A stretch of 64,000 nucleotides of DNA from NCBI RefSeq assembly GCF_037042905.1, contig NC_087246.1, forward strand, positions 33,914,001 to 33,978,000, given 5' to 3'. How positions within the stretch are numbered: the first letter of the stretch is position 1; every line of letters begins with the position of its first letter. The position numbers and the translations under genes were made by a program. Source of the stretch: Lytechinus pictus (lineage: Eukaryota). The notes under the pieces were generated by a model. It saw only the letters and a program-made list of their open reading frames with translations. It was not told the origin of the DNA and searched no databases. Of the stretch, positions 1 to 64,000 are shown piece by piece.

Positions 1-231
1 ACACTAATTTTGTGGCAAATGAATGTTTGTGTCGGAATCTATGTACGAAAATCCAAATCCCATGAATATGGCGGCCATTTTGGACGCCATCTTGAATTTG
101 AACCCCATGGGACAATATTTCGTTTTGGGAACATCTAAATTCATTCACTACACATCTTACGGATTACAAAAATGTAGGTTAAAAAAATATATCATTCGGG
201 TGCATGGGAACCCTATCTCTCTCCCCTACTA

Positions 232-1325
232 CTAGTTCATGAAACTTGGACATAAGGTCAATCAAGTATTACTGAACATCCTACCTGAGTTTTAGGTCAC
301 ATGACCAAGGTCAAAGGTCATTTTGGGTCAATGAAATTAGACCATGTTGGGAGAATTATTTTCAGTCACGTGACCAAGGTCAAAGGTCATTTAGGGTCAA
401 TGAACTTTGGTCAAGTTGGGGGTATTTGTTGAATTACTATCATAACTTTGAAAATTTATGGATCTAGTTCATGAAACTTGGACATAAGGTTAATCAAGTA
501 TGAGTGAACATCCTGCCTGAGTTTCAGGTCACATGACCAAGGTCAAAGGTCATTTAGGGTCAATGAACTTTGGCCGTGTTGGGGGTATTTGTTGAATTAC
601 CATCATAACTTTGAAAATTTATGGATCTAGTTCATGAAACTTGGACATTAGGTTAATCAAGTACCACTGAATATCCTGTGCGAGTTTCAGGTCACACGAC
701 CATGGTCAATGGTCATTTAAGGTCAATGAACTTTGGCCGTGTTGGGGGTATTTGTTAAATAACCATCCTAACTCTGAAAGTTTATGGATCTAGTTCATAA
801 AACTTGGACATCAGAGTAATCAAGTATCACTGAACATCCTGTATGAGTTTCAGGTCACATGACCATGGTCAAAGGTCATTAAAGGTCAATGAACTTTGGC
901 CGTGTTGGGGTATTTGTTAAATTACTATCCTAACTCTGAAAGTTTATGGATCTAGTTCATAAAACTTGGGATATAAGAGTAATCAAGTATCACTGAACAT
1001 CCCCTGTGAGTTTCAGGTCACAAAACCAAGGTCAAAGGTCAGTTAAGGTCAATAACAATAAACTTAGGGCATGTTGGGGTAATTGTTGAATTGCTATCAT
1101 AACTTTGAAAGTTTATGGATAGAGTGAATGAAATGTGGACTTGGGTGTAGTTGACAAGTCTTAAGTCACCGTTCAAATGTCATTTATGGTCAATGAACGT
1201 GGTATTATGTCATTATATGAATGGTGTTTTTGTGAATGATTATTTTATAGTAGTTTTCAAAGTTAGCACTGCTGCTATGTTAAATCGCGTAATGCAGGCG
1301 AGACTGCCAGAGGCGTTCCACTTGT
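232..1325 (-). mobile_element. Helentron/DINE-1(HINE)-like non-autonomous element with internal ~160-bp tandem repeats (left end truncated)
   Basis: About 5-6 copies of a ~160-bp unit (CTAGTTCATGAAACTTGG...GGTCAAAGGTCA). The terminus ...ATGCAGGCGAGACTGCCAGAGGCGTTCCACTTGT is the reverse complement of the start of the copy at 12816-13405. Confidence 0.7.
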
Positions 1326-2555
1326 TTCTTTCAATTCAGCACTCTGTTCTTTCCCATATTTTCCCTCAGGCAGGAAATCTGTCAGTTGTTTGTCAGTTAC
1401 CATGACAAAACCTTCCATGATTTTTGCAACACCTGCTTTGTCATTTCCAATTCCCCAATGAGTTCGTCCCAGAGTTCACTATCATCAAGAACGAATTCAG
1501 GGAACACACCGATCTTACTTTCCAGCACCTCAGAACTATCATCCTGCCACTTCTTTAATTTCTCTTACATTGTTTGCACATATTTATATTGCTCCAGATA
1601 GTGGACATTGCTATGGAGCATTTGCCAGAATGGACCAGTTATTGTGAAGTATACTAGCCCTAGTGCCCTTATAATAGCAATTATTTCCTCACAACCTGAA
1701 TCGTGAAGTACACTTTCAAGCTTCAGATTTAAATCTCCCTTATAGTTTTGCAAGAACGTTTTGATATGTTCACGATGTTTAAACAAACCAGCAGCACCCA
1801 TGAAAAAATTATTAAATCTATTCATGCGAAAACTCGTCACATGGGACTTCATTCCAAGATGCTCTGAACAGAAGGAATCCCACTGGTCCTTACACCCATT
1901 CTTTTGGTCTCCCCGGGGTCCAAATACATCACAAGCTGTTCTTACAAAACGAGCACTTGCAGATTCACTTGCGGGGAATCTGGAAAACTTGCCGTGCCTG
2001 TCTCTACCTAATCCATTCCCCTGTTCTTCTATGATCTTTTTTTCAAATTCTTTAAGAACAGTCTCACATTTATTTGATAATCCCAGAAGGAAGTGAGCGT
2101 TACAGAAGAGAAATTCCAAATCGACTGAATCTTCTCCAAGTAAAGAATCTCGGTATTCAGAAAGTTTGGCTTTAAAAGCTTTGTTGACACTCGACCTATC
2201 CGACATGACAGCCATCATTTTCTTAAACATTTCTTTACAAGCCTGTTCTTTTTCACTTTCATCTGCAATTTCTCTGAGCTCTTCCATCATTGTGATAACA
2301 TTGTCTAGCTATGTGTTTGAATTTTCGACCGCCACCGATGCAAATCCCCCCAGACAACGTTTCCCCGCTATCTAGCGTTATTTGCTGCCCTACAATTTTG
2401 TTTCCATCCCTGGAAGTGCCATCCCCATGTAAAGTCCACCCCTCACATTTGGAAATGCCTTCCCTAATCTGTATCTTACTCAGAACATGAGCCCGATCCA
2501 TGAAGTTATAAGCTGTTTTTAGCAGTCGCACGACCGATGTCGCCCGCACAGTGCG
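1326..2555 (-). pseudogene. Decayed DDE-type transposase fragment with CxxH motif (superfamily unassigned)
   Basis: ORFs 2259-2549 and 1565-2290 give LHGDGTS...MSDRSSVN...FCNAHFL...RMNRFNNF. There is a frameshift and a TAG near 2310-2350 and a stop at 1565, and the frame continues (QLTDFLPEGKY) to ~1326. Confidence 0.6.
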
Positions 2556-2869
2556 CTGTACTGTGATACCTAATACTATTAAACCCTCATCCTATTTGGA
2601 CGAGCCCCATCCTCAAAGTGGAAAGCATTTGTCGTTGCTCGTCCCTGACACTGCTTCCTCCAACAATGCCAAGATATCAATGCCACATTTACTTTGTTTT
2701 TAATTCTGAATTTAGTTACCAAAAATTATTTGGCTCCCCCCCCCCCCCGATAACAGGCAGAGAATGTAAGAGGAGCGGGAGCAGAGGAGGAACAATTTGA
2801 AGAAAGCGTCAGAGCTTCCGTGCTCCCTATAGGGGGAAAACTCCCCCCTATAGGGAGCGCCTTTCGCGT

Positions 2870-3742
2870 GGAATTGTCTCCTGTGCTCCTCTGGTACTTC
2901 TCCTACAGTGCAAAGCAAGCTCATGCTTTGAAATGTGCCGCAAGATATCAGTCACTGACACAATGATGTCCTTTGCCCGTAGCTCCTTCATCTTGGCTAT
3001 TTTCAAGGCATCAAGTTCAGTAGGATCCCACAAGAAGATACAGCGACTCAGCTGATTTAAAAATGAGCTGTACAAGGGATGACTCTCTGAAGTGCAACCG
3101 CCTGAAAACGTGGGTGGAATTGTCTCCTCTACTCCTCTGGTACTTCTCCTACAGTGCAAAGCAAGCTCATGCTTTGGAATGTGCGGCAAGATATCAGTCA
3201 CTGGCCCAATGATCTCCTTTGCCCAGAGTTCTTGCATCTTGGCTATTTTCAAGGCATGAAGGTCATTAGGATCCCACATGAAGATACATTGACTCGGCTG
3301 ATTTAAAAATGCACTGTACAAGGGATGACTCTCTGAAGTGCAACCACCTGAAAATGTGGGTGGAATTGTCTCCTCTACTCCTCTGGTACTTCTCCTACAG
3401 TGCAAAGCAAGCTCATGCTTTGGAATGTGCGGCAAGATATCAGTCACTGGCCCAATGATCTCCTTTGCCCGGAGTTCTTGCATCTTGGCTATTTTCAAGG
3501 CATCAAAGTCCGTAGGATCCCACATGAAGATACAGCAACTCAGCTGATTTAAAAATGCACTGTACAAGGGATGACTCTCAGATGTGCAACCGCCGCATGA
3601 AGTGCCAAATATCCAACCTTATAGGCACATCATTCCACAGATGGAAGAGTTTTCTAACTGGCATGGACCCGCAGCAATCTCTATCAACATAGAGAGTCTC
3701 CGTATTCGGTATCCCTGCAGATCTGTATCTGGCCATGATACC
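2870..3742 (-). pseudogene. MULE-like (DxxH) transposase fragment with a 279-bp internal segment tandemly repeated ~2.5x
   Basis: 3590-3742 translates to GIMARYRSAG..TLYVDRDCC..RLDIWHFMRR. ORF 2848-3567 repeats CTSESHPLYS..CIFMWDP..ELALHCRRSTRG with a 93-aa period. Confidence 0.6.
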
Positions 3743-4189
3743 TTCTTAGCAAAGAATATTAAGGAAAAATGTAAATCAATATAATAGTAGGGAGGACGAT
3801 GAAATTTTTAATTTGTGAAGGAACCCTAACAAGTTTGGCATCATTGGAAAGCTTGTAAAATGAGAAATAGAACGGTGCTAAAATCAGCTCAGTAACTTAT
3901 AGACTTACAGATATATTTCAAGTTAAAACGTAGAAGATTCAGCGTTTCATTCTGCCTGTTTTTAAATATAGAACGTCAGATTTACAACAATCCAACATCA
4001 GCTAGCAAAATTAACTTGAATTTTTAGATCCATCTACCCAAATTTGGTATCATAGGAAAGTTTATTTAAAAAGACATCTGATGGCATTTAACCCATTGAA
4101 GGTGAGTCTCTAGTATACTCTGGCTGGAGTCATTGGAAATGCTTGTTATATCAAAATCAGCTCGTTTTCAAAGGGTTTAAAGTAAGATG

Positions 4190-4477
4190 TTACTTCGCAG
4201 TTTTGCCAAGATAAGCAACCTTTTGTACAAAGAAACGTGATGCTGACTTCTTGGGAAATATGAATTCTGAGTCTAGTAACTGGTCTAATTGTAATTTCAC
4301 TTCATCTATCCTTTTTCTTTTGTTAAGGTTCTGGTATGTTGATCTAAGAATTTCAATCTTATATTTGTATGCACTGCGAGAAGGTTTTTCCAATGCATCA
4401 TCTGATTTAATGACTTCATTAATGGCACCAGCTATTCCATGATTGTTAATTAGAGTAATCACTTCTCTATCCTTCAT
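4190..4477 (-). pseudogene. Short ORF, possibly the N-terminal remnant of a DNA-transposon protein
   Basis: 95-aa basic/helical ORF next to a TAGTAGGG terminus-like motif at 3785. No catalytic motif is visible. Confidence 0.3.
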
Positions 4478-5239
4478 CTTGGTACTTAAATTCTACAAAA
4501 TAGTCTGTTTGATTTTATGTTCAGTAAAAGTGTGAACTTCATAAATATTTCCATCTAACTTCATCATTTCCATAACCTTGCTGCGAGTAGGCCTATTCTA
4601 TATTCTATACGGTCTTCTGAACAACATTCCAAGTTGGTATAAATGTGTCTTTGTTTCTGCACCATCACTTTGCTTAACATATCTAATGCCTATATCTAGA
4701 TATCAAATCCTTTTCTTCTAATTATAAAATAATCCTAAACTTTCCTGTTTCCAACCCATTGCGCCACTTCAATGGCCATTCCAAGCTCTCTCCACCCCGG
4801 CCTATTTCTTGCCACTAACTCCTAGTAATATCTGGCCTCGAGATTTTATCTCCCAAATATTAGACTAACAAAGTCCTTTTTATACCAACAACTTTCTATG
4901 TTCAACCTGGTCCATAACAAGACATAAAAACTTAACATTCCAACCATTCTAACTCATTGCATTAGAATCATGTAAATGTTCCAATTAAATATTTGGAAAA
5001 TAACTTAGAATTAATACACTACCACTGTCGCTCGTCTTGAACTCGACTATCATAAAGCTGCCGAATTTCATTCCTTGTTTGGGATTGAATAGAAGAAATA
5101 TAGAAGAAAACATGGTGAGGACTGCTTAAATTCTTCCCTATCCGGGATTGAATGTAATAAACACTGAAAAAAACATGGTGAAGACTGCTTAAATTTGTTC
5201 CCTGTTCAGGATTGAATATAAGGAAACAGCTATGAAGTC

Positions 5240-5440
5240 ATCTCGGTTGGACAGGACGTTCGGTAGACGGTGCCCAGTGTACGCGATGATGAACAGTGAT
5301 GGCTGGTATGGAGTACTGAGTACGCGATGCATGATGACAAGACAGAGTACTGAGTACGCGATGCACGATGGCAAGTACAGAGTACCGAGTATGCGATGCA
5401 TGACGAACAGTACAGGGTGTGGCAGGCGTATCGGCAAGTG
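5240..5440. repeat. Short degenerate tandem repeat (~30 bp, GTACTGAGTACGCGATGCATGATG) inside the candidate LTR
   Basis: About 5 imperfect copies are visible; they explain the repetitive spurious ORFs at 5189-5493. Confidence 0.7.
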
Positions 5441-6148
5441 AAGACCGGCGAGCGAGATGAGTGTGGTGCAACTGAACTTGATTCATCCATCAAGACGTTC
5501 CTTATTCAGGATTGTCAATTGTTCTGCTGGATTGGTGACAATCCTTATTCACGGTATTTTAGACTTCCTTCTGCCGACTGCTGTAACTGTTGGCGACGTT
5601 CCTTATTCAGGATTGTCACTTGTCGAACCTCTCATTTCTGCTGCCGTCCAATATACTTTGTTTGAGCTTGCCCTCTCGATACTTCCAACGCCAGCCGATT
5701 TCGTCGTAGGGAAGGGGGGTCATATTCTTCCATGCACTATACAATAAAATCTACATCCACATTCTCATTTCAATCGACTTCTCTGACTTAAAAACAGTCT
5801 ACACCATTTTCAGAGACACATCATAAAATAACATCTGAATATTAATCTTACAACTACATAAAAATATTCATCTCGTCATTCAGGCTTCAAGCCTAAAATT
5901 TCTATAAAGAACTTCGAAATTCCAGTTCTGGCAAATTTAATTAAAAATTCCTTTTTATAGAGAAAGGGGGATATTATGTAACCTTAAGAAGTTTAAAAGA
6001 AATATTCCTCTCACTATTCTTGCCAAGGTCAAACGCTTGGACTATCAACTGTAAGAATGGACTAAAGAACAAACTCAACTGTCTTGGGGTTCCCTCTGAA
6101 CAAATACTCTCTAAGATGCAAAGTGAAGAAATTTTCACCCCCTGCCCC

Positions 6149-6234
6149 TTTTATACCCCTAGCTATCGGCCCCTATCGCCTGACAAAAACTTGACTTGCC
6201 CGCTTACGTGATTGGCCAAAAGTTTGTGACGTCA
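6149..6234 (-). promoter_or_regulatory. Pol II promoter cluster in LTR U3: CRE (TGACGTCA), CCAAT box, TATA box
   Basis: Minus-strand order is TGACGTCA 6227-6234, CCAAT 6211-6215, TATAAAA 6149-6155, with canonical spacing. Confidence 0.65.
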
Positions 6235-6703
6235 TCACCCACGAAATACAGACTGAACCATTTCCGGTAGGGAATAATCACTTCTAGTGACTAAAATAGG
6301 ATCAATTTATCATAATAGGGAAAAATAGAGCATCAAGATCCTCACTTCAAAGACATTTACAAGGTAAGTGACAATTTATCGAGAAAACTCGCTCCGTGCA
6401 TCGCCGTGCACGCCATTAACCTAACCTTGTCCCACGTACTAAATCCTATGTATTGCTGTGGTTCTAAGAATAGCACAATTCGCCTCTGTTACTATGCTCA
6501 TTGACTGCTGTAGTAAACACACTCAGCTGATTTTACTACGTTCATTCAAGATTCAAAACAAACAACAGCTGTGAGTGGTGGCATTGTATTAAAGTGAAAT
6601 TTTGAGAAGATTTTGTATAATTAATTCTGGCTGGAGGTAAGCACAGATCTAAATAGAAAATATTAAAAGAAAATTTTGAAAATTTTTTTGGGTATTCTTC
6701 ACA

Positions 6704-6716
6704 CTGCCCCCCTCTT
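6704..6716 (-). other. Polypurine tract (PPT)
   Basis: Minus strand AAGAGGGGGGCAG directly followed by TGTGAAG. Confidence 0.7.
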
Positions 6717-7050
6717 ACTAAATCGCTGTCCCAGCGATTCAATTTAAAACACTTACTAGGCCCTATTCCAAAATATACAAACTTTAACAGATTCAATCGA
6801 ATTAATTTCTTGAAACATTCAGATCTAAGAATGGAATACACAGTATCAATACAATTAAAATCGTTTCATCACTTCTTCAACAAATCATCTTACACTTTCA
6901 TTCACATGTATATACAAGGTAATAAGATGATCGCATCAACTCGGCTTCATCAGTCTCTTCGCATGTCATAATAGTTGGCTAGTAATGATAGACCATTCGA
7001 TGTCAAAATATGCTTGTAGAAAATTTGTACTCAAATTGTCAAATTAAAAG

Positions 7051-7849
7051 CTACTTCTGTTCATCGAAATGGTATACTGTCTTCTTTTCTTCATGTACCC
7101 TCCTCTCCCCGTAGGCTGTTACATAAGTAGTTGTGTACACCTCCACTTTATTTACTTGTATGTATCCTATCCGTGGCTTTTTCACCTTCAAGGTTATATC
7201 CACGTCCTCCTCAGTGGTTACCCTGAGTTCTCTCTTATGTGACGTGGAGTCCTCAGCCACCCCCTGACTAGATTCTCCTTGATGCATGGGGTCCTCTTCC
7301 TCCTCCTCAGGTTCTTCATCCCCAGAGTCCCCTGACTCTTCCTCCGAGCTCTCCTCTTCCTCTGCATGGAGGTCAAGTGCGTCCCTATTGTCTTTTTCTG
7401 TTTCCCCTGACTGTTCTTCCGTCTTCCTCCTCCTCCACAGGTACTTCCTCGAGCTTCTTCTCCTTCCTGTCCTCCTGTACCTCATCTTTCTTCTTTTCCT
7501 TCCTGTCCTCTCCTTCACGCTTTCTTTCCTTCCTGTCATCTTTATCTTCCTTCCTTTCCTTGCTCTCCCTTTCTGTCTTCTTTTCTTCCTCCCACTTGTC
7601 CCTTCTCCTCTCTCCTTCACGCTTCCTCAGATGTCCCGTCGTCGCCGCAGTGTAGTTTATATACTTCGCCTCTTGTTTTCTACTATTGTGCATCCTCCCA
7701 AAATGCCTGGTCATCTCCGACCTCCCCTCTGTCTCATATGAGCAATACGTGCATCTGAGGGTCATGGTGGCCTCGTGCTCCTGCATGTGTTGCTGGTACT
7801 TGTACCCCTTGATACTCTTTTTACAAATGTGACAGTACAAATAAGGCAT
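7051..7849 (-). pseudogene. Accessory retrotransposon ORF: 2x C2H2 zinc finger, E/K/R-rich region and acidic tail (frameshifted; the only copy with the full C-terminus)
   Basis: CHIC..HMQEH and CTYC..HFGRMH in ORF 7385-7849; the C-terminus lies in ORF 7051-7620, with a frameshift near 7420-7435. Confidence 0.7.
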
Positions 7850-10752
7850 AAGGTAGTTGTCATAAGTGCTTGTTAATCGTCAGACCTTATGAGCTTAATA
7901 TTTATATCTATTTGGCATCACCCTTTTCCTAGTAGGGTTTCTCCTTCCTGGATCAGACGTCAACCAATTTTTCAGTTTAGGACCAGTGTAGACTTTCAAG
8001 CGGTCAATGTGAATCACTTTGGGCTTACACCAGGGGTGTGAGCGTTCAGATTTTTTTTTTTTTCAGCTTATTTTTGGCCTTCCTCTGTACAAAAAGTATG
8101 GGAGCTCTTTCTATTTCAGACTTTTTCAACACTTCAGCTTTTTTCAGATCTTTTTATTTGTAACCACTCACACCCCTGGCTTACACGTATCTGATTGCTG
8201 TATGCGGTACACAACATCTGACAATCTTTCAATAACCATATATGGGCCACTCCATTTATACCGTCCATCAACTTTGGACACAACCTTCTTCTGCGCAGTA
8301 CTCCATGCAGCCAAACCCAATCACCCTCAGCAAATCTTCTTGGGAAAGTATTACGATCATAAGATATAGCCTGCTTTTCAGCAGCTAACTCAAGTTTCTC
8401 TCTAGCCATTTCATGTGCATCTCTAATTCTATCTCGAAGTTGCTCGGAATAATCCATTTCTCTCTTTCTTCCTGTCCTCCTGTACCTCATCTTTCTTCTT
8501 TTCCTTCCTGTCCTCTCTTTAACGCTTTCTTTCCTTCCTGTCATCTTTATCTTCCTTCCTTTCCTTGCTCTCCCTTTCTGTCTTCTTTTCTTCCTCCCAC
8601 TTGTGCCTTCTCCTCTCTCCTTCATGCTTCCTCAGATGCCCCGTCGTCGCCGCAGTGTAGTTGATATACTTCGCCTCTTGTTTTCTACTATTGTGCATCC
8701 TCCCGAAATGCCTGGTCATCTCCGACCTCCCCTCTGTCTCATATGAGCAATATGTGCATCTGAGGGTCATGGTGGCCTCGTGCTCCTGCATGTGTTGCTG
8801 GTACTTGTACCCCTTGATACTCTTTTTACAAATGTGACAGTACAAATGAGACATCTGCAGTGAAGAAAAGAAAACACAGGTAGTTGTAATAAGTGCAGGT
8901 TAACCGTTAGACCTTATGAGCTTAATCTTTGTATCTTTTTGGCATCACCCTTTTCCTAGCAGGGTTTCTCCTTCCTGGATTAGACATCAACCAATTTTTC
9001 AGTTCAGGACCAGTGTAGGCTTTCAAGCGGTCAATGTGAATCACTTTGGGCTTACACGTAGCTGATTGCTGTATGCGGTACATAACATCTGACTATCTAT
9101 CAATAAACATATATGGCCCACTCCATTTATACTGTACATCAACTTTGGACACACCCTTCTTCTGCGCTGTACTCCATGCAGCCAAACCCAATCACCCTCA
9201 GCAAATCTTCTTGGGAAAGTATTACGATCATAAGATATAGCCTGCTTTTCAGCAGCTAACTCAAGTTTCTCTCTAGCCATTTCATGTGCATCTCTAATTC
9301 TATCTCGAAGTTGCTCGGAATAATCCATTTCTCTCTTTCTTCCTGTCCTCCTGTACCTCATCTTTCTTCTTTTCCTTCCTGTCCTCTCCTTCACGCTTTC
9401 TTTCCTTCCTGTCATCTTTATCTTCTTTCCTTTCCTTGCTCTCCCTTTCTGTCTTCTTTTCTTCCTCCCACTTGTCCCTTCTCCTCTCTCCTTCACGCTT
9501 CCTCAGATGTCCCGTCGTCGCTGCAGTGTAGTTTATATACTTCGCCTCTTGTTTTCTACTATTGTGCATCCTCCCGAAATGCCTGGTCATCTCCGACCTC
9601 CCCTCTGTCTCATATGAGCAATATGTGCATCTGAGGGTCATGGTGGCCTCGTGCTCCTGCATGTGTTGCTGGTACTTGTACCCCTTGAAACTCTTTTTAC
9701 AAATGTGACAGTACAAATAAGGCAAATCTGCAGTGAAGAAAAGAAAACACAGGTAGTTGTAATAAATAGATGCAGGTTAACCGTTAGTCCTTATGAGCTT
9801 AATCTTTATATCTATTTGGCATCACCCTTTTCCTAGCAGGGTTTCTCCTTCCTTGATTAGACATCAACCAAATTTTCAGTATAGGACCAGTGTAGGCTTT
9901 CAAGCGGTCAATGTGAATCACTTTGGGCTTACACCAGGGGTGTGAGGGTTCAGATTTTTTTTTTTTTTCAGCTTATTTTTGGCCTTCCTCTGTACAAAAA
10001 GTATGGGAGCTCTTTCTATTTCAGACTTTTTCAACACTTCAGCTTTTTTCAGATCTTTTTATTTGTAACCACTCACACCCCTGGCTTACACGTATCTGAT
10101 TGCTGTATGCGGTACACAACATCTGACTATCTATCATTAAACATATATGGGCCACTCCATTTATACCGTCCATCAACTGTGGACACACCCTTCTTCTGCG
10201 CTGTACTCCATGCAGCCAAACCCAATCACCCTCAGCAAATCTTCTTGGGAAAGTATTACGATCATAAGATAAAGCCTGCTTTTCAGCAGCTAACTCAAGT
10301 TTCTCTCTAGCCATTTCATGTGCATCTCTAATTCTATCTCGAAGTTGCTCAGAAATAATCCGTTTCTTTCTTCCTGTCCTTCTCCTCTACCTCCTCTTTC
10401 TTCTTTTCCTTCCTGTCCTCTCCTTCACGCTTTCTTTCCTTCCTGTCATCTTTATCTTCCTTCCTTTCCTTGCTCTCCCTTTCTGTCTTCTTTTCTTCCT
10501 CCCACTTATCCCTTCTCTCTCCTTCACGCTTCCTCAGATGTCCCGTCGTTGCTGCAGTGTAGTTTATATACTTCGCCTCTTGTTTTCTACTATTGTGCAT
10601 CCTCCCAAAATGCCTGGTCATCTTCGACCTCCCCTCTGTCTCATATGAGCAATATGTGCATCTGAGGGTCATGGTGGCCTCGTGCTCCTGCATGTGTTGC
10701 TGGTACTTTGTACCCCTTGATACTCTTTTTACAAATGTGACAGTACAAATAA
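7440..10752 (-). repeat. Tandem array, segment 1: Gypsy integrase tail + C2H2 ORF units (~870-1020 bp)
   Basis: Zinc-finger starts at 7849, 8854, 9725 and ~10750. The integrase C-terminus (YSEQLRDRIRDAHEMARE..YD..FAEGDWVWL..PKL..WSGPY..HIDRLK) is repeated in each unit. Confidence 0.9.
8031..8178. mobile_element. hAT-type MITE (148 bp) in an array unit; the same insertion is at 9935-10083 and 27563-27707
   Basis: TIR CAGGGGTGTGAG/CTCACACCCCTG and 8-bp TSD GCTTACAC. Empty sites with a single GCTTACAC are at ~9050, ~26683 and ~47283. Confidence 0.9.
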
Positions 10753-10919
10753 GGTAGAGACTATATTGGCGTCGATCCGGCAGGTCATTAATATTCATGA
10801 GCTTGGAGATCTCGTTCGACCGCTGACGTTGCTCATTAATATTAATATTACGGTAACACATTGGGAATCGCGGGTGCGCCTCACCGCTTTACTGTATGTC
10901 GAGTGCAGTAACAAAATAT

Positions 10920-12061
10920 TTTCAATCCCCATTTATATCAATGTGCATAAAATAGGCGTCGATTCAGCATCTTTGGCGCTAATCCGGCAGTTTTTATGAA
11001 ATAAACCAAAATAATGACAATGAACCCAAATCAATGTGTTGGTTTGTCCAACTTGATGGAGCAGACAGCATATGGAGCTAGTAAAGCAGAAATCATTAGA
11101 GGAAAACGATTCACAACTTGTGTATTTTCAATATTCCCCATTTATATCAATGTACATAAAATAGGCGTCGATTCAGCATCTTTGGCGCTAATCCGGCAGT
11201 TTTTATGTAATAAACCAAAATAATGACAATGAACCCAAATCAAAGTGTTGGTTTGTCCAACTTGATGGAACAGACAGCACGGAGCTAGTAAAGTAGAAAT
11301 CATTAGAAGAAAAAGATTCACAACTTGTTTTTTTTCAATTCCCCATTAATATCAATGTGCATAAAATAGGCGTCGATTCAGCATCTTTGGCGCTAATCCG
11401 GCAGTTTTTATGAAATAAACCAAAATAATGACAATGAACCCAAATCAATGTGTTGGTTTGTCCAACTTGATGGAGCAGACAGCATATGGAGCTAGTAAAG
11501 TAGAAATCATTAGAGGAAAACGATTCACAACTTGTGTATTTTCAATATTCCCCATTTATATCAATGTACATAAAATAGGCGTCGATTCAGCATCTTTGGC
11601 GCTAATCCGGCAGTTTTTATGGAATAAACCAAAATGATGACAATGAACCCAAATCAATGTGTTGGTTTGTCCAACTTGATGGATAAGACAGCATGGAGCT
11701 AGTAAAGTAGAACTCATTAGAGGAAAAAGATTCACAACTTGTATAATTTCAATCCCCATTTATATCAATGTGCATAAAATAGGCGTCGATTCAGCATCTT
11801 TGGCGCTAATCCGGCAGTTTTTATGTAATAAACCAAAATAATGACAATGAACCCAAATCAATGTGTTGGTTTGTCCAACTTGATGGAACAGACAGCACGG
11901 AGCTAGTAAAGTAGAACTCATTAGAGGAAAAAGATTCACAACTTGTATAATTTCAATCCCCATTTATATCAATGTGCATAAAATAGGCGTCGATTCAGCA
12001 TCTTTGGCGCTAATCCGGCAGTTTTTATGTAATTAACCAAAATAATGACAATGAACCCAAT
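10920..12061. repeat. Subterminal tandem repeat of the MULE, ~5.6 x 204-209 bp
   Basis: ATGACAATGAACCC recurs at 11014, 11223, 11428, 11637, 11841 and 12045. Confidence 0.92.
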
Positions 12062-12175
12062 TCAAAGTGATTGCAAATTAACAAGGTTAACATTTTTCTT
12101 TTCTCAAAATATCACAACCCCTACAAGGAAAAAATCAAATCCAACAGACATTTTCCCGCAAAATAACAACGTCAT

Positions 12176-12659
12176 ACCCGGGGAAGGGGGGGGGTTGGGG
12201 CCCGTTACATTGACGAGTGGATACCATGCGCGACCAAAATACACGTAAAAAGGATGTCTTTTTCAAGATACGTGACGTGATAAGGGTGTAAAAAACACTA
12301 AAATAATGAAAAAAGGGTATCTATCTCGTTAGGAAAGTTACGTCGTGTTTAGGGTCAAATTTGCGGGGATGATAAAAATTAAAATGTTTCATAAAAGATG
12401 TCCTTTTCCCCAAAACATTATGTGTTTAGAGTCCGATTTGCTCGAGGTGTGGGGCCGGTGTGTAAAGGTAAAACCGACCACCGAATAAAATATCGCTGTA
12501 CTTGTTATTAAGGGGTTCATTTCAGGGATTACTTCCCAAGAGTATCGTTTTATTTCCAATAATTGTTTAGGGTAGGGTTTCACACGTCAATACTTGTTAA
12601 GGGGTGCATTTTCAGAATGGTATCCACTCGTCAATGGAAGTGCCCCCCCCCCCCCCCGG
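12176..12659. mobile_element. Non-autonomous element with CCGGGG/CCCCGG termini
   Basis: G-run and C-run ends, flanked by the direct repeat ACGTCAT (12169-12175, 12660-12666). Confidence 0.65.
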
Positions 12660-12815
12660 ACGTCATTCCATTTGAAGACGAGGGAGGAGGGGGACAGCCA
12701 GGAGTTGAGGACGGCGAAGAAATAGAAGAGGGAGAAAAGAAATCTTAACTAGAAGGGGAAAAATAGAATGAAAGAGAAAGAAAAATAATAAGGAATGAGA
12801 GGAAGGAGAAAGAAA

Positions 12816-13405
12816 CAAGTGGAATGCCTCTGGCCGTCTCACCTGCATCACGCGATTCAATATAGCAGCAGTGCTGATTTTGAAAACTACTATAACTCGC
12901 ACAAGATGTTCAGTGATACTTGGCTACTCTTATTTCCTCGTTTTATAAACTAGACTAATACACTTATAGAGATATGATGGTAATTCAACAAATACCCCCA
13001 ATTTGTCCAAAGTTCATTGACCCTAAATGACCTTTGACCTTGATCATGTGACCTGAAACTTGCACAGGATGTTCAGTAATACTTGATTACTATTATGTCC
13101 AAGTTTCATGAATCAGATCCATAAACTTTTAAAGTTATGATGGTAATTCAACAGATATCCCCAATTCGGCCAAAGTTCATTGACCCTAAATGACCTTTGA
13201 CCTTGGTCATGTGACGTGAAACTCATGCAGGATGTTCAGTGATACTTGATTAACCTCATGTATAAGTTTCATGAACTAGGTCCATATACTTTCTAAGTTA
13301 TGCTGTCATTTCAAAAACTTAACCTCGGGTTAAGATTTGGTGTTGAAGCCGCCGTCGCCGGAAAAGCGGCGCCTATAGTCTCACTCTGCTATGCAGGTGA
13401 GACAA
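12816..13405 (+). mobile_element. Helentron/DINE-1(HINE)-like element, same family as 232-1325
   Basis: Subterminal inverted repeat GTCTCACCTGCAT/ATGCAGGTGAGAC, terminal hairpin, internal ~160-bp TGACCTTTGACC units, inserted in an A-rich site. Confidence 0.7.
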
Positions 13406-16400
13406 TAAAAAGGAAACGAAAACATGTGGAGATGATAATTAATTTGAAGCTAACACTGCAGTGCTAAATGTGAACAAAATAACTTGGTCCAAAACACATC
13501 ACATAAACTCACAATACCATATCACATATTCATCTACCACTACAGGATGCATACCACTGAGACACGGGGGGGGGGGGGGGGGGGGGGACAATTTGAGTTT
13601 ATCAACATTTGAAAACACAGAACACAATGAAAACATATATTGTATTTACACACCTGAAACAGTGATTCAACATCATGTTTCATTTATTCATTTCATTCTT
13701 CAGCATCTTGAGAGTTTAACATAATTTATCTTATAATCACTTGCATCTTCATGAAAAATGAGAGAATATTTTAGCTCAGTTTTCACACATATTTCTCTAA
13801 GGGTAAATAATGTCTAATTTACACTGCTCTTTGTACAGTCTCCCACCCTGACAGTTGCCTGCACGACAATGCTGGTGATTCACACTTTGATAGGTTGGAG
13901 ATGATTGTGTATAAATGATAGTACATAGAATTTTGATCTCTGTTTTTTTATCGCTGTCAAATTAGTTAAATATCAAACTTGGCAATTGGTCCCCACTAAC
14001 CCATTGAATTCAACCTAGAAAGAAGAAATTTCACAGCAGTTTAGTCAAATACATTTGTACTAGTAAAAATGTCTTTATCATCTAAAATTTTGTAGGATTT
14101 ACCATAACTGTACACTATCCTCAACAGTTGGATCCTTATCATCTGATTTGTACATGTACAAGCAATGGGTCCACCATGTTTACACATTTGGTAGTATTTC
14201 TATTGTATACCCAGTGGTCACTTTGAGGGAATGTATGGTAAGAGTACAAAAGCTTTCATCTACTGGGTGGGCGTTTCATAAGGCTGTTCAAAAGATACAA
14301 TTGACTTTACAAATGACAGTGAAAGCTCTTGTGCAACCAGTATGATAAATGAGAATAATAGTACCAAAGAAAATACCCCCAGTTGTTCTTAAAGTAATTT
14401 GTAACTTACCAATAGTTTTGTGAGCCTCCCCGTCCATATTTCTCTCCTGGGCATGGAGTAGCAAATTAAAGTGCTCAATCATTTATTTATGACACCGCCA
14501 CACTGGTGTTAATGCGGATTAAGCATTTGTAAGTAATACTTTCCCCTTAAATTGATCAAATTTGTGTTACCATGGCAAGCGATAAAAAATCTTAAAAGAC
14601 CCACTCATTAATACTGTAAGTTGGAAAAATCATCACTTATACATTTTCAAGTTTCTTCATATTATATCCGTGTAATGCTTTACTTTCATCATAATTATTC
14701 TTCTTTCCTTTATTTGCTGCTACAGATATTCTTACAGAATCAAGAACGTGTGATTTTAAACTCGTCCAACATTTTCTTATCACATGTTTACATTTAATAA
14801 ATTACAAGCCAATCTGAAAGACTACTGGAATGACTATTTTTATTATGTGTTTTAGTTCTACAGTATTCACTCAGTGAAATGAATGTGTGGCTACACAGCA
14901 AATAAAGAAATCAGATAACGTACATTTTACTTCAAATTATGCCAGAAAATGTAGTATTCATATTAATCACATGATGGAAAAATCCTACAAAGTTAACAGA
15001 CATGTTTTAACTGGAATTATTTCAGAATAAGAAGAGCTTCATTGACACTAAAGATAAAACAATTTTGCAGTTTATTGACCACTTTACCAATTTGAGATTC
15101 CCATCACACTTTTCAAACATTTAAACTTTGTCATTATTCATGAAATTTTGTTAAAATTTTCAATAATCTGTTTCTCTGATTTTTTTGGTTTCCTTCAAAG
15201 TAATTTACAAGGGTTGGATTGCCCTTTAAACAATAATTCACTCGCCCTCTACCTTTAACCTCATATGATCAGAACTGTAGCCAAAGGTCAATAAAAATGC
15301 CTTCACTCATTCTTAAGCATTACTACATTAATGCAATATTTGACCAAAGTGTAATGGAATCTATTCATACCATCATTCTCCAAGTAATCATGGAAAGAAT
15401 AAGTGGGACAAACAGATGGACTGACAAACAAAATGCCCCCAGCAGGCCATCGCCTTTGTTGGCCGACGCATACAACATACTAGATTACATCATAAATTGT
15501 CTTAAAGAAGACCTTAACAGCGTAATTTCAAGGATTTAGAACAGTGCTCCAAAATTGGTATACCTATAAATAGTATATGGAAGCAAAGCCATGGCCTGTA
15601 TTAAAGATCATTCAATTTAGTTTATGAGAAAAATGTATTGTAACCAAATTCTCTCCAAGATAATCTGAACTCATCTTGGAGGCGTTTCACAAAGAGTGTT
15701 GGACTAAAATTGGTACTTGAATTCCCATTTGCATGTACAATATAACGCATCAGCTCATTGGTCAGATTATGCACAGGGTGAGTGTGCTACCAAGTATCCA
15801 TCAATGACACAAAGCGTTAAACAACATGTGCACGTTTGCGTCTAAGTTTGACTTTCAGTCACACTTAAATCTTTGTGTAACACCACTCTGGTGATATATG
15901 AATTACACAAACGTTTTCATTAAAAAATCAAATCTCCAGGATTGTTAAGACATCGCCATTAATTTTGAGGGTAAATAAAGAGCATTTTCTGGAAATAAAA
16001 AGCTCCATAATTCATTCAATTGTGCTCAAAATCATAAATAGAATTGTTTGCTTCACAATATGCATGGATGTCAAGGCATATAATTAAAAAAATGGAAATG
16101 TCATTATAGGTTTATAGATGCATTCTGTCTGTTCTGTTCGTATCACAATGAATCCATTTGCGATACATTTACATGCATTCATTGGAAACTGGAGTGGATT
16201 GGTCATTAGTACTTTTTCTTCACCTATATCATGAAAAGCAATGTCTCTGAGCACGACATTTAGGTAATTCTAACCAAACCAACATATTTCTCATTATTAT
16301 GAAGCAGTAATAGGCTAATGAAGAAAAAGATTGAAATTACTTCCATGCGATGTGTATCAAACTAAATAATTACGGAGGGTTGACCAAAATGGCCTCTCAT

Positions 16401-16614
16401 CCTGTGTATATCATAATCGTATAAATGTCATATCCGTGGCTAAAACCTTACAGGTATATAGCATAGTAAACAAAGTGTTGGCTGAGTTACAACCCCCTTA
16501 TCATGGACAAACAAATGACATAAAAGAAAGTAAATTATATCCATGCAATATGCAGGGAAATAATTAATTACAGGGGGTTAACCAGAATGGCCTCTCGTCC
16601 TGTTTAATGTCACT

Positions 16615-16914
16615 CTATTCATACTGTGCCCTGCAAATGGGGCACTCATAGTCTCCTTCTGGTGGCTTGGTTAAAGCGACGCACTGCAGATGCATCCACC
16701 TCCCACAAACATCACACTGGGTCCATGTATTAAACTTCTTTTGCACATTTCCTTTCGCACCTTTTCCAAGACACTCAAGCATGTCACAGACCTTTCTTTG
16801 ATTTACTGGTGCCACTGCGTGGCTCAGGAGAGCATTCCACACATATATGCGCATTGCTGCAGCATAATGTCCAACAGTAGGAGGATCTATTCCTTGTACC
16901 ACAGCTAGTGCATT
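16615..16914 (-). CDS. Last exon of the MULE gene: PHD finger
   Basis: CDMLEC..WTQCDVCGRWMHLQCV..YECPIC (C4HC3). Acceptor TTCTAG|AAT at 16914 is phase 0 and joins the Ulp1 exon in frame. Confidence 0.75.
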   Translation of the reverse strand, partial: NALAVVQGIDPPTVGHYAAAMRIYVWNALLSHAVAPVNQRKVCDMLECLGKGAKGNVQKKFNTWTQCDVCGRWMHLQCVALTKPPEGDYECPICRAQYE

Positions 16915-17324
16915 CTAGAAGAGAATGAATTAAAATATATTCCACATTAAAGTCATTGTTAGATCTTATTACATATATTGACCTTAAAGATAAACTTTAT
17001 TCTATTAATGAAATTTCATTACAAAATAAACTGGTTCAGGGCACTCACTAAATGTTAATTATACACTGCATTTTGTCTGCCTCTCCAATATTCCTCCCAG
17101 GCCCCTACAGCTCCACCTTTTTGTCAAGATCCATTAGACGGCCAACCTCAGCACCCATCAATATCCATGAGCAAAAATGGAAAATTGATTTTGTAAGATA
17201 ATTCAAAGGAGTACCCTGCATCTACTCAGGGTACTGAAAACAATGGGCAATAAATCATTAAATGCCTAATAATAGTTGCAACAAATGTGCATTAAATCAA
17301 AGCATCATAATGAAAGTGATAAGC

Positions 17325-18737
17325 CAAGGCTCCACATTAACTTTTTTTGGTGGTGGCCCGTTCGGGCCACCAAAACCATCAAATAATTTTTTTTGGTGGC
17401 CCGATATTAAAGTTTGGTGGCCCGAAAAATATAAAGAAAAACATTAAAAATGAATAAAACAAACTTCTGAATTTATTCTGCAGCCACTACCACTAAGTTC
17501 CTTTCACTTTATACATCTTAGTGTAGTAGGTTTCACGGTACACCATGTATCTTTCTTGGGCATATGTTGGTCCTGAAAAGGACCACCCAATCTCGACGTT
17601 TCGACAAGTGTGTTCTTGTCGTCCTCCTGAGGAGGAAGAAGCCATTACATATATTTTCAACAGCTGTGGCAACAGTCTATTCTGACTGGAATATAATTAA
17701 AAGCCAAGCATATAATTTTCACTTACCTTTTGGGAATGGCACATTTCTATTTTTATATCCTTTAGTTTGTATTATTTTATTTTCAGTAGAAACATATTTT
17801 TTAATCAGGCATATTCAATGGGAAGGGGTATAAATGGTTTAACCACTGTCAAAAAAAAATGAAAGAAAAAAAAAGAAAACGGAAAAAACTATATTGGAAA
17901 AAAAGTGTGAGAAAAGTCCTTCCCTATATTTGCCAAAATGTTGGGAAAAAAAATCACATTTCATATCAATGAAATGCCTTCCCAAAGTATTTACTTTCTC
18001 AAGAGTGGTTTAAGAAGTCATTTATAAACAAGAAAGAAAGAAACTGTCTGTTTGTTTAAGGCTAGAAAATACACAGCTTCGAAAGAAACCAAGTATCAAC
18101 ATACATACAAATGCACACGTGGGACTGTGATGTACTTGCCTATGTGTTTTTATGTGTATTAATTCATGTGGAAATCGGTCTTTTTTAGTCAAAAGAGAGG
18201 TCATAATTCCTCTTCTTAATACTTGCAAATAATCAGGGTACACCAGATTTTCGTAATATAGACTGTAGAATTTCATTTCATTGGTGTAAAAGGTGACTTT
18301 GACTTAGATTTTCAAAGTTCTGTGGAAGATTTCTCAGCAGCAACATTTTTTATCGCAGCTCCTCGAGTCTGAATAGGCTGAGCTGGATCTAGAGCACAGC
18401 TGTATGCAGTGGCTTCATGCAAAGCTCACGCCAGCCGGCCGGCGCGGCTGGCTGGATAATAGCTACTGTATGCTATAGCTGTAGGCCTAATATGCAAACT
18501 GTGTGTGTGTGTATTTGTGTGTAGATCAACAAAAAAGGCGCATGACGAACTGGCTTGCAATTTGAGCTGTAGAAAGTTGATAAATGCGTGCAAAATTGGG
18601 AGAAAAATTGCGCTACTTTGAAAATTATTGGTTGCCCGATTCGGGCCACCAAAACTTAACATTTTATCAATAATGGTTGCCCGAGGTGAATTTTTGGTGG
18701 CCCCGGGCCACCGGGCCACCGCTAATGTCGAGCCCTG
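17325..18737. mobile_element. Non-autonomous TIR element with 7-bp TSD (P/hAT-like CA..TG ends) in a MULE intron
   Basis: Imperfect TIR CAAGGCTCCACATTAAC / CAGGGCTCGACATTAGC, subterminal GGTGGCCC motifs, TSD GATAAGC (17318-17324, 18738-18744). Confidence 0.8.
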
Positions 18738-18873
18738 GATAAGCACAAGAAGTATGATTGCAATGATATCCGATGCTTAGGTTGGCCTTCAAATGATCTG
18801 AAAGAGGTGGGCCTAATGCCATTGGCGTAATGACATCTGTCCGTGCTGCATTTCATCTTGTAAGTTTATTTAA

Positions 18874-19472
18874 AGGACAAGTCCACCCCAACAAAAACTT
18901 GATTTGAATAAAAAGCGAAAAATTCAACAACCATAACACTGAAAATTTCATCAAAATTGGATGTAAAATAAGTTATGGCCTTTAAAGTTTCGCTTCATTT
19001 CACAAAACAGTTATATGCAAAATTGCATATCTCGGTCAGTATGCAAATGAGGAACTGATGACATCACTCTCTCACTATTTCTTTTGTATTTTATTATATG
19101 AAATATTTTTATTTTTCTCATCATTGTCATGTGAAATGAAGTTTCATTCCTCCCTGAACACGTGGAATTCCATTATTTTAACATTTTGTGCTTCAGGCAA
19201 GGAGGTCGAAATCGTCACATTCGTAAAAATTGAAATATTGTATAATTCAAACAATAAAAAACAAAAGAAATAATGAGTGAGTGACATCATCGACTCTCTC
19301 ATTGGGATGTAACTGGCTCGTTCATATAACTATTTTGTTAAAACTAAGCGAAACATTGAAATGTCATAACTTTCTAATTTTACATCCGATTTTGATTAAA
19401 TTTTAAGCATTGTTCTTGTCTGATTTTTCTCTATTGATTCAAATCAACATTTTTCTGAGGTGGACTTGACCT
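18874..19472. mobile_element. Kolobok-like MITE (TTAA target)
   Basis: TTAA|AGGACAAGTCCACC...GGTGGACTTGACCT|TTAA. Related copies are at 40637-41208, ~23179-23390 (partial) and 35629-43933 (split). Confidence 0.8.
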
Positions 19473-20243
19473 TTAATTTTCTATGATTCCTTTACTTATA
19501 TCCAGATAATTCTGGATCATCATGTGTCACTACAAGATTAAGATATCACTGACCTAGCTATGATGCATATATGCACTAGGTCTCATGAAACTGAAATTCA
19601 CAAGACTACATATCCCATCGCCCAATGACCTGTGACCTATGAACTTTAACCCCAAAATCTAAACAAGATTATTTATTCATGGTGATTCATTCTTGTGGTT
19701 TACTTATCATATATGAAAGCTAGATAATGTACATGAAATGAAAAGAAACAGAAATATAATTTATTTTGGGGGTATTTATATAGAAAGGGTTTGTCAGGCT
19801 CATGATATCTCCCAAGCACTTTACAAATTTATCATTATCATGGTCACAACTTAGCCATAAGAAATACACACATATTTTGTACCCATTTTGTACTTGGCAT
19901 GCAGAGAGTGCCAAATGTGGAGTTGCATCGTGCTATAGTATTCTAATGTAAAGGTAAAACATTAAGCTCTCAACCTTTCGATAGAAAGTGAAGTAAATAA
20001 ATGACTATACCGCAATATCTTGACATATTGCTATGGGGAAAGAAGAATTATGGAATTCAATGAAACCTAGTTTGCAACAAGTACTTGTCAGTTTGTTACA
20101 GCTGCTTAAAAAATCTACTACATGATAAAGGTTCAATATCAATTTCAGTTACGTTTTCTTCATTATAATTCAATTTACCTGACCTCTAATTGATGATTCA
20201 TTAGTATATCAAATAGATTAACTTTACAAAGTATTATTCTCAC

Positions 20244-20364
20244 CAGCATGACAAATGCCCCACAAGAATGACTATCTGTCTGCTTGGCAGATTTAAGATG
20301 CCCGATCGTCCATTCTTTGCCATGGAGGTCACCGGTTTCTATGCCTCTGTGTTGCATGTAGCTT
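20244..20364 (-). CDS. MULE gene exon with Ulp1/SENP (peptidase C48)-type catalytic Cys motif
   Basis: CAG| ...WTIGHLKSAKQTDSHSCGAFVML |GTGAGA; Q-x-D-x-x-S-C-G-x-F-V motif. Confidence 0.7.
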
Positions 20365-21621
20365 CTGTGATTATAAACAAACAGAAAAAGATAATTCTAC
20401 AAGCAGTACATTTTCATTTGGATGACATTAAGAAAAAAAGTACTGGGCAATTCCACAGGTTGGTGAAAAATTGCAAATTTAGCATTACAAATTTCAACTA
20501 TTCTTTTTTTGTCCTGCAAAAACCATGAAATTTGTGGAATCATATCAAAGTAAATCTGTTACCAATCTTTAAAATCTACAAAGTCAATGGACTCATAATT
20601 TGAGCCATTTTCTTGCTAAAAGTTTGAAAAGGGCTATGATGTAACAGTGCCTGTGGGGATAAACAACCTTGGAACATGTAAGATTTAAATAAAATTTGAT
20701 CTTCAATGTTCCACAAACCATGTTCCATTGTGGAAATACAAAACAAAACCAATATGCTGAAAGTTGTTAATGAAATCATTTTCATGTACAATATGAAACC
20801 TGATGCCTCAAAACCAATTAGTCACTAAATTTTTATTTTATTCTATTTTTATTTACTTCCATTTTATTACTATTATTATTTTTTTTTTTTGGGGGGTCGC
20901 TAATCTGAAACCCGAATTTCCAAGCTGTCAAATGATATATATAACACTTTCACTCAAGTTTACTAGAAATTATATAAAACTCATGCTGAAATATTATTTA
21001 CAGCTGTCAATGACATCTATATGCGGACATACTTTGTAACTCCTGTGTCAAGCTGCAATGGAAATATTACAATATATTGCAAATTCATAGGCACACACAT
21101 CTCACATTTCTCAGTTGTCTTTGTGCCATTGATCACCTAACATACTGCCAAACAACCTGAAAGGCATATCTTTGGGGCTAGGGATAGCAACTACTGATAC
21201 AGACAATTTATATGTCATGAAAATTTTGATAATTGCTGAAATCTTCAGCAAAATTTGAAATAAATCCCAGTTCAAGGGGGGGGGGCATGACACCATAAAC
21301 ACCATGCAGAATCTATTACTTTAATCTTATGTTGCCTCAATTGAGAGATGAATAGGTTATTTAGGGGCATTTCACTGTATATATATATATAAACCTGAAA
21401 ATGAGAAAGGCACATATCATATGTACATATATAATTATTTTCCAGGTGGAAAACCAAAACAATCGCATATATGTTTAGCAATAATCCTGATTTTTAGCCT
21501 ATATTTCAGAGACAAAAGCATTGAAAGTATGCAATATAAGATTCACATATATTCAACAAGTGGAAAAAAATTATAGAAAATGATATATTTCTATAAGAAA
21601 TATTTATGCATATAATTATAC

Positions 21622-24535
21622 CTTAAATTCAGGGAATCTCAGAACTTCTTTCATAAGTATTCTCGCCGGACATCCCTTCTTCCTTGATCCCTGAAGCCTC
21701 CTCCGTCTCTTCTTTGACCTTGGATGATCACTCTAAAATTGAAATTAAATAGAATACTGTATTAATTTTCATTCCAATTCAATAATTAAAACCATTACCA
21801 ATTCAATTTACAAAAAAATATGCCTATATTCATGTCACAAGCAGTGTGTTACGATGTGTCCATCATAACATAACAAACAAAATAACAAATGTCAACAGAT
21901 TCCTTTGGTTGGTTCAAATATATGTACATACCTAATTAGTGTATGGCTTCAGTAGTGATGATGTTAATGCTTTAGTGTTTAAAGCTTTGTATGTTCAGCG
22001 CATGTTCAGTTATAAATTTTCCAGTCATTTTTGTGTGTTCAGCTTTTAACATTGATAAATCATGTACTCATAATTTTCATGTGCTCGATTGTCCATTATA
22101 TAAACATGAATTTAGTTTGACATAATACTCTTTCAGCACCGCTTTGTTCGAATTACCCGATAGATATTTCATTTGTACATTATTAATGTTTTTGAGAACG
22201 ATACATCATTCTTCGTCTTCTTCTTAATATCATTATCATTCTTTTTCTTCTTCATTGTCTGTTCTTCTCCTTCGATTATTTCCCTTCTTCCTTTTTTCTT
22301 CTCCTCCCCTCCTCTTCACCTTTCAATGATTCCTTTGTAATATTTCATTGATGCTTCTGTTTATTCTAACAATTTTTTTTCATTTATTGTTCGCTCAAAA
22401 CTGCTTTTTTAACATTATATTATGTTCCACATGGCCCCAATAGCAATCAGTCTGTAAACTGTTTGGGCTTTTTAATCGTGTATAAATAAAATCAATCTTA
22501 TGTTATCTAATGAATACAGTTGCAGTCACGCTCAAACTTGTGTTGATTTTAGCACATTTTAACACATTTCCCCGAGTAAACAGTTGTCAAATTATAAGCC
22601 ATCTTTTTCACATCCCATATTAGTAGGCCTATACTTCTTTAAGCATACATGTAGGTCAACAAGAGCCCCTGGAGGCAGGATTTCACCCGGATTTCACAAT
22701 CTTCCCATTGGGCAGAGGCGTTCATCCCACCAATGAAAATATTGAGGGGGGGGCAAACATATCGGTTCCCCCCCAATAATTCTGCATGTTCTACTGAAAA
22801 CCTGTACAGAAAACCTTGCAGAATTATGAAAATGTTTTGCCAACATGTTCAATATTTTGTGTTCACACACACATTACTACCCCCACCCCCCTTAGACTTT
22901 GGACTTACCTTTAGTTCTTCCTCTCTAGCGGTTTTCTGTCTATAAGCAGCGCATTGGTTTTTATTGCGCCCATACATACAATTCATTTTGTATGTACCAA
23001 CATGAACAATGATGAAAGGCACTCCATCATCTGGAATTACTGATGACGATGTCTCACCTACATCATGAAACCTCACTAGGCCTAGATGGTTTACACCTTT
23101 GAAAGAAATAAAACAGTAATTATGAAATTGCTGCCTATTTGATAAGATTGACTTGGAAGCTGTAAATCATGAACTTAAAGGTCAAGTCCAGCTTAGAAAA
23201 AGTTTATTTGAATAAATAGACAAGAATCAAACTAGAATAACGCTAAAATTTTATCACATCAAATGTAGAATGATAAAGTTATGCCATATTAAAGTTTCGC
23301 TTAATTATTTTTCAAAAAACAGTTTAATGCTCAAAAAAGTGATATGCAAATAAGAAAATCGATGTCACTCACTATTTCTTCTATTTACTGCAGCGCTTCT
23401 CAACCTTTTTTTACTCGAGGACCACTTTGACTCTCAAATTTTTTTTGAGGCCCACGTATTATGTCAATGTAGATTATTCTCTGTAACCATGGAAACTGTT
23501 ATTAGATCCTAGTACAAAGATACTTGAAGGGGAAGATCGGACACTTCCACGATTTTTTGAAACGCCCGATAAATCCTTATTTAGGACGCCCATTAAGGGC
23601 GCCCACTTGAGTTGAGTAAGTAAACCCTCGCATATTATTGGCACGCGACAGTGTAAAACAATATATTTATGGGGAAAATGAGAGAAGGGAGTTTGGAGAC
23701 GGCTCAAGGGTGGCGCATGGAAATAATTCCACGTTTTATTTCCAAGAAACCTCAGAAAATATATTTATCTCAAATTGAAGGGGGAAATAATTGAGAAAAA
23801 AATTGAAATGTAAAAATCATCAATTCCTTCAACCCTTCACCATTTCTCTCAATATGTTTTGTAAGGTCAAAAAAGGTTGTTAGTTACTCAACACAGTAGC
23901 CTGTAGGGCACTCTTCTCGAGCATTTCATTACATGGTCTATGTACCGGTACTGTCCGATCTTCTGCTTGTAGTATCTTTGAATAGTAGTAGATCTAGATA
24001 TCTTTATTTAAGGCAAGTAGTACTAACGTAGTAGTAGTACCGTATGTGACACAGTCAATGAAAGACGACAGTTTTAACGTTACTCCCCTTTAACGTTAGG
24101 CCTAACAAAATGAAAATTCTTTAACAATCTGCTGCATGCATGCGATATTTCTGCAGAAAGTTCATAGAAAGTTCATGAAATGATAAAGTTCTTAATAGGC
24201 AAAGAGCTGCATTGTAAAGGCGGTAGAATAGTACATTTTAATCCAACCATTATAACTAACAAGTTGGGCATACCATTTTGAGGAACATCATCTAACGTTA
24301 GAGCATCCTTCTTAGCGTCAGGCCGAGGCCCCGGCTCGGTGGCATTGCCATTGTACCACTTGTAGAGATCGAGATGGAGTCCGAAGTTTGGGCTCTTCCT
24401 CTCGCCAACAAATTTACCCCTATCCACTTCATACAGTTTAATGAAATGTTCCGCTTCACCTAATGAAGAGACCCAACCATTAATATGTTGGTTTGGGTCC
24501 TCCCGAGACCATACATTCGTCCAGGAATCCTCCAT
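21622..24535 (-). CDS. MULE gene 5' exons (24274-24535, 22909-23096, 21622-21732): CaRF/ALS2CR8-like N-terminal domain
   Basis: GT-AG junctions with consistent phases (1, 0). The joined peptide contains IPDDGVPFII..CMYG..KKGCPARILMKEVLRFPEFK, which resembles the CaRF domain as I recall it. Confidence 0.7.
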
Positions 24536-24688
24536 GACGACAGTCGACGTGACAGAGTCTCACATGTCTCGCTCGATTCTAAATTGGCGCGCGTTTTATA
24601 CGTCATGAATATTCATGTCCGTATGCTACCGGCAGTTTACTCATGAATATTAATGACCTGCCGGATCGACGCCAATATAGTCTCTACC

Positions 24689-27600
24689 TACAAATAAGGC
24701 AAATCTGCAGTGAAGAAAAGAAAACACAGGTAGTTGTAATCAATAGATACAGGTTAACCGTTAGTCCTTATGAGCTTAATCTTTATATCTATTTGGCATC
24801 ACCCTTTTCCTAGCAGGGTTTCTCCTTCCTGGATTAGACAATTTTTCAGTTCAGGACCAGTGTAGGCTTTCAAGCAGTCAATGTGAATTTACTTTGGGCT
24901 TTAATGCAGGCTGCTGATTGCTGTATGCGGTACACAACATCTGACAATCTATCAATAAACATATATGGGCCACTTCATTTATACTGTACATCAACTTTGG
25001 ACACACCCTTCTTCTGCGCTGTACTCCATGCAGCCAAACCCAATCACCCTCAGCAAATCTTCTTGGGAAAGTATTATGATCATAAGATACATGTATAGCC
25101 TGCTTTTCAGCAGCTTACTCAAGTTTCTCTCTAGCCATTTCATGTGCATCTCTAATTCTATCTCGAAGTTGCTCGGAATAATCCGTTTCTCTCTTTCTTC
25201 CTGTCCTCCTGTACCTCATCTTTCTTCTTTTCCTTCCTGTCCTCCTCTCCTTCATGCTTTCTTTCCTTCCTGTCATCTTTATCTTCCTTCCTTTCCTTGC
25301 TCTCCCTTTCTGTCTTCTTTTCTTCCTCCCACTTGTCCCTTCTCTCTCCTTCACGCTTCCTCAGATGTCCCGTCGTCGCTGCAGTGTAGTTTATATACTT
25401 CGCCTCTTGTTTCCTACTATTGTGCATCCTCCCAAAATGCCTGGTCATCTCCGACCTCCCCTCTGTCTCATATGAGCAATACGTGCATCCGAGGGTCATG
25501 GTGGCCTCGTGCTCCTGCATGTGCTGCTGGTACTTGTACCCCTTGATACTCTTTTTACAAATGTGACAGTACAAATAAGGCATCTGCAGTGAAGAAAAGA
25601 AAACACAGGTAGTTGTCATAAGTGCTTGTTAATCGTCAGACCTTATGAGCTTGATCTTTGTATCTTTTTGGCATCACCTGTTTCCTAGCAGGGTTTCTCC
25701 TTCCTGGATTAGACATCAACCAAATTTTCAGTTCAGGACCAGTGTAGGCTTTCAAGCAGTCAATGTGAATCACTTTGGGCTTTAATACAGGCTGCTGATT
25801 GCTGTATGCAGTACACAACATCTGACAATAACCACTATCAATAACCATATATGGGCCACTCCATTTATACCGTACATCAACTTTGGACACACCCTTCTTC
25901 TGCGCTGTACTCCATGCAGCCAAACCCAATCACTCTCAGCAAATCTTCTTTGGGAAAGTATTATGTCATAAGATTTAGCCTGCTTTTCAGCAGCTAACTC
26001 CAGTTTCTCTCTAGCCATTTCATGTGCATCTCTAATTCTATCTCGAAGTTGCACGGAATAATCCGTTTCTCTCTTTCTTCTTGTCCTTCTCCTCTACCTC
26101 TTTCTTCTTTTCCTTCCTGTCCTCTCCATGCTTTCTTTCCTTCCTGTCCTCTCCTTCATGCTTTCTTTCCTTCCTGTCATCTTTATCTTCCTTCCTTTCC
26201 TTGCTCTCCCTTTCTGTCTTCTTTTCTTCCTCCCACTTGTCCCTTCTCTCTCCTTCACGCTTCCTCAGATGTCCCGTCGTCGCCGCAGTGTAGTTTATAT
26301 ACTTCGCCTCTTGTTTTCTACTATTGTGCATTCTCCCGAAATGCCTGGTCATCTCCGACCTCCCCTCTGTCTCATATGAGCAATACGTGCATCTGAGGGT
26401 CATGGTGGCCTCGTGCTCCTGCATGTGTTGCTGGTACTTGTACCCCTTGATACTCTTTTTACAAATGTGACAGTACAAATAAGACATCTGCAGTGAAGAA
26501 AAGAAAACACAGGTAGTTGTAATAAGTGCAGGTTAACCGTTAGACCTTATGAGCTTGATCTTTGTATCTTTTTGGCATCACCCTTTTCCTAGCAGGGTTT
26601 CTCCTTCCTGGATTAGACATCAACCAATTTTTCAGTTCAGGACCAGTGTAGGCTTTCAAGCGGTCAATGTGAATCACTTTGGGCTTACACGTAGCTGATT
26701 GCTGTATGCGGTACATAACATCTGACTATCTATCAATAAACATATATGGCCCACTCCATTTATACCGTCCATCAACTTTGGACACACCCTTCTTCTGCGC
26801 TGTACTCCATGCAGCCAAACCCAATCACCCACAGCAAATCTTCTTGGGAAAGTATTACGATCATAAGATATAGCCTGCTTTTCAGCAGCTAACTCAAGTT
26901 TCTCTCTAGCCATTTCATGTGCATCTCTAATTCTATCTCGAAGTTGCTCGGAATAATCCATTTCTCTCTTTCTTCCTGTCCTCCTGTACCTCATCTTTCT
27001 TCTTTTCCTTCCTGTCCATTCCTTCACGCTTTCTTTCCTTCCTGTCATCTTTATCTTCCTTCCTTTCCTTGCTCTCCCTTTCTGTCTTCTTTTCTTCCTC
27101 CCACTTGTCCCTTCTCTCTCCTTCACGCTTCCTCAGATGTCCCGTCGTCGCTGCAGTGTAGTTTATATACTTTGCCTCTTGTTTTCTACTATTGTGCATC
27201 CTCCCAAAATGCCTGGTCATCTCCGACCTCCCCTCTGTCTCATATGAGCAATACGTGCATCTGAGGGTCATGGTGGCCTCGTGCTCCTGCATGTGCTGCT
27301 GGTACTTGTACCCCTTGATACTCTTTTTACAAATGTGACAGTACAAATAAGACATTTGCAGTGAAGAAAAGAAAACACAGGTAGTTGTAATAAATAGATG
27401 CAGGTTAACCGTTAGTCCTTATGAGCTTAATCTTTATATCTATTTGGCATCACCCTTTTCCTAGCAGGGTTTCTCCTTCCTTGATTAGACATCAACCAAT
27501 TTTTCAGTTTAGGACCAGTGTAGGCTTTCAAGCGGTCAATGTGAATCACTTTGGGCTTACACCAGGGGTGTGAGGGTTCAGATTTTTTTTTTCAGCCTTT

Positions 27601-27813
27601 TTTTGGCCTTCCTCTGTACAAAAAGTATGGGAGCTCTTTCTATTTCAGACTCTTTCAACACTTCAGCTTTTTTCAGATCTTTTTATTTGTAACCACTCAC
27701 ACCCCTGGCTTACACGTATCTGATTGCTTTTTGCGGTACACAACATCTGACAATCTTTCAATAACCATATATGGGCCACTCCATTTATACCGTCCATCAA
27801 CTTTGGACACAAC
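24689..27813 (-). repeat. Tandem array, segment 2 (integrase tail + C2H2 units)
   Basis: Zinc-finger ORF starts at 25583, 26487 and 27355. ORF 25636-25929 shows WSGPY..VIHID.LKAY..RRNPARK..PKRYKD. Confidence 0.9.
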
Positions 27814-27969
27814 TAATGTTGTAAATCGGACCAATAATTGGATCGAAAATCGAATCGGTAGTTAAGCTTCAAAAATCGAAATCGAATCGAAAATCGAATC
27901 GGCGAAATGAAAAAACAAAGGAATACATTAAAATCTGCTGGCGGTCGTGCGCGCATCACAAAATGTTGA

Positions 27970-29280
27970 CAAAATCGGCCGCGATCACTGCAGTCAACGG
28001 CGATATTCGTTAGCGGATGAGTGGATGAAGTTTTGGGGTGGAAATGTAAAAAGTAATAACAAACAAAATATTTACAAAATCGGCCGCGATCATACAGCTA
28101 GCAGCGATACTCGTTAACGGATGGGTGGCTGATGTTTCGAGGTGGAATTAAAGATCGTAAATGTCGGCATTGATTCATGATGTGAAAAAATATCATTTTA
28201 CTGTCTTCCGTAAATTTGTGAGTCGCGCTTGGTATTGGGGCGCCCCTGCGTGATGGTGATATTAAATGATATTCTCAATATTGTTGAAGATTTATGTGAA
28301 GGTGGAGACATTTTTTTGTGTTTTGTTGATATGATATGAATTGATATTGATGTGAAATGATATTTTCATGACGATATATTGTTACGAGTCACGCTTGTAC
28401 TGGCGTGATACAACAGATTAATAATGATTTTTGAATTGTGGCAGACTCTGTAACTAATCTGCATTTGGTGTGGAGAGTAATCATATCGATATGATTCACG
28501 AATCACGATGTGAAAACAATATATTTTTATGGATAGTTACGGGCCATGTTTGTTCTTGGTGATATCGTGGTACAACTCTCGAAATTGTTGAAGATTCCTA
28601 ACAATCTCTGAAAATTTTTAGGTGGAAAGCAATCATATCGATATGATTTACGATGTGAAATCGATGTACAACTTATAATTAGAAATACACTTATCTTCTG
28701 AAAAATATACGATTATGCATCACGCATCATGGCGTGATGTGGTGGTATATAATGATAAATCTTAATATTCTAGAAATTTGCCTAAAGGCATTTGAGGTGA
28801 AAAGTAATTATATTGTAATGATTTATGATGTGATATCATGTTGTGTTTTTCATGAACAAAGCCTCAGCGTGATACAATAATATAAAATAATCTTTAAAAA
28901 TAGTTGAAGATTCGCAACATCTCAAAAGACATTTGATATTTGGTATTCATATGATCGTTATAATTACCTTCCGAAAAATATAGGCCTACTAGTACTAGTC
29001 ACGCTTGCTTGGGCCGCCCTGGCGTTACATGGTTGGATCATTGGATGGAAATATTGATCTAAAAATTGTTGAAGATTGTAACATCTCTAAAACATTTTAT
29101 GTGGAAAGTAATCATATCGCTATGATATACGATGTCAATCATTTCTTCATTTTAATTATCTTCATGAATATGAAGTACATGTAGTCGCGCTTTGTTCTTG
29201 GAGCGCCCCGGCGTATATAGAATAATATATCATACAATTTTTGAAGATTCAAAGACACTGTCATATTGATGTGCTTTACT
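27970..29280. repeat. Degenerate ~150-170-bp tandem repeats in the hAT subterminal region
   Basis: Recurring GTCGCGCTTG..GGCGTGAT..TTGTTGAAGAT..GTGGAAAGTAATCATATCGATATGATT motifs. Confidence 0.6.
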
Positions 29281-31584
29281 TTAAGATATTATGATGAGCC
29301 AGCCAAAAATCACTCACGTTTGTTCATCGTGAAGCACTGGTATGCTTAGAATAGTAATTGCAAATGTAGAATAAAAAATCAAGAGCGGCTGCAAATAGTG
29401 ACTATAGTTGATAAATGGATTGAGATAAATCCGTAAGTATTTGAAGCTTACATACATGTACATGATTAATGATTTCAATATTTTTTTCAGATCATTTAAG
29501 ATTTGAAAATCAAATTGATTGGTGGTTTTGATCACTAATCAATACAGCAAGCCGCTATGAATTTCGATAATTCATTTAATTAAGAGTGAACCACCTAAAT
29601 AAAAAAAATTGGTCTCCAGATACCTAAGGCAATTCCTCATGGAACGGCCGCGAATTTATTGCAAACAATTCATTTCATATCATATTAGTTTTTATCGAAA
29701 GGTTAGTCTGTTTTAGTGTTTATTTTCCGATGAATATGTATTTTAGTCTTTTTAGAAGATGTTTTTATTTTTAGTTAATTTATTCTGGCCGTGGATCTGT
29801 AAAATTAGTGAAAATCTGTCAGATTTTGAGTGGTAACCCCCCCCCCCCCACCCCACCATACGAAACAGGTTCGTACCTAACTTTCGAAATTATGCTAAGA
29901 GGTCATAATAATGCCTGAAAGGGGGAAAACTACAGTATAGCTGGCGAATGAAAGGAATCATGTCAATCAAGTGAAAGCGAAACGAAACAAATGTGTTTGT
30001 TTTGGGTTGTTACAGTTCTTATCTTAATCCACTTAAGATAAAGTTCTCATATCACCACTCTCTTGCCTCTTGGGCATGATTACCAAAATTATCTAACCGC
30101 AGTCTGAGATAATTTCAAACACCACGCGAGTGTCACCCTTTTATTTGGGTGTTTGGAGGTCGACCGGCCAGCATTATCATAAATCTTGGAGTCATGTCAC
30201 GTGCGAAAAACACGTGGCACGGTGGCAAGGGGCAGTTGTTTACATACAAAAAGGGAGAGTGAAGACTTGCAGAGCTGGACGAGGGAAGCTGAGCGGAGGA
30301 AATAAGCAGATCAGCTAGCGAATATATTTGCCGGAATCAGATGTTCTCTCAAACTACTTGTACCAAAACTCTGTCATGTCTGTGATGTAAATTAAAAAGA
30401 TAACTGCGATAATAGTCACTGCACTGCTCGCTCTACTTTGCTTTTCAATGGAAAATTAAAATAGATTTTATTTGCGTGGAGTAAATGTTTTTAGGTACAT
30501 GCACTCTTTTCAAGAAAAAAATCCACCGTTCTAACTTATAGATATATTTATTAATAACGATTTCATTAAAAGCTTACATATAACTTAAGATACCATACCT
30601 TCACTGTTAAGTTTCGCTCTTCCGTTCATATACACTCATTCTTCATGTCACCCACCCCACCATTTTTTCCTTGTTCACACTCCTTTTCTCTGCGTACCCC
30701 CCCCCCCCCCCGCGGCCTCTTCTCTTTTTCTTTCGCTTTCCCCCTCTTTCGCCATGTTCGCCATTTAACTTACAAATCAATCACTCACTAGAGATGATAA
30801 TGATAATGACAAGGAAAGAAAAATAGCAGAGGGCTGCTTGAGAATAAATGGATGTATTACAGAATGAAGCAATGATGATATCAATTTCAAAGAAGGATTG
30901 CTATAAAAACTTTTTGTTGTTGTTGGTACATCAACGAATTTACTTCTATCCACTAATCACATTTTATAAAAATTTTCTTAGGCATAGGTGAAACAAAAAA
31001 TGTTTAGCCTAGATGAGTCCATATAGCACATTCCTTCGTGACGTCGTTTTGTTATTTGTGATCAGATTCTAATGAGATTTTCAGTGTTCTGCTCGGTGAA
31101 CTTTAGTCTATTTATTTTAAAATAAATTATTTTCAGCCCGGAGTACTCTTTTACAAGCAAATCCTTTTTAAATCTGAAAATTTACTTGAGATGACTAAAG
31201 TCTGCATGTATTCTGTTTTAATACAACTTGGGTTGATCATGGACTAAAAATGACGATCATGGACTTACAGTGACTTTTCTACAAACTGTATCTTATTTAA
31301 GACCAAAAAGTTGCCACACTTTTATTGACCATAACATGTAACACTAACATTAAAAATGATTATTTTGACTTCAATTCTTCAACACACGTCAAAAGTAAAA
31401 CATGATTTTGTTTCATCAATTCTTTGAAATTGAAGTTGCTGTTTAACGTTATAATATTCAGCAAAACATAAATAAACAATACCGGAATAGACTGAAAGTT
31501 TTAGAAATGTAGTTCTATTATAAGAAATGGACGTAATGTATGAAATCAGAATAGATTCATATTTTCGTTTACGTTTGTTTCAAT

Positions 31585-34500
31585 TTATTGAAGATAGTGG
31601 CGATTAACCTTGATCACAGCCAACTTGTTGAGATTCCCTGATTTCATAGCACATTGCTTTTTAGTGAGAATGTTGCCAGCCAGAGAAAACATTCTCTCCG
31701 AAGACACACTTGACATCGGACAAGCGAGGTATGACATAGCTATCCGCGAAAGAATTGGAAATGACTGTCTGCTTTGTTGCCAGTATTTCAGTACTGCTTG
31801 AGTGCTCGCTGTGGTTTCCATTGCCGGTTCGTTGATGTAGCTTGTCAATTCGGCGTTGACGCGCTCCTTCACAGAAAGCATCTGAGCCCGATCGGCTGTA
31901 CCGTCGTCATCGTCGTCAGTAGCTGCAGCCACAATACTCGCCATCAGTGACGCTTGGCTCTCAACAGCAACATCGTCATCGTGTACCTCATGAGCTTCGT
32001 CATCGCTGAAATCACCCACTGGATCGTCCGGTTGAAAATCATCCCGGGGATATTGCTGTGTGTCGCTGAGATCACCTTCCTCGTTCTGCTGACCTATCTC
32101 ATCATCCTTTGCCATGAAGACAGCTGCCTCGACCAGGGACGCGATCACTCTATCAAGTCTTTCTCGTGGCACAAACTTCTTTTTGTACCTGTTGAAGATA
32201 AGCAAACACAAAAGAAAAAAAATCAATTAAAAGTTAAATTAAACAGCTGAAATATCACCTTAATAAACATGCATGATAGGTCTTAGATAGGTCATAAGAT
32301 TTTTCAACAAACAAATTAGGAATATAGCTTTAATGAATAGAACATTTAAATATGAATCCCTGTTATTTAAAAATAGGAAAACTATCATTGAGTCTTGTAA
32401 ATAGCAAACTTATTGTAATTATGTTAAAGATCATACAATATAATAATCACATTGAAATAAAATGATAAAAATGATAAACAAATCACTGCTGGTAAGTATA
32501 CTTTAAGTTCTACCACATCACGGTCTGCATTTATAGCTTTTTAAAATGTATTATTTCACAACTTTAAAAATTTAGCGAAGTATGAAGAATTTCATGAGTC
32601 AGCACAGTTCAACAAGAATTATAATGAAAACAACGGTATGTTTGGTAAATTGGTATTTTTTTCATATCATAATTGCGTGTTTGTTTCTTTGTTTTGTTTT
32701 TTTTGTAATAAAATTGATAATGAAAAGTTGAAAACTCACCGTGGGTCAAGAAGAGTTGCTGCAAAGTAGACGTGACAGTTGCCTTCTCGGAGAATTCGAT
32801 CCGCTGTTATCTTATTCAAACCATTCAGCAGCAGATCCTTGGTCGAACCAACACCTTCAGCCGGAGCGCCTGTTACCGACACCGACGGACCCTTCGATGT
32901 CGGGACGTAGGAAGATAGGGTCGATTTCTCTTGGCTGCAAATCAACGTCGCCTCATGGAATGGCCGAAGAATCTTGACCAGCTCCTCCATGGCGTCACAT
33001 ACATCAGTCCAGTAATTGAAGACGTGAGGGAGGACTATGTCGTGGTGAGATTGCATCACCCTATCTTGGATCAACGCCTCGACAGCCAAGCGTTGCGGCA
33101 AGATGGACTCAAGCATTGTTAGTACCGAATTCCATCTTGTCGGGACATCAGGATGTAGATGTAAATGCTGCCTCCTTCCTGGGTAATGAAGCCTTTGCAG
33201 TTCTTCGAACCTGCGTTTGATTGGGGTGGAGTTCAGGACTTTGGAAACCACCTTCCTGAGGATGGTAAGCCCGTCGGCGACGTTTCGTTGGGTCTTCACG
33301 GCGTGTTGAACTGTCAGGTTTAGATTATGGGCAAAACAAGAAACCCATCCGAATATCTTCCCTTCATCCGCGGCGTCGAGCAGTGCTTTTTTTACGTTTG
33401 CTCCGTTGTCAGAAACTCCGAAAATAATGACACAATCCTTTCCCCTTCCAACCTCTCCGCACCACTCGCTGAAAACTTCCTCAAGTCTTTGTCGGATGTT
33501 ATTCGCTGTGGCCGCCTCGGGAAATTCCTCGATGCTAACCAGTGCACTGCGTTGTTTCATTTCCTGCAAAATATGAAGGGGAAAATAAAATCAATATTAA
33601 GTAATATTATTCGGGTAAATATTTTTCGTCATATGAGGCAGTCAATGGGCCAACGGCTTTACACTAGCATATGATTTTCTACGTTATAAACGTCTGAAAG
33701 AAAGAGTAAAGTAAAGGTCTCAATATGTATTTCATTTAATTTCGTAAAACATTTAAGTGGTAATCTCAGCATATGTATAAAGTCGGCAGAATGACCCGAC
33801 ATTGTGGCAATGGATTTGCTGTGGTGATATCCTAGGCGGTTCGAAACTTCGAAAAAGCTTGAAAAAATAACTGAAAAGCAAGTGAACGGGGAGAACATGA
33901 AGGAGTTCAAGAATCAAGAGTATGCCTAATATCCATGGACCATTGCATTTATAATGCACAAGTTCAGAACTTAAAGTATAGATCGGACCTTTGAGTTTGA
34001 ACCACCAATCAAGGCACTTGATTTTACTGTAATAGGTAAATAACGGGGGAGAGGCGGATTGACAACGTAACTCTGCCCTTACCATGATACAATTCACTGT
34101 ACATATTTTTTGAAAATCTTATAGTAGCACATGAAATAATGATCGTGAAAGTCAGACGGCAAACAGAAGGATCTCAACAATCTGCACTATTTGAGTAGAA
34201 CAGTATTAATTCTAATTTCGCAAATTACATCTTGGAAAGACGCTATAAAATTTCATATGCATAACATCTGACTGTTAACTTCTAATTATCATGAATATTT
34301 GGAAATTAGGTATTGGGAAGTGATACAAGTACAACTTACAAGTTAATTTGGCTCTATTATCACAAATTATTTTCGAAACTTGTAAAACACGTTATTAATT
34401 GATAAATATGGAAGGTAAAACTTACGTTATTTTGCTCGTCGAACACAATCCAGTGAAGCGTGACACACATATATTCAGTGTGTTGTCCGCTCCGCCACAT

Positions 34501-35067
34501 GTCGGTTGTAAAACTGATTCCTCCCACAGTGTTTGCTAAGTCCGCCTTCAGGTTCCTCTTTACTTCGTGATACAAGCTCGGGATGACGCTCTCCGAGAAG
34601 ACAGGTCGTGATGGAATTTGATATCGGGGATCGAGTGCACGAACGAGATCTCGGAAGCCAACATTGTCCACCATATTGAATGGCCGAAGATCAACTGCCA
34701 GCATCAGTCCTATCTTTCTTGTAATTTCTATCTGCCTCGGATGGTTCCTCCCATATTCTGATTTATTGGCAGGGAGGAAAGATGCCATCGAAGTTTGTTT
34801 ACTTGCCGTGCTCGGTTGCGCTGATGAAGCCGACGACGATGTTGCCGATTCGCTAGTTACTCTTTGAGCAGGTGCCTGGGAACTACAAGGAAGCTGCAAA
34901 CACCCTCGCATATGCCTCGACATATTAGTAGTATTATAAGTGTGTTTGCTTCTTCCCCTTGAAAAAGATCGTTGGCAATGGATGCAAATTGCTTTCCCCT
35001 CATCACTCGGATCCACCCTAAAGTGTTTCCATACTTCGGACCTTTTAGTTTTGCTATTCGATTCCAT
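31585..35067 (-). CDS. hAT (Ac-like, BED zinc finger) transposase, 3 exons (34426-35067, 32740-33563, 31585-32188), 689 aa
   Basis: BED finger (SEVWKHF..CIHC..TTNMSRHM), TTDMW, SDNGANV, CFAH, TRWNS, ATLLDPR|YK, SSERMFS dimerization region. Canonical GT-AG sites with phases 0 and 2; 2070 nt with no internal stop. Confidence 0.92.
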
Positions 35068-38000
35068 GATGACAACCCTCTAAGAAAATTCTAAGAGTGA
35101 TGACCATCCATGCTTTCTTGGGATATTTATAGAGGACCAACCCTTGTATAAAACAATGATCAAACTATTCTCCAAAAGGAAGTGATTTTAGCACTGTCGG
35201 CTCCTCAGATATTTTGATTAAAATATTTACAGCAATTACTCACAAATCCCCATTACTTTCAGAGGAACCGACTATTAAGGCTTGTTTCAAAACAGAGATT
35301 AGCGAGAAAAGTTCCGAAAACTCTTTTTCCTTCCGTCATCATTAAATTTTTGTGCACAATATAACATTTGTTTCCATGTTAAGAATTAAAAAAAGATAAC
35401 CCTTCTTTGAAACGTTTGATTCTTCCGAGACCACATATTTTCTCTTCTGGAAATTGTTTTTGCAATTTTACAGAACCGCTTTCGGCTCCTTTGACTTTAA
35501 ATATATTTACACCAATTAGTCACGACTAGTATCATCGGAACCGATTTAAAAGTCGTGTCTTGTTACAAAATCTGATAAGCAAGAACAATTTCTAGAGTGC
35601 CAGAAGTGCAAAATTTTTGCTTCATTAAAGGAATAATTCCACCCCAACAAAAAAAAAACGGTATGGAGAAAGAGAGAAAATGCTGGAAATTTAAGTAAAG
35701 TCAGATTAATTTCGCAAAGCATCATATGCACACACTAGTAGTTTTACAATGAGATAAATTAATGACATCACACAGCCACTTTTTTTTTTAATCATTTTTA
35801 TATGAAATATGAATTTCTATTTATTCTCCATAAATGTAAAGGCAAAGCTTCTCCCTGAAATGTGGAATAGTCAGAAGTTAAACTTATTGGCCCGAATTCA
35901 CAAAGGTCGACTAAAGTTATACCCGGGGTATAAAACGCGTCATTTGACGTCATTTTAATCCATGGACTAAAGTTAGCACCTAGGGGCTAACTTTTGCGAT
36001 TCACAAAGGTGGACTAAAGTTATACCGGGGTATAAAACGCGTCATTTGACGTCACGATTTAGTCAGCTCTTTGGGGTGGACTAAATCGGTGGATTAAAGT
36101 TAGTCCACCGTTTTAACCAATCAGAGAGCAGCATTGTGATTGCTGAAAAGTTTGCCGTAAGAAAAAAGTTTTTTGGACGGAGACGAGATTTGGTGTGATC
36201 GGCTTATCTAAAGCTTAAAATTTCACGACTTCAACCGAGATTGTAAGTAAATCACATAATTTTTTGGAGCTTAAATCATGACGGAGCCTTCAGTTCCATC
36301 AGTAAATATTATTGATAGCTTTAACTTTCCAAAAAGTATACTCGAAAACTTGAAATGGTATCTGAATCATTGTTATCGTCGCGTCTCTAAGGTGCTCAGT
36401 CCCAGCCATGTACTTTTGTGTGCGTTCATATCTATGAGCAGTGCAGTGCAGTGCGAGACGCAATGAATTTGCGTACACTACACAGGTCACAGGCAAGGGA
36501 GGCGTGATTGAAAGGCCGATACTAGTTATGCCAGGCAGTGATTTTGAGTGATTCTCGATTTCGTGTGATTTTCATGAAATTGTTGTTGTCTACGATACCC
36601 CTGCCACTCCTCCTGGCTCTGCCAACACAATCTACTGTGCATCTAATTTTGTCTAAAGCAAGGGCAAGGCAAGGCCAGGAATGGAGGAATCCTGGCAGGA
36701 TAGCAGCAATACAAATACAGAGCCGGTATAGACATTCTACTACTCTGGGCTGGCTTTGCCTTGGCTTGGATAGATGGTCAAGCTATGAAGCTTACCTGGT
36801 AGCCATGTTAGAGTTAGTCCTACAACATCGTTGGAGTAAAAAAAAATGTATAATAAGGGTCACCTCTTAGACTAAGGCTCGTTCGTAGGATGAGTGGGCT
36901 AAGCCCTGATTCAATTATTTTTGGAAATTAAAAAAAAAAAAGATTGGGTTCCACTCACCGCTGTTTACTCCAACAGCTATAAATGAGCTGATTTTACTTT
37001 TACTAAAACTAAGTTTTACTGACCTTCGGCATCGTATTTGCGATCACTTATAGATTTACGGTGTCGTCAAAACATTAAAAAATAATGGAAATCCTAGGCC
37101 TAATTAATAATTTGAGTAGATCTAACTGAGGTCTAACTTTGAAAATTCTCTCTTTTGGGGGTTATTTTCTCTACCCCACCCTCTTTGTTTCAAGTATTTT
37201 TTTTTCACACGGTGTCCTTCCAATGTTAAATTCACATGAGACCACAGACAAGTGCATTTGATCTTTAGTCCTCTACATTTGTAGTAGACCGATAAATAGG
37301 TTTATTTCTGTCAGGGATATGCTCCCCTGAGAGTTCATGTGGCTCCGCAGCATCCCCTCCCACAAAAAAAAAATCAGAAAATGTTACAAGACTTCTCTGA
37401 AACAGCGGATTTTATCAATCTACATTTGTAGCTGCTTTATTATTATTTTTTTATATACTTTGACATTGCAGTATGATTGATGAATAAATATTTTTTTCAT
37501 TATTTTTTTTTCTTCCATATCAGCAACAGACCATACATACTCGGCAGATTGTGATCAATCAAGACAAGGCAAACATGGCTCACAATTTTGAACTGCTGTG
37601 CCGTCTTGCAAGAGAGTGAGGTATGCCTTATCAATTCATATTTAAAAAAAATTAAATGTCATTAAAATGGCCTTTTTGAATAAAATATTATTTCCGGGAT
37701 TTGAATTCATCATGTAATTGTAAATGTATCATGTGACATGTATGTTACTTTTTCATTCTTGTCATAGTAATTGACAAAAAAGAAGAGGGGGGGGGGCCTT
37801 GCTTGTGTGTTATTAACATATATATTTGTCTACTGGTCACTAGTTTTTTTTTTAAGGCTTGTTGATCTCCAATTAATCCTGACATTTTGTTGAATATTTA
37901 TTTAAAAGAGAGAAAGAAAACATTGTCAGTCTGATGAATGCCGGGGGGGGGGGGGAGTAAAAAAAAAGGTTTAATGAGACTTTGATGAAGATTCATGAAA

Positions 38001-38389
38001 ATATGTTATTCGAAAGTCACTCGCAAGCAATAACCTCTATTTGTGTAAACAAAGTTCCATAAAATTAGTGCCTTGCCTTCATTATTAAAGCCAATTGAAA
38101 GTGATTCACTTAATCAGTTTTCATAGAAGCATCTCTAAGACGTGCATGGTTTTATCAATGATGATGATCAGCAACATTTGGCAGGTTTTTTTTCTTCACT
38201 TTTACAAGTAGGTAAATAGAAAAGCTACTCATGTCAATTAGAATTTTCATCCTATGTTTTTTTAAGGATTTCTGTATAATCTTTCACATTCTGTTCCTCA
38301 TTTTAAACACTTTTGAATTAAATGAAATTCAAAGAGTAAATTGCCCGTTCATGGTGACTCTTCAACACAATCTTTCAACTTCCATGCAG

Positions 38390-39320
38390 ATTCAGCAACA
38401 CATAGAAATACCACAGCATGGATTAAGAGACAGGAATAATCCATTTGAATACTACGAGGATGAACCTCTCAGAGTGGGGTACCAACAGAGAGGACCACAC
38501 ATTGCCTGTCATGTTACAGGTTTTGACAGGACTTTGTTTTTATGCCATTGGTGAGTTTTCATGTGCAAACTATAAAGCAGAAGGTAATTGGGGGGGGGGG
38601 GGTCAAATTATGTTCTATGAAAGTGATTCTCCAGGCCAAAAATAATGAGATTTTGATAAAGAACAATTCGACTAGCAAAAACCATCAATATTGGATGGAG
38701 AATTATGAATTGATTCAGTTTTAAAGTTTTACATTACTTGGGGGAAACAGTTCTGTGTATCTCATATGCAATATTCATATCCCCACTTGTTCTCTAGTGA
38801 TCTGAAATTATAATCATTAATTTTTTTCCTCCAGGAATGTAAAAATGGGGTTGACTGCTAATTATATATTTAAGATAGTTATTGCGAGTTCAGAATAATG
38901 TAAGGATCAAGGATTGGAAGTATCTAGTCATGAAAATTAAGTTTTATGTTTTGCTTAGCATGAAGATTTTCCATTGAGTAATTGTCACCAGAGCAAATAT
39001 CATTGAACCCTTGTACATTCATGTGTGGAAAATGTGTGGATGTGACATCATCAGGCTACTTCTTCCATATTCATGATAACATGTACATGTTTTACAGAAA
39101 TAATTAATGCAAAATCTAATATTCATTATTAATCATCCAAATTGTATGATTTTTTTTTTTGCTTTCAGCCAGGAGAACTAGTAACCCCTTACATGGGAGG
39201 GGGAGTGTTGGGGGTATTTCACAGAAAGGTTTTTTGGGGGCCAATCCGGGCCATGTCTACATCAGGAGTCCTGATGGGGAACAAGCCATGTACTTAGCAG
39301 GAAGAACAGGTCTTCTGTAA
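38390..39320 (+). pseudogene. Degenerate Harbinger (HARBI1-like) transposase exons
   Basis: RDRNNPFEYY.. then, frameshifted, LPVMLQVLTGLCFYAIG|GT; later GHVYIRSPDGEQAMY, a decayed DGTH..P..Y motif. Confidence 0.55.
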
Positions 39321-40636
39321 ATGTATAGGTTGGTATACTCAATCAGTTTTCAATGTGATATTCTCTGTATTCAACATCTACTAGAGGTATGTGATAATGA
39401 AGAAAAAATATATTGGCCCCTACTACATGTCTTTTACTGTCTTTTATCAAGTTTCAATCTTGTTGTTGGTCAAATTTTTTTGTAATTTTAAACTCTTAAT
39501 ATGTGAAATAAGACAATTTTAAAGATTTCACTGAAGAAAAAAAATATAGATAATCTGCTAACTTTCCTATTGCAGGAGAAATGAAAAATAGAAAAAATGC
39601 ATTTTGCTTATTCAGGTAAAGGAGGTATTAATTGCTTGATCAATGAAGATATATTTCCAGAAAGAATACCGAAGAGAAAATTTTCTAATATTCATTTTGT
39701 TTTGATCCTTATTGCAGGTATCCGTTGCTCCCCTCTTTGATGAATTCCTGCCTGCATTCTGTTGTCAATAGAAAAGGACGGTGTGCTACGGGTATTAAGC
39801 ATTCCATTGGATTATCTGTGCATGAAAGTGGACACTTGTGATAAAAATATGGTAGCTTGGTTGATAGGATGTATTCATGCATTCCGATTTATCATTAGTG
39901 ATCAAATGACCATTTTGCTTTTTAAAACCCAAATTCACAACATTTTTCTTGTTTGACAAAAAGTTTGGGACGTGAATTCCAGGATATAAATGACACACAT
40001 GATGGGCTAATGTACAAGCAGGGACACGAGAGGTATAAGCAACATTTTTTTTGCTTAATTAAGTTTGGCATGAGATGGACTTGGTCTTTTTTATGATTCA
40101 AGTCGATTTTATACCAAGTTTGTTTTAATCAACAATCAATGTTTGAAGCCTCATGATTTCAATTTTAAAACCTCTTTGTTAATTAAACAGTCATTTTTCT
40201 TAGCATATGCAGATTCTTAATTTATCAAATTTAAATTATAAAATGTCATTTTTGCTGAATATCCTTTTTTCCACCTATTTTCATAGACCCTAAGATACAT
40301 TTCTGTAGTAAGCACTATAAATACATTGCAAGCTATTATCATTTGTTTGATATTACTATTTTATAGAATCATCCTTTAATTTCTTTCAGAAATATATTTG
40401 ACAAATTACTTGTGATATTCATGCTTTAGCTGTAGAGTTTAAAATCTTCATTAAACTTTTTTTAATCCATTGTTTATCTATTTTTATTCAGAGTTTCTGA
40501 TGCATTGTTAAGAAAACGTAAACAGTCTATTCAATCTTCGTATCATTATGTAAAGAATATAAATCTACCTTAAAAAGTAATGCACTAAATAAACTGCTCT
40601 GTCTACTACACATGTACATATAAGTTTTGATTTTAA

Positions 40637-41208
40637 AGGTCAAGTCCTCCCCAGAAAAAATTCGATTTGAATTAATAGAAAAAAATCAACCGAGCATAAT
40701 GCTGAAAATTTCATCAAAATCGGTTGTAAAATAGGAACGTTATGACATTTTTAGATTTGGCTTATTTTTCACAACACAGTTATATGCACAGATCAGTGAC
40801 ATGCAAATGAGACAGTCAATGACGTCCTTCACTATTTCTTTTGTTTTTGTTGCTTGAATTGTACAATATTTCATTTTTTACAGATTTGACATTGAGGGCC
40901 AACTTGATTGAACCAAAATTATAGTATTAAAATAATGCAAATCCCACATGTTCGGGGGGGGGGGGGGGGGGGACTAATCTTGGTTTCACTTGACAATGAA
41001 GAGAAAATTTGAATATTTCATCTAGTAGAATAAAAAGAAATAGTTTGCATGCCGACTGGGATGTACATATAAGTGTGTGGTCAAGCAAAACTTTAAAAAT
41101 GTCATAATTTAATATCTTTACATCAGATTTTGATGAAATTTTCAGTGTTACGCTTGTTGGGTTTTTCTCTTTTTATTCAAATCAACTTTGTGGGGGTGGA
41201 CTTGTCCT
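40637..41208. mobile_element. Kolobok-like MITE nested in the Harbinger element
   Basis: TTAA|AGGTCAAGTCC...GGACTTGTCCT|TTTA; homologous to 18874-19472. Confidence 0.75.
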
Positions 41209-44200
41209 TTTATATCGTTTTCAAGTAATTGTGTCAGGAGAAAACAAAAATGAAATTCTTTTATCAATTCTGTCCATATGCTGCATGGTTCATCGTTCTT
41301 GCAGGAGGCAAAAAATAAATTTATATAAGAAAGACTTATTTTATTTACTTTCAGATAAAAATTGTGCTAAGGAGAGATTAAGGTTATGTGTAAGGCAGGG
41401 GTGGTGGTAATGGTATGTTGGTTAAGGTTGTTTATGAAGAAAGTCAAGTGATTTCTTGCTTGTGCAGGAGGATATACTTCAAGAAACTTGTTGTAGGGTA
41501 TAATGCAAAATTATAATAGAATTTAATTGAGAGAAAAGTATTTGGCACGTTAAGATGCACAATAATGTACATGTGATTGAAGCAAATGAGAAATGAAAGG
41601 AGTAAAGGTAGCTACATGTGTCAATGAGAGAATGGCCAGTGGTGTTATAGCATAAATCTTTGTTTAAAAGTTATTTTATTTTAGGAAATTTAGTCCGTTC
41701 AGTTTGAAAGTATAGAGGGAGGACCACTGACCATGGAAAAAAGTCCCCCCCCCCCCCCCCCCTCCAAAAAAAAAAAAAAAAAAAAAAAAATATTATAACC
41801 AAGGAAAAAAAAGAAAGGTAAAACACATTTGTTCTGAATATTATGTCAAATCTATCACAAAATTGGATATTTGATACTAAAATTTTGGATATTTTTCCTT
41901 GCTCGCAATTTTTTATTTTACCCGATACGCCATATATTTAGCCCCCTCAAAATTGTGGGCCTAATACGTACGCCACTGATATTTCCCCAATTTCAAATAT
42001 ATTATTATGATTGGGTGGAATACCCTTTACACTTATCCAGGGTTGATAAGTCTTTATTTTTCTGATAAGGAAAATACTGCAAGCATGGTGAATAGCTTGA
42101 CCCCCCCCCCCCCCCTCCAAAGCAAACTGGAGTATATAGGTTAAGGTTGGGAATAATGCGATTGCAAGAGTGACCAGTGAGTGTGGAGGAGCTACTAATG
42201 AGTATCTCAGCTCCTTTTAGAGATGTTGGTAGAACTGACGTATGGAATAGGGAGGGGGGGGGGGCTAGGGGCTCTTGCCCCCCCCCAAAAAAAAAAAAAA
42301 TATTTTTTTGATATTATGTGAAAATCTAACACAAACTAGGATTTTAATGTCAATTTTGAAAAAATTTTGCTCGCTTAATTTTTTTTTTTTAAATCAATTT
42401 ATCGAGATACACCATATAAAAAGACGAGAATAAACAAATGAATTGAAAATATTACTTCGAATGGGAAAGTCAATTCTGAGGGAAAGGAAAAGAGGCACGC
42501 TTGTGGACGCGAGATCAGATCAAGGTCATGTCGCTTCGCCCCACGCGACGCTGGCCCCACCATTTACCAAGTCCAAGTACATAACCCAAACAAAGATTCA
42601 ATTCCATATTTCCATTTTCTATCAAAGCTAGCTCCGGGTAAAGTTCCACCGGACTTCGATAAGGTAGGTAGGATTATACAATCAGATTGGTTATGATTTA
42701 ATTCAAACAAATGTGCACTTGATCTAGATGTAATTGGCGTGTAACGTTAGATTTATTTTTCCGTAGATCTAAGTAACTTCCTCAGGCCTAAAACGCAGTT
42801 ACGGCACGCTATTATAGGCCTAGATCCACGTCTAACTGCACTGTAATACGATGGCGATCGATCTGGACTTCATATTAGACCAAAAAGGCAAAAAAAAACA
42901 AAAAAACTTTGGTCTCTGTCATTGTTCCGCTGGACTCCGTTGCCTCCACTAACCAATTGAGAAATAAGAAATTGAAAAAAAATGTGTAAAACCCCCTCGA
43001 AAAAGCCGGCTGCATGCTGCGCGCAGCTGTCTAAAAAGGTTAAAACTTCATCACGTTGCAGTGCACCTACCGCACGGTTCCGTACATTGACGGAGTTTGA
43101 ACTTCTCGATACGCTATACGGTATACGGTACGATGCTGCAGGCGCAGTCGAGCTAGCTCGCACGCAGGCAGCACTAACGTTAGTCCGAACCTAAGTTGGT
43201 AAATATTAACAAATAAGTAATGACAATGTTCGTTGTCAACACCTCATTGCTAAGAAATTCAAGTTCATGCTGCTGATACATGATTTTGGGGTTGAGTTCT
43301 GCTTCCTAACTCATGTGATGCAATGGCGACATTTCATATGGCCCTAGCAGACGAAACTCTCAAATACGACACTGAGCATGCTCAGTACTGCTTTATTACA
43401 CTGAGCATGCTCAGTGCAGTGTTATAATAGTATGCTAGCTTCAGTCCATGATTTAATCCATGGACTAAAGTTATGACCGGGGTATAACTCAGCCGTGGGT
43501 TAAATTTAGCACCGGGTGCTAAAGTTAGTCCATGGATTAGTTAGTCCACCGTTTGTGAATAGCGCGGTGGACTAACTTTATACCCCGGTATTAGTTAACC
43601 CCCGACTAAATTTAACCCCGGTATAACTTTAGTCGACCTTTGTGAATTCGGGCCATTGTGATTACTATTTACTAGTTTCCCTAATAGTGTCTAATATTCA
43701 CAAATCGATATAATTATGTTTGAATTGAATGCGAAAGAAGTAGGAGTGTGTGACATCATCAAATTTCTTTCTCATTTGCATATTACCCTATTGTACATAT
43801 TAATTCTTATGTTGAAAATCAGTTTAGAAAAGTGGTACCGCTTTTATTGTACACCGTTTTGGGTGAAATTGTTGGTGTTGTGCTGACGTGATTTTTTTAT
43901 TTTTATTCAAATAACGGAGTATAGACTTCTCCTTTAAGTTCCGAAGTTTGGCAAAACAAGGACGGTTGATAATAATTACTCAAAGAGAGTCAATGATTAT
44001 TTTCCCTTGGGCGAATGTCCGCCGACTCCTCAAACGTATCATTAGATTCACTTTTTCTTCAGAGAACAAAATACAGATGGTCAGTTAACATGTCTTATCA
44101 GCTGGTAGGCTGAAACGACATAACATCCTAAACCACACTCACACACATACCACGTACATATTATATGCTTACAGTGCGTCTCAGAAAAAATAAATCGCGT

Positions 44201-46505
44201 TGTCAGAGTTTTCCAGTAGAGACGACCGGTTGTTTTTTGGCTATCGCGGAGTATTTTTTTACAGGGACAAGACAACATGGGACGACCTAAGAGTGATGTA
44301 ATTACAGTAATTTTATTTTACTCTCAAGAATAATAGGGAATTTGTAATATATATAGGCAAACGAGATGCGAGGCCTATATTATGATTGTAAAATACTCCT
44401 GGTTCGTTAGTAGTTACTACAGTAACACTTTATTTGGGCTCTTTATTTCCAAATGAGAGGAGATTTAGAATGACATAATACTTCTTGCATTCTGCCATGC
44501 AAGCACAATTTGCTGATTGTTTTCAGAATAAGGATTTACTCTCATTTCGTTGTCGAATATAGTTCGATCAAAATTTATTTGATGATTGTGAATCTAGGTT
44601 CTGAAAAACGGGTTACCTTTTGCTGGGATGCAATGTATCACACTTCCGTCTCTCGGTCGATTGAACAGGAGGAGAGAAGGGGAAACAGGCTGGACGGAAA
44701 ACATCTGCCGCCTTTCTTGGTCCATCAACGGCACCAAACCAGTCCAATGTCCATATCATAAAATTATTATCGCTTTTGATTTGGTTGTTATTTTTTGAAG
44801 GGAGGGAAGGATTTTTTTTCTAATCAGTCCGTTTGGAGTTCATATTGTGGAAACCCAAAGAAAAGACTTGATGAAGACCCTAATTAAACAGGTTTTGCTT
44901 GGCTATAAAAATGTTTCCACACCTCTTTTCCTGCAGTTTTCTCTCCATTCTTCAGTGCTTTACGTCTTTAATTTAAAAAATACATCAAACACGTTGCTGT
45001 TTTTAACAAACCATTCAATGATAGAAACAAGCGATCAGAGCATAAAATGAAAGAGAGAATAAAACAAATGAAAGGGACGAGCGAGAAATACATGTAAGCA
45101 CGAGACATAAATTTTGATGTTCACTTGTTTTTTTACTTTTTATTTATTTTTAAAGAAATCATGAGTATATGACCAAAGTAACAGCTGCAAGATTATTGGG
45201 GGAAAAATCATGTCGATAGGAGGGCATTCTGTGAAAACCTCCAATTTCTATTTCTTTGTCAAGAAAGCAAAATGGAAAATAGAAAGTGTCATATTTGAAT
45301 TTCTTCCACCCTCTAAAAACCTAAGAAGAATAAACAAAATGAAAAAAGGGCTTTGTATTTCTAATACATATCATTTTTTTTTATCTACGTTCACCTTTAC
45401 AATAGTCTGAAAAGGGATTCAGACTTCAGAGGTATTAGTTTTTGTTTTAGAATTATATTTTATTTCTTCCTCATCATATAAAACAATGTACATGTGTATG
45501 CCTATAATCTATATTGTATAACATGAAATTATTAACATATTGGTTATTGGTTCCACATTTACAAATAATCAACCTTTTAACATTTTTAACTCTATGTAAA
45601 CTGAGACTCAATCTATGGACATTTTTTTTTGACAATTTATATTCACAAATTAAGGGAATATAGAAATACAGAAAACAAAAAATCTTCAAGAAATATCTAT
45701 GAACAGAATTGTAAAAAAACGTAAACATACATGCATAATATAGGCCTATTCTAGATAAGTTGAACATGATTTTTTTAATTTCATGTACAATATCAGTCAA
45801 TCAAAATAGTATGAGGAATTCATAATAAAAAGACACAACAAATATAAAAAGATAATCACATTATCACACTCGGCAAAGCTTCACAAGTTTACCCCCCCCC
45901 CTCCCCCACCGAAACGATACATACGGTATATCAAAAGGAGTGAAAGGCCGGGGATGGGGGAAAAATGTGAAATGAAATGATCGCGATCGAGCTAGCTGCC
46001 TTCAGTTTTCATGTACATATTTTCAATGTCGCTCACTAACACCGGTCATTTGACCTTAGCTGCATGAGGGAGGAATATATTTTGGTAAGGATCAAGATTA
46101 TGACTAGATTGTTCGATCAAAGAGATTCAGCTCCTTGCATTGGTTGATTATTTGTACCAAGTCGCGTGCCGCTATTATTTTATTCATCCGTGGCTTATGT
46201 CTGCTTTGGGCGCATGAACGTCGCTATGTACCCTTTAGCTGTAGTGTCTTTGCTATGCGCTACGTACCGGTCACGGCATGCAGTGCTAGTGTCGCTAGCG
46301 CGGCATACGTACGCACAGACAGCAGCTGGCGAGGCGTAGCGGCAAAATGCAACTGAGTTCCGCGGCTCCGCAAATTTTCAATAATTCGATTTTTAACATT
46401 CGATTTTTTTCTTTGTTGGGCATGATCGAAGATCGGCAAGTGATTGCCGATTGTGGTGAAATCGAATGGAATCGGTTGCCGATTGCAAAATCGGTTACAA
46501 GCTTA

Positions 46506-48085
46506 GACACAACCTTCTTCTGCGCAGTACTCCATGCAGCCAAACCCAATCACTCTCAGCAAATCTTCTTTGGGAAAGTATTACGATCATAAGATTTAGC
46601 CTGCTTTTCAGCAGCTAACTCCAGTTTCTCTCTAGCCATTTGATGTGCATCTCTAATTCTATCTCGAAGTTACTCGGAATAATCCGTTTCTCTCTTTCTT
46701 CCTGTCCTTCTCCTGTACCTCCTCTTTCTTCTTTTCCTTCCTGTCCTCTCCTTCACGCTTTCTTTCCTTCCTTTCATCTTTATCTTCCTTCCTTTCCTTG
46801 CTCTCCCTTTCTGTCTTCTTTTCTTCCTCCCACTTGTCCCTTCTCCTCTCTCCTTCACGCTTCCTCAGGTGTCCCGCCGTCGCTGCAGTGTAGTTTATAT
46901 ACTTCGCCTCTTGTTTCCTACTATTGTGCATCCTCCCAAAATGCCTGGTCATCTCCGACCTCCCCTCTGTCTCATATGAGCAATACGTGCATCTGAGGGT
47001 CATGGTGGCCTCGTGCTCCTGCATGTGTTGCTGGTACTTGTATCCCTTGATACTCTTTTTACAAATGTGACAGTACAAATAAGGCATCTGCAGTGAAGAA
47101 AAGAAAACACAGGTAGTTGTCATAAGTGCAGGTTAACCGTTAGACCTTATGAGCTTGATCTTTGTATCTTTTTGGCATCACCATTTTCCTAGCAGGGTTT
47201 CTCCTTCCTGGATTAGACATAAACCAATTTTTCAGTTTAGGACCAGTGTAGGCTTTCAAGCGGTCAATGTGAATCACTTTGGGCTTACACGTAGCTGATT
47301 GCTGTATGCGGTGCATAACATCTGACTATCTATCAATAAACATATATGGCCCACTCCATTTATACCGTCCATCAACTTTGGACACACCCTTCTTCTGCGC
47401 TGTACTCCATGCAGCCAAACCCAATCACCCTCAGCAAATCTTCTTGGGAAAGTATTACGATCATAAGATATAGCCTGCTTTTCAGCAGCTAACTCAAGTT
47501 TCTCTCTAGCCATTTCATGTGCATCTCTAATTCTATCTCGAGGTTGCTCGGAATAATCCGTTTCTCTTTTCCTGTCCTTCTCCTCTACCTCCTCTTTCTT
47601 CTTTTCCTTCCTGTCCTCTCCTCCACGCTTTCTTTCCTTCCTGTCATCTTTATCTTCTTTCCTTTCCTTGCTCTCCCTTTCTGTCTTCTTTTCTTCCTCC
47701 CACTTGTGCCTTCTCCTCTCTCCTTCACGCTTCCTCAGGTGTCCCGTCGTCGCTGCAGTGTAGTTTATATACTTTGCCTCTTGTTTTCTACTATTGTGCA
47801 TCCTCCCGAAATGCCTGGTCATCTCCGATCTCCCCTCTGTCTCATATGAGCAATACGTGCATCTGAGGGTCACGGTGGCCTCGTGCTCCTGCATGTGTTG
47901 CTGGTACTTGTACCCCTTGATACTCTTTTTACAAATGTGACAGTACAAATAAGACATTTGCAGTGAAGAAAAGAAAACACAGGTAGTTGTAATAAATAGA
48001 TGCAGGTTAACCGTTAGTCCTTATGAGCTTAATCTTTATATCTATTTGGCATCACCCTTTTCCTAGCAGGGTTTCTCCTTCCTGG
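46506..48085 (-). repeat. Tandem array, segment 3 (integrase tail + C2H2 units); ends abruptly at 48085
   Basis: Zinc-finger starts at 47087 and 47957; ORF 47274-47957 is an in-frame ZnF-integrase-tail fusion. Confidence 0.9.
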
Positions 48086-48119
48086 TCATGAATCTTTGAG
48101 GTATTGCCTCCCATTTCCA

Positions 48120-48546
48120 CCAAACTTTTCACGTAAAGCTTCATTAGATCTACCAACTTGAATGCAGTACAGCTGACATCTATGTGCTTCTTTTTTCATG
48201 GTGGACATCTTGAATTTCAAAATGCCATTAGACCAGATGATATTGCTGGGGCAGGTAATTTTTGAAAACCCCTTGCCATGGTTTCTTGTAAAACTGAAGA
48301 AAATTATTTTGCCTGGTGGCCATCATGGATTTCTAGATAGTGGCTGTCCCACTGGGTACTATAGAATCCTCATATAGTAATCACAGATATATCGCTTCTG
48401 TAACTTGCTGTCACCGTTCCTTTACGGTATCCTTCTTGACACGCATAGCACAGAATATGTTGTCTCTTTCAAAGAATGATTTGATTTCTTTACATCTTGT
48501 GGATTCATCCAGACCAGCTTTGTTTTTGCCTTTGACTCTGAAGATC
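48120..48546 (-). pseudogene. Decayed transposase-like fragment (Sola2-like N-terminal motif, tentative)
   Basis: KEIKSFFERDNI...KKDTVK followed by stops; interrupted by the 48551-51628 element. Confidence 0.3.
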
Positions 48547-48550
48547 ATAT

Positions 48551-51500
48551 GGGCATTTTCACGGTAACTGATGTTACACGGCACAATTTTACAAGGGTGA
48601 AATTGCCCTGTCCGCGGCGGTCTGCCCATGGATGCTCAAGATGATGGCGCCAATTGCGGTACCCCTGTAACGGAAAAATGCAAGTTACAGGTGCAGGCCC
48701 GAAGGGCTGATATCACTGAAGGAATGGATGTTTTTCAGGTAACATTTTCGGTCAATACTTCTGGTTGCGTAATACTTTATCACTTGACAGACAATCTCCT
48801 CAGTCCCACCGGGCCGCTGGAATTCCTGAGGTCTGGTGGACGTGAAGTTGGCCCTTTGATTGTGGGGTCACTGGATGGTAGAAAAGGGGGGAACCTAGCG
48901 CCATGCACGTCCAACATCAGTTCTCTAAAAGGTCACTCCAGCCTGAAATGGGGTAATGGAGACGTAAGTTTAGTTAATTCAGGTTAGTGACATAACATCT
49001 AGACTTTTAGGGTCTATTTCTAGATCTAGGCCTAACGTTGGAAATAGACTAGGCCCTGGCTACATGTAGATTTATCCAGGTCTAGATTCGACTAGGCCTA
49101 GATCTATATCAATTTAACCGATGCCTGATTTCTAGTGTGCAGGCAGTGGACCGTAGCTCATCAGCGAAGCCAATTAAGAAGATCTAGTCTAGAATTTAAA
49201 GGCATAGATTCTAGACTGATGCCGATGGGGGAGGGGATGGGGTAATGTTTAATATGTTACCCGAATTTCATCATTCCTACCTGTGCGAAAGTGACTCCCC
49301 TAAAGGGATCGTTTTCTACAACCGTTGCAGTCTCTTTGACCCCGTCTCCACGCATGTGGACGACGAGGTCCCCTTTTTGGAGAAACTTGGGATGTGATAT
49401 CATATTATCCCAGTTGGCCCTTTTCACTTTAACGTGCCTCCTTATCTCTACATCTCGGGTGTCCGTCTTGGGTATGACATCCACCGCTTGCTTGCCATAA
49501 CCGTCCCACCTGTGGGGGTGAAATTAGCTTTAAGCAAACTCCCATCATTTGTTGTTGATGGGGGAGGGGGTGGGGTAATGTTTAATATGTTATCTGAATT
49601 TCATCATTCCTTCCTGTGCGAAAGTGACTCCCCTAAAGGGATCGTTTTCTACAACCGTTGCAGTCTCTTTGACCCCGTCTCCACGCATGTGGACGACGAG
49701 GTCCCCTTTTTGGAGAAACTTGGGATGTGATATCATATTATCCCAGTTGGCCCTTTTCACTTTAACGTGCCTCCTTATCTCTACATCTCGGGTGTCCGTC
49801 TTGGGTATGACATCCACCGCTTGCTTGCCATAACCGTCCCACCTGTGGGGGTGAAATTAGCTTTAAGCAAACTCCCATCATTTGTTGTTGATGGGGGAGG
49901 GGGTGGGGTAATGTTTAATATGTTATCTGAATTTCATCATTCCTACCTGTGCGAAAATGACTCCCCTTAAGGGATCGTTTTCTACAACCGTTGCAGTCTC
50001 TTTGACCCCGTCTCCTCGCATGTGTACGACGAGGTCCCCTTTTTGGAGAAACTTGGAATGTGATATCATATTATCCCAGTTGGCCCTGTTCACTTAAACG
50101 TGCCTCCTTATCTCTACATCTCTGGTGTCCGTCTTGGGTATGACATCCACCGCTTGCTTGCCATAACCGTCCCACCTGTGGGGGTGAAATTAGCTTTAAG
50201 CAAACTCCCATCATTTGTTGTTGATGGGGGAGGGGGTGGGGTAATGTTTAATATGTTATCTGAATTTCATCATTCCTACCTGTGCGAAAGTGACTCCCCT
50301 AAAGGGATCGTTTTCTACAACCATTGCAGTCTCTTTGACCCCGTCTCCACGCATGTGGACGACGAGGTCCCCTTTTTGGAGAAACTTGGGATGTGATATC
50401 ATATTATCCCAGTTGGCCCTTTTCACTTTAACGTGCCTCCTTATCTCTACATCTCGGGTGTCCGTCTTGGGTATGACATCCACCGCTTGCTTGCCATAAC
50501 CGTCCCACCTGTGGGGGTGAAATTAGCTTTAAGCAAACTCCCATCATTTGTTGTTGATGGGGGAGGGGGTGGGGTAATGTTTAATATGTTATCTGAATTT
50601 CATCATTCCTACCTGTGCGAAAATGACTCCCCTTAAGGGATCGTTTTCTACAACCGTTGCAGTCTCTTTGACCCCGTCTCCTCGCATGTGTACGACGAGG
50701 TCCCCTTTTTGGAGAAACTTGGAATGTGATATCATATTATCCCAGTTGGCCCTGTTCACTTAAACGTGCCTCCTTATCTCTACATCTCTGGTGTCCGTCT
50801 TGGGTATGACATCCACCGCTTGCTTGCCATAACCGTCCCACCTGTGGGGGTGAAATGAGCTTTAAGCAAACTCCCATCATTTGTTGTTGATGGGGGAGGG
50901 GGTGGGGTAATGTTTAATATGTTATCTGAATTTCATCATTCCTACCTGTGCGAAAATGACTCCCCTTAAGGGATCGTTTTCTACAACCGTTGCAGTCTCT
51001 TTGACCCCGTCTCCTCGCATGTGTACGACGAGGTCCCCTTTTTGGAGAAACTTGGAATGTGATATCATATTATCCCAGTTGGCCCTGTTCACTTAAACGT
51101 GCCTCCTTATCTCTACATCTCTGGTGTCCGTCTTGGGTATGACATCCACCGCTTGCTTGCCATAACCGTCCCACCTGTGGGGGTGAAATTAGCTTTAAGC
51201 AAACTCCCATCATTTGTTGTTGATGGGGGAGGGGGTGGGGTAATGTTTAATATGTTATCTGAATTTCATCATTCCTACCTGTGCGTAAATGACTCCCCTT
51301 AAGGGATCGTTTTCTACAACCGTTGCAGTCTCTTTGACCCCGTCTCCACGCATGTGGACGACGAGGTCCCCTTTTTGGAGAAACCTGGGATGTGATATCA
51401 TATTATCCCAGTTGGCCCTGTTCTCTTAAACGTGCCTCCTTATCTCTACATCTCGGGTGTCCGTCTTGGGTATGACATCCACCGCTTGCTTGCCATAACT

Positions 51501-51628
51501 GTCCCACCTTTGGGGGTGAAATTAGCTTTAAGCAAACTCCCATCATTTGTTGTTTCAGAGATAATCATACACACAATGAAAAGTGTGTAAAATTGTGCCG
51601 TGTAACGTCAGTTACCGTGAAAATGCCC
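48551..51628. mobile_element. Non-autonomous TIR element (3.1 kb) carrying a 333-bp array
   Basis: 43-bp TIR with 1 mismatch (GGGCATTTTCACGGTAACTGAYGTTACACGGCACAATTTTACA; 48551-48593 / 51586-51628), flanked by ATAT on both sides. Confidence 0.85.
49224..51553. repeat. Tandem array 7 x 333 bp, near-identical, two sequence variants
   Basis: GATGGGGGAGGGG recurs at 49224, 49557, 49890, 50223, 50556, 50889 and 51222. Confidence 0.95.
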
Positions 51629-52359
51629 ATATGGTGTTTTTTCAGGATCATATCAAGTGGACCGGGTCAACACAACCTTTGAAATGCCAGGAGCTGGCCT
51701 TCAACAGGTTGCGTTTCCTTGTTTTGAGGATTCTCTTGATGCAACCTTCCCACCTGTCTCCTCCCAGATCACGTTGAGTTTTGTTAATCTTTGCAAAGCC
51801 TTTCCACTTCAAATCAGCATTTATTTTTTTAATTTATTTATTTTATTTTGTTATTTATCTATTTTTATTTAATTTTTTTTGGGTGGAGTACCTAATGAGA
51901 CCCTGACATAAAAGTGCAGATTTGCTTCATTATTCCTTACATGTATTCTGCGAACTGACTGCATGCTATCATATTAATTATCAGAGATGAACATTTCACA
52001 AGTATTTCTTTAACAGATACCAAGTAAAGTATATACTTTAGAAGAATCATGATTTTGAAATTTGATTTAGAAGTGTAAGCTTCGACTCAGGCAAACATTT
52101 GATTTTTGGAAGGTTGATTTATACAAGTTTACTTGTATTGTGGGAAATTGCTCATGGTTCACCTGCATCTGTTTTTACTCAACAAAACACTGTTCTCAAA
52201 CATACTGAGTAATGTTGATTGAACGCTAAAAAGTTACTTTTTTAATGAAATGTTGACAGAGTGAATGATGATTCCATCGTTCATAGGTACACAATTTTCC
52301 TTTCAATATGAAACTTGTAAGTGAACCACCTTGTATTTCCACTATATTTTAGATCCATA

Positions 52360-52518
52360 GGCCTGTATTCTGAAGTTGGGTTTGATTTAAACTCTGGTTT
52401 AAAGTTGTGGTATAACTATGGATAGCCAATAGTGGCATAAATCTTAATATATAATGAATAAATTTTAGCACAGAGTTAGACCATGGTCTAAGTTAAACCC
52501 GACTTCAGAATACGGGCC
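52360..52518. mobile_element. Harbinger-type MITE
   Basis: TIR GGCCTGTATTCTGAAGT / ACTTCAGAATACGGGCC; same family as 52902-53209. Confidence 0.7.
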
Positions 52519-52901
52519 ATGGTGTTCAGTGATGTTTGCGTATCAAAACCCAAGTATCTTTGGAATATAGTCATTCTTGTTGTGCTACATTTACATTCCC
52601 GCCTACGGCGGCCCTATGGTGGCCATACGGCGAGTCAAGAACAGCAGTTTTATTCATTTTCATTCAAACCACCTATGTAGCTGGTACAAAAAATGTTATA
52701 ACGGCTGATTTTGACTCGCCGTACGGCAAATGTGACTGAGGTATAAGTTACTTCAATATGTTTTATGATTATCAATTGGATAATGTTCTCACAAACATTC
52801 ATGTTAGATGGGTTTCCTTTTTATTGATTGACTCGTGTATGTTTGTTTTATGCAATTCATGTCTTACTACTATATACCTCATGCTGCATAGCAAACTTTA
52901 T

Positions 52902-53209
52902 GGCCTGCATTCTGATGTCAGGTTTAACTTAGACCATGGTCTAACTCTGTGCTAAAATTATGGGAAGCCAAAAGTGTCAAAATTTTTATTAAGATGTATG
53001 TTTCTTTTATTTACTGTGCTCTTTCCTGATTCTTTGATGGTGAAGACAATCATTTATTTATACTTTCTACACAATTATGAGTGATTTGAGAGCCAAATGA
53101 GCTGAAAAATATCTCTACTGCAGCTAGTGATTTATGTAACAATTGGCTGTCCATACTTACACAACTTTAAACGTAAGTTTAAGTTAAACCCGACTTCAGA
53201 ATGCGGGCC
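52902..53209. mobile_element. Harbinger-type MITE
   Basis: TIR GGCCTGCATTCTGA / TCAGAATGCGGGCC, 3-bp TSD TAT. Confidence 0.8.
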
Positions 53210-54134
53210 TATGTGAATAAACATAGATTGGTGAAAAAGTGGCGCCCTAACATTCTGATCAGTCACAATGGCTCTCCCCTCCAACCCTTTGTCTGATTGA
53301 ATCCACAGTATTTTGGCACCACTGCATTGAAATATATATTATATATGGAGTCGTGGACTAATATTTATTTATCATCTTTCATTTTGTCAATGTTGCTTGA
53401 AATATGATACAGTACTACTCATACATACAATATATGTAATTTGATGCTAGATTTTTTTTATGATTGACTGTTCTGTAGCTATACTATTTTTTATTAATTT
53501 TTTTCACTTGTGTAATAAATAAAGAGGTATTAGGTCATATAAAATCTGAGAAGTGATGAGATTTACTGCTTTTTCAACATATGTATAAATCAACAAATTA
53601 CATGTATACCTCCTTATTACACAAGCTTGGATCAAATATGATTTATAGGCATGATGCATATCCTCAGCTTTTTATTTTTTTACATCATTCCCGCACATGC
53701 TATTTCTGTGAGCAGATTTCTCTAATTTTGTAATTTTTTAGTTCTTGGTTTATAAATGTCATTGGTTACATGGCTGTAAGGTCACTTCATAAAATATTTA
53801 ATGTCATGATTGATGGCAAAATTACAGTGGAATATTTAGAGAAATGACATACCTATATTTACTTTTGTAATTGAAATAATTTCCAATTTGTCTGTAGTAA
53901 TGTGTCTTAATACGTGTATGCAAAATGTAACAAAATGTACAGTGGAATATTTATAGAAATAATGAAAGTATATTGATATATTTATTTTTGTAATAGAAAT
54001 TAATTGAAATGTGTATGTATTTATAATTTGTCAGTATGATCGTACCATACAGTGTGGGAGGAAAGGGAGGAGAGTGTGTCCAAGAGAGAGAGAGAGTGAG
54101 GGGAAGGGTGATAGAGAAAAGTTATAGGCCATGA

Positions 54135-54526
54135 TGGTAAATTGCCTATTCGTCTACTGCCAACTCGTCCACTCACCACATGGTCTACTTTCATTTATTC
54201 TAATGCCATTCCGTCCAACATTTTATCCAATGACCATTTGGTCCAGTCATCACCTCGTCTAATCACCATTTCGTCTCATAACCAGTTGGTCTAATATCCA
54301 TTTCATTTTTGCACAATTAACACTTAAATAGTCCAATTAGACCAAATGGTATATGGACTAAATGGCTATTGGACCAACTGGTTATTCAGGGATGCCACTA
54401 GGAGTCCTCCAAAAATACTGAAACTTATCGCGGGCCGGCCGGGATAGTCCAAGAATTTTTTTTTTTAGGGGGGGTCCACCTTTAATTTTGGGATGGACAC
54501 ATGTCACAGGTAAAAAATTGGACAAC

Positions 54527-54561
<35 letters not shown>

Positions 54562-55636
54562 AGGAGGGGGGGGGGTCCGCCCCCACCTCAAATTTAGGGG
54601 AGGGGGGAGGACCAAGTGGCTTCTTACCTTGTTGTGATCGATGACTTTGAATTCAATTAGGTTCGAAAAACTGACGGTAGTTAGTTGTGTGTTTCTCATA
54701 GAACGCTAGACCAAAAGCTTCAGTCTCTGTATTCTGGTTGTTCAGCTGAACCGCGTTGGCTCCACTCACCAATACATAGACTGAAGAGTTGTTGGCCCGT
54801 ACATAAAGACAACGTATCAGCTAACCCAGGGAGCTCCGGCCCGCTTTCCGGGCCGGAGCTCCCTGGGTTCCGTATCAGCATGCAGCAGTAACGTTAGATC
54901 TAACATTCGGCGGAAACCCGATTTTCGGATCGTTTTTGGTACATAAAATGTCACATTATAAAAAAATAATTACATCCAAACTTACGAGAAAATATATAAA
55001 ATTCAGAAACATCGTACCTTAGACCGCAGTTCCCGCTAATTCCTTTCAAATGATGATCAAAACTTAGTCATCCTCAATTCCTTCGTTGGTCATCGTAAGT
55101 TGCCATCTTGGATGACGTCATCATCTGTACAGACGTATTTACCAGTCGCTATTATACCGCGATTCGTGCCGCTACTTTTCGCTTGTCTATGTGCATGCGT
55201 ATTCGGAACTTGTCGCTCGCATTGATTGGCCAGGATATCGATAATTCTAATCAGAAAGCCTTGATAAAAGCATAACTCAATGAACGTAGTAGGCAGTGCG
55301 CGCGTTTATAAATTATGTACTGTATAAAAGCAAATATCTCGGGGAAATATCTCTCACTCGGTCAATCGACATGCATCGCAATCGGGAGATAGGGGGGAAA
55401 AAGGAGGACTTTCCGGTTTTTTTAATACACAGAAAACAGGAAAAGTCGGAAATACGGAAATAAGACAGATAGCAGGAAAAAAGCCGGAATTCCGTATAAA
55501 TACGGAAAAGTGGCATCCCTGGTTAGACAAAATGTTGAGTGGATGAATTTGCAGCTAGACCATGTGGATAGTGGACGAACTGATGGTAGACCAATTGATA
55601 GTAGGCGAGTTGGCAATTGGACGAATTGGAAATAAA
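54135..55636. mobile_element. Foldback/MULE-like short element split by the insertion at 54387-55521
   Basis: Both halves align with the intact copy at 62487-62875. Confidence 0.7.
54387..55521. mobile_element. Non-autonomous TIR element (CAGGG ends, hAT/P-like)
   Basis: Perfect 13-bp TIR CAGGGATGCCACT/AGTGGCATCCCTG; no clean TSD. Confidence 0.7.
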
Positions 55637-55639
55637 CTG

Positions 55640-56000
55640 GCCATAGGAGAGAATGGGGAGAGGAAGGGCATAGGTGTGTAAGGAGGGAGGGGGAGGAAAT
55701 GGTGTGGGTGTCTAGAAGATAGAGCAGGGAGAGGGTGTGGGGGTGTGTAGGAGTGGGGGAGGGGGAAAGGTGTATGGGTGAGAGCAGGAGAGGTGTATGG
55801 GTGAGAGCAGGGGAGGAGAAAATGGTGTGGGTGTCGAGAAGATAGAGCAGGGAGGGGGAGAGGAAGGGTATGGGTGTGTGTAAGAGTAGGGGGGGGGGGA
55901 CAAAAAGGGTATGGGTCCACGTAGAGAGAGCAAGGGAGGAGGAAAGGGCCTTGGTGTCTAGCATAGAGGGGGCAGGGAGGGGGAGAGAGTGTAAGTCCCT
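55640..56000. repeat. G/A-rich low-complexity minisatellite
   Basis: Repeated GGTGTGGGTGTC..AGAAGATAGAGCAGGGAG motifs. Confidence 0.7.
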
Positions 56001-57419
56001 CGGATAGGATGTTAAGTAGAGGCCCCATGTCGAGGAGAGTCACCACCTTTCCACGTTAATGCACTATTCGTATAAGAGTAGGGGGAAACCCCGGTGTAGT
56101 GGTCCACCTGCAATACCCCCCCCCCCCCATCAGTTATATCGGGAGGAGAGACCTGCAGGTCATAGTGAATCAGTTCACTTTCGCCTCCAAGGCACAGGTG
56201 ACGCCAAAAAAAAAAAATAACAATAATAGCAGAGGGCAAGGAAAATGGTGTAGGTGAGTGGACAAAGAAAAGAAATAAAGGGAGTATTAACTGGGAGACA
56301 AAAAGAAAACAAAATATATTACTTTCAACTTTAGTTCAAATAAATTTATTTCATGTGAAAACTTCATATTTACAGACAAAACGAGAACAACCAAACCTTT
56401 GGAAAATTACTTCGCATAATACACAAAACTGAAATGACATGCAATTAAAATGATATTAAACATTACGCAATGCTGCATAATCATTTAATACTTTTGATTC
56501 AAGACCCAAATCAAAATTACTTCATAAGTCATGATAAAACAATCTGATTGAATACTAATGCATTAAAAAGTCTGGATTTCATCCCTGTATACATGATAAA
56601 CAAAAAAAGATTCCCAACTTTAATCTTCTAGTGAGAAAATACCTGACCACTAACAAAACAAAAATCACTTGAAACTACAAATTTTCAGTAGTGTTATTTA
56701 AACAATACCCGATATGCAGTCTCTCATTTCAATGGATTACCAGATACCATTGTTCTAAAAAAAGCAGGTAATCTACTTCCAATGCACGTTCAAAAGGTAA
56801 ACTGTGTACTTTGAAAAATGCATAATTTTGTGTTTTTAATAAAAAAGTTGCAATGTTTTAAAAGGAGAGATTACTTTAATATTATCAGAACAGATTATAT
56901 AAGAACATTTCCTGGTATTGTTACATGTAGGTCTTATTGTATTTCATTTATCAAAATGATCACTGTGCCTATATGTTCAAGAAGTTCTATGTATATTCAT
57001 AAGAATGGTGTTAAGTGATACACGGCCCTAGAAACCTAATGTTAGTATCATTAAAATGCTAATAAATGTAATTGCAAATGATTAGGATTTTAATGCCACT
57101 GATTTCATTGTTCTCTTATTAAAACACATCCAAATCAGGATTCCTTTTTTGATACACCATGTATATTTATTACATGTTCAAACTTAGAGTCACTGGTTAC
57201 TTCCAGATATAATTCATGGTTTCTTAGCAATCAGGTAACATGATCACTGACCAAATAAAATTAATAAAGTTTGGACCATTTCAAAATAATAATGCATAGT
57301 AATTTTTTCTTTAAAAGAGAGCTAAATGCCCTACATTGAAGACAAAAGCACGCATTATTCAGGGAGTTTATCACACCTCTATCAAACTGTGCTCCAAGTG
57401 AGGCAGACATCACCTCTTG

Positions 57420-57790
57420 CCTGTAATCTAGGCGGAGACTGTGAATTTTGTCCTTGCCTTTACGAGTCTGATGCTGTTGCGCAAACTGTCGGCAATACAT
57501 CTGATGAAGGAGACTATGCACAGTGGCTGCTTCTGTCTCAATGATCATCATATACTCCAGTCTCGAGTTTATAGTTCTTGTTTTTAACTGACAAGTCTGG
57601 TGACAGTTTTACAGAATGTAAAACGTGCAGCAATCATGGTCAATAAAAAACAAAAAATAACATGAGACAGGAATGTATGGGTGGTGGCTGCAAACTGCAA
57701 ATAGGTCTTCCGCATCAGACGTATTGCCGACGTTTCGCAATAGAATCAGACTCGTAAAGGCAAAGACAAAAGCACAGCTAGCGCCTAGAT
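57420..57790. repeat. Old inverted repeat (MITE remnant)
   Basis: 57426-57506 is an imperfect reverse complement of 57713-57790. Confidence 0.6.
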
Positions 57791-58447
57791 CATAGGCTAA
57801 CATCTCTCCGATCAAAATCGCGTGATGAGAAACATAAACCTTATGTTTCCTCATTTTATTAAAGATGTTGGCTGTAAATGCTAGCCTCAAAGTCATCTGC
57901 ATATGCAATTAGAGAGTGCAAAATATTTGCGTCTATATATTTTTCATGATGAGACGTACATGTACATCCAAAACATGAAAATTGCCAGTGGCAACAATTA
58001 ATAAGGACAGATACCACTTACATGTCCAAATTATCATCTGATCAACACTGTAGCCATTTCAACATAGGCAAGTCAGAATAATCACTTAATAAAACACTTC
58101 ATACACACAAAATATATCATACATAATGTCTCATATGGCACACACAGAGGATGGCATCACAGAGTGGAACGATCACAAGGTATAACTCGCCATGTACGGA
58201 TGGAAGGCTTGTGAAAAATACTGAGCGGAAAAAGACTCTTATATCTACAAAACATCACCAAACAATAAATTGTACAGTCAACAGAAATGACTGAAGTAGT
58301 CGGTCGCCCCATCATAAAAGACACTGCCATTTTGTATATGTGGATCATAATACTGTACCTAACATTCAAAAGGCCAGCTAATACATTAAGGGGTAGGCCT
58401 ACTCAGTGATTTAAGAAACAAATCGTGTATAGAACAACATCAAGAGT

Positions 58448-58563
58448 CAGTGTGGCGGACCGTGACCCGGAGGAGACAATTGATTGGAGGGGCGCTGTAT
58501 TGTTTGTGAACAATGCTGTTCCCCTCCAATGCTTTGTCTCCTCCGGGTCACGGTCCGCCACTG
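58448..58563. mobile_element. hAT-type MITE, 116 bp, hairpin
   Basis: ~30-bp inverted arms (GTGGCGGACCGTGACCCGGAGGAGACAA) and perfect 8-bp TSD TCAAGAGT. Confidence 0.88.
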
Positions 58564-59104
58564 TCAAGAGTTGATGATTATGCAATAAGGTCATACGATT
58601 TATACTATATCATACTTGTTCCCAAACTTATTCACATTTTACCATAGTTATTGAGATAGCTGTGCAGTCGACACTAGGACTCTGTGTAGGCGCCCAAATA
58701 AGGTGAAATAACTTTTTTTTTAAGGCTTGGCCACACAACTACTTAGGAAGTTTTGACTGACAATTTTCAGCTGACAAAGCTCTCCTAAAATTAAATGACT
58801 AAACATATTTAATAATAATAATATGCAACATTTATATAGCACTTAATACAAATGTTTCTTAGTGCTGCGTTCTATTACCCCGTTTCATATGCATCTGCCT
58901 ATTTCAAACAAATCCGTATGTGATCAGAATAATGTTTAATAAAGCAATTCTACTTGCCATAGTCCATTCAATTTTAGAATTGTAAATAACATCTCTCATC
59001 CTCTTATTTTCAATAAAACAAACATGATACCATAGCTGACTTCCCCCTTTAAATTCAGCCATGAGAGAAATCATTGCTAGAGGAATTGTCATTGACCAAA
59101 ACGA

Positions 59105-59345
59105 AGACAGGCTGGTCTGAAGGGCTTGTTATGATCGTCTGCGTTCGCGGAGCGGGGATGGCCATTATCCTTTCGAGAAAACCGGGGGAGCTTTTCTCAA
59201 AAGGGTGGGTTGAGGGAGGTTCTGGTACAAAAGACTACTCAACCCACCCTTTCGAGAAAAGCTCCCCCGATTTTCTCGAAAGGGTGCGGCCACCCCGCTC
59301 CAGCCCAACTCCGCGAACGCAGGCGATCGTAACAAGCCGGTCTGT
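59105..59345. repeat. Palindromic foldback element
   Basis: Arms GTTATGATCGTCTGCGTTCGCGGAG and CTTTCGAGAAAACCGGGGGAGCTTTTCTC are mirrored on the right side. Confidence 0.75.
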
Positions 59346-59353
59346 AGGACCTG

Positions 59354-59509
59354 GGGAGTGTTTCATCAACATTTTTGTCCGACAAGTTGTCAGATCTGAC
59401 ATCTTTCCTTGATTCTGATTGGCTGAGAAGCACTGTTACTATGGTAACTGTCGGATAAATGGGACTTGTCGGATAAAACGTCCGACGAGTCCTTTCATGA
59501 AACGCCCAC
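59354..59509. mobile_element. Harbinger-type MITE
   Basis: CTG-flanked; GGGAGTGTTTCATCAA / TTCATGAAACGCCCAC imperfect TIR. Confidence 0.55.
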
Positions 59510-60482
59510 CTGATGTATGTTTTTTATTAACTGATAAACAGCCAGAATTTCCCAATATTCTACTTTGTATAGGAAGCTGGCAGGTGCTATGAAATAATAC
59601 AAACCCTGTTCCAGATATCATCACAAAATATACCAAAGACATACACATATATCTGTTTCAGATTGGCAAATTAACCCAAAAATGTATATAACAGTTCCAC
59701 AACTGTTGATCAATTGGCTAAACTCAAATGAAATACAAGTAGTGTTTTTCCCCTTTCATACAATTAAATGTTCTGCAAAAAAATATATATAACATATTCA
59801 TTACGTGATATGTTTAAGACTTGGTCAAGAGAAAAGAATAGCAACCTCCTTCATGTTATGAAAGGGAATCGTAAACATTTTTAAAAATCAGAATAGAGCA
59901 GAAGTGTCATAATATAGAACACATATATGCAAAATAAAAACAATACCGATGTAAAATATGTTTTAAAACAAACATTTTTGTCCATTTTTGCAGGTTAAAC
60001 TCATAATTTTAAAACGAAATATGTTCCTGAGATTACACAATGAGTTGAATGTTCTCATATGAGAAATCTTCTCAAAAGAAATTCTATTTCCTTTCTTCAC
60101 AAGAATAAAAGGAGATGATATACCATTCAGCATTAAAGAAAAGACTTTTTTTTAAGAACACCAAAAATATAAATTAAAAAAAAGAAACATCAGAACAAAA
60201 ACATGAAAGCAAACAGTAAAGAAACAAAGGAATATTTTGTTGACAGTGCAAGGTATAGATTGGAGCATTGATTTTCAGCAACAGAGATTGATCAATATAC
60301 TTTATAACATCATGAATCTAACGTAGTTTAAAGCAATAACAAGCAATCGGTGATTCATCTGTACAACAAACAAAAAAATCTTCCTCACACAACTGAGAAA
60401 TAACAAATAACTGGTTAACTGTTCTAACAAGTGAGAAACATTTTACAGTTCCTTTCAGATATGGTCACATTCCTCAAATAGC

Positions 60483-63400
60483 TCACGTACTCTCATCAGG
60501 GACACTTGGAGTGTTCTGCTTGAGAATCAAACTTGTGGGTAACTGACTGGGAAACGACGGAGACCAGGTCTTTTTCATCGCTCGATACCTCAAGTTGGAC
60601 AGCCGACCATTGATGGCTTGCCCGATATCGCAGTGCTTAACTTGAGGAAACTTGCAGTATACTGCATCTGAGAGGAAAAATGGACAGAGATCGAGAAAGG
60701 AAGACAGATGCGACAGGTGGGGAGAGAGAAGAAAGATGCAACATGGTAATGGCACTTTCACACGGGATGGTAGCTGAAAAACATCTTAAAATGATTTTAA
60801 TGGAAAGTAGGAACACGTCGCATCTCCTTACACTGTCATCATATGCTGAACAAGTGGGTACATTCACATTGATAACTAAGTTGTGTCTTCAGTGACCCTG
60901 TTTGAGCCTCCTGCGGTGCTCCCGTTTTTGCTCGCGGTATCTGATGCTGGAGAGACGTCCGTTGATGGCCTGTCCGATGTCGCAGTGGGAGATGTTGGGG
61001 AATCTGGTGGTAACCGCTTCTGTGGATAGAATAAGAGAGGAAGAGGAGGGAATAGGGTAGAGGAATCGGGGAAGTGGGTGGGGTTGGTTATAAAGATGAT
61101 TGTGATGGAAGGATTGATTATAAGGACAGGGGTGAAGCATACAGGAATGTATAGAGGGTGATGACAAAGATGTTTTGCGTGACAGGGTCGAGAGTGCAAG
61201 TGGATGGTTAAGAAGATATTGAAGAAAGCATTCCACACACACACACACACACACACAACAATTTTCAGGCAGGAATTATAGAGGGTGATAGCAAAGATGT
61301 TTGGTGTAACAGGGTCGATAGAGCAAGTGGATGGTTAGGAAGATGAAGAAAGCATTCCACACACACACACAAAATAGTTCAGGCAGGAATGAACATAGGG
61401 TGATAATAAATATGTTTTGTGTGACAGGGCAGGTAGTGCAATCGGATGGTTAGGAAGAAAGCATTCCACACACGCACACAATAGTTTTTAGACAGGAATG
61501 GATAGAGGTTGATAACACAGATGTTTCGTGTGACATGGTCAATGGGGTGATCAGAAGTAGCATGGTGTTTGAGTATCACACACAAATACACACACATGGC
61601 AAGGCAAGCATGAATACAGTCATAGAAGAGGTTGAATAATTAAGGAAAATAGATAAAAAGAGAGGGAGTGAGGATATATATAGAATTTTTTTATTATTAT
61701 TTATAAAGAGTTGAAGCGAAGCAGTACACCAAATGATGAGGTCAGGCAGCAAGCAGTGAAGGTAAGAAAAGAATCATTATATAAAGACCAAATAATTGAT
61801 AAATGAAAGACAGAAAGAAAAGCAAAAGAAGACAAGAGATAAGATAGTAAAATGTGGCATAATTTGTAATAAAAGGCATGAAAGAGAGAGAAAGGTGGAT
61901 AGTAAGATTGAAATAGGAGAAATTTGAAGTAAAATAAGATAATCATAAGAAAAATGGTGATCAATACAGATGAAAATATACATCCAGGAGTGAGGCATAA
62001 ATTTACCGTGGAAACCCAGAAGCATTTTGGAAGTGGTATGCAAAGAAAGTACAACAGATTAGAGTGAAAGAGAGCAGGAGGAGAGGGAAAGGAAGAATAA
62101 GTGCTTAAATATTATTAAGGGATAAGGTGAATGTGAGGAAGGAAAGGAGCAAAGAAAAAAAGAAATAATTCTGTTAAATATCATGAAACAAGACCAACGT
62201 TTTTTTCAATAAAAAATTTCCACATTCTCGCCCTAATACACCACAAAATGTTACAGGCATTAGACTTACAGCATTTTGGTCCACTAAAAAATATTTACCC
62301 ATATTTTATATCTGCTTAACCTTACTGCAGATTAGTTTAACAGAGTTACCGATTTGACTGATGTATAACGCCACAAGCCCTTGAAATGGTGTAACTTTTC
62401 CTCCCATAAATTTATCAATAAAGTTTGAAGATTTCATGCTACAGAGTGTTTGGTAAAGCTTTTTCATTATGCATGGACTTTGCACAGGTAAACTGCCGAT
62501 TCGTCTATTGCCAACTCGTCCACTCATCACATGGTCTACCTTCATTTAGTCTAATGCCATTCCCTCCAATTTTTCGTCTAACGACCATTATTCGGTTCAA
62601 TAATCACTTTGTCTAATCACCATTTCGTCTACTAACCAGTTGGTCTAATACCCATTATCTTTTCATTCATTTCACCCCAATTAACACTTTATCCAATTAG
62701 ACCAAATGGTTTATGGACTAAAAGGCTATTGGACCAACTGGTTATTAGTCAAAATTGTGAGAGGACAAAATGGCAATTAGACCATGTGGATAGTGGAGGA
62801 ATTGGTGATAGACCACATGATAGTAGACGGGTTGGTAATTAGACGAATTGGCATTAGACCAATTGGAAATAAATCCTTTACACACGACTGGAACATTTCC
62901 TGGGGCCCGTTTTACAAAGAGTTGCGATTGATCCCATCGATTGCAACTATAGAAATCCAGCAAAGTCAACATATAAAATGCACGTTTGTTCAAAAAAAAT
63001 TCTAGATATGAAAGTATATCCATAAATTCATTGATTTCTAGACAATTTGGTGTGTTCTCCTTTGTTTACAAAGGACATTTTGCAAATTTCCTTTGGAAAA
63101 AATTATGACACTGATGGATTTCCATAGTTACAATTGATTGAATCAATCGTAACTTTTTGTATGACGGGGCCCAGGTGTTCAATGAGATACCACAACTTTT
63201 TCCCTGGTGTTTCAACAAAGAAAATGTAGCACAGAATTTCCTAGAACTCTGAACAAATTCGGACAAATAATAAACTTGGCATTCTAATGGTCGTAACGCC
63301 AAGAATTTAAATTTTCAAAGAGGACCTTTCAACAAGTTGATAGGATTTTAAAAAAAATGAAACATCTTATTTAGAACTTTGAGTTACATGTTCCAGTATT

Positions 63401-63860
63401 TTGTAAAATTGTGCATAACTTGAAACTATGAAATAACCCTTTCACTCATATAATTCAACTAAACCAAACTATTTTAAAGAAACGATTACTCACGCCAAAA
63501 AAAATGAAACATCTTATTTAGAACTTTGAATTACATGTTCCAGTATTTTGTAAAATTGTGCATAACTTGAAACTATGAAATAACCCTTTCACTCATATAA
63601 TTCAACTAAACCAAACTATTTTAAAGAAACGATTACTCACTATAGATGGCATCGACTTTCTTTGGATCAAGGGCTTGTCTAGGCTCTGCAGAGGAGTCCC
63701 TTGTGCTCTTTCCGCCTCGCAGGTTACTATTGAGGAGCGTTTCCATGGAGAAGACGAATGGGAGGAGACGGCGGGTAAAGGCGGTGGGTTGGTCCAGTGC
63801 ATTAAGGCCGTCCCAAACCTCGCGGTTGATGAACACACCACTTCCGGGATGAATCTCAAC
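60483..63860 (-). CDS. 3' end of a BEN-domain protein gene: exon 63641-63860 plus alternative terminal exons 60889-61019 or 60483-60667 (5' exons outside the window)
   Basis: VEIHPGSGVFI..RRLLPFVFSMETLLNSNLRGG..RQALDPKKVDAIY, then a phase-1 GTGAGT donor. Two CAG acceptors continue in frame as K-AVTTRFP..IGQAINGRLS or N-AVYCKFP..IGQAINGRLS. Confidence 0.8.
61085..61600. repeat. Intronic ~115-130-bp degenerate tandem repeat with (CA)n
   Basis: CAGGAAT..AGAGGGTGAT..GTGACAGGG..GGATGGTTA..AAAGCATTCCACAC recurs about 4 times. Confidence 0.75.
62487..62875. mobile_element. Foldback/MULE-like short element
   Basis: Arms built of short inverted subrepeats; 9-bp TSD with 1 mismatch (CTTTGCACA/CTTTACACA). 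Confidence 0.7.
62903..63171. mobile_element. Harbinger-type MITE
   Basis: GGGCCCGTTTTACAAAGAGTTGCGATTGA / TCAATCGTAACTTTTTGTATGACGGGGCC, with CWG flanks. Confidence 0.6.
63350..63640. repeat. 147-bp tandem duplication of the intron start, including the splice donor
   Basis: 63350-63493 and 63497-63640 are near-identical and both end GATTACTCAC. Confidence 0.9.
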
Positions 63861-63894
63861 CTAATGATGATCATCAGAATAAATCAGAGTGTTA

Positions 63895-64000
63895 CAAATA
63901 ATGATAGCAATGATGAAGACGATCACAATGACAATGATAATGATGGTGACAATGATGATGATGATGAAGATAATGGTCATGATGATGATGATAATGATGA
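63895..64000. repeat. (GAT/AAT)n microsatellite
   Basis: Degenerate ATG/GAT trinucleotide run. Confidence 0.85.

What the first reader, a model, noticed from the sequence alone, without database searches (positions are those of the whole stretch)
4531..7849. Gypsy-like element with a C2H2 zinc-finger gene in the env position
Seen on the minus strand: integrase GPY/F tail, stop, ~50 nt, an ORF with two C2H2 fingers plus charged and acidic tail, then PPT and a TG..CA LTR with CRE/CCAAT/TATA. Established: errantiviruses carry env here. Inference: this lineage instead encodes its own transcription-factor-like or anti-silencing protein (DNA-binding fingers plus acidic domain) that might act on its long LTR.
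Basis: partly seen in the sequence, partly recalled or inferred. Interest (0 to 1): 0.8.

Follow-up and report, generated by a model that had tools for sequence, protein, structure and literature searches.

The report
Sea-urchin retrotransposon's zinc-finger third gene
The flagged stretch is the dead 3' end of a sea-urchin Ty3/gypsy-type retrotransposon whose family carries, where insect gypsy elements carry env, a conserved gene for a two-zinc-finger protein; here the front half of that gene has also been copied nine times in tandem and kept under selection.

Summary
The window is Lytechinus pictus chromosome CM073227.1.

Three points fail or stay open. The ORF is broken by a frame change. 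The LTR end at 4531 and the CRE/CCAAT/TATA promoter are unsupported. There is no gag or RT in the window.

This copy is the last of nine ~0.9-1.0 kb tandem units, each an integrase tail plus the front of ORF3. The array was later split by two DNA-transposon insertions.

The family-level idea holds. Three intact elements in Diadema setosum and D. antillarum have gag-PR-RT-RH-IN, then a homologous 265-326 aa ORF3 49-62 nt after integrase, flanked by 4.1-5.4 kb LTRs.

A splice acceptor abuts the ORF3 start codon in all three lineages, which suggests a spliced subgenomic mRNA, as for env.

The finger domain is under purifying selection among the nine L. pictus units; the integrase tails are not.

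A repeated 21-nt motif in the LTR is shared by L. pictus and D. setosum.

Function as a DNA-binding regulator of the LTR is inferred, not shown.

The parts
4564..6703 (-). 3' LTR of the relic. It starts TGTG at 6703. Homology to the D. setosum LTR is traceable to 4564.
   Evidence: PPT/LTR junction conserved with L002, L003 and L004. Collinear conserved blocks with the D. setosum LTR. No second copy in the window. Family terminal motif absent.
5494..5615 (-). Two exact copies (5494-5514 and 5595-5615) of the 21-nt motif CAATCCTGAATAAGGAACGTC. Three degenerate copies lie in the 63-bp repeats at 5081-5228.
   Evidence: Four copies per LTR with 1-2 mismatches in D. setosum, none in D. antillarum. 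Zero matches expected by chance.
4564..4920 (-). LTR blocks conserved between L. pictus and D. setosum (4835-4920 and 4564-4624), including a TATA-like box. A candidate core promoter or R region.
   Evidence: (E 2e-7 and 1e-4) and alignment A3.
6704..6716 (-). Polypurine tract (AAGAGGGGGG plus CAG) abutting the LTR.
   Evidence: equivalent tracts in L002, L003 and L004.
6721..6739 (-). Conserved stem-loop (8-9 bp stem, GGA loop) just 5' of the PPT.
   Evidence: compensatory changes at 3-4 pairs. 19 metagenome loci carry the same signature.
7051..7849 (-). Broken by one frame change, and lacks the acceptor tract.
7895..8454 (-). Integrase C-terminal tail of unit u1, equivalent to D. setosum IN residues about 349-477. 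Broken by one frame change and one nested MITE insertion.
8031..8178 (.). 148-bp MITE nested in the integrase tail (TIR CAGGGGTGTGAG, 8-bp duplication). The same insertion sits in two other units.
   Evidence: (family D14).
7455..10754 (-). Tandem array, part 1 (units u1-u4). Each unit is an integrase tail, a spacer with splice acceptor, and ORF3 codons about 1-130. Holds RefSeq model LOC135153216.
10755..24688 (.). Nested DNA transposon, non-autonomous, with perfect 50-bp terminal inverted repeats and a 9-10 bp duplication. It splits the array inside a unit.
24689..27813 (-). Tandem array, part 2 (the rest of u4, then u5-u7). Holds RefSeq model P0158.
27814..46502 (.). Nested hAT-like insertion (8-bp duplication GTTGTGTC) with BED-finger and transposase-like ORFs at 31585-35067.
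46503..48088 (-). Tandem array, part 3 (u8, u9). The upstream edge of the relic is at 48088; no pol lies beyond it. Holds part of RefSeq model P0004.

Best explanation
SHOWN: The region is the 3' remnant of a Ty3/gypsy-type (Metaviridae-like) LTR retrotransposon. The family is present in distantly related sea urchins (Lytechinus; Diadema). Its members carry a third gene, ORF3, between integrase and the polypurine tract. ORF3 encodes a 265-326 aa protein with four parts: an N-terminal pair of C2H2 fingers with a conserved extension, a long K/R/E-rich helix, an acidic/Ser-rich disordered region, and a small conserved C-terminal beta domain.

In this locus only the integrase tail, ORF3, stem-loop, PPT and part of the LTR survive. 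A unit made of the integrase tail plus the first ~130 ORF3 codons was amplified to nine tandem units. The array was later split by two DNA-transposon insertions.

INFERRED, fairly strongly: ORF3 is translated from a spliced subgenomic mRNA whose acceptor abuts the start codon, as env is in errantiviruses and retroviruses.

INFERRED, weakly: the protein is nuclear and binds DNA through its fingers and adjacent basic helix. It acts on the element's own unusually long LTR, perhaps at the repeated 21-nt motif, as a transactivator-like or anti-silencing factor. The acidic region and C-terminal domain would recruit partners.

My confidence is about 0.9 for the identity and anatomy, 0.6 for splicing and 0.35 for the LTR-regulator function; the single figure given is a blend.
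For: Identity. Organism and locus. Array structure. Transposon junctions with duplications and TIRs.

Family. phmmer over 1.84 billion proteins found small proteins of the same architecture. D. setosum L002 and L004 and D. antillarum L003 carry gag(CCHC), PR, RT, RNase H and IN(H2C2, rve, p58_C), followed by ORF3. They are flanked by LTRs 99.8% identical and 4.1-5.4 kb long. An ENA contig has an integrase gene upstream of the homologue.

Selection. D. setosum copies give dN/dS of 0.33 for ORF3 against 0.07-0.17 for gag, pol and IN. ORF3 is intact in D. setosum and D. antillarum although synonymous sites are saturated.

Protein. AF2 pLDDT exceeds 90 for residues 1-100 and is 57-81 for the C-terminal beta region. 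The nearest PDB sequences are CTCF, ZFAT and ZNF64 fingers (E 3e-7).

Splicing. A pyrimidine tract plus YAG ends exactly at the ATG in L. pictus units and in both Diadema species. In each D. setosum copy it is the only such site in the 7-kb internal region.

LTR. The 21-nt motif is repeated in the L. pictus and D. setosum LTRs.
Against: No binding, localisation or expression data exist.

Two fingers alone give little specificity, and C2H2 fingers also bind RNA and proteins.

The 21-nt motif is absent from the D. antillarum LTR although its ORF3 is intact.

No convincing shared 5' splice donor was found.

The fold search gave no significant match, and none at all for the C-terminal domain.

The D. 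setosum dN/dS for ORF3 rests on only 13 substitutions.

The family's clade within Ty3/gypsy could not be determined with these tools.
Confidence: 0.6

Rival explanations
1. ORF3 is real and element-encoded, but it works on RNA or on integration rather than on transcription. It could be an export or packaging factor for unspliced genomic RNA (as Rev, or as CERV of Cer1). It could also be a tether that directs the integration complex to chromatin.
For: The long K/R/E-rich helix and fingers fit RNA binding as well as DNA binding. An element that splices out a subgenomic RNA needs a way to export unspliced RNA (PMC10309623, listed). A conserved stem-loop lies just downstream of ORF3. The conserved C-terminal domain could dock on Gag or IN.
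Against: The best sequence matches are DNA-binding tandem fingers. Acidic regions are typical of activators. There is no homology to any known export or targeting factor.
Confidence: 0.3
2. In L. pictus the nine-unit array is no longer junk. The finger modules have been co-opted, as one or more host genes whose exons are the units, or as separate small proteins. Lacking the acidic and C-terminal parts, they could act as competitors or repressors at the family's binding sites.
For: Finger codons 1-85 in nine units show 14 synonymous against 9 non-synonymous variable sites. The pooled integrase tails show 7 against 33 (Fisher p 7e-4). Mean pairwise difference at codon position 2 is 0.003, against 0.02-0.09 in the neutral parts. 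All nine finger frames are open. Acceptor-to-donor lengths of 369, 366 and 390 nt are all multiples of three. RefSeq models join the units in frame.
Against: Counts are small. The array is riddled with transposons. One model starts in a 333-bp satellite. The model names are low-complexity artefacts. Transcript support could not be checked. No orthologue from another species turned up. Gene conversion from active elements could mimic constraint, although it should then also show in the integrase tails.
Confidence: 0.25
3. The array is a neutral satellite-like amplification of a retrotransposon fragment. The apparent constraint is sampling noise and the gene models are annotation artefacts.
For: Each unit drags along a non-functional integrase tail. 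A MITE was co-amplified in a two-unit higher-order repeat. Tandem repeats are common in this window.
Against: The codon-position bias is specific to the finger domain, with the integrase tail as an internal control. Indels in the coding part are in-frame only.
Confidence: 0.35
4. The finger ORF is a host exon or a one-off capture that merely lies next to retrotransposon debris.
For: RefSeq annotates host genes here.
Against: The same ORF sits in the same position in three intact Diadema elements and beside an integrase on an ENA contig. All high-identity 'host' proteins map to this array. One of them, P0003, has no contig on record and carries a variant absent from the window, so it could not be placed. 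All other hits are generic multi-finger proteins at 23-33% identity.
Confidence: 0.03

Closest known systems
Errantiviruses (insect gypsy, ZAM, Idefix; Metaviridae with env)
   Same: The order is gag-pol, then a third ORF between integrase and the PPT/3' LTR. A splice acceptor sits at the start of the third ORF, implying a subgenomic mRNA. The integrase has a GPY/F module. (Established knowledge.)
   Different: ORF3 is a soluble two-finger, highly charged protein, not an envelope glycoprotein; no env family was hit. The LTRs are 4-5 kb rather than a few hundred bp. The hosts are echinoids. The clade relationship was not testable.
Regulatory genes of complex retroviruses (foamy-virus Tas/Bel1, deltaretrovirus Tax, lentivirus Tat/Rev)
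   Same: A 3'-located extra gene, presumably expressed from spliced mRNA. The DNA-binding-plus-acidic architecture resembles a transactivator acting on the LTR. This is an analogy from established knowledge.
   Different: No sequence or fold relation came back from the Pfam, PDB or Foldseek searches. The function here is untested.
Accessory ORFs of other LTR retrotransposons (CERV of C. elegans Cer1; captured ORF3s of bdelloid elements; plant Tat/Retand/Ogre extra ORFs; orchid Ty3/gypsy demethylase domain)
   Same: They set a precedent: Ty3/gypsy lineages acquire and keep extra genes between pol and the LTR (papers listed: PMC10309623, PMC5408684, PMC11963269, PMC9289625).
   Different: None of those listed is a C2H2 finger protein. 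I found no paper describing this ORF3.
Host tandem C2H2 zinc-finger genes (CTCF-like fingers; TE-targeting ZNF families)
   Same: The finger sequence is closest to CTCF, ZFAT and ZNF64 fingers. The L. pictus array strings finger pairs into multi-finger models. Sea urchins have large ZNF repertoires predicted to bind TEs (PMC10547256).
   Different: Here the fingers are encoded by the transposon itself. The modules are separated by ~70-residue charged linkers, and at DNA level by integrase-tail 'introns'.

Membership tests
Ty3/gypsy (Metaviridae-type) LTR retrotransposon | gag with CCHC knuckle, then PR-RT-RNase H-IN in that order | tested here: not met
   Absent from the window, so the locus is a fragment. 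Met in the relatives L002, L003 and L004.
Ty3/gypsy (Metaviridae-type) LTR retrotransposon | Integrase C-terminal GPY/F (p58_C / SH3-like) module | tested here: met
   The window pieces are 54-66% identical to D. setosum IN residues 349-477. Pfam Integrase_p58_C scores 24.5 bits in the window (below the cut-off of 27) and 54-55 bits in the relatives.
Ty3/gypsy (Metaviridae-type) LTR retrotransposon | Paired LTRs with TG...CA ends, PBS after the 5' LTR, PPT before the 3' LTR | tested here: inconclusive
   In the window the PPT and the TGTG start are present, but there is no second LTR, no PBS, and the end cannot be defined. All features are met in L002 and L004, and largely in L003.
Errantivirus (env-bearing gypsy) | Third ORF encodes an envelope glycoprotein | tested here: not met
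   ORF3 hits only C2H2 finger families. The AF2 model shows fingers, charged helices, disorder and a small beta domain.
Errantivirus (env-bearing gypsy) | RT phylogeny within the insect errantivirus clade | not testable with these tools
C2H2 zinc-finger proteins | C-X2-C-X11-12-H-X3-4-H units with the beta-beta-alpha fold | tested here: met
   There are two units. Pfam zf-H2C2_5 scores 28.5 against 27 in the window. zf-C2H2_7th_ZNF462 scores 31.6-40.1 against 27 in Diadema. Cys and His are invariant in alignment A2. AF2 pLDDT exceeds 90.
Retroviral-type transactivators (Tas/Bel1, Tax, Tat) | Sequence or fold homology to a named transactivator | tested here: not met
   No such hit in Pfam, PDB sequence or Foldseek searches. 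The likeness is functional analogy only.
Domesticated (co-opted) transposon gene | Purifying selection on an immobile copy | tested here: met
   with small counts.
Domesticated (co-opted) transposon gene | Orthologous copy in related species, and transcript evidence | not testable with these tools
   No echinoid genome or RNA-seq search is available. The protein searches returned only L. pictus models.

The most novel reading that the evidence does not exclude
A retrotransposon-encoded finger protein has given rise, in L. pictus, to a new multi-finger host gene cluster. Tandem amplification of a unit (ORF3 front half plus integrase tail) set this up: the element's own ORF3 splice acceptor and a cryptic donor turn each unit into an in-frame exon. 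The products lack the acidic and C-terminal domains. They could act as dominant-negative competitors at the family's LTR motif, which would be a self-derived repressor.
Probability: 0.2. Interest if true: 0.8.

Novelty: new variant of a known kind. Interest (0 to 1): 0.62.

Why it matters
Extra genes in LTR retrotransposons are rare windows on how these elements deal with their hosts. Outside env, very few are understood.

A conserved, selected, probably spliced gene for a finger protein would be an invertebrate parallel to the regulatory genes of complex retroviruses. It sits in elements with 4-5 kb LTRs that carry conserved repeated motifs.

It also bears on the zinc-finger/transposon arms race, because here the transposon side owns the finger.

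The L. pictus array adds a possible case of a new multi-finger gene born from transposon parts.

It has a practical side as well. Three RefSeq models here carry misleading names ('H3 lysine-79 methyltransferase-like', 'glutamic acid-rich protein-like').

Tried and rejected
Protein searches.

Contigs without context. ENA contigs for P0127, P0140 and P0046 came without DNA and with uninformative neighbours.

LTR end. Local alignment to the last 300 nt of the Diadema LTRs gave z below 1. The family terminal motif is absent and there is no PBS-like site in the window.

Promoter.

5' splice donor. No shared strong candidate was found.

PBS identity. There is no tRNA gene in the window to compare with.

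C-terminal domain. No fold match.

Troyka retroelements, which are abundant in sea urchins, were considered and rejected. They have short LTRs, no GPY/F module and no extra ORF.

GC-rich metagenome elements share the stem-loop/PPT signature but have no ORF3 homologue, and their 3-4 kb IN-PPT spacer has no Pfam hit.

First selection count. It used a mis-framed alignment and gave a spurious pN/pS above 3. It was corrected.

The script printed the bounds of two reading-frame pieces of a broken integrase tail. I reused them as references, and together they imply where a frame change lies. Searches printed the upstream regions of all units as they stand, which shows what u1 lacks. My working notes also mention frame relations.
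Full report
**What the window is.** The finger ORF matches RefSeq models of Lytechinus pictus. The encoding contig is chromosome CM073227.1 of GCA_037042905.1, at about 33.9 Mb. L. pictus is a camarodont sea urchin.

**Check of the observation.** The following reads on the minus strand.
- An integrase C-terminal tail is present. Its pieces are 54% and 66% identical to residues 349-398 and 428-459 of a Diadema setosum gypsy integrase. tblastn covers residues 349-477 of 481.
- The tail ends in a stop at 7895-7897. After 45 nt an ATG at 7849 opens an ORF with two C2H2 fingers. Pfam zf-H2C2_5 scores 28.5 bits against a cut-off of 27.
- A K/E/R-rich stretch, an acidic stretch and a C-terminal segment follow.
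- The finger part and the acidic/C-terminal part lie in different frames. ORF3 (7051-7849) therefore carries one frame change.
- A polypurine tract at 6707-6716 abuts an LTR starting TGTG at 6703. This junction is conserved with three Diadema elements.
- The LTR has no partner in the window. Its homology to the D. setosum LTR is collinear but stops at 4564.
- The terminal motif shared by three family members (CTCGCGYYACA, followed by the primer-binding site) is absent. The end at 4531 is therefore unverified and the LTR is probably truncated.

**Surroundings.**
- A unit of 870-1030 bp occurs nine times. It holds the integrase tail, a spacer and ORF3 codons about 1-130.
- The units lie at 7455-10754, 24689-27813 and 46503-48088.
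- The three blocks were once one array, because their edges fit together in unit coordinates.
- Between blocks 1 and 2 lies a 13.9-kb element with perfect 50-bp terminal inverted repeats and a 9-10 bp target duplication. Between blocks 2 and 3 lies an 18.7-kb hAT-like insertion with an 8-bp duplication.
- A 148-bp MITE sits in the integrase tail of three units. This shows that amplification went on as a two-unit higher-order repeat.
- Six of the seven complete integrase tails show one frame change and one shows none.
- No gag, protease, RT or integrase core exists anywhere in the window.

**Relatives.**
- phmmer of the finger domain against 1.84 billion representatives returned mostly generic multi-finger proteins. 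It also returned a handful of small proteins that match end to end.
- Two of these share the whole architecture, including the C-terminal segment: D. setosum XP_072176396 (326 aa) and D. antillarum XP_071495538 (265 aa).
- Their loci, and a second D. setosum copy, show gag (CCHC), PR, RT, RNase H and IN (H2C2, rve, p58_C). ORF3 follows 49-62 nt after the integrase stop.
- The flanking LTRs are 99.8% identical and are 4.1, 4.3 and about 5.4 kb long.
- An ENA contig has an integrase gene upstream of another homologue.
- Diadema is a diadematoid, far from Lytechinus within Euechinoidea.
Of the four high-identity 'host' proteins, three (P0001, P0158, P0004) map to this very array; the fourth, P0003, has no contig on record and could not be placed.

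**The protein.**
- Alignment A1 shows invariant or near-invariant Cys and His, a conserved T-L-T-L linker, and a conserved E-A-x-Y...A-S extension after finger 2.
- AlphaFold2 gives pLDDT above 90 for residues 1-100 (two beta-beta-alpha fingers running into a long helix).
- It predicts helical and disordered charged regions, and a four-stranded C-terminal beta unit at pLDDT 57-81.
- The nearest solved sequences are CTCF, ZFAT and ZNF64 fingers (E 3e-7).
- Foldseek gave no significant match, and nothing for the C-terminal unit.

**Expression (inferred).**
- A pyrimidine tract plus YAG ends exactly at the ORF3 ATG in L. pictus units u2, u3, u5, u6 and u8, and in both Diadema species. The surrounding spacer is otherwise unalignable.
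- In each D. setosum copy this is the only YAG in the 7-kb internal region that is preceded by at least 75% pyrimidines.
- This is the arrangement by which env is expressed from spliced subgenomic RNA in errantiviruses and retroviruses (established knowledge).
- I could not identify a shared donor.

**Selection.**
- Between the two D. setosum copies, dN/dS is 0.07 for gag, 0.17 for PR-RT-RH, 0.12 for IN and 0.33 for ORF3. The ORF3 value rests on 6 synonymous and 7 non-synonymous differences.
- Between the two Diadema species synonymous sites are saturated, yet ORF3 is intact in both.
- Among the nine L. pictus units, finger codons 1-85 show 14 synonymous against 9 non-synonymous variable sites. 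Variable columns by codon position are 8, 1 and 14.
- The pooled integrase tails show 7 against 33, giving Fisher p 7e-4.
- Mean pairwise difference at codon position 2 of the fingers is 0.003, against 0.02-0.09 in the neutral parts.
- The charged region looks relaxed (1 against 7).
- All nine finger frames are open.
- Acceptor-to-donor lengths are 369, 366 or 390 nt, all multiples of three.
- RefSeq joins the units in frame.
- An earlier mis-framed count was wrong and was replaced.

**Cis elements.**
- A 21-nt motif occurs twice exactly and three times degenerately in the L. pictus LTR. It occurs four times per LTR in D. setosum and is absent in D. antillarum.
- Further blocks, one of them TATA-like, are conserved at 4835-4920 and 4564-4624.
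- A stem-loop just 5' of the PPT is conserved, with compensatory changes.
- The stem-loop/PPT/TGTG signature retrieved 19 metagenome loci. Eighteen are GC-rich contigs; eleven of them carry distant gypsy-like RT and/or IN (seven with IN 3.1-3.8 kb upstream of the signature) and none an ORF3 homologue. One is an AT-rich contig with a 4.3-kb LTR and the same primer-binding site.

**Mechanism.** I commit to the following.
- The family's ORF3 is an accessory gene expressed from a spliced subgenomic RNA.
- Its product is most likely a nuclear DNA-binding regulator that acts on the element's own long LTR, in a transactivator-like or anti-silencing role.
- The anatomy is shown. Splicing is a fairly strong inference. 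The target and the effect are a weak inference.
- Rivals: an RNA-export, packaging or integration-targeting role; co-option of the L. pictus array as host finger genes; a neutral array with artefactual gene models.

**Comparison with what is known.**
- It works like a three-gene gypsy or retrovirus in layout and probable expression. It is not an errantivirus by its ORF3.
- No relation to retroviral transactivators was returned by any search.
- I found no paper describing a C2H2 ORF3 in Ty3/gypsy elements. Troyka elements differ.
- Clade placement could not be tested.

- No echinoid genome or transcriptome search was available. Copy number in L. pictus, orthology of the array and transcript support are therefore unknown.
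- One search printed the bounds of two frame pieces of a broken integrase tail, and these were reused.
- Searches printed the upstream regions of all units as they stand.
- Those places are not repeated here.

Noticed in passing
window 6721-6739 (-); L002 ~11742-11760; L003 ~10923-10940; L005-L023: A conserved stem-loop (8-9 bp stem, GGA loop) lies just 5' of the polypurine tract. It shows compensatory AU/GC changes. It is shared by the echinoid elements and by 18 GC-rich marine metagenome contigs; eleven of these carry gypsy-like RT and/or IN.
   Followed up: partly
window 5494-5514, 5595-5615, 5081-5228 (-); L002 2351-2651 and 13486-13786: The 21-nt motif CAATCCTGAATAAGGAACGTC is repeated in the LTRs of L. 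pictus and D. setosum, although the LTRs are otherwise almost unalignable. It is absent in D. antillarum, whose LTR has different 76/156-bp repeats.
   Followed up: partly
window 10755-24688: A 13.9-kb non-autonomous DNA transposon with perfect 50-bp terminal inverted repeats and a 9-10 bp target duplication. It has no ORF of 130 aa or more and contains a 204-bp satellite (10916-12069).
   Followed up: partly
window 27814-46502: An 18.7-kb hAT-like insertion with an 8-bp duplication. It holds a BED-finger ORF (34360-35067) and transposase-like ORFs (31585-33569), apparently in pieces.
   Followed up: partly
window 8031-8178, ~9935-10083, ~27563-27711: A 148-bp MITE (TIR CAGGGGTGTGAG, 8-bp duplication) was co-amplified with the array units, giving a two-unit higher-order repeat.
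   Followed up: partly
window 49224-51554 and 46503-48088: The ORF of a 333-bp satellite (7 copies) supplies the N-terminus of RefSeq XP_063951684. The RefSeq names of the array models ('H3 lysine-79 methyltransferase-like', 'glutamic acid-rich protein-like') look like low-complexity artefacts.
   Followed up: partly
L002, L004 (D. setosum), L003 (D. antillarum): Integrase is in an ORF separate from PR-RT-RNase H. It is in a different frame in D. setosum, and in the same frame with an intervening stop in D. antillarum. The LTRs are unusually long (4.1-5.4 kb).
   Followed up: no
window 1565-4477 (-): Just beyond the LTR lies a run of minus-strand ORFs without Pfam hits. It includes a 246-bp coding-like tandem repeat (2868-3594). 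It is possibly another mobile element that truncates the LTR.
   Followed up: no
L009, L011, L021, L010, L016, L022, L005: GC-rich metagenome gypsy-like elements have a 3.1-3.8 kb spacer between integrase and the PPT. The spacer has long ORFs on both strands and no Pfam hit. The host organism is unknown.
   Followed up: partly
window 360-1120 and 12894-13302: The same 163-bp satellite appears in two places in opposite orientation.
   Followed up: no

Follow-up and report, generated by a model that had tools for sequence, protein, structure and literature searches.

What kind of element has perfect transposon ends, a gene that opens like CaRF and closes with a Ulp1-type protease motif and a PHD finger, and no visible catalytic core? 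This question is raised by a Mutator-type sequence of ~13.9 kb in Lytechinus pictus, which occupies positions 10753-24688 of the 64-kb stretch of DNA analyzed here (the window).

Ends, target site and repeats of the element

The boundaries and repeats of the element are as follows.

10744..10752, left TSD copy, 9 bp, TACAAATAA
10753..10801, plus strand, left TIR (on the 3′ side of the gene), 49 bp, beginning GGTAGAGACT
10916..12069, plus strand, subterminal minisatellite, 204-207 bp x 5.6 (TRF, 94-95% matches)
12187..12657, nested MITE-like insertion with 41-bp inverted ends
12808..13408, 163-bp satellite, nested or captured (TRF)
18869..19477, nested high-copy repeat in an intron, 72-77% identity to 40633-41213
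24640..24688, minus strand, right TIR (on the 5′ side of the gene), 49 bp
24689..24697, right TSD copy, 9 bp, TACAAATAA

A preliminary description of this DNA had reported perfect TIRs and a 9-bp TSD, and both were confirmed. The inverted arms (10752-10801 versus 24640-24689) are 100% complementary; the outer A/T of the TSD supplies the 50th pair, and the TIRs proper are 49 bp and perfect. The TIR sequence was found nowhere else in the 64-kb window. The longest direct repeat flanking the element is 9 bp, the 9-mer at 10744-10752 and 24689-24697, and this length falls in the range of ~9-11 bp typical of Mutator TSDs. The target was one unit of a host tandem repeat, in which a 9-bp duplication was made. 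The window also contains eight paralogous copies of the target that are uninterrupted, each with a single TACAAATAA, and the one at 9705 matches the reconstructed empty site at all 58 compared bases. Judging from the 98 identical TIR bases, the perfect TSD and the open retained exons, the element inserted fairly recently.

The minisatellite adjoins the 3′ TIR, and each of its units carries the TIR core, GGCGTCGAT...CCGGCAG, with the two halves 20 bp apart. Throughout the 64-kb window the GGCGTCGAT and CCGGCAG motifs occur 8 and 9 times, respectively, always within the element, where TIR motifs are restricted to the ends and the minisatellite. The units are probably reiterated transposase-binding sites. 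Foreign sequence in the element consists of satellite and MITE repeats only. The MITE-like insertion is 78% identical to a repeat in a Lytechinus variegatus locus (L001), and the 163-bp satellite has copies both there and at 236-1332 of the window (79-91% identity). The intron repeat has a further partial copy at 23175-23386, and its coverage is very deep on both strands in RNA-seq and contigs.

Retained exons and the internal deletion

Five minus-strand exons, with canonical AG/GT splice sites throughout, could be compared with P0092, a 1203-aa full-length relative from L. variegatus.

24274..24535, minus strand, exon 1, ATG 105 bp inside the TIR, open from the ATG to a GT donor; 34% identity to P0092 8-83
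22909..23096, minus strand, exon 2, start of the ALS2CR8 domain (PF15299); 44% identity to P0092 88-145
21622..21732, minus strand, exon 3, basic NLS-like stretch and GCPA strand of ALS2CR8 (PF15299); 66% identity to P0092 147-184
20365..21621, minus strand, interval with the deletion junction, replacing ~14 exons and ~18 kb of the L. variegatus gene
20244..20364, minus strand, penultimate exon, Gln/Cys part of the Ulp1/C48 active site (..KQTDSHSCGAFVML), by tblastn to the relatives' C48
16615..16914, minus strand, last exon, Ulp1/C48 C-terminal tail and PHD finger, coding 16914-16618, stop codon 16617-16615

Spliced together, exons 1-3 give an open, 187-aa N-terminal piece that has an intact ATG, contains KKRRRR and matches P0092 residues 20-182 (E 2e-33). 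The last two exons are mutually in frame and give a 139-aa C-terminal piece that matches residues 1067-1203 (E 3e-49). The element's exons correspond to both ends of the relatives, collinear and in the same orientation, with intron positions conserved; the exon boundary CGAFVM/NALA is also present in L001.

Profile searches, which had been proposed as a check, matched ALS2CR8 and PHD. The CaRF/ALS2CR8-like N-terminus is supported by exon 3, which scores 36 bits against PF15299 (cutoff 28.9, E 8.9e-9, profile positions 54-89), while exon 2 falls under the cutoff (positions 14-54, E 3e-4). Of the 235 ALS2CR8 profile positions, the element thus covers only 14-89, without the conserved His pair. 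The proposed in-frame Ulp1-Cys and PHD C-terminus held up for the PHD finger (PF00628, 24.9 bits versus a cutoff of 24) and for the frame, which is continuous only between the last two exons, but C48 was supported through relatives only. A Pfam search of the Ulp1 exon piece alone gave no match; the piece aligns with the C-terminal end of the relatives' Peptidase_C48 domain, with 48% identity to P0092 1059-1112 (tblastn). The His-Asp-Cys triad is incomplete: C48 is reduced to its Gln/Cys segment and C-terminal tail; in P0092 the His and Asp are encoded by the exon preceding the Gln/Cys exon, and the element has no such exon. The PHD ligands can be read in the last exon as C-x4-C ... C-x2-C-x4-H-x2-C ... 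C-x2-C. Every domain-bearing relative keeps seven of these eight; the exception is the leading Cys of the first pair, which is conserved in 4 of 16. With phmmer, the last exon found 91 relatives (23 at E<=1e-10), and it is 49-54% identical to the C-termini of two Lytechinus proteins.

The middle of the gene is missing. P0092 residues 185-1058 (~875 residues, ~14 exons) have no counterpart in the element, and tblastn of this segment against the window gave no match. A family HMM built from 31 sequences (1026 positions), searched with --max in six frames over the whole 64-kb window, matched at positions 20-62, 65-100, 888-950 and 933-1024 only, and positions 101-887 were unmatched in any frame. 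This agrees with the absence of a visible catalytic core noted at the outset and supports the earlier suggestion that the DDE exons were deleted. Gone are half of the DNA-binding domain, the entire DDE core, SWIM and the protease His/Asp. Independent contigs of run X1 span 20278-22271 with 0-3 differences. The phase mismatch noted previously was also reproduced: exon 3 ends at 21622 in phase 0, while the exon at 20364 needs two preceding bases, and joining the two directly leads to a stop at codon 199. As read from its sequence, the element retains only the two ends of its transposase gene, the middle three quarters being lost, has no MULE/IS256-type DDE core of its own such as marks an autonomous MULE, and is an ordinary non-autonomous copy. 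Its own coding potential would be a 198-aa fragment at most, predicted to be non-functional: its DNA-binding domain would miss both His zinc ligands, and it would have neither the DDE core nor the protease His/Asp.

In three RNA-seq runs, with ~6% of each sampled, expression of the element was not detectable, and exons 2, 3 and the Ulp1 exon had essentially zero reads. Exon 1 drew a few reads in one run only. Fixed differences in these reads (24422 A>G in 8/8; a 1-nt deletion at 24329 in 6/8) mean that they come from another copy or allele. The idea that a deSUMOylase joined to a histone reader counters silencing does not apply to the copy at 10753-24688, because it has no protease His/Asp, a frameshift after exon 3 and no detectable transcript.

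Full-length relatives and competing readings

The relatives, such as P0092, share the Pfam order ALS2CR8 – MULE DDE – SWIM – Peptidase_C48 – PHD, and P0092 itself carries PF10551, PF21056 and SWIM. The fusion of ALS2CR8, MULE, C48 and PHD keeps this order across echinoderms, tunicates, molluscs, cnidarians and amphioxus. Across 31 relatives the catalytic DDE residues are conserved in 31/31, 30/31 and 30/31, and CxxH in 31/31. The relatives' core, as modeled with AF2 (pLDDT 91.8), matches FAR1/FHY3, ZSWIM1/3/9 and IS256-family transposases, and their N-terminal domain is a complete Pfam ALS2CR8 (E 1e-34 to 1e-39).

Full-length relatives from Ciona and Antedon reside in recognizable elements with TSDs of 9-10 bp. 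The Ciona element is TIR-bounded and 14.3 kb long (TSD TTAAATCAG), and that of Antedon is likewise TIR-bounded at ~13.2 kb (TSD TTATGTTTTC); both have a subterminal tandem array, which in Antedon repeats the element's own TIR-core motif, and in both the transposase gene is the sole gene called between the TIRs. The Antedon element is autonomous and encodes a PF10551-bearing protein, and its TIR is identical to that of L. pictus at 34/49 positions, ungapped. The TIR motif of the crinoid element thus still recognizably resembles that of the echinoid one. The Ciona terminus agrees with the L. pictus TIR at 9/10 of its first 10 nt, and GGTAGAnACT is common to both. The full-length relatives show that the proposed tie between CaRF and a mobile lineage is real at the family level: ALS2CR8, the DNA-binding domain of vertebrate CaRF, also opens a Mutator transposase that is widespread in animals.

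The reading that we favor, at a probability of about 0.9, is a non-autonomous MULE derived by internal deletion from an autonomous, single-gene ALS2CR8–DDE–SWIM–C48–PHD element. The ancestor would have carried one multi-exon gene, encoding an ALS2CR8/CaRF-type (FAR1-like) DNA-binding domain, a MULE/IS256-type DDE core, SWIM, Ulp1 (C48) and PHD. About 14 internal exons have been lost, probably via abortive gap repair, the usual deletion route in DNA transposons, leaving both 49-bp TIRs, the minisatellite, and the first three and last two exons. Cut-and-paste movement would rely on transposase supplied in trans from a putative full-length family member, whose ALS2CR8 domain may recognize GGCGTCGAT/CCGGCAG in the TIRs and minisatellite. 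A full-length partner with matching TIRs in L. pictus is itself putative, which weighs against the trans-mobilization account. The only full-length relative seen in the same species, P0093, is ~55% identical and therefore belongs to another subfamily.

It is conceivable, if improbable, that the truncated gene is kept for a short, NLS-bearing N-terminal protein that acts as a competitor or regulator of the full-length transposase, on the model of the P-element KP or type-II repressors. The 187 open codons of exons 1-3, the intact ATG and splice sites, KKRRRR and the few exon-1 reads of one run would suit such a role, but youth alone equally predicts open exons, the reads are those of another copy or allele, and exons 2, 3 and the Ulp1 exon are essentially without them. 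Moreover, the fragment ends at ALS2CR8 position 89/235, and the two nearly invariant His of C..C..H..H are absent, making folding or DNA binding unlikely.

Highly improbable is a Pack-MULE or chimera, in which fragments of a host CaRF-like gene and of a SENP/PHD gene were captured between MULE ends. CaRF is indeed a host gene in vertebrates, and P0092 lies in a 24.5-kb L. variegatus gene for which no TIRs were detected within 10 kb. Against capture, both fragments come from one family with a constant fused order of ALS2CR8, MULE, C48 and PHD, the introns are placed as in the full-length gene, and the Ciona and Antedon elements have no gene but this one called between their TIRs. The exons match a multi-copy, MULE-bearing family and not a non-mobile host gene, the outcome named beforehand as pointing to capture; a Pack-MULE identity was rejected, the coding exons being the two ends of the family's own transposase. 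The most improbable reading is an autonomous element that belongs to a different superfamily, Zisupton/KDZ, hAT or P, and has a catalytic domain too divergent to see. Ulp1 can occur in Zisupton elements, whose TSD is 8 bp, and counting the outer A/T pair into the TIR would shorten the flanking repeat to 7-8 bp. The maximal direct repeat is nevertheless 9 bp, the relatives have PF10551 MULE and SWIM without KDZ or hAT domains, and the sensitive family HMM detects no core in the window. Zisupton/KDZ was rejected on the relatives' PF10551/PF21056, their FAR1/IS256-like core fold and the 9-bp TSD.

CaRF and the known Mutator systems

CaRF is a neuronal calcium-responsive transcription factor, and to our knowledge its DNA-binding domain had no known relatives previously. 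The ALS2CR8 model of the relatives matches human, rat, cow and mouse CaRF (E ~1e-12), followed by the FAR1 DNA-binding domains of Arabidopsis FRS10/5/11. CaRF is absent among the best 30 matches of the relatives' core domain, and therefore it appears to share only the DNA-binding module. In the literature, no paper was found that states a CaRF–transposase (CaRF–MULE) link. The chances are about even that vertebrate CaRF is a domesticated DNA-binding module of an ancient, still mobile animal MULE clade, an animal counterpart of plant FAR1/FHY3, in which case ALS2CR8 would read the TIR and subterminal repeat motifs sequence-specifically.

Otherwise an ordinary dead-gene copy, this locus is of use mainly as a clean, well-bounded example: its TSD is perfect, its deletion is mapped and paralogous empty sites are at hand. 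Wider interest attaches to the family, a pan-metazoan clade of Mutator elements whose transposase has the CaRF DNA-binding domain first and a SUMO-type protease and PHD last, intact in Ciona and Antedon. It supplies a testable origin for CaRF, and its natural full-length elements allow the roles of Ulp1 and PHD in transposition to be assayed.

Ulp1 and PHD in animal Mutator transposases have been known for hydra and lancelet since 2010 (PMC2836005). The Hydra/Branchiostoma MuDR families (Bao, Kapitonov & Jurka 2010, PMC2836005; Repbase) are alike in being Mutator elements of animal hosts with a C-terminal Ulp1 and then PHD, and the available portions of that paper leave the ALS2CR8/CaRF identity of the N-terminal DNA-binding domain unmentioned. 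Hydra and amphioxus proteins with ALS2CR8, MULE and C48 (and PHD) were among the relatives found here. The L. pictus copy differs from these families in its internal deletion, its lack of a DDE core and its echinoid host. Rehavkus, a MuDR-related group (Kapitonov & Jurka, Repbase), is described from arthropods and annelids only, with Ulp1 unmentioned (PMC6446971, Dupeyron et al. 2019). Its PHD finger, minisatellite before the 3′ TIR and 9-bp TSD are all present in the L. pictus element, as compared by description only (PMC6446971).

Zisupton (KDZ) elements are also large animal DNA transposons, some with Ulp1, but have a KDZ-type transposase. FAR1/FHY3/FRS and ZSWIM1/3/9, which are domesticated MULE transposases, fold like the relatives' core but are immobile host genes. 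Plant Ulp1 MULEs share the Mutator-like ends and the Ulp1-like protease sequence. In the KI-MULEs (Kaonashi) and in Arabidopsis, melon and rice MULEs, the Ulp1-like gene is separate or captured, often without a transposase, whereas in the animal relatives Ulp1 is fused in frame to the transposase and followed by PHD.

Termini, insertion site and repeats of the element

The inverted-repeat search returned two arms of 50 nt, at 10752–10801 and 24640–24689, that are 100% complementary, and a 32-nt probe from the terminal inverted repeat (TIR), allowed up to three mismatches, found only two sites in the 64-kb window, both of them ends of the Mutator-like element (MULE). The maximal flanking direct repeat, counted against the flanks, is a 9-bp target-site duplication (TSD), TACAAATAA, at 10744–10752 and 24689–24697. 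The element proper therefore spans 10753–24688, with perfect TIRs of 49 bp that start GGTAGAGACT; the 50th complementary pair is formed by the outermost TSD bases, A and T. The insertion host is one unit of a ~0.9–1.2-kb tandem array. Since the uninterrupted target ...GTGACAGTACAAATAAGGCA... occurs in eight other array units in the window, and the unit at 9705 is identical to the reconstructed empty site across the 58 bases compared, insertion with a 9-bp TSD is directly documented.

Units of this array lie at 7000–10750, 24700–27400 and about 46800–48000. Each contains an ORF with the start M[PS]YLYCHICKKSIKGYKYQQHMQEH..., a C2H2-like finger (Pfam zf-H2C2_5, E 2e-5, sub-cutoff) and a long Lys/Glu/Arg tail, and adjoining this ORF is a fragment like a retroelement integrase C-terminus (..GDWVWLHGVQRRRR..). 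Codons 3–5 of one array ORF were split by the insertion of the element.

Repeats inside the element (window positions)
10916–12069: minisatellite, 5.6 units of 204–207 bp, just internal to the TIR on the 3′ side of the gene
12187–12657: MITE
12808–13408: 163-bp satellite
18869–19477: high-copy repeat, with a partial second copy at 23175–23386

The TIR core GGCGTCGAT...CCGGCAG recurs in every minisatellite unit, and within the window the GGCGTCGAT and CCGGCAG motifs are confined to the element; in both the window and the Ciona locus, GGTAGAnACT occurs at the termini only. Several of the nested repeats are 78–90% identical to repeats of the Lytechinus variegatus locus. The 163-bp satellite, one array of which sits within the transposon, is common to L. 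pictus and L. variegatus at 79–91% identity (12808–13408 and 236–1332 in the window, 1487–2601 in the L. variegatus locus L001). The high-copy repeat, which lies in an intron of the element and recurs at 40633–41213, is abundant in RNA-seq on both strands and shows many opposite-strand joints, which suggests a foldback or MITE-like family transcribed genome-wide.

Gene remnants and the missing core

Remnants of the gene (all on the minus strand)
24535–24274: exon 1, ATG at 24535, 105 bp inside the TIR
23096–22909: exon 2, profile positions 14–54 of ALS2CR8 (PF15299, the CaRF DNA-binding domain), E 3e-4, sub-cutoff
21732–21622: exon 3, ALS2CR8 profile positions 54–89, 36 bits against a cutoff of 28.9
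20364–20244: penultimate (Ulp1) exon with the retained protease Cys, joining the last exon in phase 0
16914–16618: last exon, stop codon 16617–15, terminal PHD finger PF00628, 24.9 bits against 24

Exons 1–3 have AG/GT sites and compatible phases and total 187 codons, and the last two exons, joined at ..KQTDSHSCGAFVML|NALAVVQG.., give 139 residues with the PHD finger at the end. Exon 3 ends in phase 0 and the exon at 20364 requires two preceding bases; direct splicing of the two reads KLHATQRHRNR-stop, at codon 199. The structural statements of the preliminary description (TIRs, TSD, exons, the NALAVVQG join and the PHD finger) were thus all correct, and the phase mismatch that it placed between 21622 and 20364 is real. 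The HMMER check that it proposed identified ALS2CR8 in exon 3 and the PHD finger, with exon 2 remaining below cutoff.

The closest full-length protein, P0092 of L. variegatus (1203 aa), shows what has been lost. The spliced peptides match it at E 2e-33 (N part) and 3e-49 (C part), and the window accounts for its residues 8–83, 88–145, 147–184, 1059–1112 and 1102–1203, with no match in the window to the stretch between 184 and 1059. Intron positions are the same in the protein's own locus (85/145/184, and CGAFVM|NALA at 1101/1102), and mapping P0092 onto that locus left ~14 of its exons without a counterpart in the element.

Domains of P0092 (residues)
105–306: ALS2CR8
391–482: MULE
682–714: SWIM
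965–1115: C48 (Ulp1-type Peptidase_C48)
1153–1198: PHD

A family HMM of 31 members and 1026 positions, run with all filters off on all stop-to-stop pieces of the window, matched at positions 20–62, 65–100, 888–950 and 933–1024 only, in agreement with the earlier view that the catalytic core and its DDE exons are missing. Lost are the DDE core and SWIM, the second half of ALS2CR8, including two nearly invariant His of its C..C..H..H pattern, and the protease His and Asp, which are encoded by the exon immediately before the one that keeps the Cys. The suggestion that a histone reader coupled to a deSUMOylase acts here consequently fails for this copy, which cannot perform such a function with the protease His and Asp lost.

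Contigs of an independent run span 20278–22271 with 0–3 differences, which speaks against collapse of the assembly at the deletion. RNA-seq coverage was taken from about 6% of each of three stranded runs of the species; exons 2 and 3 and the Ulp1 exon had essentially no coverage, and none of the splice joints for which the preliminary description had proposed a search was seen. One run (X21) placed about 8–10x reads on exon 1 only (24290–24689). Their fixed differences, 24422 A>G (8/8) and loss of 1 nt at 24329 (6/8), show that they originate from a different copy or allele of the 5′ end, which is transcribed.

Full-length relatives and origin of the element

A phmmer search of 1.84 billion representatives with the last exon gave 91 matches, 23 of them at E ≤ 1e-10; a word-based homologue search with exon 1 by itself returned none, owing to its length filter. 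The long matches were Antedon P0010 (939 aa) and Apostichopus P0021 (781 aa), both with MULE (PF10551), ZSWIM1-3 RNaseH-like, Peptidase_C48 and PHD domains. P0010 as query recovered 99 animal proteins, from echinoderms, Ciona, amphioxus, amphibians, fish, molluscs, a brachiopod, a priapulid, cnidarians and insects; nearly all combine ALS2CR8 with MULE (and SWIM), and some of them also have C48 and PHD. Across 31 relatives the DDE residues are conserved in 31/31, 30/31 and 30/31 and the CxxH in 31/31; where a C48 domain occurs, its His, Asp and Cys are mostly retained. An AlphaFold model of the relatives' core (pLDDT 91.8) matches Arabidopsis FAR1/FHY3/FRS at TM 0.66–0.72, and also vertebrate ZSWIM1/3/9, Kluyveromyces lactis alpha3 and bacterial IS256-family transposases. 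These relatives are genuine Mutator-superfamily transposons.

At its own locus (L002, 5277–19612), the gene for P0102 of Ciona intestinalis lies inside a 14.3-kb element with a 9-bp TSD (TTAAATCAG), termini GGTAGATACT and, at its ends, kilobase-long inverted arrays of a 51-bp repeat. This element also has a 63-bp minisatellite immediately 3′ of the gene, and it encodes a full ALS2CR8–MULE–SWIM–C48–PHD protein and is apparently an intact MULE. The P0010 gene of Antedon mediterranea lies inside a ~13.2-kb element (L004, about 4287–17510) with a 10-bp TSD (TTATGTTTTC) and 69-bp subterminal arrays that reiterate its own TIR-core motif. The window element is a reduced form of this design. The Antedon and window TIRs are identical at 34/49 ungapped positions (69%), and the similarity stops where the window's TIR ends on its inner side. 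Over their C-terminal part, by contrast, the Antedon and sea-urchin proteins share only about 44% identity, which points either to strong binding-site constraint or to shared ancestry more recent than the host split.

Clean termini were not found at the amphioxus locus (L003), nor were TIRs or GGTAGA termini within 10 kb of the P0092 gene. That gene, a multi-exon unit of 24.5 kb (L001:10001–34534) starting <300 bp from a UBA3-like neighbour, has intact DDE, C48 and PHD residues and may be an old copy, either immobilised or domesticated. P0093, the only same-species full-length relative seen, is about 55% identical, and 46% identical to P0092, and therefore several subfamilies coexist.

What the window holds is thus a coreless MULE derivative, bounded by TIRs, whose insertion produced a 9-bp TSD; it is an ordinary deletion derivative of the non-autonomous type. 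Its mobilisation would have been in trans, by a full-length member of the family whose ALS2CR8 domain may read the reiterated TIR motif, and its internal deletion could have arisen through interrupted gap repair; its own products are probably non-functional. The earlier observation is confirmed and its structural interpretation supported.

The CaRF link and known systems

The connection of CaRF to a mobile lineage, raised in the preliminary description, is solid at the family level, because MULE-bearing proteins match Pfam ALS2CR8 at E 1e-34 to 1e-39 and an AlphaFold model of the relatives' domain (pLDDT 82.9) first matches human, rat, cow and mouse CaRF (E about 1e-12), followed by the FAR1 DNA-binding domains of Arabidopsis FRS10/5/11. 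Weaker matches were K. lactis alpha3 and yeast Aft2; Foldseek of the same model found nothing meaningful in the PDB, and a word-based search with the P0092 ALS2CR8 region returned two proteins only and no CaRF sequence. CaRF seems to share the DNA-binding module only, and fold type and taxonomic breadth suggest descent from transposon to host. Retention of a transposase core by CaRF is not claimed, CaRF being absent from the best 30 matches that the MULE core model had in Swiss-Prot. We found nothing in the literature tying ALS2CR8 or CaRF to a transposase, MULE or ZSWIM. Interest is modest for the locus and higher for this family-level link.

The Ulp1 and PHD architecture noted at the outset is not new, and the element belongs to a known kind of animal MULE. 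A 2010 paper describes Ulp1 in hydra and lancelet Mutator transposons and aligns the Ulp1 and PHD domains of "Mutator TPases" (PMC2836005). The MuDR-related Rehavkus group has three defining features: a PHD finger, a minisatellite preceding the 3′ TIR, and a TSD of 9 bp (PMC6446971). All three are present in the element, which resembles Rehavkus in these features.
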